A stretch of 61,016 nt of DNA from a virus (taxonomy: Duplodnaviria; Caudoviricetes). The notes under the pieces were generated by a model. It worked only from the letters and a program-made list of their open reading frames with translations. It did no database searches and was not told the DNA's origin. Position 1 is the first letter of the stretch. Every line of letters starts with the position of its first letter. This document shows positions 1 to 61,016 of this stretch, piece after piece. Location of the stretch: the IMG/VR virus record IMGVR_UViG_3300043438_001546, positions 1-61,016 of that record, one strand, 5' to 3'. The translations under genes and the position numbers were made by a program.

Positions 1-29
1 ACTTTGCTAAGTGTTGTGATTGTTTTCAT
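1..29 (-). CDS. 5' end of a hypothetical protein (MKTITTLSK...), runs off the window
   Basis: ATG at 29 on the minus strand with an AT-rich leader; same orientation as neighbours; only 9 codons visible. Confidence 0.35.
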
Positions 30-132
30 ATAACTATATAATTTAGACTAGTAAATAAAAATTGAGCTACTGCTCTTTTAAAGATATGGCAGGAGTGATG
101 CTTTCCCATGCATAAAAGAACACATTATACAT

Positions 133-173
133 AAAAAATACCCTAATCTTCTTTGTGTGATGAGATTAGGGTA
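133..173 (-). terminator. Intrinsic terminator-like hairpin
   Basis: Inverted repeat TACCCTAATCT/AGATTAGGGTA followed on the minus strand by a T-run. Confidence 0.55.
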
Positions 174-258
174 TAATAAGTACATGGTATTCTTCTCGTG
201 TAAACAAGAATAGCCTTAATAAGCTCCTTATCAAGCCGTTAAGAGGCCTTATAGGGAC

Positions 259-459
259 TTAAAAGTCTACACCTTCACTGTATCCGCACTTAGCTAAGAA
301 CGGTGCTTCGGTTACTACTATACAGTAGGTTTTTTCCCATTTAACAAGGAAATGAACTTTGTGTGTTAGTGCTAGCAATCTGAAGTCATAGTATTCTCTG
401 GAAGACATCTTGCATTCCACTGTGAAGTTTTGTGAGTAATCTGTTTTGTTTTGTGACAT
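259..459 (-). CDS. Small hypothetical protein (66 aa)
   Basis: ORF track; AT-rich leader typical of Bacteroidota translation starts. Confidence 0.6.
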   Translation of the reverse strand: MSQNKTDYSQNFTVECKMSSREYYDFRLLALTHKVHFLVKWEKTYCIVVTEAPFLAKCGYSEGVDF

Positions 460-496
460 TTTATGATAGTATTTAGTTTATAAAAATTTACTTGTT

Positions 497-847
497 CTCC
501 CCTTGATGATAGTAACTAGAAGGCCAAGGGAGTTTGAACCGTAGGTTCAGCCTGCGGAGCATTGCCCGCGGCAGGCGAGCAGAGGTAAGCCCAGCGGCAT
601 AGGAACTGCAAGTTCCTATTGAGCGACAGTGTGGTATTCAGGTTATGCAACACTATGGGCTACTAACTAATTGAATGGGATTCAGGTAGTGCATACCATG
701 GGCTACTAATCTAAGGAGTCTGAACCTTGGTTCAGCCCTCGGAGAGAGAGGGATGTGTCGTTGGCCATGCGGCCAGAAACCGTCAAGGTTTCTACGAGCT
801 TTTGTTTAATATGAATAACCCACGTCACACCGTAGTGCAACGTGGGT
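497..847. other. GC-enriched non-coding region with dense short hairpins (possible structured RNA or ssDNA signal)
   Basis: Inverted repeats at 535-549, 551-575, 599-619, 720-735, 775-793 and 818-847; no convincing ORF. Confidence 0.55.
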
Positions 848-862
848 ATATCCAATCTGAAA

Positions 863-1474
863 TTAGAAATTGATTTCAGGTAGCTTAACAGCGTCAATGT
901 CTTTGGCTTTGCTTTTAGCTGTGATTTCAGCTGTGGCATCAACCAACGTCATACCATATTTCAACGCATGTCGCGCTGAGGCTGTGGTAAGTGTTTCCTG
1001 AAACGCAGCAATTTGTGCATTAAGATTTGTAATCTTTTCATCAGCACCCCAATTGACACGACCAACATAATAACCCTTATCAGTTAGTTCAATAGTATCT
1101 GCTTTTAAAGCGAATACTTGTCCCAACTCAATTGTCATTGCTTTAAGACGCATGTCTTGACCAACAACAACAAAGGAATTACCATATTGAAATTTAGCAC
1201 CGCCTTTCTTTGTCTTACCAATGAACGGTAAGTGTAAAAGAGCACCAAATTTATCACTTGTTTCAACACCCTCCAATTCCAATACAGGAACAGATGTAGT
1301 AGTTGAAACAATAGTTTCTTCAACAGAATAATCAGCGTGAGCTTGAATTTCAGCAACCAATGCATCAGCAACGTCTTCGGTAAGACCTGCAATTTTAGCA
1401 TTAGTTAATTTTGTTGAAGTGATTAAATTTTTGTTTGCCTTAATCAAAGCAATTTTTTCTGACATAGTTGTCAT
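863..1474 (-). CDS. Hypothetical protein (likely start MTTMSEK at 1474; ORF open to 1534)
   Basis: Long ORF with natural protein composition; family not recognised. Confidence 0.75.
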   Translation of the reverse strand: MTTMSEKIALIKANKNLITSTKLTNAKIAGLTEDVADALVAEIQAHADYSVEETIVSTTTSVPVLELEGVETSDKFGALLHLPFIGKTKKGGAKFQYGNSFVVVGQDMRLKAMTIELGQVFALKADTIELTDKGYYVGRVNWGADEKITNLNAQIAAFQETLTTASARHALKYGMTLVDATAEITAKSKAKDIDAVKLPEINF

Positions 1475-1576
1475 GGTAGTGTTGCGTTTTATACCCGCCG
1501 GTTTTAATAAAAAAAATTGTAGCCTTTCACGCAAGGCATATAGCGAGTGACAAACCCCCGAAGGGTGGCGAAGCCC

Positions 1577-1609
1577 AAAGTCACTTGTGACTTTAAGTTT
1601 AGGATAGAG
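1577..1609. promoter_or_regulatory. Conserved hairpin + AAGTTTAGGATA motif, copy 1
   Basis: AAAGTCAC-TT-GTGACTTT-AAGTTTAGGATAGAG; second copy at 2452-2484 with compensatory changes. Confidence 0.65.
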
Positions 1610-1746
1610 AATGTGAGGTGTGGTTGAAGTGTGGGAGAAGCGGCATAGTGCCGAGGAACGAGGCTGCTTGCCGCGTGTGTTGGGTGTTTGTTTGAGTGAT
1701 AGTAAACACCACTACCACTACACAATGGGTGTTGCATCTATGTCCC

Positions 1747-1778
1747 CAAAAAAAAAGGAAGAGCCGCAGCCCTTCCCT
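1747..1778 (-). terminator. Intrinsic terminator
   Basis: Minus strand GGAAGGGC-UGCG-GCUCUUCC followed by a long U-run, just after the stop of 1784-1954. Confidence 0.85.
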
Positions 1779-1783
1779 TAATA

Positions 1784-1954
1784 TTAATTTCTGTATGCAC
1801 TTGATCTACCTTGTGCTTTCTTTATACTTTTATCTACATGGTATTTCTTAGTATGGCAAGACTTTGCAGATCCACAAGAGGTTAAAAACAATATTGCTGT
1901 AATGATTAGGATAGTCCATAAGTAGAACATACCAACTGAGGCTTGACGTTTCAT
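1784..1954 (-). CDS. Small putative lipoprotein (56 aa)
   Basis: Hand translation MKRQASVGMFYLWTILIITAILFLTSCGSAKSCHTKK...: basic N-terminus, hydrophobic stretch, lipobox LTSC; followed by a terminator. Confidence 0.7.
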   Translation of the reverse strand: MKRQASVGMFYLWTILIITAILFLTSCGSAKSCHTKKYHVDKSIKKAQGRSSAYRN

Positions 1955-2044
1955 AATGATTTGATTTTAAAGACACCGCTTTTGTGTGTGCCTTGGTTAA
2001 TTAATAAATTCTTTTTCCAATGGCACAATGCCTTTGTTGGAAAA

Positions 2045-2076
2045 TTGAATGACTCCACAACCGTGGAGCCATTCAA
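2045..2076 (-). terminator. Hairpin, terminator-like
   Basis: TTGAATGACTCCAC/GTGGAGCCATTCAA inverted repeat just downstream of 2094-2264. Confidence 0.5.
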
Positions 2077-2093
2077 GTATTGCAACACAAACA

Positions 2094-2264
2094 TTAAGAC
2101 TTAGTGTTAAACAATGGTGAGATTATATTGACAATCATAATCATCAATGAAAGTGCAAGACCGGCAACAGCAAAGGTTAACTCTTCCTTAGAGTCAACAG
2201 CTACGATCTGGATAGCACATACGCCACTCATGATAATGAGCAGCAAATTAAGTAAATGGTTCAT
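2094..2264 (-). CDS. Small two-TM membrane protein (56 aa)
   Basis: Hand translation MNHLLNLLLIIMSGVCAIQIVAVDSKEELTFAVAGLALSLMIMIVNIISPLFNTKS. Confidence 0.65.
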   Translation of the reverse strand: MNHLLNLLLIIMSGVCAIQIVAVDSKEELTFAVAGLALSLMIMIVNIISPLFNTKS

Positions 2265-2281
2265 AATAAAATTTTTAAGGG

Positions 2282-2428
2282 TTAATTACTAAATACTTCA
2301 CATAATACTAATGGCATTATTAATGCAGGTACTGCAATTAAAGAAATAGCATAAGGTGTTATGTACATTAATAAGATTGGTGTTAGCACTAACAGTGCTG
2401 TAACCAACAAGGCAATAAATTTTTTCAT
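2282..2428 (-). CDS. Small hydrophobic membrane protein (48 aa)
   Basis: Hand translation MKKFIALLVTALLVLTPILLMYITPYAISLIAVPALIMPLVLCEVFSN; A-rich leader. Confidence 0.65.
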   Translation of the reverse strand: MKKFIALLVTALLVLTPILLMYITPYAISLIAVPALIMPLVLCEVFSN

Positions 2429-2451
2429 AATAATTTTTTTAAGGGTTTAGA

Positions 2452-2484
2452 AAAATCTCTTGAGATTTTAAGTTTAGGATAAAG
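2452..2484. promoter_or_regulatory. Conserved hairpin + AAGTTTAGGATA motif, copy 2
   Basis: AAAATCTC-TT-GAGATTTT-AAGTTTAGGATAAAG, about 23 nt upstream of the first minus-strand ATG. Confidence 0.65.
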
Positions 2485-2485
2485 A

Positions 2486-2616
2486 GTGGTGTGTAGTAAT
2501 AACCACTATTAATAAACATGTGTGGTGGCTGCCGTGTGTGGGCCTGCGTGTGTGGTGTGTGTGGTGGTGGCTCCCTCGGTGGTGGTGCGTGTGTGGTGTG
2601 TGTGTCCAGGTGTGTG
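2486..2616. repeat. TG-rich low-complexity tract with a 19-nt direct repeat
   Basis: TGCGTGTGTGGTGTGTGTG at 2545-2563 and 2586-2604; lies at the minus/plus strand switch. Confidence 0.85.
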
Positions 2617-2782
2617 AAGAACTCTTCCCTGGTGGAACTTTTTTGGGTTTTGATCTTGGATTTTTCTTTGAGGTGTGCTTGACATGGGGGGTACACCACT
2701 TCTTCTGTTGGACCGGGGGTTGAATATATAGTGACTCCACCCACATCCTCATACTCTCTGGTTCTAGTTTACCAAGAATTAT

Positions 2783-2790
2783 TATATTTG
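2783..2790 (+). promoter_or_regulatory. Bacteroidota -7 promoter element TATATTTG
   Basis: Matches TAnnTTTG; ATG 3 nt downstream. Confidence 0.6.
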
Positions 2791-2793
2791 CCT

Positions 2794-3099
2794 ATGGAAG
2801 ATTATGATTACATAGTGTTTTTAAAGAAGATGAAAGATAAAATATCAAAGTTTGAAACTAAATGGGATTTGTGTAACAAGAATACGGCTATTAGTTTATT
2901 TGATATGGATCGTCTTGCTACTAGATGTTCTTATGTGGGTAAGCTACAAGGGTTAATGAATAAAAAGGTTTTTTCTTTAGAGCAGATCAGAGAGTTGTAT
3001 AAATTAATTAGCAGTAAAGATGAGCAAGCAAGAAAACTTGGTATGGGAATCATTGATGGTAGAGTCCTTGCTAGAAAAAAATCTAAAAAGGTATTATGA
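2794..3099 (+). CDS. Hypothetical protein (likely start MEDYDY)
   Basis: ORF track 2731-3099; ATG at 2794 follows the promoter; ATGA overlap with the next gene. Confidence 0.65.
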   Translation: MEDYDYIVFLKKMKDKISKFETKWDLCNKNTAISLFDMDRLATRCSYVGKLQGLMNKKVFSLEQIRELYKLISSKDEQARKLGMGIIDGRVLARKKSKKVL

Positions 3100-3572
3100 A
3101 TATATGTGTTATTGACACTATACTACTGGAGCCGTATAGTTCTGAACGCATGATGGTTGTTTCTGGATACAACTGTGATGAAGTATTGGATTGGTACGAT
3201 GATGCGTATGGGCTTCCACAAAGTAAAAAGCTGTCTGACATTAAAGATTTCTACAAAACTAAAACCGAATGGATTAAGTTTATTGAGGATAACCGGGAGG
3301 AATTTGACGGACTTGATAAAGACGGGGGTGGAATTGGACACGGTGTTTACATCTACCGTAAGTCACCAGACAAGGATTGTAAATTACGCATTGTGATCCT
3401 AAAGTATGGATTCTCTCCGTCTAATCCAGAGAACATGAGAACCCTCGCACATGAGATGCTACATGTATGCCAAGAATTTCTACCTCAATTTCTTAATAGA
3501 GATGAGGAGATGGAAGCAGAAGCATACTTTCATTCGTATTTAATGTACAGTTGCTATAAGTTATTTCTGTAA
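3096..3572 (+). CDS. HExxH zinc-metallopeptidase-like phage protein
   Basis: LAHEMLH motif followed by EAEAY. Confidence 0.6.
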   Translation: MNICVIDTILLEPYSSERMMVVSGYNCDEVLDWYDDAYGLPQSKKLSDIKDFYKTKTEWIKFIEDNREEFDGLDKDGGGIGHGVYIYRKSPDKDCKLRIVILKYGFSPSNPENMRTLAHEMLHVCQEFLPQFLNRDEEMEAEAYFHSYLMYSCYKLFL

Positions 3573-3584
3573 GAGAAAGTTTAT

Positions 3585-3592
3585 TATATTTG
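3585..3592 (+). promoter_or_regulatory. Bacteroidota -7 element TATATTTG
   Basis: TAnnTTTG upstream of the 3614 ORF. Confidence 0.6.
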
Positions 3593-3613
3593 TTTCCATA
3601 AAATAATAAGATC

Positions 3614-3754
3614 ATGGCAAAAATGGGTGTACAAGGTACGAACACTAGAGTTTCTGTTAAAGTTACTAGACCAGGTGTTCACGCAAAGACTAAAACTTCA
3701 AAGTCTAAACGCAGTAAAAAATACAAAAAGGCTTACAAAGGCCAAGGAAAATAA
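3614..3754 (+). CDS. Small highly basic protein (46 aa)
   Basis: Hand translation MAKMGVQGTNTRVSVKVTRPGVHAKTKTSKSKRSKKYKKAYKGQGK; has its own promoter and terminator. Confidence 0.75.
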   Translation: MAKMGVQGTNTRVSVKVTRPGVHAKTKTSKSKRSKKYKKAYKGQGK

Positions 3755-3807
3755 TTTATCCGCGCCTCTCTCCTAGCGGGTTAATGTGTGACTGTTCAGT
3801 TACACGG

Positions 3808-3844
3808 AACCCTTACGAATCTCTGCCTTCGTAAGGGTTTTTTT
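3808..3844 (+). terminator. Intrinsic terminator
   Basis: AACCCTTACGAA/TTCGTAAGGGTT stem followed by a T-run. Confidence 0.85.
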
Positions 3845-3914
3845 ATGCTCCTAAATATATAATATAGGGGGATCATTAAAAACCTAGCAAAGACGGGGGA
3901 TACAGAAGATAGGG

Positions 3915-3974
3915 TGCACCCAAATAGGTGCAAAAAAACGCAAAACAAAGAAAAATTGCACCTAAAAGGGTGCA
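3915..3974. promoter_or_regulatory. Two TGCACC-N6-GGTGCA palindromic operator-like sites
   Basis: 3915-3932 and 3957-3974, 42 bp apart, just upstream of TAGATTTG (3993-4000) and the RepL-like gene. Confidence 0.7.
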
Positions 3975-4004
3975 TTATTCAAATATGTTTGTTAGATTTG
4001 TGTC

Positions 4005-4499
4005 ATGATAAAGCCAATTATTAGGAAAGTAAAGTTAGAACAAGGCGTTGCTGATGTTTCTACTGGAGAGATACTTCCAAAATCCACAACCATCAATGTA
4101 GTTGACAAAGACTTAGTAATTGTTCACAGTGATGAGTATGTGATTATAGATAGTTCGGCTCTTCAGTACATTCTTCAAAATTTTAGTCCTGTAGACTACG
4201 GACGAATCTTAAAAATGGCGGACATGACTAACGGTGTGTACAATATCTTGTACCACAACCGCGAACTCCCGCATACTGATGCAACTCTTATGGAGCAATT
4301 GCAGTACACACGCAACAAGTACGCTGATTTTATGAAGAGGTTGTACCGCAAAAGTGTAATCAGCTACATTCATACTGTTAAAGATGGAAAAGAAATGAAG
4401 TACATTATGCTCAATCCTAATTTGGCTAGAAAAAGAAAAACAATTGACAAGAATTGCTTGACCTACTTTGATGAACTAGGAACTAAATCAGGAATCTAA
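4005..4499 (+). CDS. RepL-like winged-helix DNA-binding protein
   Basis: DxxTGE N-terminal motif, central helix-turn-helix-like segment and YIMLNP C-terminal motif resemble RepL-family proteins. Confidence 0.55.
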   Translation: MIKPIIRKVKLEQGVADVSTGEILPKSTTINVVDKDLVIVHSDEYVIIDSSALQYILQNFSPVDYGRILKMADMTNGVYNILYHNRELPHTDATLMEQLQYTRNKYADFMKRLYRKSVISYIHTVKDGKEMKYIMLNPNLARKRKTIDKNCLTYFDELGTKSGI

Positions 4500-4684
4500 T
4501 GAAAGTATTTTATAAAGTTATAAATGGATTTAAAGTTAAATTTTGCAGGGCTTATTTCTGCATTGGGATCGGAATGGATCAGTTTACTCCAGTGTATTAT
4601 AGACATACTACTGGAAAATCATTGGGACTTGCTAAAAATAAAAAGAAACCATGTCTTACTGTGGAAAAAATATTTAAAGTGTAA
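4499..4684 (+). CDS. Small hypothetical protein
   Basis: ORF track; TAATG coupling; fills the gap between two genes. Confidence 0.5.
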   Translation: MKVFYKVINGFKVKFCRAYFCIGIGMDQFTPVYYRHTTGKSLGLAKNKKKPCLTVEKIFKV

Positions 4685-4689
4685 AACAA

Positions 4690-5106
4690 ATGTGGATATT
4701 AGAAGGAAAAGAGTTCACTGAAGAAATGATTCCAGAAGGAACTGTTGGTTTTGTATATGAAATGGTTTCAATCATTGATGGTAGACCGGTTAGATACATT
4801 GGCAAGAAGAATTTTTATGCTGATGTCAAAACTAAACTAGGTAAAAAAGAATTACCTACAGATAAAAGGTTGAAGACTTACAAGCGTGTGAGAAAAACAA
4901 CCTACAAAAACTATTTCAGTAGCAATGAAGTATTAAAAAAAGCACATGCGGACGGAGTAACTATCAGAAGAGAAATATTACACATCTGTTTTGGTAAACA
5001 GGAGTTGTCTTATTATGAATGCAAATTCCAATTTGCCTTGGGCGTATTGGAAAGTGAAGAGTTCCTGAATGGGAACATACTTGGTAAATTTTTTAAACTA
5101 AAATAA
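4690..5106 (+). CDS. GIY-YIG-like nuclease
   Basis: GFVY...YIGKK motif, YxSS, later conserved E and N (FLNGNI). Confidence 0.75.
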   Translation: MWILEGKEFTEEMIPEGTVGFVYEMVSIIDGRPVRYIGKKNFYADVKTKLGKKELPTDKRLKTYKRVRKTTYKNYFSSNEVLKKAHADGVTIRREILHICFGKQELSYYECKFQFALGVLESEEFLNGNILGKFFKLK

Positions 5107-5685
5107 ATGGAGAGAGAAACAATGATTAAAATTTCCAGAAAGGGACCTGAAGGAAGTTGGCACAACACCCACATTGGTAGAGAGTTTTATGAAACTCTTG
5201 GGGAAACAGAAACCGAGGTTAAATTAAATATTGATGAAGGGCTTTGGCTTGATAAGCACTTTGTTGATGTAAGGCATTCAGAAGATGAGTCATGGGTGTC
5301 TGGTGATAAATACAGAACAAACCCACCACAACCAACCGAAGAAAAAGTAGATGAACCAAAAAATGTAGAAAATCCACTTGCAAATAATCCGTTACTTGTG
5401 AATATGGTTGAAACATTTAATAGATGTTTTTCTACAGCTGTAGCAAAGAACAATGACTACGGTGGATCTAACAATGATCCATTTGCTAATTTTAGAAACA
5501 GCACCATTGCAGGTGTGTCTGTGGAAAAAGGAATCTTGGTAAGACTGATGGATAAAATGTCCCGCATATCTACACTATTGGACAAAGAAGCAATGGTAAA
5601 AGATGAAAAGATTACTGATACAATTGAAGATGCCATCAACTACTTGGCAATTATGAAAGCTTATATTAATCTCAAAGACAAATGA
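5107..5685 (+). CDS. Protein with C-terminal DUF1599/Nmad1 (nucleotide-modification-associated, MazG-like helical) domain
   Basis: KNNDYG...DPFANF...VRLMDKMSR...DTIEDAINY pattern. Confidence 0.75.
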   Translation: MERETMIKISRKGPEGSWHNTHIGREFYETLGETETEVKLNIDEGLWLDKHFVDVRHSEDESWVSGDKYRTNPPQPTEEKVDEPKNVENPLANNPLLVNMVETFNRCFSTAVAKNNDYGGSNNDPFANFRNSTIAGVSVEKGILVRLMDKMSRISTLLDKEAMVKDEKITDTIEDAINYLAIMKAYINLKDK

Positions 5686-5948
5686 AGTACAGAAAAAAAC
5701 CAGTAGAAATTGAAGCAGTGCATTTTGCAGATGCTACATTAGGAACTCTTGATGAGATTTCCGAGTTTATGAATCAAGAACAAGAAATTGTTTTTAATGA
5801 TTCAGTTGCAGAACCTAAGATTAAGATTGAAACATTAGAAGGACCAATGTTTGCATCATTAGGTGACTACATCATAAAAGGAATTAAAGGTGAGTTCTAT
5901 GCATGTAAGCCAGATATTTTTGAACTCACTTATGACAAAGTAAATTAA
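5682..5948 (+). CDS. Conserved phage protein (KKPVxIEA...GDYIIKG...KPDIF, PGDYG-like family)
   Basis: Recognisable widespread phage motif set. Confidence 0.75.
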   Translation: MKYRKKPVEIEAVHFADATLGTLDEISEFMNQEQEIVFNDSVAEPKIKIETLEGPMFASLGDYIIKGIKGEFYACKPDIFELTYDKVN

Positions 5949-5962
5949 TTAAATAAATAAAA

Positions 5963-6208
5963 ATGGATAACACACCAAACAGACAAATGACACTTGGAGA
6001 AAAAAGATGTCATATTAACTTCAATCCTTCGTCAGATGATAAGATTGGAAGATTTAAAAGAATGATGGCTGATGCTATTGATTATTGTAACAATGAGTTA
6101 CTTACAACAGAAGACGGTGAAGCAAAACGCTGTTTTTCAATTGCTATGACTGAATTAGAAACAGCTCAAATGTATGGTGTAAAAGGAATTGCTAAAGGTT
6201 TAAAGTAA
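5963..6208 (+). CDS. Acb2/Tad1-like helical-hairpin protein (putative cyclic-nucleotide sponge)
   Basis: C-terminal RCFSIAMTELETAQMYGVKGI resembles the AxTxLxxAxMW helix of Acb2/Tad1 sponges; 81 aa. Confidence 0.55.
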   Translation: MDNTPNRQMTLGEKRCHINFNPSSDDKIGRFKRMMADAIDYCNNELLTTEDGEAKRCFSIAMTELETAQMYGVKGIAKGLK

Positions 6209-6522
6209 TGGAAGAAAAATCATTACAGAACACTGATGCCAACGGTGCTAAGAAAAATGTCAAGGACATTGTTTTTTGGGGAGATGGCGACACATTCAAA
6301 CTTATTTCTAAAGCATCTTCTAACGCAGAAGGTTGGATGAAAAGTACAAAAGCAATGCAAGCAGGTAGAAATGTAGTTGTTCAAGTTACAACACAACAAA
6401 GAAATCCTAATGGATCTTATGCCGTTGCCGAAGCTTTAACAACAGTTCCAAATGCAGAAATTGTAGATGTAATTGAAAATGAAATAGTTGTCGCAAGACA
6501 TATTCAGTATAAATTGTTTTAA
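6208..6522 (+). CDS. Conserved phage protein (KASSxxEGWMKSTKAM motif)
   Basis: ORF track; translationally coupled to the Acb2-like gene. Confidence 0.7.
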   Translation: MEEKSLQNTDANGAKKNVKDIVFWGDGDTFKLISKASSNAEGWMKSTKAMQAGRNVVVQVTTQQRNPNGSYAVAEALTTVPNAEIVDVIENEIVVARHIQYKLF

Positions 6523-6535
6523 ATAAAAAATAGTT

Positions 6536-6817
6536 ATGATATATCAAGGTAAAGTTGTCATTTTAGACAAGCCGGCTTATGAGCCAAAAATTAAAGGATT
6601 AGAACTTAGCCCAGAAGCGCAAGCATCTATGGAAGCTGATCTTGTAAAACACTACACGCGTCTAGTTGTGCATGCAGTTGGAGAAGATGTAACTTTTTGC
6701 AAAGCAGGTGATGAAGTTATGATCACACCTCGTCAATTATCTTACTGTGATGTATTAGATATTGAGGGGAAAACAAAGTTTGTTGCTAAAGAAGGAGATT
6801 GTATTGCTAAATATTAA
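6536..6817 (+). CDS. GroES-like co-chaperonin
   Basis: 93 aa; VHAVGxxVxxxKxGDEV and KEGDCIA match the GroES fold pattern. Confidence 0.65.
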   Translation: MIYQGKVVILDKPAYEPKIKGLELSPEAQASMEADLVKHYTRLVVHAVGEDVTFCKAGDEVMITPRQLSYCDVLDIEGKTKFVAKEGDCIAKY

Positions 6818-6836
6818 TCAGTAGTAAACAATGAAT

Positions 6837-6868
6837 AAAAGGTCTTAATCAGTTAAGGCCTTTTTTTT
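6837..6868 (+). terminator. Intrinsic terminator
   Basis: AAAAGGTCTTAA/TTAAGGCCTTTT followed by a T-run. Confidence 0.8.
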
Positions 6869-6877
6869 GTTTATATT

Positions 6878-6927
6878 TGTTGCATAAACAAAAAGTTTTT
6901 TGTATATTATTAGATATTGTTTATTAA
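6878..6927 (+). promoter_or_regulatory. Putative late promoter TGTTGCATAA-N15-TATATT...ATATTGTTTATTAA
   Basis: Same architecture at 31425-31473. Confidence 0.6.
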
Positions 6928-6938
6928 AATCATAAGTT

Positions 6939-8081
6939 ATGTCAATTATAAATTCAGACGGTTTAAATACTAACTGGCAACTAAATGTTTTAAGAGGTCT
7001 GCAAGCTATTGCAGATGAGGTAGCAAAACCTCTTACCTGCGCTGAAGACGGAATTACAATATGTTCTCCAATAACTGGTTTAAATGTTAATGTTCACGAT
7101 GGCACTGGCATTCCAATAACAAGTACAATTGTTGGTGCAGATAAAGGACTGGATGTTAACATCATTAATGCATTGCCTTTAGAGATAAACTTAGATGCAG
7201 CAAATGACCAAGTAGGTATTTACGGTTATGATGGCACTACACCTACTCCAGTTTCTGTAGATTCAAATGGTTTTGTAAATACAAACACCTCTATAATATT
7301 TCCAAGCTCATTGCCAGTAACACAAGATCCAAGTTCAGATCCTTGGACAGTAGACGGAACTATAATTGCAAATCAAGGTACATCTCCATGGGTTGTTTCA
7401 GGAACAGTAGGTGTAACTGGCGAAGTAGAAATTATCAATGCTGTAGGAAGTCCAATACCTGTAATCATTACTGCTCCTGTACCTGTTATAAATGTAAACT
7501 TAGATGCAGCTGATGATCAAGTAGGAGTATATGGTTATATAAACGGGGTATCTACTACTCCTTTTCCTTTAAATGTAAATGCAACAGGTCAAGTTGCTAT
7601 TCAAGATGGAGGTAACTCTATTACAGTAGATGGTACTGTAATTACAGATGCAGCTACTAGTTCTGTTGCAATCTGTGGTACAGATGGTGTTACTAATAAT
7701 GTTGCAATCAGTGTTTCTCCAGCAGGACAACTTCTCACACAATCTAGTACTTTAGATGGTGCAGGAACTGCAATTACAAGTACTACTGTAAGTACTACAA
7801 CAGCTTTAGATGTTAATCAAGTTCCTTTTGTGAGAACACCTAATCTAAAAGTATATATAACAGGAACAGGTTTTATTGCAGTACCTGTATATTCAATTAC
7901 ATTCTTTAATAGTGGTTCTGATAATGAGCTAATTACTTTTGATGGTGGTACAAGTTATGAAAATATTCCTGCAGGTGTTTCTATATCAATGGATGCTGGA
8001 GGTAACAATACTTATCCAGCAAGTGAATTTGGATATGACATTCTTGGAAGTGGACCACTTATTATAACTTATAACTCTTAA
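6939..8081 (+). CDS. Putative virion structural or fibre protein
   Basis: Beta-rich G/T/V composition; internal repeat (I/V)NLDAAxDQVG(I/V)YGY. Confidence 0.65.
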   Translation: MSIINSDGLNTNWQLNVLRGLQAIADEVAKPLTCAEDGITICSPITGLNVNVHDGTGIPITSTIVGADKGLDVNIINALPLEINLDAANDQVGIYGYDGTTPTPVSVDSNGFVNTNTSIIFPSSLPVTQDPSSDPWTVDGTIIANQGTSPWVVSGTVGVTGEVEIINAVGSPIPVIITAPVPVINVNLDAADDQVGVYGYINGVSTTPFPLNVNATGQVAIQDGGNSITVDGTVITDAATSSVAICGTDGVTNNVAISVSPAGQLLTQSSTLDGAGTAITSTTVSTTTALDVNQVPFVRTPNLKVYITGTGFIAVPVYSITFFNSGSDNELITFDGGTSYENIPAGVSISMDAGGNNTYPASEFGYDILGSGPLIITYNS

Positions 8082-8083
8082 TT

Positions 8084-10858
8084 ATGGGAACTTTTATAAA
8101 AAGAGATCTGCCTAATGATGAATATCAAGCAGCAGTCTTATCTAATAATGCATCTGTTACAAATGTATTTGCAACTATTGCAGATTTACCTATAGTAACT
8201 GGTGAAGCAGATAGATTAGTATTTGATGTGAAGTATAATCAAACCGGAGGACTTGTAAAAGGTCAAGCAGTTTATGTTAGTGGAGCAAATGGTACTAACA
8301 TACTTGTTAGTAAAGCAGATTATACCACTGAAGCAACCTCATCTAAGACATTAGGTCTTGTAGTAGTAACTGGAGCAAATAACTTTCAAGGACAAGTAAT
8401 TTCTGATGGTTTATTATCTGGAATAGATACTTCTGCAGCAGGTGTTGCAGGTGATCCAGTTTGGTTAGGTCCTAATGGAACTTTGATATATGGATTAACA
8501 GCAAAGCCTTATGCACCAAATCACCTTGTTTTTATAGGGATAGTTACTAAAAAATCAGCTACGGTAGGTGAAATATTTGTTAAAGTTCAAAACGGTTTTG
8601 AGTTAGATGAACTTCATGATGTTCAGTTAAAAGGTACTGGTAATATTCCATTAGATGGAGATGTTTTGACGTATGAAGCAGCCACTCAGTTATGGAAAGC
8701 AAAACCTATTGTAAATCAAAATGATTCACCACTTGTATTTGTTATTGCAGCAACTGAAGGAGTACTAACAGGTACTCCAACTTATTTTAATGGTGTTGCA
8801 AATGACGGCATTGGAGCAAAATTAACAGCAACTTTAAATGGTGTGGTTTCCGATAATACATCTTTAGGTAGAATTGATACTAGTTATATTCCAGAAGTTG
8901 GTGATTTGATACTTGTTAAGAATCAAGTAAATCAATTTCATAATGGAGTTTATGAAATTGCAGATACAGGAAGTGTTTCTACACCATATATCTTAACTAG
9001 AAGTGTAGATATTGATGCTCCAGAAGAATTGTATCCATTACAAGTAAATGCATTTCAGGGATTAGTAAACGGTAGTAAATACTTTACTCAAACAAATACT
9101 GCATGGGGTAACACTACTCCACCTATAGTTGGATTTGCTGACATCACTTTTGCTCTTACCACACTTACTACAGCACCGTTACAAATAACATTTGTAGATA
9201 ATGCTACGTCTGTAGCACTTCCTATTTGCGTATATACATTAGGTACAGATTTAACTAAACCAGGAGTAGGTGCTACATTAAAAGCAACTGCTGCAGGTAC
9301 TTTAATTGTATCAGGAATGACAGCTGGTGCTAGTACAACATCATTAACACAATTTACAACATTACTTGTAAAAAATCAAGCTGAACCTCGTCATAATGGC
9401 ACGTATCAAGTAATTAATCCAGGAAGTGCAACATCAGCATGGGTATTAAAAAGAATAGATGAACTGGCTGCTGGATTTAATAAAGCATTAAGAATTGTAT
9501 TTTGTTCTCATAATACATCTGCTTTTGCAGGAACATATTTTACACCAACATGGAACCCAACTCTTTTAAATAAAAACATTGGTGTTACAGTAGGTATACC
9601 AGTACCATCAACTAACAGTATTGATTATGCTACTTATACTCCTCAAAATGGTAGATTTGGTATTGCCAATTCAAATGGTGCATATACATTTTATGCAACA
9701 TTATCTTCAGCAATGACTGCTGCATTATTAGGTCAAACTATTGAGATGTTTGCTGATGTTACAGAAGCAGGAGCTGTTGCAATTCCCTTAAAACAAGGAG
9801 TTGATATTAATGGTAACGGTCATACCTATACCTATACTAATAACTCTGGAACAATGTTTTCATATATTCTTACCGGTGGAGTTATTGTAACAACAATTAA
9901 TATACTGAATCTTAATATTGTAAGAACTAATACTGCATCTACTGCAGCTCCTGTATTTGGTTCATTTACAAATCCATCTGGAAGTGCTAGTACTACATTA
10001 AACTTTATTAATTCAACAGTTACTTATACAGCTACTTCTGGAAATACTCCAATAATACAATCAACGGCAGGAGCCTTTCATGTAGTAACAGTAAATGGAT
10101 TAACTTGTACTTCAAATGCATTAGGAACAGCTATAGCCTGTTCTTCTGCAAACTTTTGTACAATTACTTGCACTGGAGGTTCAATTGGTTATTCTGGAGG
10201 TACAATAAGTAATTCTAGAATAACAACTGCTTCAGGAAATGCAGTAGACGTTTCTACAGCTATTTCTTGTATAATTAGATGTACAACATCAGGAATAGGA
10301 GTTAGAGAGGGTAGTGCTACTGATACAACTATTACTACAAATACAGGAATCTGTATGGAATCTGGATTTGTTATAGCTCAAGGATTTGCAAACAGATGTA
10401 ATGCAAGTTCAACATCAGGAATTTGTTACAGAAGAGTTATTACTACAAATTGTACTGGAACAACAGGAGCTAATACTGTACTTGACCTTTGGTTTAACTA
10501 TAGTGATGGTACAGCTAAATTTCGTAGAAATTACTTTGTTTGTAATTCTGCAGTTCCCGCTGTAATTAATGGTACAGGTGGTGATTTTGAAATTGTAGAC
10601 TGCACTATAGTTCAAAATGGAACTGGTCCTGGAGTTAGACTATATGGATCTGTAGTAACTCATCCTCCTCAAGACGTTATAAATTGTACCATTATACTGC
10701 CACAAAGTAGTGCAGCAAATTGTATAACTGCATCAGCTTCACCAGGTAATGCAAGACTTATTAATAATAAATTTAAAGGAGCAACTACTCCTATAAATAC
10801 CAATGTACTACAGCTTGTAGTAAATACAATTGATAACCAAGGAAATATTTTATTATGA
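8084..10858 (+). CDS. Tail fibre/spike with a duplicated LVKNQ...HNGxY module and a C-terminal beta-helix-like region
   Basis: ELHDV...DGDVLTY fibre motif; two LVKNQxxxxHNGxY modules; T/S/C-rich repetitive C-terminus. Confidence 0.75.
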   Translation: MGTFIKRDLPNDEYQAAVLSNNASVTNVFATIADLPIVTGEADRLVFDVKYNQTGGLVKGQAVYVSGANGTNILVSKADYTTEATSSKTLGLVVVTGANNFQGQVISDGLLSGIDTSAAGVAGDPVWLGPNGTLIYGLTAKPYAPNHLVFIGIVTKKSATVGEIFVKVQNGFELDELHDVQLKGTGNIPLDGDVLTYEAATQLWKAKPIVNQNDSPLVFVIAATEGVLTGTPTYFNGVANDGIGAKLTATLNGVVSDNTSLGRIDTSYIPEVGDLILVKNQVNQFHNGVYEIADTGSVSTPYILTRSVDIDAPEELYPLQVNAFQGLVNGSKYFTQTNTAWGNTTPPIVGFADITFALTTLTTAPLQITFVDNATSVALPICVYTLGTDLTKPGVGATLKATAAGTLIVSGMTAGASTTSLTQFTTLLVKNQAEPRHNGTYQVINPGSATSAWVLKRIDELAAGFNKALRIVFCSHNTSAFAGTYFTPTWNPTLLNKNIGVTVGIPVPSTNSIDYATYTPQNGRFGIANSNGAYTFYATLSSAMTAALLGQTIEMFADVTEAGAVAIPLKQGVDINGNGHTYTYTNNSGTMFSYILTGGVIVTTINILNLNIVRTNTASTAAPVFGSFTNPSGSASTTLNFINSTVTYTATSGNTPIIQSTAGAFHVVTVNGLTCTSNALGTAIACSSANFCTITCTGGSIGYSGGTISNSRITTASGNAVDVSTAISCIIRCTTSGIGVREGSATDTTITTNTGICMESGFVIAQGFANRCNASSTSGICYRRVITTNCTGTTGANTVLDLWFNYSDGTAKFRRNYFVCNSAVPAVINGTGGDFEIVDCTIVQNGTGPGVRLYGSVVTHPPQDVINCTIILPQSSAANCITASASPGNARLINNKFKGATTPINTNVLQLVVNTIDNQGNILL

Positions 10859-11178
10859 TGACAAAAATTGATATACTATTGAGTGATATAATATCTGTTA
10901 TTGATGATACCACTCTGATCCGCAAAATCAGTGATCTTGAAGGCAAGGACTTAAGCGCATATCAAGATTTTACTGATATGGTAAATAATAAACAACATAT
11001 AGAATATAATCAAACTTTTATAACAGATTATTATGTTAAAAGATATGCTTTAATATTGCAAGAAGATTTGATTATAAAAGAAATAGAAGAAGTTTTATAT
11101 GATGATTTATCTGATTCAGAAAAATTAATATTTGATAACTTTTATAATACATTTACATCATGGCAGCAACACCAATAA
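10855..11178 (+). CDS. Acidic hypothetical protein, possible fibre-assembly helper
   Basis: ORF track; coupled to the fibre gene. Confidence 0.6.
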   Translation: MMTKIDILLSDIISVIDDTTLIRKISDLEGKDLSAYQDFTDMVNNKQHIEYNQTFITDYYVKRYALILQEDLIIKEIEEVLYDDLSDSEKLIFDNFYNTFTSWQQHQ

Positions 11179-11786
11179 CAACTAAAATGGCAGCAGCCAT
11201 TAACTATACTTATGTTACAGATAGTTCTGCTGATTGGTTATTGCCAACTTTACCAAACAATACTTACTTTTATGATAAGGCAGATAAGTTGCCTTATTAC
11301 AAAGATGCATCTGGTAACATAATTAAGGTATTTGAAACAGCAACATATAAAACAGCAACCCTTAATTTTCAAACTGGAACTATTAACCCTGCAAATAGTT
11401 CTACTTATGTAATTCCAGGAAATGCAAATTATGCTCCTGTACTTTTGCTAAATGTAAGTCCTAGACATAGCGTAAGAACTCCAATTGGTGGATTTGTTAG
11501 ATCAGTACAACTTTCAACATTTATACAAACTTCTTTTGGAGGTACAGGTTGGACTGGTACTTTTAGAATACATAATGTGACAGCAGGTACTTTTGTAGAT
11601 ATTATAACTGGATATAATTTTGCTTCTGGTGCTTATATTAACTTTGGTAGAAATGACCATTATCCATTGACTACATTCTTAGCTGTAAATGAAGGTGATG
11701 AACTTCAAATTAGATTAATTACTGCTACTTCTGGTACTGCTCCAGCCGGTTGTTATTTTACTGCACAAGTTTATATTACCCAATAA
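11160..11786 (+). CDS. Putative virion structural protein (beta-sandwich tip)
   Basis: ORF track; LAVNEGDELQIR-type motif. Confidence 0.6.
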   Translation: MAATPITTKMAAAINYTYVTDSSADWLLPTLPNNTYFYDKADKLPYYKDASGNIIKVFETATYKTATLNFQTGTINPANSSTYVIPGNANYAPVLLLNVSPRHSVRTPIGGFVRSVQLSTFIQTSFGGTGWTGTFRIHNVTAGTFVDIITGYNFASGAYINFGRNDHYPLTTFLAVNEGDELQIRLITATSGTAPAGCYFTAQVYITQ

Positions 11787-11831
11787 AATCATGAAAACAA
11801 TGATTTGTAATAATATAATTATTTTAATAAA

Positions 11832-12347
11832 ATGAAAGAAGAAGCTAGAACGGGTTTTATAGGATTTACAGATCCTCTTGATTTTTTATATTCTCTTGTA
11901 GGAGCAAAAACCTGGTTTATAAATTTAACAGTTGCTTTTTGTGTTTCTTTAAGTTCATTTGTATCAAATTATATTTGGGATGATCCTAAAGCTGTATTTA
12001 CTCTATGGTCATTAATGATTGCAGACTGGATAACAGGCATAGTTAAAAGCATAATAAATAAAAGATTTGTAAGTTTTAAAATTTGGAGAATGCCTCTTTA
12101 TTTTATTGCAACATCTTATTTGCTTCATATATCTTGGGGAATGGCAAAAGGTAATATCTTATTTACTTTGCTTCCAGGATTAGTTATAGGCGGTTTTTAT
12201 TCAGTATATTTTATATCTTTACTTGAAAATTTAGGAGAAATAGGAATCCTTCCTAGAACATTAGTAAGAGCATTAAAATCAAAATTTGGTTTACAAAAGC
12301 TAATTAATAAAGATAAAGATAAAGAAAATGGAAGAGAAAACAATTAA
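11832..12347 (+). CDS. Holin-like membrane protein
   Basis: Several TM segments, DWITGIVKS and ISLLENL motifs of phage holin family 4; upstream of the amidase. Confidence 0.7.
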   Translation: MKEEARTGFIGFTDPLDFLYSLVGAKTWFINLTVAFCVSLSSFVSNYIWDDPKAVFTLWSLMIADWITGIVKSIINKRFVSFKIWRMPLYFIATSYLLHISWGMAKGNILFTLLPGLVIGGFYSVYFISLLENLGEIGILPRTLVRALKSKFGLQKLINKDKDKENGRENN

Positions 12348-12552
12348 AGAAAGATGGAAAGCAAAAACACCAAAGTTTTGGAAAAAAATGCAAAGAATTG
12401 GTATAGTGTTTGGAGCAGTAGGAGCTATTCTTTTAGCTTCGCCTGTGGCACTACCAGCAGCAGTGTTAACTGGAGCTGGGTATCTGATTGCACTTGGTAG
12501 TGCAACTGCAACATTATCACAACTTACAGTTGAAAATCCTGAAATAAAATAA
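12328..12552 (+). CDS. Small two-TM lysis-cassette protein (holin-like)
   Basis: RWKAKTPKFWKK followed by a hydrophobic hairpin. Confidence 0.65.
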   Translation: MEEKTIKERWKAKTPKFWKKMQRIGIVFGAVGAILLASPVALPAAVLTGAGYLIALGSATATLSQLTVENPEIK

Positions 12553-12554
12553 CC

Positions 12555-12848
12555 ATGGCAAAGAAAAAAATTGAAGATTTTAAAGTGAATGTTGATACCA
12601 AAAAGGTAGATGTTCATGTAGAAAAAAAAGAAGGTAAATTTAAAGCTGAAGTCAATACTGAAAAGATTGATGTAAAGTTTGAAAAAGGAACAGATGGTTC
12701 AGACTTTGATTTGGATTCTAAAAAACTTGACATTCATGTTAGAAAAGATGAAAACGGAACTACTGTTGAAGTTGAAGCTGCAAATGGATTCTTAAAAAAG
12801 ATAGGTAACTTCATTTCAAAAATCTTTGTTAAAAAATTCAATAAATAG
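12555..12848 (+). CDS. Hypothetical protein with repeated (T/S)xKxD(V/I) units
   Basis: ORF track; TKKVDV, TEKIDV, SKKLDI; amphipathic C-terminal helix. Confidence 0.7.
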   Translation: MAKKKIEDFKVNVDTKKVDVHVEKKEGKFKAEVNTEKIDVKFEKGTDGSDFDLDSKKLDIHVRKDENGTTVEVEAANGFLKKIGNFISKIFVKKFNK

Positions 12849-12852
12849 AATC

Positions 12853-13536
12853 ATGGGAGAATTAGACTTAAAAAAAATCAAACAAGTTCCTTTATCATCA
12901 GGTCAATACTTTAATGAAGAAATTAAAAAAGTTCAAATTGTTCTGCACCATACTGCTGGAAATTCTTCTGCACCTGCAACCATTAAAATGTGGGATAAAG
13001 ATGACAGAGGAAGAATTGCAACATGTGTTGTAATCTCAGGAAACGGTGCGTCTAAAGATACTTTTGATGGAGAGATTTGTCAAGCATTTGGTTCTAAAAA
13101 ATGGGGTTATCACTTAGGTCTTAAACAAGATATTTTTAGAGCCAAAGGTGTTCCGTACAAGTCTATTGATCCTATAGCTATAGGTATTGAGATATGCAAT
13201 TGGGGACCTCTTACATTTAAAGCTGGCAAGTTTTATAATTATGTTGATAGAGAAGTTCCAGTCAACCAAGTATGCGCATTAGAAAAAGCTTACAAAGGAC
13301 ATTCATATTATCACTTATATACAGATGCTCAAATAGAATCTGTGCGTCAGTTGTTGGTTTATTGGAATCAAGTACATGGAATTGACTTGACTTACAATGA
13401 AGACATCTGGGATATAACCGTTAGGGCTTTAAAAGGAGAGAATGGGGTTTTCACTCATAACTCATACCGTAAAGATAAATCTGATGTTTCTCCACAACCA
13501 AAGTTAATTGCAATGTTAAAATCTTTGAAAGCATGA
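12853..13536 (+). CDS. Endolysin, N-acetylmuramoyl-L-alanine amidase (Amidase_2)
   Basis: IVLHHTAG, IGIEICN, YTDAQIES, THNSYRKDKSD zinc-amidase motifs. Confidence 0.9.
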   Translation: MGELDLKKIKQVPLSSGQYFNEEIKKVQIVLHHTAGNSSAPATIKMWDKDDRGRIATCVVISGNGASKDTFDGEICQAFGSKKWGYHLGLKQDIFRAKGVPYKSIDPIAIGIEICNWGPLTFKAGKFYNYVDREVPVNQVCALEKAYKGHSYYHLYTDAQIESVRQLLVYWNQVHGIDLTYNEDIWDITVRALKGENGVFTHNSYRKDKSDVSPQPKLIAMLKSLKA

Positions 13537-13814
13537 ATAAAAATCAATTTAAAGGACTAGCATATACAAAAAATGTAGATGCTTTAAATTATGCACCATC
13601 AAATAGAGCAAAAGGAAGTTTACTTCGTAGAGATGACGGTGGAGAAATTTGCGAAACTACATCAGATGGTGGAAGAGGTTGTCGGAAAAAATCTAAATCA
13701 AAATCAAAAGGTTCGTCTCAAGAAAGTAAAGGAGGTGTGTTAGGTGTTATTGGTGCAGCTATTGCCGGAACACTTGGTGGCCTTGGTTACAAAAAAATGA
13801 AAGAAAGAGAATAA
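13533..13814 (+). CDS. Hypothetical protein with a C-terminal Gly-rich TM segment
   Basis: ORF track. Confidence 0.65.
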   Translation: MNKNQFKGLAYTKNVDALNYAPSNRAKGSLLRRDDGGEICETTSDGGRGCRKKSKSKSKGSSQESKGGVLGVIGAAIAGTLGGLGYKKMKERE

Positions 13815-14107
13815 TGGCTAGAAATTCATTAGCAGGTAAGTCTACTGGAACCAGTAAGTCTGCAAAGTATTTTGCTTCTAATCCTGAAGCGCGTAAGAAA
13901 AAGAATGAATACAACAAAGAGTATCATTCAAGTCCTTCGCGTATCAAATACAGAGAAGAATTAAATGCTGCTAATAGAAAAGCTGGAACTTATGGTAACA
14001 AAGACGGCAAAGATAAATCACATACTAAAAAAGGAAAGTTGGTAAGTGAGAAAGCATCTACAAACCGCGCTAGAAATGGTAAAGGCAACAATGCTAGAAA
14101 AAAATAA
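13814..14107 (+). CDS. Basic protein with a degenerate HNH-like motif
   Basis: DGKDKSH...NRARN; K/R-rich. Confidence 0.65.
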   Translation: MARNSLAGKSTGTSKSAKYFASNPEARKKKNEYNKEYHSSPSRIKYREELNAANRKAGTYGNKDGKDKSHTKKGKLVSEKASTNRARNGKGNNARKK

Positions 14108-14137
14108 ATCCCCCCTTTGACTTTCATTTCATTGGCT

Positions 14138-14165
14138 AAAGCACTTTTCAAGAGGTGCTTTTTTT
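14138..14165 (+). terminator. Intrinsic terminator
   Basis: AAAGCAC/GTGCTTT stem plus T-run. Confidence 0.65.
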
Positions 14166-14196
14166 ATTAAACATAAAATAGTTAACCATTTATTAT

Positions 14197-14204
14197 TATA
14201 TTTG
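14197..14204 (+). promoter_or_regulatory. Bacteroidota -7 element TATATTTG
   Basis: TAnnTTTG after the terminator and before the 14226 operon. Confidence 0.6.
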
Positions 14205-14225
14205 GCATAATAAACATTAAATATT

Positions 14226-14483
14226 ATGTCAGAACAAACCAACCAAGAAGAACGCGAGTACACTCCACAAGAGATACGCGCCATGCAAGAAAAAACAATT
14301 GCATATTACAAAAGTCAAGAAAAAGTTCTTGCTGCTCAATGTACTGTTGAAGAGTACAAAGCCCGCATTAAAAAAGCGCAGTTTGAAGCATTTGATTATT
14401 CAATGAGAATGATGCAAATTAATCAAGCTATGCAAGATGCAGCTGAAGAAGAAAAAAAAGAAACTGAAACAAAAGAAGAATAG
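14226..14483 (+). CDS. Coiled-coil hypothetical protein
   Basis: ORF track. Confidence 0.75.
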   Translation: MSEQTNQEEREYTPQEIRAMQEKTIAYYKSQEKVLAAQCTVEEYKARIKKAQFEAFDYSMRMMQINQAMQDAAEEEKKETETKEE

Positions 14484-14485
14484 TC

Positions 14486-14869
14486 ATGGCAAAGGCGTTA
14501 GTTGTTAACAAGCAAGTGCCGCTATCTTTGATTGAAGTCATCAAGTTTCAAATAAACATGTACTGCTTCATAAATAAGATTAGGTTAAGTCCGGCACAAT
14601 TAGATTGTTTGTCTTTATTGGGATTATACGGTGAAATGAATATGTCAGATTTCTGCAATGAAGTTGTTTCTGAAGAAATTTTTGGTAATGTTCAAACTAC
14701 AAGAAACTTTATTACAAAGTGTGTAAAAGAAAATTTGGTAACTAGAAGTGGATTAGGAAACAAACTTGTTTCATTAAACAAAGATTTGGAGTTATTAACA
14801 GAAGGAACTATATTACTGAATTTAAAAGTATATCATCTTGAAACCAACCAAGGGCAAGGAGCTAATTAA
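14486..14869 (+). CDS. Winged-helix (MarR-like) DNA-binding protein
   Basis: LSPAQLDCLSLL...QTTRNFITKCVKENLVTR pattern. Confidence 0.55.
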   Translation: MAKALVVNKQVPLSLIEVIKFQINMYCFINKIRLSPAQLDCLSLLGLYGEMNMSDFCNEVVSEEIFGNVQTTRNFITKCVKENLVTRSGLGNKLVSLNKDLELLTEGTILLNLKVYHLETNQGQGAN

Positions 14870-15233
14870 AAAAACAGCTCAAGAACTAAATTTACCAGAG
14901 GAAATGGTAAGGGATGTTGTTGAGTTTTATTATTCTATAGTAACTAGAAAGATTGAAAACTTAGAAAATGCTACAATTTTTTTGCATGGATTAGGTACTC
15001 TTAGATTAAGCAGAAGAAAGCTTGAAAAGAATATTGAAAAAATGCAAAAACTATTAGAGAGCAACTCTCAAGAGGATTTTAAAAAAGTTATTAAATTCAA
15101 TCTTTCTAAAACAATGTTGGATAGCAAAGTTAAAGGATTAGAAATGTGTAATGAGTACTACAAAGAAATGTATGAAAAGCGTAATAAAAATTTGGAAAGC
15201 AAAAGGGCAAATCCTGGAGGGGATCAAGAATAA
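14838..15233 (+). CDS. IHF/HU-like protein
   Basis: KELIKKTAQELNLPEEMVRDVV...IFLHGLGTL matches HU/IHF; typical Crassvirales gene. Confidence 0.7.
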   Translation: MKPTKGKELIKKTAQELNLPEEMVRDVVEFYYSIVTRKIENLENATIFLHGLGTLRLSRRKLEKNIEKMQKLLESNSQEDFKKVIKFNLSKTMLDSKVKGLEMCNEYYKEMYEKRNKNLESKRANPGGDQE

Positions 15234-15498
15234 CATATTCAAGAATGAACATGTTGAAGAAATTGCCAAAGAAAGATGGATGATTTGTGAAGGTTGTCCG
15301 TTAGTAGATAAAAAAGGAGATAAGTGTTTGGTTCCTGGAACAGGACCTTGTTGTGGTTCATGCGGATGCAGTATGGGATTAAAACTAAGAGCACTTGGTT
15401 CTGATTGTCCAGAAGGTAAATGGGATGCAGTGTTGTCACATGAAGAAAGTTATTTACTACAAAAAAAATTGAGCGATGAACAGTCTGAAAAAAAGTAA
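15172..15498 (+). CDS. Cys-rich zinc-finger protein
   Basis: RxxICxxCP...CxxCGC...KxR...CPxGKW; start uncertain (15151 or 15172). Confidence 0.7.
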   Translation: MKSVIKIWKAKGQILEGIKNNIFKNEHVEEIAKERWMICEGCPLVDKKGDKCLVPGTGPCCGSCGCSMGLKLRALGSDCPEGKWDAVLSHEESYLLQKKLSDEQSEKK

Positions 15499-15814
15499 CT
15501 TATATAACAGTGCGCCTATTGTTTCACCTATTGATAATGGTTTAGGTATAATGCCAATTGATTCTAGTGATGCACAAGGATTATGGGGTCAAATAACTCA
15601 AAACAACGCAAACATTTATGATCCATGGAAAACTTTATCAATTTCTGCAGAAGAAAAAGAATATTTGGAAACAATTGCGTTGGCTGCAGATTTGTTAGCT
15701 AGTCATGTAATTACAACTCAAGACTTTTTTAAACTTAAACTTTTGCTTAAAAGTAAAGATGAAGAAATAAGAAATGCAGGTATCATATTTTTAAACCAAA
15801 AGGCAAAACTATGA
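15476..15814 (+). CDS. Hypothetical protein
   Basis: ORF track; overlaps both neighbours. Confidence 0.65.
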   Translation: MNSLKKSNLYNSAPIVSPIDNGLGIMPIDSSDAQGLWGQITQNNANIYDPWKTLSISAEEKEYLETIALAADLLASHVITTQDFFKLKLLLKSKDEEIRNAGIIFLNQKAKL

Positions 15815-16650
15815 GTGTAAAATTTTATGCCGATGAACACAGATATATCAGCGTTGATGAAAGAGATCCCATTGATTGGATAAGTGTAACAAGATTGATT
15901 CATTACTTTAAAGAACCATTTGATACAATCAAAATGGCTGAAGCCTGTTCTAAAGGAAAAAATCCTAAGTACAATAAAATGACTCCTGAAGACATCATTA
16001 AGCTGTGGGAATCTGAAAACAAAAGAGCTGTTAATTTAGGTTCATGGTATCATGACCAAAGAGAAAAAGATGTTCTTGCATGTAATACAATTACAAGGAA
16101 AGGTAAAGAGTTAACCATTATAAACCCTTTGATGGACGGAATGGTTAAACTTGCGCCAGATCAACAATTAACTGATGGCATTTATCCTGAACATTTGGTA
16201 TATTTAAAGTCTACTGGTATTTGCGGACAGGCTGATAGAATTGAAGTTGTAGATGAATTGATTGATGTGTATGATTACAAAACAAATAAAGAAATCAAAC
16301 TTCAGGGATTTACAGATAGACTAGGTAAAAGTAAAAAAATGCTTGGTCCTCTTTCTCATTTAGATGAGTGTAATTACAATGAATATGCTTTACAATTAAG
16401 TACTTACATGTACATTATGTTAAAGCATAACTTTAATTTGAAACCAGGTAAGATTCAACTAGATCACATTGAATTTGAAATTGATCACCTAGACAAGAAT
16501 GGTTATCCTGTTGTTGCTACAGATGCTATGGGTGATCCGCTAGTAAAAAATGTAACACCGTATGAATTACCATACATGAAGAAAGAGGTGATTGCAATGT
16601 TTAAATATGTACAAGAACACAGAGAAAAAATATTAAACCATGGCCATTAA
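15811..16650 (+). CDS. PD-(D/E)XK (RecB/Cas4-like) exonuclease
   Basis: SVT, GSWYH, GICGQAD, DYKTNK, YALQLSTY motifs. Confidence 0.85.
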   Translation: MSVKFYADEHRYISVDERDPIDWISVTRLIHYFKEPFDTIKMAEACSKGKNPKYNKMTPEDIIKLWESENKRAVNLGSWYHDQREKDVLACNTITRKGKELTIINPLMDGMVKLAPDQQLTDGIYPEHLVYLKSTGICGQADRIEVVDELIDVYDYKTNKEIKLQGFTDRLGKSKKMLGPLSHLDECNYNEYALQLSTYMYIMLKHNFNLKPGKIQLDHIEFEIDHLDKNGYPVVATDAMGDPLVKNVTPYELPYMKKEVIAMFKYVQEHREKILNHGH

Positions 16651-17152
16651 ACTATTTGATGCAATAAATGGTAAAGTAGTTCCAACAGAACACTGCCAGA
16701 CTATTCCTTTTTTGAGAAGAATAATGGAAGAGTATCCGGACAATCATTTGCAAATCTATGCATACTTGTTTTATATGAGTTGCCGAAGTTCAGAGAATCC
16801 ATACTTTAATAGACCGCAAGATGAAGTTCAAGATGAAATTCTTTCTGATTTAAATCCTAACTTTGATCCAGAAGACAGACTTATTCGCATAGCACTAGAT
16901 AGATGCAAAGACATGTATGAAACTCCAACTATTCGTGCATACAATGGTATTTCTAACATGTTAGAAAAACTTGCATTTTATATGGAAAATCAAACTATTA
17001 CAGATGGCCGAGATGGAAACATTACAGCCATTGTGAGTGCTGCAAAAAACTTTGATGCAATTAGAAAATCATTTAAAGGAGTTGCAAAAGATTTGGAAGA
17101 AGAACAATCATCAAGAGCCAGAGGTGGACAAAAACTAAGTTACGATGATTAA
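16640..17152 (+). CDS. Conserved helical protein upstream of TerL (terminase small subunit candidate)
   Basis: Overlaps the TerL start; the function call rests on position only. Confidence 0.55.
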   Translation: MAIKLFDAINGKVVPTEHCQTIPFLRRIMEEYPDNHLQIYAYLFYMSCRSSENPYFNRPQDEVQDEILSDLNPNFDPEDRLIRIALDRCKDMYETPTIRAYNGISNMLEKLAFYMENQTITDGRDGNITAIVSAAKNFDAIRKSFKGVAKDLEEEQSSRARGGQKLSYDD

Positions 17153-19370
17153 TGATGATTTAGGTCAGTTTCATGAAGACATACCTTTATGGCATGACGG
17201 CATTTGGACAACTTATAGTTTTCCAAACAGGCTTGATATGGCTACAACTTTAGAAGCAGACTATTTTAAAGAACCCGGTCAGTATGATTTTGATGAAGTT
17301 GTTAAAGAGTTTCAAAAACAAGGACTGAAGTTTAAGAAAGATGGTTATTTCTGTGATGCGGCAGATGGCACTAAAGACTTTATTGATTATTGGAATGATC
17401 AAAAACTAAAATCTAGAAAAGGTGTTTTGTTTTGGAAAGGTGATAAAAAGTATTACCTGCCGCGTGATTACTATTTTTGGATTAATTTTTTGCCAATCAT
17501 TGACAAAGTAAAAAGAAAAACAGATTTTCCAGACATTCATGACGCACAATATCACATGTCATTGTATGAAGCAATTGGAGAGTTGTTTTATTTGCATGGA
17601 ATCATATTAAAGAAAAGACAGTTTGGATCTTCATTTTATCATGGAGCTAAACTAGTAAATATTCTATGGTTTGAATACGGACCAGTTCTTAAAATTGGTT
17701 CTTCATTAAGTGCGTATGTTACTGGTGTAAATGGTACGTGGAAAATGATTAATGAATACAAAAACTTTTTGAATCAACATACAGCGTGGTATAGACCAAT
17801 GAATCCAGGAGGAGTTGGTGAGTGGCAACAGAAAATTGAGTATGTTGAAAATGGTAGAAAAACTGAAAGAGGTAGAAAAGGTGTTCTTCAAGCGTTGTCA
17901 TTTGAGCAATCAGATACAGCCGGTGTAGGGGGACTTTGTACTTTGTTTTTTTATGAAGAGGCAGGAATTGCCAAGACTATGGACAAAACATACGAGTTCA
18001 TGCTTCCGGCATTACAAGCTGGTGAAATTACTACAGGATACTTTATTGGTTCTGGAACCGTAGGGGATTTGAAACAGTGCGAACCTTTGCGAAAGTACAT
18101 GTATAAAGCCAAAGGAAATGGATTCTATGAAGTACCAAATAAATGGGCTAATCCAAAAGGAACAGTTCTTATTACAGGATTATTTATTCCTGAACAATGG
18201 TCAATGCCACCATACATTGATGAGTTTGGTAATTCAAAAGTAGAAGAAGCATTAGAAGCACTGATTGAGTTAAAGAAACAGTGGAAAAAAGATTTAGATC
18301 CTGAAACATATCAAATTAGATGTTCTCAGCGACCAACTAACATGGAAGAAGCCTTTGCCTTTAGAGGTGAAAGTATATTTCCACTAGAGTTAGTAAAATC
18401 ACACAAACGCGATATTGAAGAAGGAGATTATCCTTACACCTGTTATAACTTGGCGTATGATAACAAAGGTGAGATTATCGCATCACCAACAACCAAGAAA
18501 CCAATATTAATCTTTCCTATAGAAAAAAGCTCAGAAGATAAATCTGGTGCAATACAAGTATGGGAAGAACCGGATGAAGAAAAAGATTTTTGCACTACAT
18601 ACTTTGCATCAGTCGATCCTGTGTCAGAGGGTAAAACAGTAACCTCTGATTCACTTTGTTCTATTCATGTTTACAAGAACCCAATACAAGTACAAAGAGT
18701 ACTGGCTAACGGTGAAGTGGAAACATTTATTGAAGGAGATAAAATTGTAGCAGCCTGGACGGGAAGGTATGATGACATTAACAAAACACATGAAAGATTA
18801 GAATTAATTATTGAGTGGTATCAAGCTTGGACAGTTGTTGAGAACAACGTACCCTTGTTTATCCAATACATGCAGTTTAAACGCAAGCAAAAGTATTTAG
18901 TTCCATCTTCTCAAATAGTATTCTCAAAAGAAGTACAGCAATCTAAAACTCAGTTTCAACAATACGGATGGCGAAATGTTTCTACCATATTTAAAACTGT
19001 AATGTTGAGTTACTTAATTGAGTACCTTAGAGAGGAGCTTGATGTAGAAACTGATGAAGACGGTAAGATCTATAAGAAGCATTATGGTATATCCCGAATC
19101 CCTGATTACATGGCAATGATTGAAATGGAACATTATCAACCAGGAGTCAATGTGGATAGGCTAATTTCTTTGGGAGCTTTGATTACATTTGTAAAAATAC
19201 AGGAAGCAAGTAGAGGTTTAAAGAAAAGAGTTGAATATGATAATGAAGAACATTTGGAAAAGTCAGAAAATTTGTATAAATTAAATAGGAGTCCTTATAG
19301 ACATATTGGATCAAGCAGTGAATCTTTAAGTATGAAGAAACCCCGCAACCCATTTAAAAATTTTAGATAA
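17145..19370 (+). CDS. terL: Terminase large subunit
   Basis: Walker A KKRQFGSS, Walker B FFYEEAG, GSGTVG coupling motif, nuclease ASVDP and VENN; precedes the portal. Confidence 0.95.
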   Translation: MINDDLGQFHEDIPLWHDGIWTTYSFPNRLDMATTLEADYFKEPGQYDFDEVVKEFQKQGLKFKKDGYFCDAADGTKDFIDYWNDQKLKSRKGVLFWKGDKKYYLPRDYYFWINFLPIIDKVKRKTDFPDIHDAQYHMSLYEAIGELFYLHGIILKKRQFGSSFYHGAKLVNILWFEYGPVLKIGSSLSAYVTGVNGTWKMINEYKNFLNQHTAWYRPMNPGGVGEWQQKIEYVENGRKTERGRKGVLQALSFEQSDTAGVGGLCTLFFYEEAGIAKTMDKTYEFMLPALQAGEITTGYFIGSGTVGDLKQCEPLRKYMYKAKGNGFYEVPNKWANPKGTVLITGLFIPEQWSMPPYIDEFGNSKVEEALEALIELKKQWKKDLDPETYQIRCSQRPTNMEEAFAFRGESIFPLELVKSHKRDIEEGDYPYTCYNLAYDNKGEIIASPTTKKPILIFPIEKSSEDKSGAIQVWEEPDEEKDFCTTYFASVDPVSEGKTVTSDSLCSIHVYKNPIQVQRVLANGEVETFIEGDKIVAAWTGRYDDINKTHERLELIIEWYQAWTVVENNVPLFIQYMQFKRKQKYLVPSSQIVFSKEVQQSKTQFQQYGWRNVSTIFKTVMLSYLIEYLREELDVETDEDGKIYKKHYGISRIPDYMAMIEMEHYQPGVNVDRLISLGALITFVKIQEASRGLKKRVEYDNEEHLEKSENLYKLNRSPYRHIGSSSESLSMKKPRNPFKNFR

Positions 19371-22105
19371 TGGAAATATTAAACGCAATAGACTTAAAAA
19401 AAGGGAAGAAGACCAAAAAAAATAGATTTGGTGTATTTACCCAACCAATTCAATTTGTACCAGCAGATGAAAAAGATGATGAGTGGTCAAAATGGAACAT
19501 TGATTGGTTAGAGTGGCAAGGAATTAAGCAGATAGGTTCTAAAGCCAGACGCATAATGAAAAATTACAAACTTGCTAAAGGTGTAATTGATAAAACCGAT
19601 TATCTACCAGATGTAGAAAATGAAATGACTGAAATGCTTGATGTTCTTACTCAAGGGCAAAATGAAGCATTGGAGTTAAAGTTCTATCCAATTATTCCCA
19701 ATTTGGTTAATACACTGGTTTCTGAATTTGCAAAAAGAAATACCAAAGTTGATTACCGTGCTATTGATGAGTATTCATACAATGAGGTAATGGATAAAAA
19801 AACTGAAGCTATCAGTAAAGTTTTAGTTGAGTATGCTCAACAAAAGCTTATTGCTAAGATGGTTGAAATGGGATTAGATCCAAACTCAGAAGAAGCGCAA
19901 CAACAATTAAATCCAGAAGCATTAAAAAAACTTCCAGAAATTGAAGATTTTTATTCTAAAAAATATCAAACACTTGCTGAAAAATGGGCGGTAAAACAAC
20001 ATGCAATTGATGTGAACCGTTTTAAAATGGACGAGATGGAAGAAACAGCTTTCAGAGATTCATTAATTACAGACAGTGAATTTTGGCATTTTAAAATGCT
20101 AGAAGATGATTACAACATTGAGTTATTAAATCCAGCACTTTCATTTTATCATAAGTCACCAAATGTGCATTACATTTCTCAAGGTAACTGGGCTGGTTGG
20201 ATTGACATGCTTACCATTGCTGATGTTGTAGATAAGTATGGATACTTAATGACAGCTGAACAGTTAGAATCTCTTGAGTTATTGCATCCAGCACGTTCAG
20301 CAAGATACATGATTGATGGTATTCCAAATGATGGTTCATTATACAATACTGATGACAGTTATGAATCTAACAGAAGATCAGGTGTAGATATGCGCAGACA
20401 TCTTTCTTTTGTAGAAAACGCACATGATCCTCATGATGTTGTATCTTACATTGTTGGACAAAGTGAACATGCAGGAAACTTACACACCGTTGAATTATTG
20501 CGTGTATCTACATCTTACTGGAAAACTCAAAGAAGAGTTGGTCAGTTAACTAAGATTGATGAAGATGGTGCTGTTGTTACAGAAATCATAGATGAAAACT
20601 ATGTAGTAACTACAAAGCCTGTTTACAATAAAACATTTGAGAAAAAAGAAACTGGAGATAATTTAATTTTTGGTGATCACATTGATTGGTTTTGGATTAA
20701 TCAAGTGTGGGGTGGTGTAAAAATTGGAAACAACAGAACTATCTTTAATACAGAAACAGATACAGATTTTGATCCAATCTATTTAGGAATTGACAGAGAA
20801 AAACCAGGTCCACTTAAATTCCAATTCCGTGGAGATAAAACTATGTATGGAGCCAAACTTCCAATTGAAGGAAGAGTGTTTTCTGATAGAAATACCAAGT
20901 CAACATCATTTGTTGATTTGTTAAAGCCCTCGCAAATTGGATATAATATCTGCAACAATCAAATAGCAGATATTCTTGTAGATGAACTAGGTTCAGTAAT
21001 TGTACTTGATCAGAATGCAATCCCAAAACATTCAATGGGTGAAGACTGGGGTAAGAATAATCTTGCTAAAGCTTATGTGGCAATGAAAGACTTTTCAATG
21101 CTTCCATTAGATCCAAGTATTGCTAATACAGAAAGTGCTACAAACTTTCAGCATTATCAAGTTTTGAATCTTGAACAATCAAACAGATTGATGTCAAGAA
21201 TCCAATTGGCTAATTACTTTAAGAGTCAGGCCATGGAAGTTGTTGGTTTAAATCCTCAAAGAATGGGACAACAACTTGGACAAATAAATACAGCAACAGG
21301 AATAGAACAGGCAATGTCTGGTTCTTATGCTCAAACTGAAACTTATTTTATTCAACACAGTGATCACTTAATGCCGCGTGTCCATGCAATGCGTACTGAC
21401 TTAGCTCAGTTTTATCATTCAACAAAACCATCTGTTAGATTACAAGGAATGATTTCTCCAGATGAAAGAACAAACTTTGAAATTAATGGCACTGATTTAT
21501 TATTGGTTGACTTAAATGTATTCTGCTTGACCAATGCTAATAATAGAAATACACTTGAACAACTCAAACAAGTGTTCATGAGTAACAATACTACTGGAGC
21601 TTCTGTTTATGATTTAGGTGAATTGATGCAATCAGATTCTATTGGTTCATTGAATGTCATTCTTAAAGGAATTGAAACCAAATCTGAAGAAAGAAGAAAA
21701 GAAGAAATGCAAGCTCAACAACAAGCACAAGAAGCTGAAATTGCTGCTAAGAAAGCTGAGAAACAAATGGAAATGGATCATGTTTCTAGAGAAAAAGAAA
21801 AAGATCGCAGATCTAGATTACTTGAAGCTGAAATTAAAGCGGCTGGTTATGGAGCTATGCAAGATGTTAATAAGAATCAACAATCAGATTTCCAAGATGT
21901 ATTAAAAGATGTTAAACAATCTGAACAATATGCTGATACTATGAACTTTAACAGGGAAAAAGAATCAAGCAAAACAGATTTGCATCAACAAAAACTAGAC
22001 ATTGAAAGAGAAAAAATGATGAATGAATCTAGAAACAAACAAATGGAATTAGCAATTGCTAAGGAAAATAAAAACAGATTTGATGAGAAAAAACCTAATA
22101 AGTAA
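19370..22105 (+). CDS. Portal protein
   Basis: 911 aa between TerL and scaffold/MCP; YPIIPN, TATGIEQA motifs; coiled-coil C-terminus. Confidence 0.9.
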   Translation: MEILNAIDLKKGKKTKKNRFGVFTQPIQFVPADEKDDEWSKWNIDWLEWQGIKQIGSKARRIMKNYKLAKGVIDKTDYLPDVENEMTEMLDVLTQGQNEALELKFYPIIPNLVNTLVSEFAKRNTKVDYRAIDEYSYNEVMDKKTEAISKVLVEYAQQKLIAKMVEMGLDPNSEEAQQQLNPEALKKLPEIEDFYSKKYQTLAEKWAVKQHAIDVNRFKMDEMEETAFRDSLITDSEFWHFKMLEDDYNIELLNPALSFYHKSPNVHYISQGNWAGWIDMLTIADVVDKYGYLMTAEQLESLELLHPARSARYMIDGIPNDGSLYNTDDSYESNRRSGVDMRRHLSFVENAHDPHDVVSYIVGQSEHAGNLHTVELLRVSTSYWKTQRRVGQLTKIDEDGAVVTEIIDENYVVTTKPVYNKTFEKKETGDNLIFGDHIDWFWINQVWGGVKIGNNRTIFNTETDTDFDPIYLGIDREKPGPLKFQFRGDKTMYGAKLPIEGRVFSDRNTKSTSFVDLLKPSQIGYNICNNQIADILVDELGSVIVLDQNAIPKHSMGEDWGKNNLAKAYVAMKDFSMLPLDPSIANTESATNFQHYQVLNLEQSNRLMSRIQLANYFKSQAMEVVGLNPQRMGQQLGQINTATGIEQAMSGSYAQTETYFIQHSDHLMPRVHAMRTDLAQFYHSTKPSVRLQGMISPDERTNFEINGTDLLLVDLNVFCLTNANNRNTLEQLKQVFMSNNTTGASVYDLGELMQSDSIGSLNVILKGIETKSEERRKEEMQAQQQAQEAEIAAKKAEKQMEMDHVSREKEKDRRSRLLEAEIKAAGYGAMQDVNKNQQSDFQDVLKDVKQSEQYADTMNFNREKESSKTDLHQQKLDIEREKMMNESRNKQMELAIAKENKNRFDEKKPNK

Positions 22106-22233
22106 AATAAATGCATGTTTTAACTATAGTATGGAAAAAACTTTTCAGCTAATCAAAAATAGTTAAACATATATTGTTTACAATTGAATAAATTTGCTTA
22201 TATTAATTATAGTCAGAACTAAAACCAACAAAA

Positions 22234-23514
22234 ATGACAGAAGAAGAAAAAGCAGCTCAAGCAGCTGCAACAAACTCTGCTACAGCGGTAGAAGAGGTTG
22301 ATTTTGATAACCTAGATGATTTACTTGGAATCCCATCAGCGAGCTCAGTTATTGCTCCTACAGAATCCAAACCTACGGTTTTAAAGTCAGATAAAGTTGA
22401 CATATCGTTCCTAGATAAAATTGGAGATGATGATACAGAATCATTAAAAGATCCAGTAGTTGCTAAAGCTGCTGTATCCGCACTTGTTGATGATGAATTT
22501 ACTGGAGGCCCTAGTGATGCAGCTGATGAAGTTGAAGAAAAGGATAAAGGTGGAAGACCAAGATTGACAAAAGATGCAATGATTGAAGCAGCAACTAGGT
22601 TAATTGACAAAGGAGTACTTCAACCATTTGATGATGGAAAAGCCCTTGCTGATTATACAGTAGATGACTTTGAAGAACTTATTCAGGCAAACATTGATTC
22701 ACAAACAAGCGAAGTTGCACAAAATGCACCCGTTCAATTGTTTCAACAATTACCAGAAGAAGTTCAAGCAGTTATTCATTATGCGTTGAATGGCGGACAA
22801 GACATCAAATCAGTATTCAGCCAATTAGCTAAAGCACAAGAAACATTTGACTTGGATGTTACTAATGAGCAAGACCAAGAAAGCATTGCTAGACAATACT
22901 TAAATCTTTCTGGCTTTGGTTCTACTGAAGAAGTTGAAGATGAAATCAATGTTCTTAAAGATCGCGGTGATTTGCAAAAATATGCTGAAAGGTATAAACC
23001 AAAATTGGATGCAAGACAAGCTGAGGTAATTGAAAAAAGATTGAAAGATCAACAGTCTGCTCAAGCTCGCAAAAATGATATGGAAAAAAGATACCATGAT
23101 GTTGTTTACAATACTTTAAATAGTAACAACTTAAATGGTATTCCTTTGAATAACAAAGTTCAAACCATGTTATACTATGGTCTTACAGATGCTACTAAGT
23201 ATCAAGATGCAAAAGGTAATGCTACAAATGCATTAGGTTATTTGTTAGAACAACATCAGTTTGGGGAAAAAGCAAATCCTTCATTGGTAGCTGAAGCATT
23301 ATGGTTACTTGCTGATCCGGTTAATTACCGTAACTCAGTAAAACAACTTGGTGCTAATGTTGCAAATGCAAATACAGTGAGAGCTTTAAGAACAGAAGAA
23401 GCTTCAAGAAATACATCATCCACCGGAATCGGGGAACAAAACACAAACGCTAGTAGAGTGTCTTCCAAAAGAGAGCCAATTAAAAGGCAAGGTAAGTCAC
23501 TATTTTCTAGATAA
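22234..23514 (+). CDS. Acidic scaffolding-like protein
   Basis: Acidic and helical; between portal and MCP as in Crassvirales. Confidence 0.7.
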   Translation: MTEEEKAAQAAATNSATAVEEVDFDNLDDLLGIPSASSVIAPTESKPTVLKSDKVDISFLDKIGDDDTESLKDPVVAKAAVSALVDDEFTGGPSDAADEVEEKDKGGRPRLTKDAMIEAATRLIDKGVLQPFDDGKALADYTVDDFEELIQANIDSQTSEVAQNAPVQLFQQLPEEVQAVIHYALNGGQDIKSVFSQLAKAQETFDLDVTNEQDQESIARQYLNLSGFGSTEEVEDEINVLKDRGDLQKYAERYKPKLDARQAEVIEKRLKDQQSAQARKNDMEKRYHDVVYNTLNSNNLNGIPLNNKVQTMLYYGLTDATKYQDAKGNATNALGYLLEQHQFGEKANPSLVAEALWLLADPVNYRNSVKQLGANVANANTVRALRTEEASRNTSSTGIGEQNTNASRVSSKREPIKRQGKSLFSR

Positions 23515-23544
23515 TTAAATAGTAAACAATAAACAAATATAAAA

Positions 23545-25161
23545 ATGAGTACACCAGTTTTAAATAATGGTATGTTCCTTCGGGACAACTATTACACAGC
23601 AAGCTCTCATGTGGATTCTTACCACTTGATGAATTTGATGAAAGATTCTCAACCAGATGATTTGGGACCAATTGAACTTTGGGCGCAAGTTAAAAAGTTA
23701 GAGATGCCTTTATATCAAATGTCTTCTTTTAACGGAAAGAATGTTATTGAGGTAAACCACCCAAGAGGTGAATACAAGTGGTCAACACCTGTATCTGAAG
23801 AACTTCCTTTTGTTATGGAAGATCTTGATCCAACTAACACTGTTAAAGGTGTAGATGGCACTCCGTTTAAAATCAAATTAAACAAACGTGTATTTGGACA
23901 TGGTGATATTATCACTTATGATAAATTCAATGGAAAAGAACTTTATATCACAGATGAAGACATCTTGGATATGGGTGACGGATTTATCTACACTGTTCAA
24001 ATGCCGAATAATGATTCAGCTGCAACATTTGATAACCGCTTTTTAACAAGCAACACTTATTATTTCCGTGTAGGTTCTGCGCGTGGTGAGTATGGTGAAA
24101 GATATTCTGATCTTTCTATGACTCACACAACTCGTGAGTTCTACAACTATGTTGGTAATGCAGATGCACACGTTCACTATACTATTTCATCTAAAGTGAA
24201 ATTGATGGAGAAAGGTGGTATGCAAGCTGACGGTTCAATTCCTGTAACTGAAATTTGGAAAAACTTTGATACGTCAATGGATCCATCTATCAATACATTG
24301 GAAGGAATGGTTGCTGCTAAAGGACAAGGTTATGTGAAAAAAGCAATGGACAATGGAAACTTGGTTCGTTCTTTTATCACTAAGTTGGAAGCAGCTCACC
24401 TTTCTAAAATTGCTTATGATATTGAAACTTACCTTATGTGGGGTAAAGGTGGACGTATCAAGCAAGATGGTCCAGATGATCTTCGTTTATCAGTTGGTTT
24501 GTGGAAACAATTAGACTTGTCTTACAAGCATGTTTACAACAAATCTGATTTCCGTCTTGACATCTTCCGTTCTGAGATCTTCAACTTCTACAATGGTAAA
24601 GTTGACTTCCAAGGACCAGATCCAAAACGTGAATTGATTGTTCAAACAGGTATGGGTGGTATGCGTATTATCAATGAAGCAATCAAGCGTGAAGCTTTTG
24701 CATCTGGATTGGTAATGAATGCAAAAGAATTAGAAGCAGTAAAAGGTTCAGGAATGGACTTGTCTTATGGTTTCTCTTTTACAAGCTACACAATTCCTTT
24801 CTTGGCAAATGTGAAGTTTGTTTTAAACCCTGCGTTTGACAACTTACAAAACAATGAGATTGAAAACCCAATCATTGACGGTTTCCGTTTGTCTTCTTAC
24901 TCATTCATTATCTTTGATATTACTGAGAATGGACAAGACAATATCAAATTGTTGAAATGTGCTTGGAACAAAGATCTTGTTTGGAGATATGTAAATGGTT
25001 CTATGGACTATATGGGACGTACTCAAGGGTTCGCTTCATCTGGTAACTTTAATGGATACCAAATCTACATGACTCAGGCAATGCCTGCAATCAAAGTGGA
25101 AGATCCTACTAAAGTGTTGAAAATTGTTATGAGAAACCCAATCACGGGTGGTTCATTGTAA
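23545..25161 (+). CDS. Major capsid protein
   Basis: 538 aa; synteny; biased high-expression codon usage; YKW, GLWKQL, TGMGG motifs; followed by a terminator. Confidence 0.9.
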   Translation: MSTPVLNNGMFLRDNYYTASSHVDSYHLMNLMKDSQPDDLGPIELWAQVKKLEMPLYQMSSFNGKNVIEVNHPRGEYKWSTPVSEELPFVMEDLDPTNTVKGVDGTPFKIKLNKRVFGHGDIITYDKFNGKELYITDEDILDMGDGFIYTVQMPNNDSAATFDNRFLTSNTYYFRVGSARGEYGERYSDLSMTHTTREFYNYVGNADAHVHYTISSKVKLMEKGGMQADGSIPVTEIWKNFDTSMDPSINTLEGMVAAKGQGYVKKAMDNGNLVRSFITKLEAAHLSKIAYDIETYLMWGKGGRIKQDGPDDLRLSVGLWKQLDLSYKHVYNKSDFRLDIFRSEIFNFYNGKVDFQGPDPKRELIVQTGMGGMRIINEAIKREAFASGLVMNAKELEAVKGSGMDLSYGFSFTSYTIPFLANVKFVLNPAFDNLQNNEIENPIIDGFRLSSYSFIIFDITENGQDNIKLLKCAWNKDLVWRYVNGSMDYMGRTQGFASSGNFNGYQIYMTQAMPAIKVEDPTKVLKIVMRNPITGGSL

Positions 25162-25176
25162 TTAATAACTAAAATT

Positions 25177-25213
25177 GCACAGAGTTTCATTAATGCTACT
25201 CTGTGCTTTTTTT
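25177..25213 (+). terminator. Intrinsic terminator after MCP
   Basis: GCACAGAGT/ACTCTGTGC plus T-run. Confidence 0.85.
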
Positions 25214-25227
25214 TAAACTTTAAAATC

Positions 25228-25485
25228 ATGTCAACAATAAAAGTAGGGGTGTCAAGCCCAGATCCAGTATTACAAAGAGTTCCTTATGCTGAAGCGGCTT
25301 TAGCAAGAATTGCTCATGTAAATGAAGCAATTCGTTTGTTAAAAGTAGATTGTGCTGCAGTAAGTAAGTTACCTACATACGTTCCTTTAACAGCATCAGC
25401 AATCAATACATTAAAACCAGAACTTGATGCAAAGTTGCTTGCTATTGAAACAAAATTAAATGATTTAATTAAAGCATTATCCTAG
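25228..25485 (+). CDS. Small putative virion protein with a C-terminal coiled coil
   Basis: ORF track; SPDP...LARIAHVN. Confidence 0.7.
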   Translation: MSTIKVGVSSPDPVLQRVPYAEAALARIAHVNEAIRLLKVDCAAVSKLPTYVPLTASAINTLKPELDAKLLAIETKLNDLIKALS

Positions 25486-25495
25486 AAAGATGAAG

Positions 25496-25526
25496 AGAGG
25501 TGGTCGTTAAGTGTCCGCCTCTTTTT
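25496..25526 (+). terminator. Intrinsic terminator
   Basis: AGAGGTGG/CCGCCTCT plus T-run; followed by the TATATTTG promoter at 25529-25536. Confidence 0.7.
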
Positions 25527-25565
25527 ATTATATTTGTCAGTCATTAATATTAAACCAACAAAAAA

Positions 25566-26558
25566 ATGAGTACAAAATTAGAACACATGGGAAAGGTCAC
25601 TATTAAACCTTTCACAGATCCAAATCAAGAGAACATGGGACTTGAAAAATATAACTATGTTGTATTTCCTAATACATGCCAAGTAGAATCTCTTGCTGCT
25701 GTAGAGCAAAATGGCAAAATGCGTTATTTGACAGGTCTTAATGAGTTTGCACCAGAAGTAAAACTTATTAAAGACTCAGAAAAAAAAGCTGCTGTAATTA
25801 AAGACATCAGAGAAACAATTGCTTTACTTGAAAGAGAAAGAGCATTTAATCAAATTGATCCAGAGGACAAAGATTTCTGGAGTAAAGTTGAATTGTTTAC
25901 ACCAAGTAATTCAGATATTTGGGGTAAGGTATATTTAAAGTTAGGCAATGATGATATTGTTTTAGATCCAAAAGACAACTTGGATCATCTTATTATTGTT
26001 AAAGCTATTGAGAATGGAGGATTTTCATTAGTAGCTTCTAATTTTGAAGAAGCAAAAAGAACTAAAGCAAAATGGTATCTTGACAGACTGATTGATACTG
26101 TAGCAACAAGTGTTGGCATTACTAAGTTAAAAAACAAAGCAGGTGCTATATTAGAACAATTGTCTGAAGAGAATCCAAGAAAATTGTTTTACATTGCAAA
26201 GAACATTGATGGAAATAGTCCTCAGTATTCAAACAAAACGTTACCAGGAGTTATTTATGGCAACTTAGATAATTACATTAACGGTAAAGGATTTGACAGC
26301 AACTTTAAACGTTGTGCTACAACATTTATTGAAAGTTCAGAAATGAGCATTGAAGACTTAAAAATTAAAGCAATTATCAAGGATGCAAGTTTCTACAAAT
26401 ACATTATTGTAAAACCTGATGGTATGTTACACGAAGCTTCACAAAATGTAATGCTTGGCAGAAATGTATCTGATATCTTAGAGTATTTAAAAAATCCAAC
26501 TAATGAAGATATGTTGGATCTTTTGATGGCTAAGGTTGAAGCTGTTTGGAGTAAGTAA
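25566..26558 (+). CDS. Conserved Crassvirales capsid-module protein of unknown function
   Basis: 330 aa downstream of MCP; YLTGL and DFWS motifs. Confidence 0.75.
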   Translation: MSTKLEHMGKVTIKPFTDPNQENMGLEKYNYVVFPNTCQVESLAAVEQNGKMRYLTGLNEFAPEVKLIKDSEKKAAVIKDIRETIALLERERAFNQIDPEDKDFWSKVELFTPSNSDIWGKVYLKLGNDDIVLDPKDNLDHLIIVKAIENGGFSLVASNFEEAKRTKAKWYLDRLIDTVATSVGITKLKNKAGAILEQLSEENPRKLFYIAKNIDGNSPQYSNKTLPGVIYGNLDNYINGKGFDSNFKRCATTFIESSEMSIEDLKIKAIIKDASFYKYIIVKPDGMLHEASQNVMLGRNVSDILEYLKNPTNEDMLDLLMAKVEAVWSK

Positions 26559-26576
26559 TTTTTAAATTCAAATAAG

Positions 26577-26783
26577 ATGAAAACAACAATGAAAAAAGCG
26601 GTTGCAAAACCAGTTATGAAAGATGGTGGGAAAATGAAAAAATACGGCAATGGAGGTAAAACTTCAGGAGTTGACAATTCAACAACTAATACCACAAAAG
26701 GCGAAATGTTAAAAATGTCAAAAGGTGGAAAGGTTATGCCTAAGAAAGCTATGGGTGGTAAAATGGGTAAAAAGGCTTGCTAA
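26577..26783 (+). CDS. Small K/M/G-rich protein with repeated GGK motifs
   Basis: MKDGGK, YGNGGK, MSKGGK, AMGGK. Confidence 0.75.
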   Translation: MKTTMKKAVAKPVMKDGGKMKKYGNGGKTSGVDNSTTNTTKGEMLKMSKGGKVMPKKAMGGKMGKKAC

Positions 26784-26932
26784 TGGCAAAGAAAGGTCTT
26801 TATGCTAACATTCATGCCAAAAGAAAAAGAATAGCATCAGGTTCCGGGGAATCAATGAGAAAACCCGGAACTAAAGGTGCTCCCTCTAAAAATGATTTTA
26901 TTAAATCTGCAAAAACTGCTAAAAAGAAATAA
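26783..26932 (+). CDS. Small basic protein (49 aa)
   Basis: Hand translation MAKKGLYANIHAKRKRIASGSGESMRKPGTKGAPSKNDFIKSAKTAKKK; TAATG coupling. Confidence 0.8.
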   Translation: MAKKGLYANIHAKRKRIASGSGESMRKPGTKGAPSKNDFIKSAKTAKKK

Positions 26933-26934
26933 TC

Positions 26935-27057
26935 ATGGCTGTAAAAAAAATTAAAAAAGAAAAATCAGAGTGCGGAGAAAAGACTAAAAAAGCTTTTCAA
27001 GCAGGACTGAATGTAGGACGCAACATGAAAAAACCAATTACTAATAAGAAAAAGTAA
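26935..27057 (+). CDS. Small basic protein (40 aa)
   Basis: Hand translation MAVKKIKKEKSECGEKTKKAFQAGLNVGRNMKKPITNKKK; TAATG coupling to the next gene. Confidence 0.7.
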   Translation: MAVKKIKKEKSECGEKTKKAFQAGLNVGRNMKKPITNKKK

Positions 27058-27329
27058 TGGCAAAGACTGCTGCTTGGACTCGCAAAGAAGGCAAAGATCC
27101 TAAAGGTGGATTAAATGCCAAAGGGGTTGCTTCTTACAGAAGAGCAAATCCAGGAAGTAAGTTACAGACAGCTGTAACAACAAAACCTTCTAAGCTTAAA
27201 GCTGGGAGTAAAGATGCCAAAAGACGCAAGTCTTTTTGTGCTAGAATGGGAGGAGTTAAAGGTCCAATGAAAGATGAAAAAGGAAGACCAACTAGAAAAG
27301 CATTGGCTTTAAGAAAGTGGAATTGTTAA
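27057..27329 (+). CDS. Basic phage protein (DUF6321-like)
   Basis: GGLNAKG...RRKSFCARM...ALRKWNC motif. Confidence 0.75.
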   Translation: MAKTAAWTRKEGKDPKGGLNAKGVASYRRANPGSKLQTAVTTKPSKLKAGSKDAKRRKSFCARMGGVKGPMKDEKGRPTRKALALRKWNC

Positions 27330-27340
27330 TACAATAGATT

Positions 27341-27511
27341 ATGGCAACTGTAAAAAAAGGTATGGGTTTTAAAGCAGCTCAAAAAAATATATCTTCTAAG
27401 CAAGGAGTTTCAATGAAAGCTGCTGGTGCAATATTAGCATCTGCCGCAAGAAAAGCATCTCCTGCAGCTAAACGCAAAAATCCTAATCTAAAAAAAGTTA
27501 AAGGGAAATGA
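27341..27511 (+). CDS. Small K/A-rich protein (56 aa)
   Basis: Hand translation MATVKKGMGFKAAQKNISSKQGVSMKAAGAILASAARKASPAAKRKNPNLKKVKGK; ATGA overlap. Confidence 0.75.
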   Translation: MATVKKGMGFKAAQKNISSKQGVSMKAAGAILASAARKASPAAKRKNPNLKKVKGK

Positions 27512-28209
27512 CAAATGATACCATACAAATAAAGGTTAAGCAGCGTATTAACAAACTAGCCAGTAATGACTATGATAATATTATGCCTTGGCAAATTGTT
27601 GAAGCTTTTAATAAAGCCCAAGTAACTTGGTCTAGAAGAAATTTGATGGGAACTAATATGACCAAGACAGGTGATGAAGCCAGTAAAAGACGTATTGATG
27701 ATTTACAAGTTTTGCTTTCAGACAAACCATTGCAAATGGTTAAAAAAGATTTGTATTTTCAATCACCTATTCTTCCTGCAGATTATTTTGAATGGAAAAG
27801 AATTTCAAGTAAAGCAAAAAAAGATTGTTGTGATAAAAGACAAATGATGATTTATCTTGCTGAAGAAGCAAACGTAGATGAACTTTTGAGAGATTATAAT
27901 AAAAAGCCAAGTTTTGAATGGGGTGAAACTTTTGCTACAGTACTAGGAAATAGAGTCAAAGTTTATACAAATAATGATTTTGAATTAGAAAGCACAGTAT
28001 TAACTTACTACAGACAACCAAGGAGAATAGAAATTATAGGAACATCTGATCCATATACAGGACTTGTTTCAACTGCAAACGTTGAATGCGAATTTAAAGA
28101 TGACATTATTGAACTATTCATTGATGAGTGTGTGAAAATTTTAGCAGGAGATCTTGAAGATGTTACTGCAAATCAAATTGCAGATAATTCAGTAGAAACT
28201 AATAACTAA
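27508..28209 (+). CDS. Head-tail ring/adaptor protein
   Basis: FNKAQ, KRRIDDLQ, LPADY, YYRQP motifs typical of crAss-like ring proteins. Confidence 0.7.
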   Translation: MTNDTIQIKVKQRINKLASNDYDNIMPWQIVEAFNKAQVTWSRRNLMGTNMTKTGDEASKRRIDDLQVLLSDKPLQMVKKDLYFQSPILPADYFEWKRISSKAKKDCCDKRQMMIYLAEEANVDELLRDYNKKPSFEWGETFATVLGNRVKVYTNNDFELESTVLTYYRQPRRIEIIGTSDPYTGLVSTANVECEFKDDIIELFIDECVKILAGDLEDVTANQIADNSVETNN

Positions 28210-28216
28210 GAATAAA

Positions 28217-28678
28217 ATGAATACTCCACAAAGAGGTTTGTTAAAAAGACCTGCACCTCAAACAAGTACCACTACTTACACAAAACCATCAGGTAATCAT
28301 TGTGTAGAAGAAACAACTGTATGTATTTGTGAATTAATGAATGCATCTATTTCATTTCATAAATTACATTTAAAAGTAAATGGTGTAGGCGCATACGCTA
28401 CGCACATGGCACTAGGTCCACTTTATGAAGAATTGCCAGATCTAGTAGATACTATTACAGAAGCATATCAAGGAGCAGCTGAAAGAATTTTAGTTCTTCC
28501 AGACTGTTGTCCAAGAAGTCTTAATTCTGTAGAAGAAGCTATTGTTTACATCAGAGAAATCTATGACATGATTTGTGCTTTACAAGACATTATGTGTTTT
28601 TCAGAAATAAGCAATGAGTTAGACAATGTAAAAGCTCTTTTATCTAGTACTAAATATAAATTATTATTCTTAAAATAA
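28217..28678 (+). CDS. Ferritin/Dps-like protein (DUF5856-like)
   Basis: HxxHL...HxALxxLYxEL...DxxxExYQG...NELD...TKYKLxFL four-helix pattern. Confidence 0.75.
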   Translation: MNTPQRGLLKRPAPQTSTTTYTKPSGNHCVEETTVCICELMNASISFHKLHLKVNGVGAYATHMALGPLYEELPDLVDTITEAYQGAAERILVLPDCCPRSLNSVEEAIVYIREIYDMICALQDIMCFSEISNELDNVKALLSSTKYKLLFLK

Positions 28679-28684
28679 AAAACC

Positions 28685-29050
28685 ATGTTAAACAATCTTA
28701 CAAATTTCTTAAACCTTATTGCTAAAGACAGAATCAAGAAAAAACTTGAGCTATCAGACATTATTGCTATAGGAACAAAACAAAGTTCTAAACTTGGTGA
28801 TTATAAACCAACTGCAATAGTATATGCAGATTTAGAAGCACAGTTATTGGCATCTGTTCCAACGCCAACGCCACTTCCAACTCCTTCAGTAGGAGCTTCT
28901 ATTTGGGCTAATAAATTTACCCCAGTTGGTTGTATTAGTGAAGATATAACATTACCCACTCCAGGTGCTTTTACTTATCCTTCTCCTTTATCTATTTGCG
29001 TAGGAGGTTCAGTAACAGTTCCTGTAGGAACAACTTTAACAGTAGTATAA
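28685..29050 (+). CDS. Putative virion fibre-anchor protein
   Basis: ORF track; PTPTP linker; C-terminal VTVPVGTTLTVV. Confidence 0.65.
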   Translation: MLNNLTNFLNLIAKDRIKKKLELSDIIAIGTKQSSKLGDYKPTAIVYADLEAQLLASVPTPTPLPTPSVGASIWANKFTPVGCISEDITLPTPGAFTYPSPLSICVGGSVTVPVGTTLTVV

Positions 29051-29070
29051 ACAATTAAAAATAAAATAAA

Positions 29071-30267
29071 ATGAGTCAAATAAAAATAAATGTAATAGCC
29101 CCTTTAGGTTACACAGGACCAGTATTACCAGGAGATAATAATTTTGTACAGATAGTTGATACAAATGGAAATAGTGTATTTGAGATAGTTGGTAATATTG
29201 TAAATGCAAAAGGTGTTCAAATTACTAATATTGGATTAAATAATATTGGTATAGGTGCTGGCAATTTACAAAGCACAACTACAGGTACAAATAATACAGC
29301 TGTTGGTAACGGTTCCGGTGGCAGTGTAACAACTGGAATACAAAATACAGTTGTTGGTGCAGGTTCTTTGTTTTCAACTACAACCGGTTCAGATAATGTT
29401 GCAATTGGTGCTGGATGTTTATTATCTAATACATCAGGTCAAAAAAATATAGCTATTGGTACTCAAGCATTAAGGTTAAATACTACAACCTCAAATAATG
29501 TTGCCATTGGTTATCAAGCAATGAAAGATTCAGTTGGTAATCTTTTATCTGTAGCTATTGGTTCTCAAGCTTTAAGAACAGGTGCTTCAAACAGCATTGC
29601 TATAGGTAACGGAGCTGGAGCTTCATCAGCTCAACCTATAACTGCTATTGGAAGTGCAGCATTAGGTAATTCAACTGGATTTGGAAATACAGCATTAGGG
29701 ACTTCTGCTGGATTCAATTTAACTATAGGTAGCAATAATACTCTTTTAGGAGCTGGAGCCGCATCTGGTAGTGTAATTACTGGAGATCAAAATTCGTGTC
29801 TTGGTGCATCATCTGGAGGTTATATTGATACTGGTTCAAATAATACATGCATTGGTTATTCATCGCAAGTATCTCAAACAGGAGCTTCTAATGAGTTTGT
29901 ATTAGGTAATGTTAATGTTGCTGTATTAAGTTGTGCTGTAACAAGCATTAGTTCTTTATCAGATAGAAGAGATAAAAAAGAAATTGAAGAACTACCAGTT
30001 GGATTAGATTTTATACAAAAATTAAAACCAGTTAAATTTGTATGGGATGACCGTAATGAAAATGGTAAGCATAACATCAAAGATTTTGGGTTTATAGCAC
30101 AAGATTTAAAATCTACTCAAGAAGAAGAAGGTGTGGCGGATTACCTTAAATTAGTTTATGAAGGCAATGAAGAAAAATTACAAGCTTCTTACGGTAAATT
30201 AGTTCCAATACTTGTAAAGGCTATCCAAGAGCTATCAGAAGAAGTTAAACAATTAAAAAATAAATAA
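29071..30267 (+). CDS. Fibre protein with YadA-like head repeats and a C-terminal S74 intramolecular chaperone
   Basis: Repeated NTAVG/NVAIG units; SDRRDKKEI cleavage motif, LKPVxF, GFIAQD, LVKAIQEL. Confidence 0.9.
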   Translation: MSQIKINVIAPLGYTGPVLPGDNNFVQIVDTNGNSVFEIVGNIVNAKGVQITNIGLNNIGIGAGNLQSTTTGTNNTAVGNGSGGSVTTGIQNTVVGAGSLFSTTTGSDNVAIGAGCLLSNTSGQKNIAIGTQALRLNTTTSNNVAIGYQAMKDSVGNLLSVAIGSQALRTGASNSIAIGNGAGASSAQPITAIGSAALGNSTGFGNTALGTSAGFNLTIGSNNTLLGAGAASGSVITGDQNSCLGASSGGYIDTGSNNTCIGYSSQVSQTGASNEFVLGNVNVAVLSCAVTSISSLSDRRDKKEIEELPVGLDFIQKLKPVKFVWDDRNENGKHNIKDFGFIAQDLKSTQEEEGVADYLKLVYEGNEEKLQASYGKLVPILVKAIQELSEEVKQLKNK

Positions 30268-30268
30268 A

Positions 30269-31273
30269 ATGAGTAATTTTTATGTAAATAATATATTTCC
30301 TACATCTGGAAATATAGTAAATGTAAATGGTATTTCTTTAAGAGCTTTATCAGGAGGTCCTGGAACTATAAATAAATACATTGGTACAGACGCACCTGCA
30401 TCTTTAACGGCTAATGCTAACCTTATGGTTGGTAGTGGAGGAAGTGGTATTACCACAGGAAGTAATAATACAGTGTTAGGTTTATTTAGCGGAGGTCAGT
30501 TAACAGACGGAAGTGATAACGTTGTTGTAGGAACTATAGCTTTATCCAATTCTAATTCTGGTTCTGAAAATGTAGCAGTAGGTAAACAAGCTCTTAATTT
30601 AGTAGGAAATAGTTCATTTGGTCAAGTAGCAGTAGGAAGTGGTGCATTAAAAAGCATAACATCTGTAACAAGTAGCCCTAATACTGCTATTGGGTGGAGA
30701 TCTTTATGGAACACTACAGCTTCTGGTGCGAATACAGCGGTTGGTGCGGGGTCAGGTCAAGGTATTACTACAGGTTCAGATAATACTCTTTTAGGTGTAT
30801 ATGCTGGTGAAGGTAGTGGTTTAAATCCTATTACCACAGGTTCAAATAATATTTGTATTGGTTCAAATTCTGGTGTACCTCTTTCAAATACTAGTAATTC
30901 AATTACATTAGGTAATTCATCTAATAATGTTCTTCGTTGTGCTGTAACAAGTATCACATCATTATCTGATGCAAGAGATAAAAAAGATGTTGCTGAATTA
31001 TCAGCAGGTCTTGATTTTGTTAAAGGTCTTAAACCAGTTGAATTTATATGGGATGACAGAAATGAAGCAGGTAAACACGATATTAAAGATTTTGGATTCA
31101 TTGCTCAAGACTTAAAGAAATCTCAAGAAGATGCTAAGTTAGCAGAAACTCTTAAATTGGTTTATGAAGAAAACCCTGAAAAGTTAGAAGCAAGCTATGG
31201 TAAGTTAATTCCTATTCTTGTTAAAGCTATTCAAGAATTAACAGCAAAAGTTGAAACATTAGAAAAGAAGTAA
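30269..31273 (+). CDS. Second fibre protein with YadA-like repeats and an S74 chaperone (paralogue)
   Basis: SDARDKKDV, GFIAQD, LVKAIQEL; C-terminus very similar to 29071-30267. Confidence 0.9.
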   Translation: MSNFYVNNIFPTSGNIVNVNGISLRALSGGPGTINKYIGTDAPASLTANANLMVGSGGSGITTGSNNTVLGLFSGGQLTDGSDNVVVGTIALSNSNSGSENVAVGKQALNLVGNSSFGQVAVGSGALKSITSVTSSPNTAIGWRSLWNTTASGANTAVGAGSGQGITTGSDNTLLGVYAGEGSGLNPITTGSNNICIGSNSGVPLSNTSNSITLGNSSNNVLRCAVTSITSLSDARDKKDVAELSAGLDFVKGLKPVEFIWDDRNEAGKHDIKDFGFIAQDLKKSQEDAKLAETLKLVYEENPEKLEASYGKLIPILVKAIQELTAKVETLEKK

Positions 31274-31275
31274 TC

Positions 31276-31413
31276 ATGGCAACAGCAAAGAAAAAAGCAG
31301 CACCAGCTAAAGGTAAATGGGTTCCACCATGGGCTAAAGATGCAAAAGATAAAGAAGCTGGAAAAGCTCCAGCAAAAGGAAAATCTTCAGTAAAAGCAAA
31401 AACAAAAAAATAA
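31276..31413 (+). CDS. Small K/A-rich protein (45 aa)
   Basis: Hand translation MATAKKKAAPAKGKWVPPWAKDAKDKEAGKAPAKGKSSVKAKTKK. Confidence 0.75.
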   Translation: MATAKKKAAPAKGKWVPPWAKDAKDKEAGKAPAKGKSSVKAKTKK

Positions 31414-31424
31414 TTTGCACCAAG

Positions 31425-31473
31425 TGTTGCATAATTGAATTATTTTTGCTATATTGAATATATTGTTTATTAA
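31425..31473 (+). promoter_or_regulatory. Putative late promoter, second copy
   Basis: TGTTGCATAA-N15-TATATT-GAAT-ATATTGTTTATTAA, matching 6878-6927. Confidence 0.6.
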
Positions 31474-31490
31474 CTAAAAAAAAAAGAAAA

Positions 31491-33071
31491 ATGAGTTATT
31501 TTAATCATGCTTACCGCAAATCATTTGTCGGAACAAAAGCAACCCAAGCTGCTGCACCAGGTACAGCAAACGCGGTGAACAACGGATTTTTGCTTGACGC
31601 AGGTGTACCAACATCAGCTTTAGCAAATGCAGTTGCACCAAATTCATTAGGTGTAGGTACTTATGGATTTTTTAATCCTAATACTTACTTATCTGTAAAC
31701 AACGCATCTCCGGAAGTGGTTGCAGGAAAACCATTGATTTTTGCTGCTGCATCATTGTTTACAAATGATAAAATTGGACCTTTCCACGGAGGGTACAAAG
31801 AGTCTAACAAATCAAAGATGATCAATCCAAGATTTGTTCACAAATTTTCTAAAATGACTGGTTCTGGTCCAGAACAATCAATTTGGCATTTAGGTAATAC
31901 TAACTGGAACGCAGATTCAATTAATACTGTTACGTTTACAGCAGGTACAGGTTATACCAATGGTACTTATACCAATGTTGCTCTTACGGGTGGTTCAGGT
32001 GTTGGTGCTTTTGCAACGGTAGTTGTTGCCGGTGGTATTGTTACAGCCGTAACTATTACACAACCTGGTCAAGCATATACAGTTGGTAATATATTAGGTT
32101 TACCTAGTACTATTCCTTTTGTTGCAGGAACAGCTGCTACTATTACTGTAGCAACAATTAAATACAACACTGCAGGTACTACTCCATGTAAATTTGATTT
32201 TGTATGTGGAGAAACTTATAATCTTCGTTTAGATTTGTGGGGTTCACCAGTACTTCGTTTCTTAAACCATGACTTGTACAAAACTCTTGCAGCTTATACA
32301 GGTTGTTGTCCAGATGGTACAATTGTACCAGGAAATGTAGATTCTACATTGGTAATGATCAACTGGGCTAACCAAATCGTAAATGATGTATGGTTGCAGT
32401 ACTTTGTTCGTCCAATTGTTTACACTCAAACAGGTGTTGCATTGTTTGCTACTGCTGCTGAAGCAGTTGCTGCTGGTTTCCCTGCTGGAAATGTTTGGTC
32501 AACTTACGTATCTCCAGGATACATTGCAGGTGCATTAGGCGGTATTCGTTTAATTGGTGCTTATGTTGAAACTAAATTTGGTAACTGTTCATTCCAAAAC
32601 TCTGATTTCTTTGAGAAAGAAGTAGTTCAAATGAATGTATCATTAACAGATTTGACTGGTGATCCATGTGATTTCTCTGCTCTTTGTGCAAATAAAGAAT
32701 ACGCAGGATTTACAGGACAAGGTTATGGTGAAACTGTATTGCGTGATGTAATTCTTGATGAGTCTTACTTACAAAATCATTTCTCTGATGATGTTCGTAT
32801 CCGTGAGATTACTCAAGGTGATCAGTACTTTACTGCGGTTAACCGTAATGCATTGTACACACGTTATGTCCTTCAACACAGCGTTCCTCGTTATAACAAC
32901 CCAAGTGGTGTTTATGATGATGATCAATATGCATTGAACATTTATGTTACTGCAGCAGCAGCAACAGCATTTGAAACATTCATGGCAACTTGGTTAGGCG
33001 CAGCTGCAGTAGGTGGAGTTGTTTCATTAACTACTTATGGTCATACTGCTTACACACCAGCAGCACTTTAA
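31491..33071 (+). CDS. Abundant virion structural protein (auxiliary capsid/decoration candidate) with an inserted GxGYT beta domain
   Basis: Codon bias like MCP; own promoter and terminator; AGTGYT...ITQPGQAYTVG insertion. Confidence 0.7.
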   Translation: MSYFNHAYRKSFVGTKATQAAAPGTANAVNNGFLLDAGVPTSALANAVAPNSLGVGTYGFFNPNTYLSVNNASPEVVAGKPLIFAAASLFTNDKIGPFHGGYKESNKSKMINPRFVHKFSKMTGSGPEQSIWHLGNTNWNADSINTVTFTAGTGYTNGTYTNVALTGGSGVGAFATVVVAGGIVTAVTITQPGQAYTVGNILGLPSTIPFVAGTAATITVATIKYNTAGTTPCKFDFVCGETYNLRLDLWGSPVLRFLNHDLYKTLAAYTGCCPDGTIVPGNVDSTLVMINWANQIVNDVWLQYFVRPIVYTQTGVALFATAAEAVAAGFPAGNVWSTYVSPGYIAGALGGIRLIGAYVETKFGNCSFQNSDFFEKEVVQMNVSLTDLTGDPCDFSALCANKEYAGFTGQGYGETVLRDVILDESYLQNHFSDDVRIREITQGDQYFTAVNRNALYTRYVLQHSVPRYNNPSGVYDDDQYALNIYVTAAAATAFETFMATWLGAAAVGGVVSLTTYGHTAYTPAAL

Positions 33072-33091
33072 GACTGTAATTATATCTTCCT

Positions 33092-33132
33092 AAAATGGAG
33101 AATGGAGTCTTTCTCTATTCTCCATTTTTTTT
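33092..33132 (+). terminator. Intrinsic terminator
   Basis: AAAATGGAGAAT/ATTCTCCATTTT plus T-run. Confidence 0.85.
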
Positions 33133-33144
33133 AAATAAAATCTT

Positions 33145-33705
33145 ATGGCAACAAATTCATTAAGTTTAAATATTCCAAACATTATGACAGATTGTGTTCT
33201 TCGCATAGAAGACACAAGTGTGTATGATTCACTCATGCCTTATGTTTGCCCTACTGTCCAAGTATTAGTACCAGGATACAGAGATTGCATCACTTTTAAT
33301 GATACAACACTTCCTAAAGTTGTTAAAGGATTTATTTTTAATCTTACAGCATGTGACTTAAAAATACAAACTGAATGTTGTGGTACAGAGTTTCATCATT
33401 TACCTGATGGAATTTATGTCATCAAATATGCACTTTCACCGCATGATAAAATGTATGTTGAGTACAATCATTTGCGTGTTACAGCTTTAAGAAAACAACT
33501 GAAAGAAGAATGGTGTAAACTAAAATTAAGTGCATGTGAACCAATTCCAGAAACTAAGAATAAATTTATATCTTTGATGGAGATTACTGGTTACATAGAT
33601 GCAGCTCAAGCAAAAGCTGAGTATTGTTTAGACCACGATCAGGCAATGGTTTTATATAACTATGCCAAAAAATTATTAGATAGTTATTCATGTAAATTTT
33701 GCTAA
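33145..33705 (+). CDS. Cys-rich structural protein (tail hub-like)
   Basis: IEDTSVY, LPDGIYVIKY motifs; many Cys. Confidence 0.65.
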   Translation: MATNSLSLNIPNIMTDCVLRIEDTSVYDSLMPYVCPTVQVLVPGYRDCITFNDTTLPKVVKGFIFNLTACDLKIQTECCGTEFHHLPDGIYVIKYALSPHDKMYVEYNHLRVTALRKQLKEEWCKLKLSACEPIPETKNKFISLMEITGYIDAAQAKAEYCLDHDQAMVLYNYAKKLLDSYSCKFC

Positions 33706-33706
33706 A

Positions 33707-33847
33707 ATGGCTCAAAGTTGTCAAAATTGTGGAGTGTGTACTTGCACAGGAACATATCTTGTAAATGCAACAAATGGTACACCATGTTGTACTGCTTGTG
33801 TTAATGTAGTCAATCAGCAAATTGCTGAAGGTCAAATAAAAAAATAA
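33707..33847 (+). CDS. Tiny Cys-rich protein (46 aa, 7 Cys)
   Basis: Hand translation MAQSCQNCGVCTCTGTYLVNATNGTPCCTACVNVVNQQIAEGQIKK; fills the intergenic gap exactly. Confidence 0.7.
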   Translation: MAQSCQNCGVCTCTGTYLVNATNGTPCCTACVNVVNQQIAEGQIKK

Positions 33848-33850
33848 TCA

Positions 33851-35338
33851 ATGAGTAGCTCTGTTATAGAAATAAAAAACTACTACTATAAATTAGTAGA
33901 TTGTTGTAGTGGAGAAACTTATGTTTATCCTCAAGGTCATTATTTGGCCGGTTTTGCAATATACATTATTTATGATGGGAATGAAACAGGATATTCTCCT
34001 TTAGATATAATAAGAGATTCATCTATTATAACAAGCATTACAGACAGTCTTGGATTTGAAATTAAAGGTTGTTTAATACTTCAAGTAACAGATGCACCAT
34101 TAAATCAACCGCCAATAAATTTGCAAAATTGGGCGGATGTTTTTTATGATAATGTACAAACTACAGCATTATGTTGTGACTGTAATAGTTCATGTAATTC
34201 ATTGTTTTTTCAATGGCAAGTTGAATCAAATATAATTGATCAAGGTCAGTATATATGGTCATTTGTTGGAGCAACAGGTAACTATGGGGGACGATCATAT
34301 TATCAACTTATATTATCAACTGATGCAAGTCTTTCTTTAGGAACTCAATTCTATTATGTATGGTTTTCAACGCAAGAACAAGCATGGGTTGTTACAGATA
34401 CATTAGGAGATGCTACAACTATTTTATGGCAATTAAATTCTAATCAAGAAATTCCTGCTTCATTTAATACAATTACTGATTGGGAAGAGATTACTGCTGT
34501 TAGAATTACTTTTCAGTCTTATATTTGTAAACAAGAAGAACCTGCATCAATACCATCTGAATATAAATATCCAGAAGAAAGATACCAATTAACTTGTTGT
34601 TCTACAGGAGAAGCTTTAGTTGTAAATGGTTTACCGGGAGTATTTGTATTTCAAGGTTTAACCAGTAATGATAATCACCCAGATAACTTTTTAGAAGTTG
34701 TTTTAACAACCATTAAAGATATTAATGCAAATGTTATTACCGGATGTTACCGTGTAACAGAAGCAGAATGTTTTGAAGAATGGGAAGAAATATTATGGCA
34801 AGACTTTTTTGTTGAAACAGAATGTGTAAGTACATGCCAGGAGTGTTTACCAAAACCGGTAACAATCCCTCCAATTACAAATCACAAAATAATTTACCCT
34901 GATTTCATAATTAATAATGCAAATCCAATTGATGCAGAACAGATTTTCTGTGCATTTGGAGATGCAAATTATCAAAAAGTTTTAGCATTAAGATATGGAA
35001 TACAATTCTGTTGTCCTACAGATCTAATGCAATCTACAATAGAACATGAAATCTTAAAGATGGATATTGCAGAAGATCCAAATGCATGTTGTCCTGTAGC
35101 ACCGCTTCCTGGAACATGTAAAAAGTATTCTGTAATTATTCCAATTGATGTAGAAGGGTGGTTGTATTTTAAAGATTGTTCGGGAGTTAAAAGAACAGTT
35201 ATGTTTCATTCATTCAGTACACCTTACGAAGTTTTTGTGTGTGGTACAACTGGACAAACATCTGCTGATATTTATATATTAGCAAACAATCAAAGTTTGA
35301 TTCAAGTGCAATTCTCAGAGGGAGTAGATTGCAATTAA
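33851..35338 (+). CDS. Acidic Cys-rich structural protein with an internal duplication
   Basis: YKLVDCCSGE...ITSITD...IKGC and YQLTCCSTGE...LTTIKD...ITGC. Confidence 0.75.
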   Translation: MSSSVIEIKNYYYKLVDCCSGETYVYPQGHYLAGFAIYIIYDGNETGYSPLDIIRDSSIITSITDSLGFEIKGCLILQVTDAPLNQPPINLQNWADVFYDNVQTTALCCDCNSSCNSLFFQWQVESNIIDQGQYIWSFVGATGNYGGRSYYQLILSTDASLSLGTQFYYVWFSTQEQAWVVTDTLGDATTILWQLNSNQEIPASFNTITDWEEITAVRITFQSYICKQEEPASIPSEYKYPEERYQLTCCSTGEALVVNGLPGVFVFQGLTSNDNHPDNFLEVVLTTIKDINANVITGCYRVTEAECFEEWEEILWQDFFVETECVSTCQECLPKPVTIPPITNHKIIYPDFIINNANPIDAEQIFCAFGDANYQKVLALRYGIQFCCPTDLMQSTIEHEILKMDIAEDPNACCPVAPLPGTCKKYSVIIPIDVEGWLYFKDCSGVKRTVMFHSFSTPYEVFVCGTTGQTSADIYILANNQSLIQVQFSEGVDCN

Positions 35339-35377
35339 AATTAGGAAATTAAATTAAAAATTTGTATATTATTAGCT

Positions 35378-35890
35378 ATGGGAAAGCCAACAAATACTAG
35401 AAGTGCTGGGTGTGCTGTAACAACAAGTAACTGTGTTGTATGGCAAGGACCAGATTTATGTTGCATTAATCTATGTAACGGTGATACAATCAGCGATGTC
35501 ATAAATGAATTAGCAAAAAAGATTTGTAAAATCTTTGAAATGCTAGATGTGCAATCTTATGATTTATCAGAACTGATAGATAAAGAATGTCCGCCTGCAA
35601 ATTTTGTTGAGCTTGTTCAACTACTTATTGACACTATTGCAAAAATCAATTTAGGAACAGCTGTAACAACAGGAGGAACTTCAGGTTGTCCTGAGTGCGA
35701 TATGTCTGTTGCTGCATGTTTCCAACAACAATATGGAACAGTTATATCAATGACTGAATATGTAACCGCTATTGGAGTTAAACTTTGTGATCAACAAGTA
35801 TTAATTCAAACACAAAATAATGCGTTAGCTCAAATGCAACAGCAAATTGCTGCACTACAAGCACAGGTTAATCTTTTAATAGGCGGATAA
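35378..35890 (+). CDS. Cys-rich protein with a C-terminal coiled coil (fibre anchor/trimeriser)
   Basis: SNCVVWQGPDL...GDTISDVINEL; heptad Q-rich tail. Confidence 0.75.
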   Translation: MGKPTNTRSAGCAVTTSNCVVWQGPDLCCINLCNGDTISDVINELAKKICKIFEMLDVQSYDLSELIDKECPPANFVELVQLLIDTIAKINLGTAVTTGGTSGCPECDMSVAACFQQQYGTVISMTEYVTAIGVKLCDQQVLIQTQNNALAQMQQQIAALQAQVNLLIGG

Positions 35891-35891
35891 A

Positions 35892-36515
35892 ATGAAAAAA
35901 AAATGTACATCTACAAATAATGCTATTACTTTGACATCTCATATTGAATGTCCAAGTGTGGTAGCAGTAACGCCAAGTTGTGTAAATCCAATTTTGTATA
36001 TTATTGATGAGGCAATTGTTGCTTCTACAGAAAATAACACACCTTTATTTGAAGAAATAACTTTATTATTAGATGCGGGTGTAGCAGTTACAAATTCAAA
36101 TAAATTTTGCTGTCCAACATGTAATGATATATACTACTTGGGTTATCTTGGTCCATTTATGGCATCTTTAAGTACATTGCTACCAGATTTAAAATGTTGT
36201 TATAATTATACAGGTCCTGCAACATTGCCTGGATTAACTACTTTGCAGTTATTATCTTGTTGTGATACTAATTTTATTGATTGTGTTTCTGCTATTAACA
36301 ACGGTGGTTCAATTATAACTACAGGTCTTTTTGAATATAACTCAATGAACAATGAGTCATCTTTATGCATAATAAATGATTACTTAATTGCAGCAGGATA
36401 TTATGATGTTGCAACAACATTAATTGAAATGTTTAAAGTAGGAATAGTTATAAAATGTGATGGTTGTAATTTATTTATAGGATCTGCTGATGCCTATTCT
36501 AATATTTACTTATAA
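35892..36515 (+). CDS. Cys-rich protein, paralogue A
   Basis: CVNPILY, CCPTC, YYLG, CCDTNF, GIVIKC. Confidence 0.75.
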   Translation: MKKKCTSTNNAITLTSHIECPSVVAVTPSCVNPILYIIDEAIVASTENNTPLFEEITLLLDAGVAVTNSNKFCCPTCNDIYYLGYLGPFMASLSTLLPDLKCCYNYTGPATLPGLTTLQLLSCCDTNFIDCVSAINNGGSIITTGLFEYNSMNNESSLCIINDYLIAAGYYDVATTLIEMFKVGIVIKCDGCNLFIGSADAYSNIYL

Positions 36516-36524
36516 ATTTAAAAG

Positions 36525-37349
36525 ATGAGTTGTAAAAAATGTAAAACCACTAAGTGTACATGTGAAGTAACTACATGTATCAACCCTTTAATCTATATGT
36601 TTAAAGGAATGTTTTCTTTGGTAGGAACTGAGTCAGATAACATTGGAGTATTAGAAATTTTAGCAAAAATTTCAAAAAAAGGTAAAAAAAGAGATGTGAT
36701 TTTTCCTAAAGATCCAAGAGGTGAAGTTGCTGCTAAGGATGTAGCTGATACAGCTGATACTAAAACACTTGGATTTACTTTAGATGTAACCACAGCATTG
36801 ATTGAAACACTGGTTGGAGGAATATCTATTTCAAACAACAAAAATCTTTGTTGTCCTGATTGTAAAAATGGTATTTACTACTTAGGTGGTGCAGAATTAT
36901 TTATAGAATTACATGAGTTTTTAATTAAGTCATCAACTAGAATTTGTTGTTTAGAACATGCAAGTACTATTGAAACATGGTTAAAAGTTTTAGAAGCAAC
37001 AGAAAATCAATATAAGTGTTGTGATACTGATTTTAATGAAGCCGTTCAGCAATGGTTTAATGCATCAAGTTCATCAAGTGTTAATTTTTATTTAGATGAT
37101 ATTTTAACAATTGGTGTTTTAGAATCTTCTTCTTTTAATGGATACAGCGGATTAGGAATTTTGTTTAATTATTTGCAGTTAAATTATCCTGAATTAACCA
37201 GTGAAGATTATTTAAATATTCTTGGTGTTATTGTAAATTTGGGAATTGTAATTCAGTGCAATGATTGCGAAATGATTATTGCATCAGTTGAAACATATTT
37301 AAAATGGTCTGCAGCTGTTAGTAATAGTGGTAAAGCAGCAATGGCATAA
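36525..37349 (+). CDS. Cys-rich protein, paralogue B
   Basis: CINPLIY, CCPDC, YYLG, CCDTDF, GIVIQC. Confidence 0.75.
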   Translation: MSCKKCKTTKCTCEVTTCINPLIYMFKGMFSLVGTESDNIGVLEILAKISKKGKKRDVIFPKDPRGEVAAKDVADTADTKTLGFTLDVTTALIETLVGGISISNNKNLCCPDCKNGIYYLGGAELFIELHEFLIKSSTRICCLEHASTIETWLKVLEATENQYKCCDTDFNEAVQQWFNASSSSSVNFYLDDILTIGVLESSSFNGYSGLGILFNYLQLNYPELTSEDYLNILGVIVNLGIVIQCNDCEMIIASVETYLKWSAAVSNSGKAAMA

Positions 37350-37374
37350 TTATAAAATTTAAAAATTAATAGAA

Positions 37375-39561
37375 ATGGGATGTTCATCTTGTCAACAAAA
37401 TAACCATGTAGTACCTACTACACATGTACATAATTCAACTACCCAAACGCATTGTGAATGCGCATGTGGTTGTGATGAACCAGTGTGTCCAACTCCGCAA
37501 CCGTGTACTGAAATTACAGATAGCAAGTGTATTATTTATACTGATGCACCTATCAAATGTGAAGAAGATACAGTTGTTACAACAAATGCAAGTGTTTCTA
37601 CAGCTCTAAATCAAATTGTAACATACTTTTGTGAAAACGGTGGTCAAGCAGGGCCTGCGGGTCCAGCCGGACCAGCTGGAGAAATAGGACCACAAGGTCC
37701 AATCGGACCAACAGGTCCACAAGGTCCTACAGGTCCAACTGGAGCTACAGGAGCAACAGGTCCACAAGGTCCACAAGGTCCTGTAGGTGTTCAAGGAGTT
37801 CAAGGACCACTTGCGGCTAATGCTTTAATTTATAAAAGGGATAATCTTACAAATCCTGGAGCTTGGAGTGCTAATGCTAGTCTTTTTAACAGTGGGATAA
37901 CTCAACTATTTATAAATAAAACATCCTACCTAGGATATAATGGAACTGTTGGTTCTACAAACAATGCTTTAGATTGGATAAATGCAGTTGACGCACAAGA
38001 TTATATTCAAATTGTTGATGCATTCTCATCTACTAATTATGGAATATATTCAGTTGTATCTAAATTTGATCAGGGTACAGCTTATTTATTTAATGTATCA
38101 TTTATTTCAGGTAGTGGAGTAGGTAATAATTTTATTAACTATGCAATCAGTTATATTAAAAATGGAGCAACAGGACCCGCTGGACCACAGGGACCTCAAG
38201 GTAATCCTGGAACTGGTGCGGATGTATTATTAACATCAATAGGTACTGGACTTTCATTAATTACTGATGGATCAGGACCATCATTACAAATAAGAGCTCT
38301 AAATGGTGGAGCTGGAGTTACTGTTGGTGGTTCACTCAGTGGAGAACTTGTAATTATTAATACTGATCCTGGTTCTTCTCAAAACATATTTAAAAATGTA
38401 GCAGTATCAGGACAGAGTACAGTAGTAGCAGATAGCAATAATGATACTTTAACATTTGTGGCTGGTACAGGTATCGGAATTACTACTGATGCTACTACAG
38501 ATTCAGTAACTATTACTAACTCTGCACCTAATGTTAATCAAAATCTTTGGGCAACTATTGCTGCTGACACAGGTAATACTACAGCAAACACTACTACAGA
38601 TACATTAAATGTAGTTGGAGCAGGTGGTGTATCTACTTCAATCATTGGAGATACTTTAACAATTACTGGTTCAGGTGGAGGAGGTAGTAATATTTATAAT
38701 TCAAATGGAACACTGACTTCAAATAGATTTGTTTTTGGCAGTTTTTTTGATTTGCGGTTTTTGGAACACAATTCATTTGTTTTTCAAACCTCTGCAACTG
38801 GAATTGACACGCAAGATGGAGTATGGTTTGACATTGAAGAAACAAACATTCTGACTGGTGGAACACTTTTCAAAATAAGAAAAAAAGGAGGAGCAGGAAT
38901 TGGGAAAGACAGATTTTCAGTTTTGAAAAATGGTCAAGTTAATTTTAATGAACAATATAGTTTTCCTTTGCTTGATGGCTCAATTAATCAAGTTTTAACA
39001 ACTAATGGCGGGGGTACTGTTAGTTGGCAAACTGTTGGCAGTAGTCAATTTACTTATGAGATTGGACAATATGTTCCTAGTGAAGGTGGTGTTATTATGC
39101 ATAGATGGTTATCTAATTCTCCATTAGGTGCACCAACAGCAGGGACTGTTCAAAATTATTTAGTTGTAACTTTAAGTGATTTAGGTAGCACTTACATTTG
39201 GGGAGCTGGCGGTACAAGTTATTTTGCAACAAGTACGTTTAATGGTCAATCAAATACTACAGCAATAGCAGGGTTCGCACCTACAAGTGCAGCTGCGGCT
39301 TGTGATACATTAACAAGCGGTGGTAAATCAGATTGGTATTTACCAGCTATAGATGAATGGCAAATATTATTTAATAACAGATGGGCTGTTAATCAAAGTT
39401 TATTATCTTTTGGTGTAGAAATAACATATGCATTATATTGGACAAGCACCGAAGTTAGTTCAAACAATGCTTTTACTTTTAATACAATTAATGGTATAAT
39501 TGACAATGCTACTAAAAGTAATATATTATCAGTTAGAGCTGTAAGAAGATTCAGTATATAA
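37375..39561 (+). CDS. Collagen-like fibre with a Cys-rich N-terminus and C-terminal DUF1566/C-type-lectin-fold domain
   Basis: Gly-X-Y runs; two ADxxxDTL repeats; DWYLPAIDE...YWTSTE...VRAVRRF. Confidence 0.85.
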
Positions 39562-39573
39562 AATATATAAACC

Positions 39574-40065
39574 ATGTGTGAAAAATGTGAAAATAATAAT
39601 TGTTCTGGAAACTGTAATGTAATTCCTAAAGGACTTCGTGGCCCTAGAGGTTACAAAGGAGATAAAGGTGATCAAGGGGAACAAGGTCCAATTGGTCGCA
39701 CAGGACCACAAGGTCCGTCTGGTAATCAAGGATTGTCTGGTTTATCTGGAGCACCTGGTTTACAAGGTCTAACCGGTCCAATAGGTCCAACAGGATTACC
39801 AGGTACTGCTGGATTACCGGGAGCCAATGGAATTAATGGAACAAATGGAAACGATGGAGCACCGGGAGCAACTGGCGCACAAGGTTTAATAGGCGATACT
39901 GGATATTCTGGTCGTGGTGTTGCAGTCTTTGTTCAAGTAAGTCAACCTACACTTGCTGACTTTAATGCCTTGTACGGTGGTGTTGATGGATTTGGTATAC
40001 AGTTTATTCCAGGAAACAATGCTTTAAGACCAGGCGATATTTGGATTCAATCATGTACTCCGTAA
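39574..40065 (+). CDS. Short collagen-like protein with a Cys-rich N-terminus
   Basis: MCEKC..C..C then an uninterrupted Gly-X-Y run; C-terminal PGDIWIQ. Confidence 0.85.
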   Translation: MCEKCENNNCSGNCNVIPKGLRGPRGYKGDKGDQGEQGPIGRTGPQGPSGNQGLSGLSGAPGLQGLTGPIGPTGLPGTAGLPGANGINGTNGNDGAPGATGAQGLIGDTGYSGRGVAVFVQVSQPTLADFNALYGGVDGFGIQFIPGNNALRPGDIWIQSCTP

Positions 40066-40068
40066 TTT

Positions 40069-41868
40069 ATGAGCAATTTTAAAATATTTGATGGTACAAA
40101 TTGGTTAGATCCATGTGATTGCAATATTAGTATATTAGATGTTGATGGGATTTCTTATCAACAAATTAATCCAAATAATTGTATTGTAAGTTATTTTGAT
40201 GGAACTAATTGGTGTCCAATAACATGTCCATGTGAATGTCCTGCGGGTTATACATTTAATCCTGCAACTAATTCATGTGAAACACCTGGATCAACTGTTC
40301 CAGCAATACCAAGTGGCGGAACAACTTATGACATTATTGAAGGAAATACAACACTTGCATACGGTCAATTTGGTGCAAGATTGTACGAGGACATAACAAC
40401 AAAGCAGTTTCCAATTGTTGGTTTTAAACCATCTGCATACGAAATACGTGAAAATTCTGGTACAGGTGCATTAATTACTATTGACACCGCTATTACAACA
40501 GGAAGTGATATTTTTGTTGCACAAGGATCAACCGTAAAAGGAAGATTAAATAGAGCAGGTATTTGGGGAGAAATTACAGGAGGTGCGACTCGATGGCCAG
40601 ATGATATTTGGTTTCCGGTAGAATTTTGTGTTGAACTTACAACTGCAAAAACTTATATTTTTGCTATAGCTGGTGATAATCAAATTAGAGCAAGTATAAA
40701 GTCAGATACATTTAACCCTTTATCGCAATCTGGTGCAGGTCCTTGGACAACAAATATTGTAAATTTATTTGCGTGTGCATTGGCAAATTGTTCGACAGGT
40801 GGTTCAAACCCGGATCCTAATGAAAATATTGGTGAGCCATTTAGATGGTGGCACATGTTTCCTATTACATTACCAGCAGGTAGTCATGTTTTTATTTTAG
40901 AAGGGTATAACATATCTGGACAGTATGCCTTTGGTGCAGAAATTTATGATATTTCTACAACAGATATGATTGATTGGATGACAAATACAACTCCTTTTCC
41001 AACACTTTCTGATCCTCCTAAAAATGATAATATACCTGCATTTGAACAAACAATTTTATTTACAACAAAAAGTTTAGTTCAGACTCCTCCATTATTAGTT
41101 CCGGGACCAAGTCAAACTATAACTTGGTCATGTCCTCCAAATGGTGTGTTAGATTTGTGTAATGGATCACCACAATGTATTGTTCCTGGTGATTCAATTC
41201 CTTGTGGTCAAGGACAAGCAATAACAAGTACAACAGAAATAAATATTTGGTTTGATAACTCAGGATCAATGAATAGTACATTGTCACCTTTGCAAATTAT
41301 GCAATCAACATTGCTTCAAACATGCTTGCTTCCTATTTATAACAATGATGTTACTCTTTATAATGAAAGAGTAAAAGTTTTAAATATGCTCAATGGTTCT
41401 GCTTGGAACTATAATGAAAGATTTGTAAGATGTCTTGCTACAGAAAGAAACTTTAATAGAGCAGTTGATACAACTGTAAATCAAGTTATTAATTTAACTT
41501 TTGCTGATGAATCAGATGTATATGGTTATCCGGATAATACACCATTTAATAATAGTTCACGAACATCTGGTTATGATGCGGATATAGCATATTTGAGAAA
41601 TATTATGTCAACTGTGGCATATACCATTAAAGGAACTGCGTTTAGAGTTAACACTGGACCAAATTCATTTACTGGATTTAGAGGATTAACTCAGGCTACT
41701 TTTGTAAATAATGGTGCATATTCAGTTCCAAATAATGTTTCTGATTACTATACTATAAACTTTAATTGTAATTTAGATACACTTGCTGGATCAACTCCAA
41801 CTTACTATAGAGATCAGATAGTTGCTGCTCTTACAGCTTTAGGAATAAGTATCCCGGTGTGTCCATAA
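40069..41868 (+). CDS. Multidomain adhesin-like virion protein (EGF-like, PA14-like, vWA)
   Basis: FDGTNW twice; CECPAGYTFNPATNSC; AGDN...LPAGSHVFILEGYN; IWFDNSGSM MIDAS-like motif. Confidence 0.65.
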   Translation: MSNFKIFDGTNWLDPCDCNISILDVDGISYQQINPNNCIVSYFDGTNWCPITCPCECPAGYTFNPATNSCETPGSTVPAIPSGGTTYDIIEGNTTLAYGQFGARLYEDITTKQFPIVGFKPSAYEIRENSGTGALITIDTAITTGSDIFVAQGSTVKGRLNRAGIWGEITGGATRWPDDIWFPVEFCVELTTAKTYIFAIAGDNQIRASIKSDTFNPLSQSGAGPWTTNIVNLFACALANCSTGGSNPDPNENIGEPFRWWHMFPITLPAGSHVFILEGYNISGQYAFGAEIYDISTTDMIDWMTNTTPFPTLSDPPKNDNIPAFEQTILFTTKSLVQTPPLLVPGPSQTITWSCPPNGVLDLCNGSPQCIVPGDSIPCGQGQAITSTTEINIWFDNSGSMNSTLSPLQIMQSTLLQTCLLPIYNNDVTLYNERVKVLNMLNGSAWNYNERFVRCLATERNFNRAVDTTVNQVINLTFADESDVYGYPDNTPFNNSSRTSGYDADIAYLRNIMSTVAYTIKGTAFRVNTGPNSFTGFRGLTQATFVNNGAYSVPNNVSDYYTINFNCNLDTLAGSTPTYYRDQIVAALTALGISIPVCP

Positions 41869-41880
41869 ATAATATATGAT

Positions 41881-42378
41881 ATGTGTGAATGTAAAGGAAA
41901 TTGTGCTTGCAAAAGCAATGAAATAAAATTAAGAGGACCAAGAGGATTTGTTGGACCGGCTGGACCGCAAGGCAATCTTGGACCGCAAGGTATTCAAGGA
42001 TTGCAAGGTGCGCCCGGGCCCCAAGGACCACAAGGACCACAAGGACCAGCAGGAATTGTAAATACTCAACTTGCTGTTAAAATTAATTATACAAAAGGAA
42101 CACTTAGTGCTGATGTAATTGGGGGAACAGCTCCGTTTACTTACTTATGGGATTGGGCTGATGTTATAGTAAGTGATGACACTAATCGTTTTTTTATATT
42201 TGTGGGTTCTGTTACAAATGCCAGCGCAAATATTTCACTTAATTCTATATCACCTGCATTTGATGCGTGTAATGCAATAAGTACTGGTTCAATTAGTATG
42301 GCAAGAGTTACTGTAACAGATTTTTCAGGTAAAACAGCAATAGGTACATTTTTATTAATGAATATTGCTTGCGAATAA
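41881..42378 (+). CDS. Collagen-like protein with a C-terminal SprB/PKD-like domain
   Basis: [10 protein letters not shown], Gly-X-Y run, [10 protein letters not shown]...VTVTD. Confidence 0.8.
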
Positions 42379-42420
42379 AAAAATGTCACAGAAGGTTGGT
42401 TTATGTGGCTGACTAGGATG

Positions 42421-42449
42421 AACCCCGGAGCGATCTGGGGTTTGTTTTA
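42421..42449 (+). terminator. Intrinsic terminator
   Basis: AACCCCGGA/TCTGGGGTT plus T-rich tail. Confidence 0.7.
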
Positions 42450-42489
42450 TTATTTAATTTGTATTTTTGAGGATAAATTAGTATATTAT

Positions 42490-42981
42490 ATGAAGGTTGA
42501 CTTAAATAAAGCAAGAGTAACTGAGAAGAAGGGGAAAGTAATTAACTATAAAGAAGTTAAAGACTTTAATAAGTTGCACCCAAAGTACAATTTAGACAAG
42601 TCTGCAATCATAAAGATCATGAGAGCATTTAATTCAAACATGGCGGAAGAAACAATGACTAATATTTATGGAGTAATACTTCCTGAAAATATTGGCGCGG
42701 TGTTTATTAACAATGCGGGTAAAGCAAAAAACAAATCAATTGACTATGCTAATTCAAAACTAGCAGGAAAAACCGTGTATCATAAAAATTGGGATACGGA
42801 TAACAACATGATGAGAATTGTGTATATTAACCATACCAAAAGAACAATGATAAAGAATGCTAACATGTTTTCATTTAATCCTCTTCAGCAGTTTAGAAGA
42901 CAAGCTAGTGCGTATTTTAGAAAGCATTGGGCTAGATGTCTTTCTGTAAATTATAATTCAACTGTTGATATTAACATATAG
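42490..42981 (+). CDS. IHF/HU-like basic protein of the tail module (start MKVDL)
   Basis: GVILPENIGAVFI pattern; position before the ring and muzzle genes as in Crassvirales. Confidence 0.55.
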   Translation: MKVDLNKARVTEKKGKVINYKEVKDFNKLHPKYNLDKSAIIKIMRAFNSNMAEETMTNIYGVILPENIGAVFINNAGKAKNKSIDYANSKLAGKTVYHKNWDTDNNMMRIVYINHTKRTMIKNANMFSFNPLQQFRRQASAYFRKHWARCLSVNYNSTVDINI

Positions 42982-42983
42982 CT

Positions 42984-43655
42984 ATGACAACAATAAGAGA
43001 ATCCATATCAAGAATCAGAAATGTCTTCAAGTTAGTAAATGAAGATGCGTTTTTAACTGACAGATTTATTTACAGTTTGCTTATCAAGTATTCAAAAGCT
43101 TTGATAAGAAGACAAGATGTAGAAAATAAATTGATGCAATATGACAGTTTATTTGAAACACTGCCTTATGTTGAGTTAATTGAAGTAGACCGCATTGAAG
43201 CTGACTGCGCTAGAATAAAAACTGGATGTAAAATCATGCGTACTAAAAAGAAACTTCCAAAACTAATGTCTGGAAGCAACGGTCCAATTTTTAGAACCAT
43301 TTCACCAATAGACGGTAGTGATGTATTTCAACAATGTTTAACTGCGGTGTATGTTGCTATGACACAATCTACAAATTTTAAATACAACAAGACTCATTAT
43401 TATTGGTATAAGAATGGCTACTTGTATTTTCCAGATATTATTTGGGACGCTGTATCTGTAGAAGGAATGTTTGAAGAACCAATTGATGATTTTTGTAATG
43501 AAAATGATTCTGATTGCACACAGGCTCAAGATAGAAATGTAACAATTCCAGATTACATGTTTGCTGAAATTGAACAAATGACACAACAAGAGTTGATGAC
43601 ACTTGCTAAACTTCCACCGGATGCTGGAGATAATTCACAAAATATACTGAGATAA
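42984..43655 (+). CDS. Tail ring/tubular protein
   Basis: MRTKKKLP, YYWYKNGYLYF, GMFEEP motifs; synteny. Confidence 0.7.
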   Translation: MTTIRESISRIRNVFKLVNEDAFLTDRFIYSLLIKYSKALIRRQDVENKLMQYDSLFETLPYVELIEVDRIEADCARIKTGCKIMRTKKKLPKLMSGSNGPIFRTISPIDGSDVFQQCLTAVYVAMTQSTNFKYNKTHYYWYKNGYLYFPDIIWDAVSVEGMFEEPIDDFCNENDSDCTQAQDRNVTIPDYMFAEIEQMTQQELMTLAKLPPDAGDNSQNILR

Positions 43656-43656
43656 G

Positions 43657-44628
43657 ATGCCAAATACATTTTTAAATTATAGAACTTATGATCAGCTATT
43701 GGCGGAGATCCAATCTGATTTTAAAAAATACTACTTAGAAGATTTTATTAATCCTCAAGAGTTTATCAAAGTTGCTAAAAGATGCAATTATGAATTAGGT
43801 CTTAGAATATTTAAGACTAAAGAGATTGTAATTGACATTGAAAAAGGAAGAGGTAAATTACCAAATAACTTTCAGGTGTTAAATTTTGCATTTATGCTTG
43901 TTGATCATTTCATCATTGAACCATTAATTTCTGGAACACATGTTGAAAATGTTAGTTTAGGTCCTGTTTACAATCCAGGAAATTGGAATGATGTTAATTT
44001 GTGTTCTCCTGCACTTGTTCCTACAGAACCAAGTTGTGAACCATGCGTTGTTCCTCACCCTCATAGTTGTAATGACTGCGGATCTAAATATGAAAGTTGT
44101 TCTTGTAAACCGATAGGTGATGTAAAGTTAGACTGCAAAGGAAACTTCGTAGCACTAACACAACATTTTAAGTTCCACACAAGAAAGTGGTCAACTATGA
44201 GAGCTATAAGAATGATTAATAGTCCTGATGTTGTGGACGCTGATTGTCCAAATAAAACTTGGCAAGCACATGATACAGCTTACATTAAAAATGGTTTTAT
44301 ATACACTTCTTTTAAAACAGGAAAGCTGTATGTGAATTACCAAGGAATGATGGAAGACGAAGATGGAAACTTATTGGTTCCAGATCACGATATGCTGAAT
44401 GAGTTTTATGAGTATGCAATTAAACAACGCGTACTTGAGAACATGATTATGAACGGTGAAGCTGTTAATTCTAGCCAAATTCAAATTATAGAATCAAGAT
44501 TGAAGGCTGCAAGAAACAATGCATACAGTTTAGTAAATACTCCAAACTTTAGTGAACTAAGACGCATCTGGGAAGTAAATAGAAAAGCTCAGTATCACAA
44601 TTTTTATAACATGTTTAGATCTTATTAG
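43657..44628 (+). CDS. Tail tubular/ring protein with a Cys-rich insertion
   Basis: YIKNGFIYTSFKTG...DEDGNLLVPD motif; precedes the muzzle gene. Confidence 0.75.
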   Translation: MPNTFLNYRTYDQLLAEIQSDFKKYYLEDFINPQEFIKVAKRCNYELGLRIFKTKEIVIDIEKGRGKLPNNFQVLNFAFMLVDHFIIEPLISGTHVENVSLGPVYNPGNWNDVNLCSPALVPTEPSCEPCVVPHPHSCNDCGSKYESCSCKPIGDVKLDCKGNFVALTQHFKFHTRKWSTMRAIRMINSPDVVDADCPNKTWQAHDTAYIKNGFIYTSFKTGKLYVNYQGMMEDEDGNLLVPDHDMLNEFYEYAIKQRVLENMIMNGEAVNSSQIQIIESRLKAARNNAYSLVNTPNFSELRRIWEVNRKAQYHNFYNMFRSY

Positions 44629-44630
44629 TC

Positions 44631-47600
44631 ATGGCAAAGCAAAGAAGTGGTGGTAATTCTACAATTAAGACTCAAGGTACATTTGATAAATCGCTTGTAA
44701 CTGATACAAGTGATTTTCATTTACCGGAAAATTCATGGACTTATGCTAGAAACGCAATCAACAATACAAGAAAAGGTGACTTAGGTAAATTAAGTACTGA
44801 GCCAGCTAATAACTTCTGTACGTTTGTTCCATATACAATTATTGGAGCTTTACATATTGAAGAAGACAGATGGTTAATGTTTTCTACAAACAATGCAGAT
44901 TCAGAAATAGGTATTTTTAAAGAAGGTAATTGCTCTTACAGTACTCTTGTAAATGACAAATGTTTAAATTTTAATAAAGACAATTTAATCAAGGGAATTA
45001 CTAGACCAACTTTTGATTGTTCTTTTAATGCTTACTGGGACGATGGTCGCAATGTATCTAGAATATTAGATATTAAAGATGTTCCTTGGAAGCAAATTTG
45101 CACAACGGTAAATGGATGCACAACTTGTGTAGACACAACTGATTTAGATTGTGACAAAATAAGACTTGAATCTTTTGTAGGAACGCCTTGTGTGAAGATA
45201 GTTAAAGGAAAAGGTGTTGCAAGTATTTTAAATGGCTCATATCAAGCGCAAGTAGCTTATGTAGTAGATGACCAAAGAGTAACCGACTATTTTATTCCAT
45301 CAAATGCTTTAACTTTATTTGATCACACAAATGTCAATAGTTCAATTGATATTTATGTTTCTGATTTAGATACTGCTTTTGACAGTTATGAGTTAGTTTT
45401 AATTTCAACTGTAAATGAAAAAACAGTAGCTAGATCAATTGGTATCTATAGCACCAGACAAACCGTTGTTACTATAGATTATATTGACATTACTCTACCT
45501 GTTGTACCATTAGCTGACTTAACAATAATAACACCAGTTCCAGATAAGTCTGAAGCAATTTTTAATGTTGGTCAATATGCATTAAGAGTTGGTCCAACAA
45601 CAAAGTTTGATTTTAACTATCAACCTTTAGCAAATCAAATTGGTACATTTTGGCAAACCGTTGAATATAAAAATGAATATTACAAAAACAGCGGAACTAA
45701 TATTGGATACATGCGTGATGAAGTATATTCATTCTTTATACGTTGGGTTTATAACACAGGTGATAAATCAAACAGTTATCATATTCCTGGTCGTGGTCCT
45801 GGTCAATTTTATTTAACAGATGATGCAGGTGGAAATGCAGGATTAATTTCTGAAATTGCACCATGTCCAACTACAATAAATGACATTGAATCTCCTGATT
45901 ATACACCAAAAGTTTTTGAGGTTTATAATACAGCAACTTTAACATCAACACCTAATACAACATTACCAGATGGAGGTTTATTAGTTGCTGAAGGACAAAT
46001 GGGTTATTGGGAATCAGTTGAATTATATGATGACAAACATCCAGAAATTTGGAACTCTTTTGTAAATGGACACCCTGAATGGAATTTATGTGGTCAACCA
46101 ATTCGTCACCACAAGTTTCCAGAAAATGTAATTACTTCTGGTGGTTCTACTAATACTATTACTAATCATTATCAAGATGGCGGTAATAAAATTAGAATCA
46201 TGGGTGTAAGGTTTGATAATATTCAACCGCCAAAAGATAATAATGGAAATCTTATTACCAACATTGTAGGATATGAAATACTAAGAGGAAATAGAACTGG
46301 CGCAAAATCTGTTTTGTATAAAGGACTTATTAATAATATGTTTGAATATAACACTCCTGAATTGGTAACAAATAGAACAGCGTTGTATGCAAATTATCCA
46401 TTTAATGATTTAAGACCCGATCCATTTATTTCTATTTATGTTAATCCGGCTACAGGTTTACCTGAGCCTACATCTTATGAACCGTTGCAAGGAGGGTTAA
46501 TTAACTATAAACCAAATGATCAATATAGTAAAAAACATTTTACTTTTCATTCACCAGACACAATGTTTGCAAGACCATTTTTGGTAGATGATGAAGTAAA
46601 AATTTACGGTGCATCATGGGGTGATAGCCAAGGTTCTTATCTTGAACCTAAAAATCACCCTCGTCATAAATTTATTACAGATGTTTCTTTTATTACTGGA
46701 ATTGTAGTTGGGTTTGGTTATGCAATTTCTAAGATGCTCGGTTCTAGAGATATTAAATATAGAGGATACCAAATTGATAGTGATCCAGTTTTAGCGGGTG
46801 CATCAAATTCTGCTGGAAACTTTATTCCTGCAGGTGCTCCATTAACAGCAGCTCAGGCAACAGCACTTAACACATTAGGTATTCAAGGAATGACAGATGC
46901 TTTAACTGGACAAAACTCAGGTGTTGCTTCAACAACAGGCCTTGCTCAAGGTACAGTTCAAACTGCAGCAAGAGCGGCGGCTTCTATACCAAGCACAGGT
47001 GTAACATCGGGTTATGTAGAAGTTACTTATAAAGATCAAGATGGTGCACCTGGCGCATTAAGAGCAGCATTATTACTTATTGGTAATCCAATGTTTTTAA
47101 GTTATTTGGCTGCCGGTGCAGATGTAACATACAAATTAATTGAATCATTAGGTTCATGGCAACAATTTACTTTACAATACCAAGCGTTATGTAAGTATGA
47201 AAATTTTGCTGCACCTTATGCAAATAACAGAAGACGCAGAGTTAATGATGCAAGATACTTAAATCCTGGAGTTCAAGACTATCAAACAAATTATATTGTA
47301 AATCATATTTATAGAAATGAAACAGTAATGTTTGATACACCTGTTGACATTGAAGATATTACGGGTACAATTACTGATAAGTCAAGACCACCTAGAGTAT
47401 CAACAATGCCAAATAATAAACATCTTAATAATTTTTCAAGAAGAGCATCTTCACACTATGTTGCATTAAAAACAAGACTTCGTAATCAATATGGACAGTT
47501 ACAGTCTATAAGACAACTTATGGTTTCTTCATGTGTAACTCCTATTGCATTAACTAATTCACCAACTTTATTTGGAGGTGATACTTACATTGGAAAATAC

Positions 47601-49559
47601 TCTGAAAAAAATACATTGTTTTATTTTCAACAGTGGTTAGATGGTCAACCTGATGGAGCTGTTTTAAATTATAAAAAACAGAAGATGTTTGAAAATACTG
47701 CATTTTGGATGGATACAGATCCATTTGATTTAATGGAGTTTGTTCAAAGTGTTCCTACAGCAGTTCAAGCAGCAATTAACTCTTTGTCTTTTGCAACATT
47801 ATTTTCAAGTTTAGTTACTCCAAGCGATAAACATTGTTTTGATAGATTACCTGGAGCAAACGGTGTGTTCTTATTAAAGAGAGCATTTATGTATTTGTTT
47901 AATTCAGGAGTCCGTGATTTCTTTGTAGAATCTGAATTTAATATTGATATGCGGGATTGGCAAGATACAGATGCTAAAAAACATTATCCTGTTCTTGCTG
48001 ATTTAAGAACCATGTTTAATATGAATTTGATTAAAGCAGATAACTATTATCAAATTGATAGAAGTCTGTCATGGTCATTTATGGCAAGTCAAAAAATTCC
48101 ATGGGGAGTTATGCAAGGAAGAGATTACAACCCGTTGTTATCTGAAACTTGTTATACAAAATACCCTAGAAGATTATTGTATTCATTGCCACAAACAGCT
48201 GCTGCAAATAATGTTTCATTAGCAAAGAAAGATCAATGGCGAGTATTCTTACCAAACAATTATGCTGACTATGAAAGTAATGTAGTATCTGTTAAACCAA
48301 TTAACAGAACTGGAGCACTAATATTGTTTGAAAATCAAGCACCAGGAATGTTACCAGGTGTTGATGAAATGCAAACCCAAGGTGGAGCAAATATTACTAT
48401 TGGTGACGGCAGGTTATTTGCTAGACAATTACAACAACTTTCAAACTCTGAGTTATCTTACGAGTATGCTTCATGTCAAAGTAGACTATCTGTTCTTAAT
48501 ACACCAGCTGGCGTATTTTGGATGAACCTTAATCAAGGTAAAATCTTTTGTTATGCGGGAGGATTAAAAGAGATTTCTCTTAAAGGAAATAGATTCTGGT
48601 TAAACATTTACTTACCATATAAACTCTTAGAAGACTTCCCAACATATTCTGTTACAGATAATCCTGTTGCAGGAATTGGATGTCAGACTATTTATGACAA
48701 TGAGTATAGTTTGGTTTACTTCTGTAAGAAAGATTACAAACTAAAGAAAAACTTACCAGTAACAGTAGAATACATTGGTGGTTCTAAATTCTTAATCAAT
48801 GGTGTATTTATTGCAAATACAGGAGATCCACTTTACTTTGATGATTGTTCATGGACTTTAAGTTATGATCCAAAAATTGAAGAGTTTGTATCATTCCATG
48901 ATTGGCATCCAAACTTATCTTTAGGAGCAAAGAATACATTTCTTACAACAAAAGATAATAGTATTTGGAAACACAATAATATCTGCAGCAAGTACTGTAA
49001 CTATTATGGTGTTGATTACCCATTTGAAGTTGAGTTCCAATTAGATAATAAGTTTGCTGTAGCAACAATGCGTAATGTAGAATACTACATTGAGAGTTAT
49101 ATTTATGATGAACAAAATTGTTATGACAGATTTCATGTATTAGATTACGGATTTGATGAAGCCACAGTATATAACTCAGAACAGGTATCAGGGTTGCTTA
49201 AACTTCACCTTACTCCAAAGAACAATTTGCCTTTGTTGCTTACGTTCCCAAATATTCAAACTAATTACATAAACATTTTATTTTCTAAAGAAGAACAACA
49301 GTACAGATTTAATCAGTTCTGGGATGTTACAAATGATAGAGGTGAGTACAGTGGAGCTGAAGAAAGAATTTGGATGACAGAAGATAATGGGTATATTCGT
49401 AACTTAAATCCTGCTAACTTAAACTACAACAAGCAAGAGTTTCAGAGAAAAAAATTCAGACACTTTAATAATAGAGTAATTTTGAGAAGAACTAAAAACA
49501 ATAATGTAGAAATCTTAGTGAGTTTGGCTGCAAGTAATCAGCAATTATCTCATAGATAA
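44631..49559 (+). CDS. Tail stabilisation/muzzle protein
   Basis: 1642 aa; YARNA, GYMRDEVY, FGGDTYI, WTLSYD...SFHDW motifs of crAss-like muzzle proteins. Confidence 0.85.
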   Translation: MAKQRSGGNSTIKTQGTFDKSLVTDTSDFHLPENSWTYARNAINNTRKGDLGKLSTEPANNFCTFVPYTIIGALHIEEDRWLMFSTNNADSEIGIFKEGNCSYSTLVNDKCLNFNKDNLIKGITRPTFDCSFNAYWDDGRNVSRILDIKDVPWKQICTTVNGCTTCVDTTDLDCDKIRLESFVGTPCVKIVKGKGVASILNGSYQAQVAYVVDDQRVTDYFIPSNALTLFDHTNVNSSIDIYVSDLDTAFDSYELVLISTVNEKTVARSIGIYSTRQTVVTIDYIDITLPVVPLADLTIITPVPDKSEAIFNVGQYALRVGPTTKFDFNYQPLANQIGTFWQTVEYKNEYYKNSGTNIGYMRDEVYSFFIRWVYNTGDKSNSYHIPGRGPGQFYLTDDAGGNAGLISEIAPCPTTINDIESPDYTPKVFEVYNTATLTSTPNTTLPDGGLLVAEGQMGYWESVELYDDKHPEIWNSFVNGHPEWNLCGQPIRHHKFPENVITSGGSTNTITNHYQDGGNKIRIMGVRFDNIQPPKDNNGNLITNIVGYEILRGNRTGAKSVLYKGLINNMFEYNTPELVTNRTALYANYPFNDLRPDPFISIYVNPATGLPEPTSYEPLQGGLINYKPNDQYSKKHFTFHSPDTMFARPFLVDDEVKIYGASWGDSQGSYLEPKNHPRHKFITDVSFITGIVVGFGYAISKMLGSRDIKYRGYQIDSDPVLAGASNSAGNFIPAGAPLTAAQATALNTLGIQGMTDALTGQNSGVASTTGLAQGTVQTAARAAASIPSTGVTSGYVEVTYKDQDGAPGALRAALLLIGNPMFLSYLAAGADVTYKLIESLGSWQQFTLQYQALCKYENFAAPYANNRRRRVNDARYLNPGVQDYQTNYIVNHIYRNETVMFDTPVDIEDITGTITDKSRPPRVSTMPNNKHLNNFSRRASSHYVALKTRLRNQYGQLQSIRQLMVSSCVTPIALTNSPTLFGGDTYIGKYSEKNTLFYFQQWLDGQPDGAVLNYKKQKMFENTAFWMDTDPFDLMEFVQSVPTAVQAAINSLSFATLFSSLVTPSDKHCFDRLPGANGVFLLKRAFMYLFNSGVRDFFVESEFNIDMRDWQDTDAKKHYPVLADLRTMFNMNLIKADNYYQIDRSLSWSFMASQKIPWGVMQGRDYNPLLSETCYTKYPRRLLYSLPQTAAANNVSLAKKDQWRVFLPNNYADYESNVVSVKPINRTGALILFENQAPGMLPGVDEMQTQGGANITIGDGRLFARQLQQLSNSELSYEYASCQSRLSVLNTPAGVFWMNLNQGKIFCYAGGLKEISLKGNRFWLNIYLPYKLLEDFPTYSVTDNPVAGIGCQTIYDNEYSLVYFCKKDYKLKKNLPVTVEYIGGSKFLINGVFIANTGDPLYFDDCSWTLSYDPKIEEFVSFHDWHPNLSLGAKNTFLTTKDNSIWKHNNICSKYCNYYGVDYPFEVEFQLDNKFAVATMRNVEYYIESYIYDEQNCYDRFHVLDYGFDEATVYNSEQVSGLLKLHLTPKNNLPLLLTFPNIQTNYINILFSKEEQQYRFNQFWDVTNDRGEYSGAEERIWMTEDNGYIRNLNPANLNYNKQEFQRKKFRHFNNRVILRRTKNNNVEILVSLAASNQQLSHR

Positions 49560-49621
49560 ACATTTTATAGTTAAGATAAATAAAAATTTTTTTGTATATT
49601 AAAATATAAGCAAGATTAAAA

Positions 49622-52531
49622 ATGGAAAATCCACAAGCTCAAATGCAGCAAGGTCAAGCGGGACCTTCTCCAGAACAAATGCAACAAGGTGCACCTCAAG
49701 GTCCACCACAACAAGGTGGTCAAGATCCACAGATGGAACAAATTATGCAAATGGTTCAACAGATGATGCAACAAGGTGTTCAACCTGTTGAAGCAGCTGC
49801 TGAATTATTGGGACAGCAGGTTCCACCAGAAATTGTTATGCAAGTATTTGTTCAGTTAGGTTTACCTGAACAAGAAGCACAAGCTGCTATTGAACAAGCT
49901 ATGCAAGGTGGTCAACAACCACAAGGTCAAGGTGAAGAACAAATGCAAGGTCAAGCTAGCAATCCTCAAGAGGGAATGACTGAACAAGGCGCACCGCCTC
50001 CAGACCAAGGTGGACAACCTTCTCCTGCTGAAGAAATTCAAATGAGATATGGTGGTCGAATGCCTAGACGTTTGCGTTCATACGCTGAAGGAGGGGACAA
50101 TCAAGAAATGCAAGCAGTAATGCAGCAAGTTCAAGATATGATGTCACAAGGTTCTGATGCTAGACAAGTTATGGAGCAGATACAAGCTGCTGTGCAACAA
50201 GGTCAAATTAGTCCTGAAGTTGGAGCAACTGTAATGGAGCAACTTGGTGGAATGCAACAAGCAACAGATCCACAAGGAAATGATGCGGCTATGACAGCAC
50301 AATCACAAGATCCACAAATGGTGGATCCAAATATGGCTGCACCTGAAGCACAAATGATGAAGTTTGGTGGCAATCTTAAAAAGTTAATGTCACGCGCTTA
50401 TGGTGGACCAGCGGTTGCACCAGGGACTGATTCTAAAACATACGCACAAGACAGAACATCAATGTTTGTTGGTGCTGTTAAAAACAGTGCATACAAATCT
50501 ACATTAGATGATGAGTTTCCAAGCCTTGGTGGAAATCAAATGGCATACGGGGGCAGTCTTCCTAAAGCTACAAATGGTATCAATATGAGCAAAGATGGTA
50601 AACTTACCATTGATCCTACTCAATTTAAAAGTGAAGCTGAATACAAAGCAGCAGCATTAGATTGGAATATGGATCCAGCAAATAAAGATAATCAAGTTAC
50701 AGGAGAACTTTTAAAAACAAATACTTGGAAAGCTCCTGAACCAACTTATGAAGCCGGTAAAAATTATAATTATGATCCTGCTACAAAACAATGGAAAACT
50801 GCACCAGCAAGTAATCAATTTCAGTTTGCTGAAGGAGATGTAATGGGACAAGATAACCAAGGTAGTTATGTAACCAGAAAAGATGGTTCTATGATGAGAG
50901 TGCCATCTATGCAAAATCAAGGTGCACAAACATCATATTCACAAACTAATCCAGTAGGTTATCAAAACCCTATAAATAATGGATTCTGGGGTAACATTGC
51001 GGCAAGTGCTTCTCCATTTGGAAGAATGGTTGCTGGCATTGGTACAAATAACAATTATGATCCACGAATTACTGGTGCTAATTTACCAGGTGGTATGTCA
51101 GGTGCACAATTTCTTGGAGCTGTAGGACAAAATGGTTTAGTGCCAGGAATGGCTGGAAATGTAGCTGGACAAAATTGGAGAATAGGTGAAGCTGAAAAAT
51201 TCAAAGAAGGAAGCATCTGGAAAGGTAATAGAAGAAAAGGTGTTCGTTACCAAATTGATTGGGGAGATACTGCTGCTGCTGCTGCAAATCCTGCTGCACC
51301 TCAAAATAATCCTCTTGCTGGAAATTCAACACCAATGGGACCACAAGGTCAAATTGTAGATCCTGCAATTTTAGGTAATCAAGGAACACCTGTATTAGAT
51401 TCAAAAGGTAATCAACTTACTAGTGATGGATCAAACATGATGTGGAATAGCGGTAATATGCCAACAATTGGTAGTCAAGGTTCAACTACAAATCAACCAT
51501 CTGTTTCAACAGCAGTTACTCAACCACCTGCAACAGTAGTAGCAAATCAAAACACAGTTGCGCCTGGTTCTACAAATGTGGTTAACCCTGCATCTGAAGT
51601 TAATGCAACAGATCAAACTGTTACACCAACAGTTGATAATTCTGCATTAAATGTTACCAAAGTAACTGATGAAGGAATTAAAGGAACTCAAGATGGAAAA
51701 TTAGTAACTTCTGATTATAAAGGTGATGGAAGAAATAGATATGATAGACAATCTGATAGACAGGTGCGCAGAGAAGAAAATCAAGTTGAACGTCAAGACA
51801 ATAGACAAATAAGACAAGATACTCGCGCAATTAAAAAAGAAAATCGTCAAGCAGGAAGAGCTATTAAAAACATGCTTAATGAAGATGCAGATCAAAGTCA
51901 GATGCCTGAAGTTATGCAAAAAGCATTTCAGCAACAAGCGTATGGTGGTAATGTAGATCCTGTTGCATTAGAAAATGCAATTGCATTAATCAATCGTGCA
52001 TTTGGTGGTAGAATACCAAAAGCAGTTGATGGTGTTGATTTAGGTTCCGAAGACACAGATGCAAACAAAATTCCTGATTATTTACAGGCTGAAAATCTTC
52101 CTGCAAACGAACCAAGTCCATTTAATAAAGGAACGGTTGAGCAATCTGCTGGTAAGAAATTAGATATTAATTGGAATCAAGTTGGTGCTGCTGCAGGTGA
52201 TATGTATATGAACGCTGCAGGTAAAGTAACTAACTTTATGAATAAGATGAATGCTGTGAATCCTGAAAGGGATATGGCTAAATTGTCTGCATTAAATCGT
52301 CCAAGCAATACTTATGATACAATGAAGCAAGGTCTTTATGATCAAGCTGGAAACTTTATTCCAAATGATATTGGTAATCAGGTATTGAATCCAACAGATA
52401 CAAACTACAACAATCAAAGACAAATCTTTTCTTATGGTGGTAAAGTATATGAAATTGGAGGAGAAGTAGATTTAGAAGATGATGAAATGGAACAATTGGC
52501 TGCGGCTGGATTTAAACTTTCAAGAGTATAA
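49622..52531 (+). CDS. Cargo/ejection protein, Q/M/G-rich
   Basis: Low-complexity Q-rich repeats; many (Y/F)GG motifs; follows the muzzle gene. Confidence 0.7.
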   Translation: MENPQAQMQQGQAGPSPEQMQQGAPQGPPQQGGQDPQMEQIMQMVQQMMQQGVQPVEAAAELLGQQVPPEIVMQVFVQLGLPEQEAQAAIEQAMQGGQQPQGQGEEQMQGQASNPQEGMTEQGAPPPDQGGQPSPAEEIQMRYGGRMPRRLRSYAEGGDNQEMQAVMQQVQDMMSQGSDARQVMEQIQAAVQQGQISPEVGATVMEQLGGMQQATDPQGNDAAMTAQSQDPQMVDPNMAAPEAQMMKFGGNLKKLMSRAYGGPAVAPGTDSKTYAQDRTSMFVGAVKNSAYKSTLDDEFPSLGGNQMAYGGSLPKATNGINMSKDGKLTIDPTQFKSEAEYKAAALDWNMDPANKDNQVTGELLKTNTWKAPEPTYEAGKNYNYDPATKQWKTAPASNQFQFAEGDVMGQDNQGSYVTRKDGSMMRVPSMQNQGAQTSYSQTNPVGYQNPINNGFWGNIAASASPFGRMVAGIGTNNNYDPRITGANLPGGMSGAQFLGAVGQNGLVPGMAGNVAGQNWRIGEAEKFKEGSIWKGNRRKGVRYQIDWGDTAAAAANPAAPQNNPLAGNSTPMGPQGQIVDPAILGNQGTPVLDSKGNQLTSDGSNMMWNSGNMPTIGSQGSTTNQPSVSTAVTQPPATVVANQNTVAPGSTNVVNPASEVNATDQTVTPTVDNSALNVTKVTDEGIKGTQDGKLVTSDYKGDGRNRYDRQSDRQVRREENQVERQDNRQIRQDTRAIKKENRQAGRAIKNMLNEDADQSQMPEVMQKAFQQQAYGGNVDPVALENAIALINRAFGGRIPKAVDGVDLGSEDTDANKIPDYLQAENLPANEPSPFNKGTVEQSAGKKLDINWNQVGAAAGDMYMNAAGKVTNFMNKMNAVNPERDMAKLSALNRPSNTYDTMKQGLYDQAGNFIPNDIGNQVLNPTDTNYNNQRQIFSYGGKVYEIGGEVDLEDDEMEQLAAAGFKLSRV

Positions 52532-52533
52532 TT

Positions 52534-54870
52534 ATGGGTAAGTACAAGATACAAGGATTTCCTAATCAAGAAGTACCTAAAGTAACTTTATCAAAAGTTC
52601 TTGGTCCTGTGAATAGGAAAATAGCTAATGTTGAAGCCGAGAAAGGTGAAACAGTAGTTACAAACATGAGCAGAGGTATTAATAATATCTATGAGATGTA
52701 TTCTATTGGCGGTAAAAAACATAGCCAAGGCGGAACTCCTTTGACTTTACCTACTGACGGTGATAAGGAATCTGATGGAACTTCGTTTATCTTTAGTGAT
52801 AACAAGAAGATGATTGTTAAAGATCCTGTAATTTTGGATTATTTTGGTGTAAATCCAAAGAAGCCACAAACATTTGCAGGTATTTCTAAATCATGGTTAG
52901 GCGCAATTAATACTTCTAAACAAATTCTTATTGATGACACAGCAGATAAAGTAAGTAAGAAATCAGCTCAAATGTCAATGGACAATGCTGCATTTAAAAT
53001 TGCTGCTTTAAAATTACTTCAAGAATCACGCAAAGGATTTAAAGACGGTGTACCTAATGGTTTATCTCCGTTCTTTGATAAGTTGCAGATTGATCCTAAC
53101 GAGATGTTTGCAATGAATCAACAAGATGCAGGTGCAGCTAATCAAGCTGTTGCTAAAGCTTTTGGTGGCATGGCTAAAGATTTTGCTGCTACTAATGAGC
53201 AATATCCTTTTCCTTCTTTAGCTATGGGTGGCGAGTTACCACATTATGTTGATGCTGGTGCTGTTACTGACGCAAACAATGAAAAGAAAAAAGAAGAACC
53301 TAAGAAAGATGAAATTACTTGGGGGACAGCAAATGCTACATCTAAAAAACAATATGACTATGTACAAAATGTTTTAGGAAAAGATGAAGGATTTAAAGAA
53401 GCTTTGTATCAAGAATACTTAAAGGCAGCAGAACAACCAGACAATTTTGGTAGAGGTTATAATGCCATGTTTGCTAAAAATCCAAATAGCAAGTCTACCA
53501 TTGTACGAAAAGAAAAAGAGCAAGTTTATCAAGATTATCTTGATTTTCAAAAAAGAAACTTGATGCTTCAATCTCATGGTAGAAATGTATTAACAACCGA
53601 ACAAAATCCAATTAAGGGACAAGTATCTAATAAAGATGTAACAGAGTGGTCTAAAACACATGGTGTTCCATTACCTGATATTAATACGGCAACTTCTCAG
53701 CAGTTATCTTATATTGCGTTTAGCAACTTAGCTAAAAATAGAGATCAGTACGGAGAACAATTAAAGAACATCTTAAAACCATTTGGTGCAAATCAAGTTG
53801 GTAAAAGTGATGAAAAAATTGCAGGTTCAAAAGAATATGGAACTATTTCAAAAGCAGATGGTGCTTATACAAATACAACTGCAGGTGAGATTAGTAATTT
53901 TACTGAACCTAAAGGCCCATGTCCTAAATGTCCAGATGGAACTATTCCAGAAAGACAACCTGATGGATCATGTCCGTGTACTCCAGTAATAGATAAACCT
54001 TGTCCAACATGTCCTGATGGAACAACTCCGGTTAAGAATGCAGATGGCACATGTCCTCCTTGTGAAGTAAAACCACCAGATTACAAAAAATTAGGACCAA
54101 CAACTCCTCTTGTAAATCCTTATGGCTTTAGGAGAGAAGACTTGGCTTCACTTAGTAGAGCAACACAAGCTAGATTTGAAATTCCTGAATTACATCCTTG
54201 GGCTAAGTCTGCTGAAGTTGTTATGCCAGATCGTGCATACTATTCACCAGAGCGAACTATTGCTGCTAAAAATGAGCAATTGAATCAAATGATGCAAGGT
54301 GTAAAAGCATTTGGAAATGCGCAATCTGCTGGTGCTACAGCTATGGCTTTAAGTGGTCAAGCTTATGGTGATGTAGCAAATGCAATTAGTGATTATGCAG
54401 ACAAGAATGTAGGCGTGTTTAATGCAGGTGAACAATACAATACACAACTGGCAAATGCTAGAAATGCACAAGATGCACAGTTAGCAACAGGCCTGTATGA
54501 TAAAGAAAACACTTTAAAGCAAAGTCTTGCAAATTCTATTAGTGCTGCTAAAGATAAAATCACACAGCTTTCTAATCAAGCGTACACTAATGCATCAAAC
54601 ATTTACAATTTAAATAGTACTAATGAAAACTTTAAGAAAGATCCATTTACAGGTATTATTACTAAAATGAATGATAGAGCAATTACACCTGTTAAAGATA
54701 ACTCACAAGACTTTGGTCAAGAGTTTAATGCATTTGCTAAGTCAATGCCTTCGGTGAGTGGTGATTTGCAAATGAAAGCATTTCTTGCAATGAAATCTGG
54801 TAAATATGTAATGGAACCAGACGATCAAGTTACTAAGGCAAGTGAGTTGAATAATACCAGTGTAGGCTAA
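52534..54870 (+). CDS. Cargo/ejection protein
   Basis: NVEAEKGE, GKKHSQGG, FIFSD motifs of crAss-like cargo proteins; two CPxCPDG repeats. Confidence 0.75.
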   Translation: MGKYKIQGFPNQEVPKVTLSKVLGPVNRKIANVEAEKGETVVTNMSRGINNIYEMYSIGGKKHSQGGTPLTLPTDGDKESDGTSFIFSDNKKMIVKDPVILDYFGVNPKKPQTFAGISKSWLGAINTSKQILIDDTADKVSKKSAQMSMDNAAFKIAALKLLQESRKGFKDGVPNGLSPFFDKLQIDPNEMFAMNQQDAGAANQAVAKAFGGMAKDFAATNEQYPFPSLAMGGELPHYVDAGAVTDANNEKKKEEPKKDEITWGTANATSKKQYDYVQNVLGKDEGFKEALYQEYLKAAEQPDNFGRGYNAMFAKNPNSKSTIVRKEKEQVYQDYLDFQKRNLMLQSHGRNVLTTEQNPIKGQVSNKDVTEWSKTHGVPLPDINTATSQQLSYIAFSNLAKNRDQYGEQLKNILKPFGANQVGKSDEKIAGSKEYGTISKADGAYTNTTAGEISNFTEPKGPCPKCPDGTIPERQPDGSCPCTPVIDKPCPTCPDGTTPVKNADGTCPPCEVKPPDYKKLGPTTPLVNPYGFRREDLASLSRATQARFEIPELHPWAKSAEVVMPDRAYYSPERTIAAKNEQLNQMMQGVKAFGNAQSAGATAMALSGQAYGDVANAISDYADKNVGVFNAGEQYNTQLANARNAQDAQLATGLYDKENTLKQSLANSISAAKDKITQLSNQAYTNASNIYNLNSTNENFKKDPFTGIITKMNDRAITPVKDNSQDFGQEFNAFAKSMPSVSGDLQMKAFLAMKSGKYVMEPDDQVTKASELNNTSVG

Positions 54871-54915
54871 TAACTAATTTTTGTTTAGGGTTTAATTAAT
54901 ATATTTACAAGAAAA

Positions 54916-56757
54916 ATGGCAACATATACAGGTCAAACAGATTACATATCTCAGATTCAGCCAACTGAGCCGAATCTGGCATTTGACGCGCAGATTCTTC
55001 AAACAAAGCAATCTAAGTATGATGCAAATCACAAAAAGGTAAGTGAACTATATGGTTCGCTACTTAATGCATCAATGACGCGTGGTGATAACATTGCAGC
55101 TAGAGATGAGTTTTTTCAAATTATCAATGATGATATTAAAAGAATGGGTGGTTTAGATTTTTCATTAGATCAAAATGTACAAGCGGCTGCAGGTGTATTT
55201 CAATCAATCTATACTAACAACAACATTGTTAAAGATATGGTTTGGACTAGAAATTACAATAGTGAAGTTGATAGAGGTGAGTCATTTAAAAATTGTTTAG
55301 ATGCAAGTAAATGTGGTGGACAGTGGTGGGAAGAAGGTGAAAAATATCTTCAATATAAAAGAGCTGAATTTAAAAATGCAAGTGCAGGTGATGCAATGAA
55401 TATGACAGATCCAGAATTTGTTCCGTACAATAATGTAATGGAGAAAGCAATGAAGATTGCTAAAGATGCAGGATTGAGTATTACAATGGATTCATTTAGC
55501 CCAGACGGCCAATATTTAATTACTACAAAAAACGGTATTCAATTAAAGTCCCCATTAACTCAGTTGTTTGGAGAAACAATTGGTAAAGATCCAAACATTC
55601 AAAAGATGTATCAAGTTAAATCTTATACACAAAGAAAAGACTGGATTTCTAATAAAGTTAATACAGGTGAATATGCAGATGAAAATGAAGCTTCTGTTGG
55701 TTATTTTCGTGAAAGAAATAATGCTGTACAAACTACATTAAGAAAGCAAGCTGACGATTTAAATGTTGACCTTGGTTCTTTAGGAGAAAAGTATGAGAGT
55801 TTAAAACGGGATTATGAAGAGGGTAAAATTAAAGAAGGTAGTGATGAGTACAATGTTCTTGCAAGTTTACCACAGTTGATGCAAAATGCAAGTGAAGCAA
55901 AATCTTATACAGATTTAATGCTTAAAGCTCAAGCTAATACAGGTAATGCAAAAGGATTAGCTGCTATAGGTGATTATGCCGATCAACAATCCGCTGCAGA
56001 CTTTTATGTTGCAGATATTGATAAAGCTGCACAAACTCTTGCTTTTAAAGATTCCGAAGTTAAATATAAAGCAGATGATTTTGCATTAAAAGCAGTTGAC
56101 TTTAAATATGATACAGCTTTGAAACAACAAGACTTATCTAATGCTATTACTCTTGAAGGAGTAAAAGCATCAAATGAAATGAAACTTCAAACTTGGAAAC
56201 TAGACAATGGTTTATACAATGATAAGATTAATGGTGGTGCTGGAGGATATAAACCTGCTGACGTTAAAGCTTATGAGAATGCTGAGATTGATCTTGAGAA
56301 ATGGAATCCTGATTTAGAAGCTTTTAAATTATATAAAGGGTTTCCAGATGCTACTACAGCGGACATGGGTAATTTTGATACTAGTAAATTAGAAGGTGAG
56401 GATGTTGGTAAATGGAAAAAAGCACAGCGAGATGCGCGTTTAAATCATACCAAACTTAAAAATGATGCAAATGCTAAAGCTTTAAAGATTAACGAATCAC
56501 CTAAACATACAGATGTACTTACTGCTTTAGAAATAGAAAAATCAGGACTTTCTGAAAACTTTCAGGCAAATTATTTAACAAGAATGTATCAAGCTGGTGC
56601 TAAATTTGGTTTAGATCCATATACTGTTGATCTTTACATTGATGGTAAAAAAGGAAACACTAATGAGCCTGTTTATTATCAGTTACAAAAACTTGGTAAA
56701 GAAAGAGCAGCTTATGCAGAAAAAATAGCAAAAAAGAAAAAAGAAGCTAACAAATAA
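54916..56757 (+). CDS. Cargo/ejection protein (helical)
   Basis: 613-aa ORF in the cargo block. Confidence 0.7.
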   Translation: MATYTGQTDYISQIQPTEPNLAFDAQILQTKQSKYDANHKKVSELYGSLLNASMTRGDNIAARDEFFQIINDDIKRMGGLDFSLDQNVQAAAGVFQSIYTNNNIVKDMVWTRNYNSEVDRGESFKNCLDASKCGGQWWEEGEKYLQYKRAEFKNASAGDAMNMTDPEFVPYNNVMEKAMKIAKDAGLSITMDSFSPDGQYLITTKNGIQLKSPLTQLFGETIGKDPNIQKMYQVKSYTQRKDWISNKVNTGEYADENEASVGYFRERNNAVQTTLRKQADDLNVDLGSLGEKYESLKRDYEEGKIKEGSDEYNVLASLPQLMQNASEAKSYTDLMLKAQANTGNAKGLAAIGDYADQQSAADFYVADIDKAAQTLAFKDSEVKYKADDFALKAVDFKYDTALKQQDLSNAITLEGVKASNEMKLQTWKLDNGLYNDKINGGAGGYKPADVKAYENAEIDLEKWNPDLEAFKLYKGFPDATTADMGNFDTSKLEGEDVGKWKKAQRDARLNHTKLKNDANAKALKINESPKHTDVLTALEIEKSGLSENFQANYLTRMYQAGAKFGLDPYTVDLYIDGKKGNTNEPVYYQLQKLGKERAAYAEKIAKKKKEANK

Positions 56758-56768
56758 AATTTTAAGTT

Positions 56769-59105
56769 ATGCCAATTAGTGATGAAATAAAAAAGAAAGC
56801 TTTAGCTAATGCTAAACAAAAAACTCCTGAGTTATTTGATGATAATCCTAAAACAATGCCTGTTGATGTAAAACCTGCACCAGGTGTTGCAAAACCAGTT
56901 GTTCCTACAGCTCCAAAAGCTTGGGATCAATATCAAAAAGTTATTGATTCACATGATGGTTGGGATAAAGCAGTAAATTACAGTAATTCATTACACATGA
57001 TGAAAGCTGTAAATGGTAGATATGATAAGTTGTTGTCAAGCAAAGAAGTTGATCCAGATGCAAAAGAAGTATTAAAAACAATGGTTAGTTCTTCTAAATC
57101 AGCAATGGATGAATTAGTAAAAATTTCAAAAGGTGCAGGAAATTCAAAGTTGTTTGAAATGTATAGGGATAACGCAGATGCGGCTGATGCAAAAATAGCA
57201 ACAATGTTAGGTGAATCTACTAAAAGTAATTATGTGTATGATCCTGTTAAAAAAATAGTTGTTGATAGAACTACTTTTGAAATTAATAACCCTTCTCCTA
57301 AGAAAAAAGATAGAGATGCTGATAAAAGCACATCTACTCAAGCTAATGCTGGAGGAGGTGGAGTAAATCCGTATGCTGGTTTTTTGCAAATGAAAAATTA
57401 TACTCATAATTCAGGTCAATTAGTTAAAAATGAAGTTAATCCTTTAGTAACAACTTGGGGTAAAAATGCATTTAATTTATTTAATTCTGATGATAAAACA
57501 GCCGGTAGGTATGATGCAGATAATAGAAAAAACACTTTAAATTATACTAAAGATGCTTTGACTTTTATTAGCAAATATGGCACACAGTCTGGTGATAAAA
57601 ACAAAGACAGGTTAAATAAAGAAGCCGCTACAAACCATCTTAAACAATTAAATAGTTTAGGTTCTAATGAGGATGCAAAAATAGCTTGGGATTCACAAAT
57701 GAATTATGTTAAAAAATTATCTACATCTGGAAAAACAAATCAAGTTACAGACATGATTGAAGACATGGGTTACTATGGTTCAACATTTTTGTATAACAAG
57801 CATAAAAAGAGTTTAGGTAAAAATGAAAAGTATTATGAAGGTTCTGAAAAAAATTCTGGCAACCTTGACATGATTGATGCAAATATTCAAAGACATCAAG
57901 ATTACATGACTGATACTAAAAAAGATAAAGTAACTGCTAGAACTCAAGCAATGTTAAAGTTTTCAGGTGAAGCTGATGCAGAAACAATGGATGTAAATAG
58001 AGAGGTTGGTTTATTGGAAGGAATGGGAATGGCGGTTGGTATTCTTGATAGACCGGAAGAAGCTAAAGCTAAATTAAAAGCAGGAATAAGTTCAAAACAA
58101 GAAGTTTTTAATGCTGCTATTGGAGATGACGGTAAAATTCAAAGTTACCATGAATTTATAAAAAATCTTGGCCCACAATATAAAACTAAAAAGGGACTTA
58201 TGGGTGACTACAAGGTTCAAACAAAAGGTGATAGAACTGATAAAATATATTCACAAAATAAAGGTTTTTTTGATGCAAAAGCAGGAACACTTTTTTATGA
58301 TGACGAAGAGTTTAATGAAACAATGCGCCCTCTTTATAATAATATTGTTAAAAGCTACAAAAAAGAATTTAGTCTGCTGAATGATCCCAAGAAAAGAGAA
58401 AAAGATATGGGACAAGGAAACACTGCAAATAGTGTTTTATATCATGATTATGTTGATATGTCATTAGACAAAAATGGAAGAATGGTTAAAACACAAGATT
58501 ATAAAGGAGGCAATGTGGCTAAAATTTTTGGTATGATGCAAGGTCAAGGTGGTTCTATTAATGATACTGATATTACTTTAATAAGTGATCAAGACATCAA
58601 CTCGGGTAGTTTTTCTAAAGCTAGTAAATCTAAACTTGATGCACATAAAGATAATAACCGTGTAACATATAACAACTTTTTTAAAGGTGCTGATTTAAGT
58701 CAAATGACTGTAGAATTTGATAGAAATGCTAGTATTGACAATCATTCTATTTATACATTTATAAATCAAAAAACAGGTAAGAAATTATCAATGGTTGCTC
58801 CTGCAAGTTATATTATGAAAAATAAAGAAACTTTCTTTAAAGAAACTCGCATGAGTACACCGGAAGCAATTTTTCAAAAATTAGGTAAACGTGATTTACC
58901 TGACAAAGATAACATGTATAAAGATGCAGCAATCATTCAAAAAGATGGAATGAAGTATGCTACATTTAAATACAAAAATAGTGATGGTGTTACTAAAACT
59001 GAAGAAATTCCAATTGGGGATGTGCAAATTGAAGTTGCAGAAAAACAATTTAAAGAGTATTTTAAAAGACTCAAAGAAATAGAAAACACTTATTCAAATT
59101 TATAA
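56769..59105 (+). CDS. Large K/D/N-rich protein, probably cargo
   Basis: 778-aa ORF in the cargo block. Confidence 0.7.
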   Translation: MPISDEIKKKALANAKQKTPELFDDNPKTMPVDVKPAPGVAKPVVPTAPKAWDQYQKVIDSHDGWDKAVNYSNSLHMMKAVNGRYDKLLSSKEVDPDAKEVLKTMVSSSKSAMDELVKISKGAGNSKLFEMYRDNADAADAKIATMLGESTKSNYVYDPVKKIVVDRTTFEINNPSPKKKDRDADKSTSTQANAGGGGVNPYAGFLQMKNYTHNSGQLVKNEVNPLVTTWGKNAFNLFNSDDKTAGRYDADNRKNTLNYTKDALTFISKYGTQSGDKNKDRLNKEAATNHLKQLNSLGSNEDAKIAWDSQMNYVKKLSTSGKTNQVTDMIEDMGYYGSTFLYNKHKKSLGKNEKYYEGSEKNSGNLDMIDANIQRHQDYMTDTKKDKVTARTQAMLKFSGEADAETMDVNREVGLLEGMGMAVGILDRPEEAKAKLKAGISSKQEVFNAAIGDDGKIQSYHEFIKNLGPQYKTKKGLMGDYKVQTKGDRTDKIYSQNKGFFDAKAGTLFYDDEEFNETMRPLYNNIVKSYKKEFSLLNDPKKREKDMGQGNTANSVLYHDYVDMSLDKNGRMVKTQDYKGGNVAKIFGMMQGQGGSINDTDITLISDQDINSGSFSKASKSKLDAHKDNNRVTYNNFFKGADLSQMTVEFDRNASIDNHSIYTFINQKTGKKLSMVAPASYIMKNKETFFKETRMSTPEAIFQKLGKRDLPDKDNMYKDAAIIQKDGMKYATFKYKNSDGVTKTEEIPIGDVQIEVAEKQFKEYFKRLKEIENTYSNL

Positions 59106-59117
59106 TGCTCAACTAAA

Positions 59118-61016
59118 ATGGCTGAAGATCCAAAAAAACCAACGCGTGCAGACATGTTAAAAATGGCTGTATCTGATGTTAACATTAAGAATCAAAAAGT
59201 AATTGAGAATCCATTTAATGAGCAAAGTACAATTATATCTGCAAAACAATTAGATGTAGATAGATTTGCTACTTATAGTTCTAAAACTTATGGAAAACTT
59301 GGGTTTGATCCATTTAAAGACAACAACAAAAATTATAATGCTAAAACACATTGGTCTGAAGATGTAGGCCGTGCAATGACTGGTATGTTTAAACTTGCGG
59401 GTGTAGGATTTCAAGATACATTTGGATTTGGTTTAACTGCTGGTTCAGACAGTTCAAAAAACTTTGAAAATGTAATGAAGAATTATTCTTCTACACGCGG
59501 AGGTTACACTCAATTTTGGGCTAACACTGCTTTATCTTCTGGGTACACTGTTGGTATTATAGGTGCTATTGCTGCTGAAGAAATTGGATTAGCTTTAACA
59601 ACAGGTGGACTTGGAAATATTGGTACGTCAGGTCTTGTTGGTATTCAAGCAACTAGAGCTTTTAACAATTTAGGAAAAGCTACAAGAAGTGCAGAATATA
59701 TTGAAAGAATACAACAAGCAGGTCATGTTGATGAAGCAGCTAAATTTTTTAGCATGAAAGGACTTGGTCAAAATCTTGGAAAGCTTGGCCAAAAATTAAA
59801 TCCTGTTGGTGAAATAGCAGACTTTGCAAGAAAATCAAAACTTGATGAGTTTAGTGAATTTAATTCTTTACAAAAAGTTTCTCTTGGAGCTGGTGCAATA
59901 GCTAGAGATGCTAGAAAACTTTACATGACTCACAGTGAGTCAAAGTTAGAAGCTGATTTAGCAAAAAGTGATTTTATTGAAAAACAAATTCAAAAAGCTA
60001 GGTTAAGTAGTCCTACTGGTGAATTAGATCAAAATGCTATAAATCAAATTCAAACTGATGGAGCTAACGTGTATAACTCAACATACATGGGTAACTTAGG
60101 TTTGATTTATGCTACTAATGCTATTACGTTTGACAACATGTTTAAGAGCATGCGTTATAGTAACAAGATGTTTTCTATTCCAGGCAAAATGACTACAGCT
60201 TTAGGAAAAGATGGGCTTGTTGTTAAAGCTGTAAAAGGTTTTAGTGGTAAGCGTGCATTAGCCGCAGGAAAAAAAGCTATTGTAGATTTCTCAGTAAAAG
60301 ACTCAGCAAAAAATCTAACTAGGTATATTGGAAAAAATTACAAAGTAGCTGGTGCGAATTTAATTAAAAAAGGATTATCTAACTCAATGGAGGGTGTACA
60401 GGAACTTGGACAAGATGTTGTTTCAAATTCTGTACAATCTTATTATGGTAGAAACCATGCAGGACAACAAGTGCGTGGAGGGTTTTTAGAAAATATGTGG
60501 CAAGCTGCTTCTGATATGTCTTTTTCAGATGTAGGAGATGCTATTGGCGGGACAATGAACGAAGAAGGTTTGTCAACATTTGGTTCTGGATTTTTTATGG
60601 GAACATTAGCTGCTCCATTTGGTGGCGGTATTGGTCTTTTACAAAAACAAATTGTTGGAGGTGGTGCAAGGAATAAAGCTCAGTATCTTTTTAATCGCCA
60701 GGAGTTTATTAAAAAACAAAAGACTGAGTATAAAAAATCTTTAGCAAAAGCTAAAGAACTAACTGCAAATTTTAATGCTCAACTTGGAAGCTTTTTAGAT
60801 CATACTTCTAATCCTCTTGTTACTCAATCTGAATTTCAAGAACAAATTCTTGATGCTGCTCAAAAAGGAGATAAAAAAGTATTTGAAGATAAAAAACATG
60901 ACTCATTTCAACAAGGTTTAAAATCTATGCTTAAAAATAACAGTGAAGGAATGTTCACTGATTTTCTTGAGCACATGGTTGATAAGTTTACTCCAGAGCA
61001 AATGAATCAAGCAATG
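59118..61016 (+). CDS. N-terminal part of a giant virion cargo protein (virion-RNAP-associated block), truncated
   Basis: ATG at 59118 (MAEDPKKPTRADMLK...), appears open to the window end; Gly/Ala-rich hydrophobic segments and an EGVQELGQ motif. Confidence 0.75.
   Translation, partial: MAEDPKKPTRADMLKMAVSDVNIKNQKVIENPFNEQSTIISAKQLDVDRFATYSSKTYGKLGFDPFKDNNKNYNAKTHWSEDVGRAMTGMFKLAGVGFQDTFGFGLTAGSDSSKNFENVMKNYSSTRGGYTQFWANTALSSGYTVGIIGAIAAEEIGLALTTGGLGNIGTSGLVGIQATRAFNNLGKATRSAEYIERIQQAGHVDEAAKFFSMKGLGQNLGKLGQKLNPVGEIADFARKSKLDEFSEFNSLQKVSLGAGAIARDARKLYMTHSESKLEADLAKSDFIEKQIQKARLSSPTGELDQNAINQIQTDGANVYNSTYMGNLGLIYATNAITFDNMFKSMRYSNKMFSIPGKMTTALGKDGLVVKAVKGFSGKRALAAGKKAIVDFSVKDSAKNLTRYIGKNYKVAGANLIKKGLSNSMEGVQELGQDVVSNSVQSYYGRNHAGQQVRGGFLENMWQAASDMSFSDVGDAIGGTMNEEGLSTFGSGFFMGTLAAPFGGGIGLLQKQIVGGGARNKAQYLFNRQEFIKKQKTEYKKSLAKAKELTANFNAQLGSFLDHTSNPLVTQSEFQEQILDAAQKGDKKVFEDKKHDSFQQGLKSMLKNNSEGMFTDFLEHMVDKFTPEQMNQAM

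Follow-up and report, generated by a model that had tools for sequence, protein, structure and literature searches.

Conserved hairpin-plus-box elements heading leftward gene units of a crAss-like phage as candidate promoters of its virion RNA polymerase

Two copies of a small element, a perfect palindrome joined to a conserved box, head leftward gene units in the window, that is, the whole stretch of 61,016 nucleotides of phage DNA analysed here. Comparison with related phages supports the view that the element is a conserved cis-acting site heading the putative early, replication-side gene block. What might read such a site? We tentatively propose that the elements are phage-specific early promoters and that the virion RNA polymerase of the phage itself recognises them; this should be taken as possible rather than probable, and we infer both the promoter role and the polymerase as reader from the arguments given below. 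The hairpin would be recognised as a structure, either extruded or on a single-stranded template, and the adjacent box would be recognised as sequence. The reader would be a lineage-specific phage protein, most likely the virion-packaged RNA polymerase. As to the direction in which such promoters may fire, there are sequence arguments on both sides.

Copy A reads AAAGTCAC-TT-GTGACTTT at 1577-1594, followed by AAGTTTAGGATA (1595-1606) and then GAG; copy B reads AAAATCTC-TT-GAGATTTT at 2452-2469, followed by AAGTTTAGGATA (2470-2481) and then AAG. When the sequence was re-read at 1577 and 2452, both hairpins proved to lie exactly where the initial annotation had put them, and the two base pairs by which it had said the stems differ are indeed both compensated. 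The copies form a repeat of 37 nt with 84% identity (repeat family D16), with 875 nt between them. Their stems are A/T-rich, with 8 bp around a central TT, or 7 bp if CTTG is taken as the loop, and as free DNA the hairpins are weak, at -3.4 to -4.6 kcal/mol (-4.5 kcal/mol for copy A). The 16-base box varies only at positions 1, 2 and 13 among 14 copies. Features of the region are collected in Table 1.

Table 1. Features of the element region in the window (., no strand assigned).
Feature	Positions	Strand	Basis or remark
Hairpin/palindrome, copy A	1577-1594	.	8-2-8, CTTG at + strand tip
Box, copy A, AAGTTTAGGATAGAGA	1595-1610	.	Reading and comparison of 14 copies
Hairpin/palindrome, copy B	2452-2469	.	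Direct reading
Box, copy B, AAGTTTAGGATAAAGA	2470-2485	.	Reading and copy comparison
Leftward unit A, 203-aa protein, weakly S1/OB-like core	863-1474	-	
Intrinsic terminator of unit A	818-847	-	
Leader hairpin and T run, attenuator-like, between copy A and the 203-aa gene	1522-1537	-	Conserved
Leftward unit B, four small ORFs (48, 56, 47, 56 aa)	1784-2428	-	ORF list
Intrinsic terminator of unit B, 11-bp stem and T run	1754-1779	-	
G+T-rich, fast-evolving tract right of copy A	1610-1745	.	G 0.34, T 0.27
G+T-rich, A-poor tract right of copy B, in divergent intergenic region	2485-2640	.	A 0.13, G 0.38, T 0.33
Candidate alternative leftward promoter, TTGGTA-like, 15-17 nt, TATnnn-like	2745-2775	-	
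Host-type -7 box TATATTTG, first rightward gene (ATG 2794)	2783-2790	+	

Could such an element arise by chance? The 8-2-8 palindrome by itself is not rare, with three perfect ones in the window (at 1577, 2452 and 16950) against 1.94 +/- 1.34 in shuffles. The exact 12-mer AAGTTTAGGATA occurs twice in the whole record and has no extra copy there at up to one mismatch. At up to two mismatches, 13 matches were found in the record while 12.2 are expected, thus the loose matches carry no meaning. The significance lies in the palindrome being joined to the box and in its conservation in relatives.

The observation proved stronger than the initial annotation had it: a scan of the genome and its relatives for the hairpin-box motif, as suggested there, gave 14 copies of the window-type element across nine related contigs. 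All eight pairs are formed in each of the 14 stems, and none of them contains a G-U pair. There are three stem variants, related by two independent double (compensated) changes; the third and intermediate one, AAAATCAC/GTGATTTT, is found in L220. Six of the eight pairs are invariant, and the other two are changed on both sides. In the 13 copies that were aligned, 80/80 cells are paired with two pairs altered on both arms; the covariation score was reached by 0 of 500 shuffles, and slid controls were 14-54% paired. The idea that pairing, not sequence, is conserved holds for the variable stem positions. With complete pairing throughout and two independent double changes, the structure itself appears to be under selection. 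According to the available part of one report, compensated changes in a palindrome can come from a single template-switching step (PMC8794818), and this weighs against the reading as early promoters, as the compensated stem changes could have been created in one step.

The copy A hairpin is identical in four relatives (L116, L119, L172 and L211), with the compensated variant in L220, and the copy B hairpin is identical in seven (L116, L117, L119, L130, L199, L211 and L220). In the 34-nt core, copies compared pair by pair share on average 0.96 of positions for copy A (10 pairs) and 0.985 for copy B (28 pairs); in the 120 nt right of the core the values are 0.59 and 0.62, respectively. Core conservation persists even where the neighbouring protein has just 39% identity. 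These alignments show a core evidently under strong purifying selection. A covariance model of the element (R1) was run over 130,445 nt and found the 13 known copies and one new copy, copy B of L220. Its 15-bit match in G001 (L122:14318-14376, E 0.13) was taken as chance, and nothing real was found by it in G005-G009.

A 15-mer scan of viral contigs hit at least 113 stretches, and none of those listed had more than 5/8 arm positions paired. An 18-mer scan with R positions hit 8 stretches, with the hairpin only in three other contigs of the window-type clade. At least 118 stretches with at least 119 matches were hit in metagenomes, where six real copies and one chance match (6/8) are among the matches listed, and none of the 24 stretches hit in genome contigs is the element. 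Searches with the 203-aa protein of unit A brought up no further viral contigs, whether a single sequence or an alignment was used. No DNA similarity was found to 50,697 phage records. The window has no match in Rfam 15 at the gathering score; an Rfam miRNA match in positions 1-3000 (E up to 1) was rejected as chance, with 19.9 bits vs 77 needed. Small His/Thr-rich ORFs that end in the box (HSLS-stop) were also rejected, for in L199 and L117 the frame is open over no more than 10-13 codons, and the peptides show no conservation. The single A/G difference in this frame is synonymous.

Which genes do the elements head? Both copies do stand upstream of minus-strand units: 23 nt separate copy B from the ATG at 2428, and 102 nt separate copy A from the one at 1474. 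Both units end in minus-strand intrinsic terminators. Two of the unit B ORFs are membrane-like and one is lipoprotein-like; among relatives the gene content between copies A and B is variable and the spacing is 632-1072 nt. The unit-A protein has no Pfam or PHROG family. Its model has a weak S1/OB-like core (Z 5-6.3) and C-terminal helices that weakly resemble ANTAR antiterminators (Z 5.2-5.4), all of these fold matches being below the search tool's own informative level. The leader hairpin ahead of its gene has a compensated stem change in L119.

The Bacteroidota primary-sigma promoter has a -7 element TAnnTTTG and a -33 element TTTG about 19-21 nt upstream. The host-type box of the first rightward gene is found again before the + strand genes at 3585, 3984, 6872, 14197, 22189, 25529 and 31441. 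No TAnnTTTG was found on the minus strand ahead of either leftward unit, and there are hardly any such boxes in 21 kb of leftward genes in G001. The comparison supports the view that the leftward genes lack a host-type promoter. The initial annotation had stated that neither copy matches TAnnTTTG; this holds only in part, for the minus strand has no match and on the plus strand TAAGTTTA agrees at 7/8 positions. The candidate alternative promoter upstream of copy B keeps its place in L116, L117, L119 and L130/L211, with the first block only in L199; this arrangement, TGGGTAA ... TATnnn, is conserved at one place and was not found to recur elsewhere.

The flanks had been described as TG-rich. 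This is true of the window, where G+T reaches at least 78% per 100 nt only at 2511-2680 in the 61 kb, and not of the wider element family, so G+T richness was rejected as part of the element. A consensus fold right of copy B is 86.7% paired vs 51-60% when slid, and 10 of 500 shuffles reach this percentage. Its covariation term is unfavourable and the MFE of the two strands (z = -0.63 and -0.47) is near that of shuffles, and a conserved RNA structure there was therefore rejected as too weak.

Is the element restricted to the window type? Three further hairpin-plus-box types were found in close and distant relatives, on the same strand and at the same place. The common layout of the family is a stable hairpin, a 5-nt spacer and a box containing TAnnnT, which at this fixed spacing on the + strand is TAGGAT, TACATT, TATGTT or TAGAAT in the four types. 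The types of the relatives have GAA, GCA or AAA triloops closed by C:G on stems of 2-6 bp, and in the G005 type the stem is reduced to 2-4 bp with a GNA triloop. In G005 (117 kb, 98% complete) the composite pattern occurs three times, on one strand only, at 28.3-30.1 kb. In the first 120,000 of the 120,528 bp of G010 it occurs four times at 57.8-59.2 kb, in the middle of the record; one more match on the other strand, known from the pattern only, is outside these four. All copies in the two genomes are within about 2 kb heading the leftward replication-gene block. In this clade of uncultured crAss-like phages, with G005 and G010 as the near-complete genomes searched, the sites are seen only as 2-4 clustered copies at the head of the leftward block, by the divergent junction. 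The four copies of G010 covary as well (ACTACC/GGTAGT, ATTACC/GGTAAT, ATGACC/GGTCAT). Three phages (G005, G006 and G008) have terminases 96-98% identical to that of the window, yet they carry another element type at the same places; G007 has a third type and G010 a fourth. Element type has evidently been replaced in concert between lineages.

What else changes with the element type? Between the window and G005, identity is 96% for the terminase, 95.5% for the portal, 98.7% for the capsid and 90% for the muzzle protein; for ejection-region proteins it is 26-78% and for the N-terminus of the giant protein 38%. In the replication block, 19 of 21 ORFs match at 56-97%, mostly 78-97%, between G001, which has window-type elements, and G005. 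For the DFDID-region protein, G005 and G006, with their common element type, agree at 97%; its identity is 60% to G007, 43% to G009 and 40% to G010. The giant protein of G009 is 87% like that of the window, and it is only indirectly, via G009, whose contig ends before the junction, that the element type of the window is linked to a polymerase type, which weighs against the reading as early promoters. These comparisons show that the element type changes together with a distant module, which comprises the giant proteins that are ejected and the putative virion RNA polymerase with its DFDID motif. The head genes (95-99%) and replication genes that lie in between remain conserved. Such co-variation is the pattern expected of promoters and the RNA polymerase that uses them. 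A change with the element type is likewise seen in the unit-A protein, which is therefore an equally placed candidate reader.

The motif reads GADFDIDK in a 4054-aa ORF of G005 and GADYDIDK in a 3678-aa ORF of G010, and the protein bearing it has no sequence match in PDB or PHROG. The window has no polymerase gene: a conserved DFDxD-like motif is in 0 of its 8 large ORFs, the muzzle protein has a loose DLDCD match, and none of the large ORFs matches a polymerase in Pfam, PHROG or PDB. Its last ORF is the N-terminus of a 2100-3100-aa protein that has no conserved motif. Its head proteins are of crAss type (phrog_6681, 2.9e-56; phrog_6547, 1.2e-84; phrog_11589, 2.7e-31), as is the muzzle protein (PF25731 crAss_MUZ, 4e-26). 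With crAss-type terminase, portal, capsid and muzzle proteins, the window is assigned by sequence to Crassvirales.

For early promoters of a virion RNA polymerase speaks the fact that each copy heads a leftward unit closed by a leftward terminator, while rightward genes have canonical boxes and the leftward units have none on the minus strand. Several points stand against it. The informative contrast, between phages whose head genes are nearly identical, amounts in essence to a single evolutionary event, and early genes and ejected proteins are both fast-evolving modules, which host adaptation alone could make co-vary. The unit-A protein follows the element type equally, the hairpins are weak as free DNA, and the DFDID/DYDID motif was seen only in relatives while the window lacks the polymerase gene. 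Moreover, TAnnnT at fixed spacing and a rightward terminator in G010 fit rightward sigma-type promoters. Could the elements then be promoters of the host RNA polymerase, or of a sigma variant of it, that fire to the right? The box would be a -10/-7-like TAnnnT, the hairpin in the spacer would act as an operator or a substitute for an upstream element, and the products would be short non-coding RNAs over the right-hand tracts. TAnnnT is 5 nt past the hairpin in all four types; 11 of 14 copies carry TAAGTTTA, which has 7/8 of the host -7 box, and 2 more carry TAGGTTTA, which likewise has 7/8. The final G of TAnnTTTG, however, is A in 14/14 copies, while 8/8 rightward-gene boxes end in G; thus 13/14 plus-strand copies agree at 7/8 positions and 0/14 has the final G. 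TA is lost in copy B of L220 (TTAGTTTA), and the G010 type does not preserve the -7-like reading. At the position of a -33 element, 19 nt upstream, copy B has TTTA, while copy A has no such element. The terminator in G010 is a rightward 11-bp stem with a T-rich stretch; it follows element 1 by about 440 nt and precedes element 2 by 20 nt, and the intervals between elements 1, 2 and 3 there have no evident ORF. To the right of copy B, one + strand helix keeps full (100%) pairing in 7/7 sequences via G-U changes, but the right-hand tracts are poorly conserved and neither strand folds better than shuffles. A site read by the host should not switch type in concert between near-identical phages, and the leftward units would be left without any promoter. 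We regard such rightward promoters as unlikely.

The elements could also act in RNA. Leftward transcripts that start upstream, for example at 2745-2775, would carry first the box and then the hairpin, as in lambda nut or HK022 put, and the element would load a factor that passes terminators, or would protect or process the 5' end; the S1/OB-like unit-A protein would be a candidate binder. The order on the minus strand is indeed box, then hairpin. Copy A is 40 nt upstream of the conserved U-run leader hairpin and also upstream of the terminator of unit A, copy B is upstream of that of unit B, and a conserved candidate leftward promoter lies upstream of copy B. On minus-strand RNA, the hairpins of the G005 and G010 types read as a tetraloop whose class we take to be UNCG. 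The unit-A model, with its weak S1/OB-like core and weakly ANTAR-like C-terminal helices, would suit such a binder, and the protein changes with the element type, but all its fold matches are below the informative level. There is also no G-U pair in the 14 stems, the candidate promoter is not host-type, and upstream of copy A stands a strong terminator, with nothing resembling a promoter in the interval. To our knowledge, nut and put sites are not arranged as same-direction tandems 875 nt apart. An RNA element is quite unlikely on balance. What about a duplex operator beside a promoter core, with the symmetry as half-sites for a dimeric regulator of a swappable early cassette? Phage immunity or early control regions have few sites at the head of an early block. 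Here, too, 2-4 sites head the early block, with an 8-2-8 palindrome of fixed centre, variable small-gene cargo lies behind a conserved control region, and the site type is swapped along with the early cassette. The symmetry is perfect in all 14 copies and all three variants, which makes an operator less likely; a single protein binding copies A and B would not need mirrored changes, a 2-4 bp stem with a GNA triloop as in the G005 type is implausible as a dimer site, and no HTH protein was found among the neighbouring ORFs scanned. We consider an operator improbable. It is very improbable that the elements are a DNA replication signal, either a hairpin for loading a primosome or primase, or a promoter with an unwinding tract as an R-loop origin. 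They adjoin the block encoding DnaB-like helicase, Toprim primase-like and AAA_24 proteins, and to their right the non-template strand of this window is rich in G and poor in A. But other element types do not share this G-richness, several copies exist, each ahead of a gene unit, and no iterons were found. The replication genes are 78-97% conserved where the elements have been replaced, and a replication protein is therefore a less likely reader.

Why does the reading as promoters of the virion RNA polymerase matter? For the signal recognised by the crAss-like virion RNA polymerase, the clade supplies a structure-constrained candidate, present in 2-4 copies per genome at one place and in at least four natural types that track the type of the DFDID protein. 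It is a rather doubtful prospect that a virion RNA polymerase of Crassvirales would here have its first promoters defined by sequence, with a hairpin and a box on extruded or single-stranded DNA, a logic like that of N4 arisen independently in a two-barrel enzyme, and cognate polymerase/promoter specificity switching between phages with 95-99% identical head genes. If true, at least four polymerase/promoter pairs (the window, G005, G007 and G010 types) would be natural specificity-swap experiments. Cognate and non-cognate templates, together with stem-breaking and stem-restoring mutants, make the recognition question testable at the bench. Even if the reader is another early protein or a host enzyme, the family shows where the first genes of a widespread uncultured phage group are controlled, and that this region is exchanged as a module.

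How does the element compare with known systems? It resembles the Bacteroidota primary-sigma promoter in the + strand box and differs from it in the last base, in the absence of a -33 element from copy A and in being lineage-specific, whereas the rightward genes use the canonical form. In lambda nut, boxA and then a boxB hairpin are transcribed, and an N-type protein binds them with host Nus factors. A linear box and then a hairpin on the leftward RNA, in few copies that start early operons containing terminators, is shared with nut and put; the same-direction tandem and the lack of an evident promoter upstream of copy A are not, and no N-like protein was identified. HK022 put is described as an antitermination site in the available part of its report (PMC9378689).

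The initial annotation had drawn the analogy to the hairpin promoters of N4. In the accessible text on N4, variable stem bases need only keep the hairpin, which has a 5-7 bp stem, a 3-nt loop and a GC-rich heptamer, and conservation extends only from -17 to +1 (PMC4496689). Judged by that text, the logic agrees: a small DNA hairpin is joined to conserved bases, some stem positions are fixed and the free ones keep pairing, as they do here, and copies are few and clustered (three in N4, preceding the first-expressed genes, and 2-4 here). The 3-nt GNA/GAA loops closed by C:G in the types of the relatives are a further likeness. The analogy fails for hairpin geometry in the window copies, which have an 8-bp A/T-rich stem and, outside the hairpin, a 16-nt box. 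N4 uses a single-subunit polymerase related to that of T7, in contrast to the two-barrel crAss enzyme; given the DFDID/DYDID two-barrel signature of the candidate, homology with the N4 enzyme is not expected. In N4, initiation takes place at a set distance of a few bases beyond the hairpin, on the strand that folds, and gyrase and SSB assist the enzyme; the elements described here are defined by sequence comparison.

Closer in descent is phi14:2, of the same viral order, whose gp66 has its likeness in the DFDID-type motif of a giant protein in close relatives of the window. As the available part of the preprint has it, the phi14:2 virion polymerase prefers single-stranded templates, and its authors found no common motif at the early starts (bioRxiv 10.1101/2020.03.07.982082). 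This template preference would suit a hairpin signal, and going by the same excerpt a small early region with long non-coding stretches is common to both. The first 9 kb of phi14:2 contain no analogous hairpin family or G+T tracts, and the window terminase shares less than 25% identity with its counterparts in the cultured crAss-like phages found. In the accessible part of the report on P23-45, the virion polymerase is a two-barrel enzyme, structurally in one class with that of crAss and fused to the tape measure; its promoters have a conserved AT-rich motif, for which that part describes no hairpin (PMC10770324). The AT-rich linear motif before pre-early genes, specific to phages with the enzyme, is the likeness to our box; according to that text, start sites and polymerase occupancy were measured in P23-45, in contrast to the sequence comparison used here. 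The switching of types has its parallel elsewhere.

In T7-group phages, all promoters of a given genome are of one type, and between relatives this type changes with the polymerase. Those promoters are duplex, genome-wide and read by single-subunit enzymes, whereas the elements described here are few, clustered and hairpin-bearing. What the two have in common is a single type per genome that switches between related phages.

Direct reading of the sequence agrees with the initial annotation on where the two elements lie and how they are built: in both copies an 8-2-8 inverted repeat is followed by AAGTTTAGGATA and then by GAG or AAG. The stems of copies A and B differ at two pairs, and both differences are compensated. 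The exact 12-mer of the element occurs only twice. Is such an arrangement unusual? The window has three perfect 8-2-8 palindromes against 1.9 expected, which alone is nothing unusual. Since the palindrome by itself is not unusual, what counts is the joint arrangement, together with its conservation. Leftward from copy A come a conserved structured leader, the gene of a 203-aa protein (unit A) and a second terminator (847-818), while copy B heads four small ORFs (unit B).

Features of the window around the elements and among the rightward genes
Feature	Position	Strand or direction	Remarks
Copy A	1577-1594 (hairpin), 1595-1610 (box)		145 nt beyond the unit B terminator (leftward)
Copy B	2452-2469 (hairpin), 2470-2485 (box)		ATG of the first leftward gene (2428) at 23 nt; within the 365-nt divergent intergenic region
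Unit B terminator, strong	1779-1754	leftward	closes the four small ORFs
Conserved leader, copy A to the 203-aa gene	1505-1576	-	CCC-TTCG-GGG hairpin and GCCT...AGGC hairpin with eight T after it
203-aa protein, no known family	863-1474	-	AlphaFold model, pLDDT 74.5, medium confidence
SegE-like GIY-YIG homing endonuclease gene	4690-5106	+	among the first rightward genes; PF19835, E 1.4e-19
Collagen-like 9-nt (Gly-X-Y) repeat arrays, tail-fibre-like genes	37563-42063	+	repeat family D1, 25 copies

The window is an entire IMG/VR record of 61,016 bp, about 51% of the genome by the CheckV estimate. It is assigned to the crAss-like phages by a terminase, portal and capsid of crAss type together with a crAss muzzle protein. 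Cultured members are distant: among 50,697 phage records the best match to the terminase is 24.6% identical, and none of these records matches the window at the DNA level. Genes left of 2428 run leftward, and those from about 2794 on run rightward and are structural. The related contig G001 extends 20 kb further left and has replication genes in its leftward block (DnaB-like helicase, AAA_24, Toprim, SNF2-type helicase). In G001 the leftward genes, over 21 kb, have almost no TAnnTTTG boxes; canonical host-type boxes of this form are present at the rightward genes of the window. An extended box, ttatTATATTTG, is common to rightward genes (2783, 3585, 6872, 14197 and 25529, plus strand). The one at 2783 lies just 3 nt ahead of the ATG, which suggests that the first rightward mRNA is leaderless or near-leaderless. 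Within the divergent region (2640-2790), blocks kept in all relatives are GAAGAACTCTTCCCTGGTGGA with a T run after it, CATGGGGGGTACACC, and TTACCCA; the last stands about 12 nt ahead of the rightward -7 box, and its minus-strand reading gives a possible -35/-10-like pair. No polymerase gene was found within the 61,016-bp window.

Viral and metagenome collections were scanned for relatives by motif and by protein, and a covariance model was applied afterwards. The window-type element has at least 14 copies across 9 contigs: copy A is present in the window and in the related contigs L116, L119, L172, L211 and L220, and copy B in the window, L116, L117, L119, L130, L199, L211 and L220. All eight stem pairs form in 14 of 14 copies. 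Copy A of L220 has an intermediate stem, and three stem variants are joined by two separate double changes. In 13 aligned copies all 80 cells are paired and the covariation score is reached by none of 500 shuffles; slid controls are 14-54% paired. Identity in the 34-nt core is 0.96 for copy A and 0.985 for copy B, against 0.59 and 0.62 in the 120 nt rightward, and the core stays conserved where the neighbouring protein drops to 39% identity. Variation in the box is confined to positions 1, 2 and 13. The paired stems, the covariation and the conserved core and box thus argue that selection acts on structure and sequence alike. A coding reading of the box, as short ORFs ending HSLS-stop, is not conserved and was ruled out.

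Is the element limited to this one form? A terminase scan gave 75 related loci, several from near-complete genomes. The terminases of the genomes G005, G006 and G008 share 96-98% identity with that of the window, yet these genomes lack the window-type element. In its places, and with the strand unchanged, they have a CC-GNA-GG mini-hairpin, then a T-r-r-ATTTACATT box. A third type, in G007, reads AAATGAC-TT-GTCATTT followed by a ATTTATGTTTTA box, and a fourth, in G010, has 6-bp stems with GAA, AAA or GAGA loops, then a T-r-r-T-w-TAGAAT box, its stems covarying among four copies. In every type a C:G-closed hairpin is separated by about 5 nt from a TAnnnT hexamer, which reads TAGGAT, TACATT, TATGTT or TAGAAT by type. 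The composite pattern occurs three times in G005 (98% complete), all on one strand at 28.3-30.1 kb. In the first 120,000 of the 120,528 bp of G010 it occurs four times, at 57.8-59.2 kb, besides one sequence-only match to the pattern on the opposite strand. The cluster stands, in both genomes, where the leftward block begins. The element is real, selected and structure-bearing, and it is the founding example of a small family of cis elements. The TG-rich flanks noted in the initial annotation are real in the window but no family feature; the only trait that the junction tract shares across the family is A-poverty.

Does anything else change with the element type? Between the window lineage and G005 the genome is mostly conserved and two separate regions diverge. 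Identity is 90-99% in head and tail-end genes. G001 has window-type elements, and 19 of the 21 ORFs in its replication block are matched in G005 at 56-97%, mostly at 78% or more. The junction cassette has diverged: the unit-A protein has no BLAST match and an hhalign E of 0.014 only, the G005 counterpart at its position being a barely related 222-aa protein. In the ejection-protein region identity is 26-78%, and 38% at the N-terminus of a giant protein. The mosaicism is sharp where window 49622-61016 is set against G005 71.8-92 kb, with head genes at 95-99% and post-muzzle proteins at 26-78%. The last ORF of the window, open at its 3' end, is the N-terminus of a family of 2100-3100-aa proteins without annotation. 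The giant ORF of this region has the motif GADFDIDK in G005 and GADYDIDK in G010, and DFDID is reported as the motif of the phi14:2 virion polymerase (bioRxiv 10.1101/2020.03.07.982082). Over 764 aa around the motif, G005 is 97% identical to G006, which has the same element type, 60% to G007, 43% to G009 and 40% to G010; the giant protein of G009 is 87% like that of the window. The element type thus follows the type of the candidate polymerase across DNA that is conserved to either side, a pattern that would be expected of a polymerase and its promoters. It is effectively one clean contrast, the window link running via G009, a contig that ends short of the junction. Host adaptation of two fast-evolving modules, the early cassettes and the ejected proteins, could also explain the co-variation; the unit-A protein likewise switches in step with the element type.

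What then is the element, and in which direction would it fire? A phage-specific early promoter, the virion-polymerase reading included, is the most likely reading, though we hold it tentatively. Firing leftward is one of two directions weighed: every element stands at the head of a leftward unit that leftward terminators delimit, a promoter must lie past the terminator at 1779-1754, and the distance from the junction copy to the start codon of the first leftward gene is tightly kept in each of the four types. A sigma-type promoter firing rightward is unlikely but a serious rival. The fixed-spacing TAnnnT hexamer is readable on the plus strand only, where one helix is maintained via G-U changes, and G010 has a rightward terminator directly ahead of its element 2 and inter-element stretches without evident ORF. 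The earlier claim that neither copy matches the host promoter holds for the minus strand, which has no TAnnTTTG before either leftward unit, but on the plus strand TAAGTTTA agrees with the host box at seven of eight positions. Against reading by the host, the final G is absent in 14 of 14 copies, one copy lacks TA, and a host-read site gives no reason for near-identical phages to switch type.

Three further readings are serious rivals to the early promoter. An RNA leader element is improbable, an operator still more so, and a replication signal very unlikely. Rfam gave no family match, and in folding of the tract neither strand did better than shuffles.

The core of the unit-A protein model bears a weak likeness to S1/OB domains (best Foldseek E 4.7e-3; Z 5-6.3 in VIA), all such matches lying under the levels that the tools call informative, and its C-terminal helices are weakly like ANTAR antiterminators (Z about 5-6). 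In its leader, the GCCT...AGGC hairpin (1537-1522, with the T run) resembles an attenuator, and in L119 its stem has undergone a compensated change. From the unit-A terminator to the next leftward gene (480-860) the DNA is non-coding and GC-rich over about 330 nt, with counterparts in G001 (20571-20827) and in L356 (about 9160-9420). Two modules are each repeated as a pair in this stretch, hairpins of the form GGAGT.TGAACC..GGTTCAGCC and units reading ..CATGGGCTACTAA..; the stretch looks like structured RNA and has no Rfam match. In L117 a 170-nt insertion that separates copy B from the first gene contains a related TGGGCTACT unit. A hairpin with a near-identical 20-nt loop (AACATC-r-TTTGTTCAGTTAA) and differing stems is found in L364 (about 850-905), a stretch of G010, and in L117 (about 795-840). 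Its T-rich side is on opposite strands in the two lineages, which makes a role beyond that of a plain terminator probable.

Among known systems, the first 9 kb of phi14:2 hold no analogue of the element, and the authors who studied it reported no common early motif (bioRxiv 10.1101/2020.03.07.982082). We found no paper tying early promoters of Crassvirales to hairpins. The two-barrel virion polymerase of P23-45 is described as able to use a conserved AT-rich motif (PMC10770324), and CTTG is documented to fold in DNA as a compact tetraloop closed by a C-G pair (PMC9975016). The early promoters of N4, which the initial annotation had invoked, are presented in PMC4496689 as hairpins in few clustered copies, some stem positions being fixed and others free. 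This promoter logic is alike here, whereas the hairpin geometry of the window copies and the enzyme class differ.
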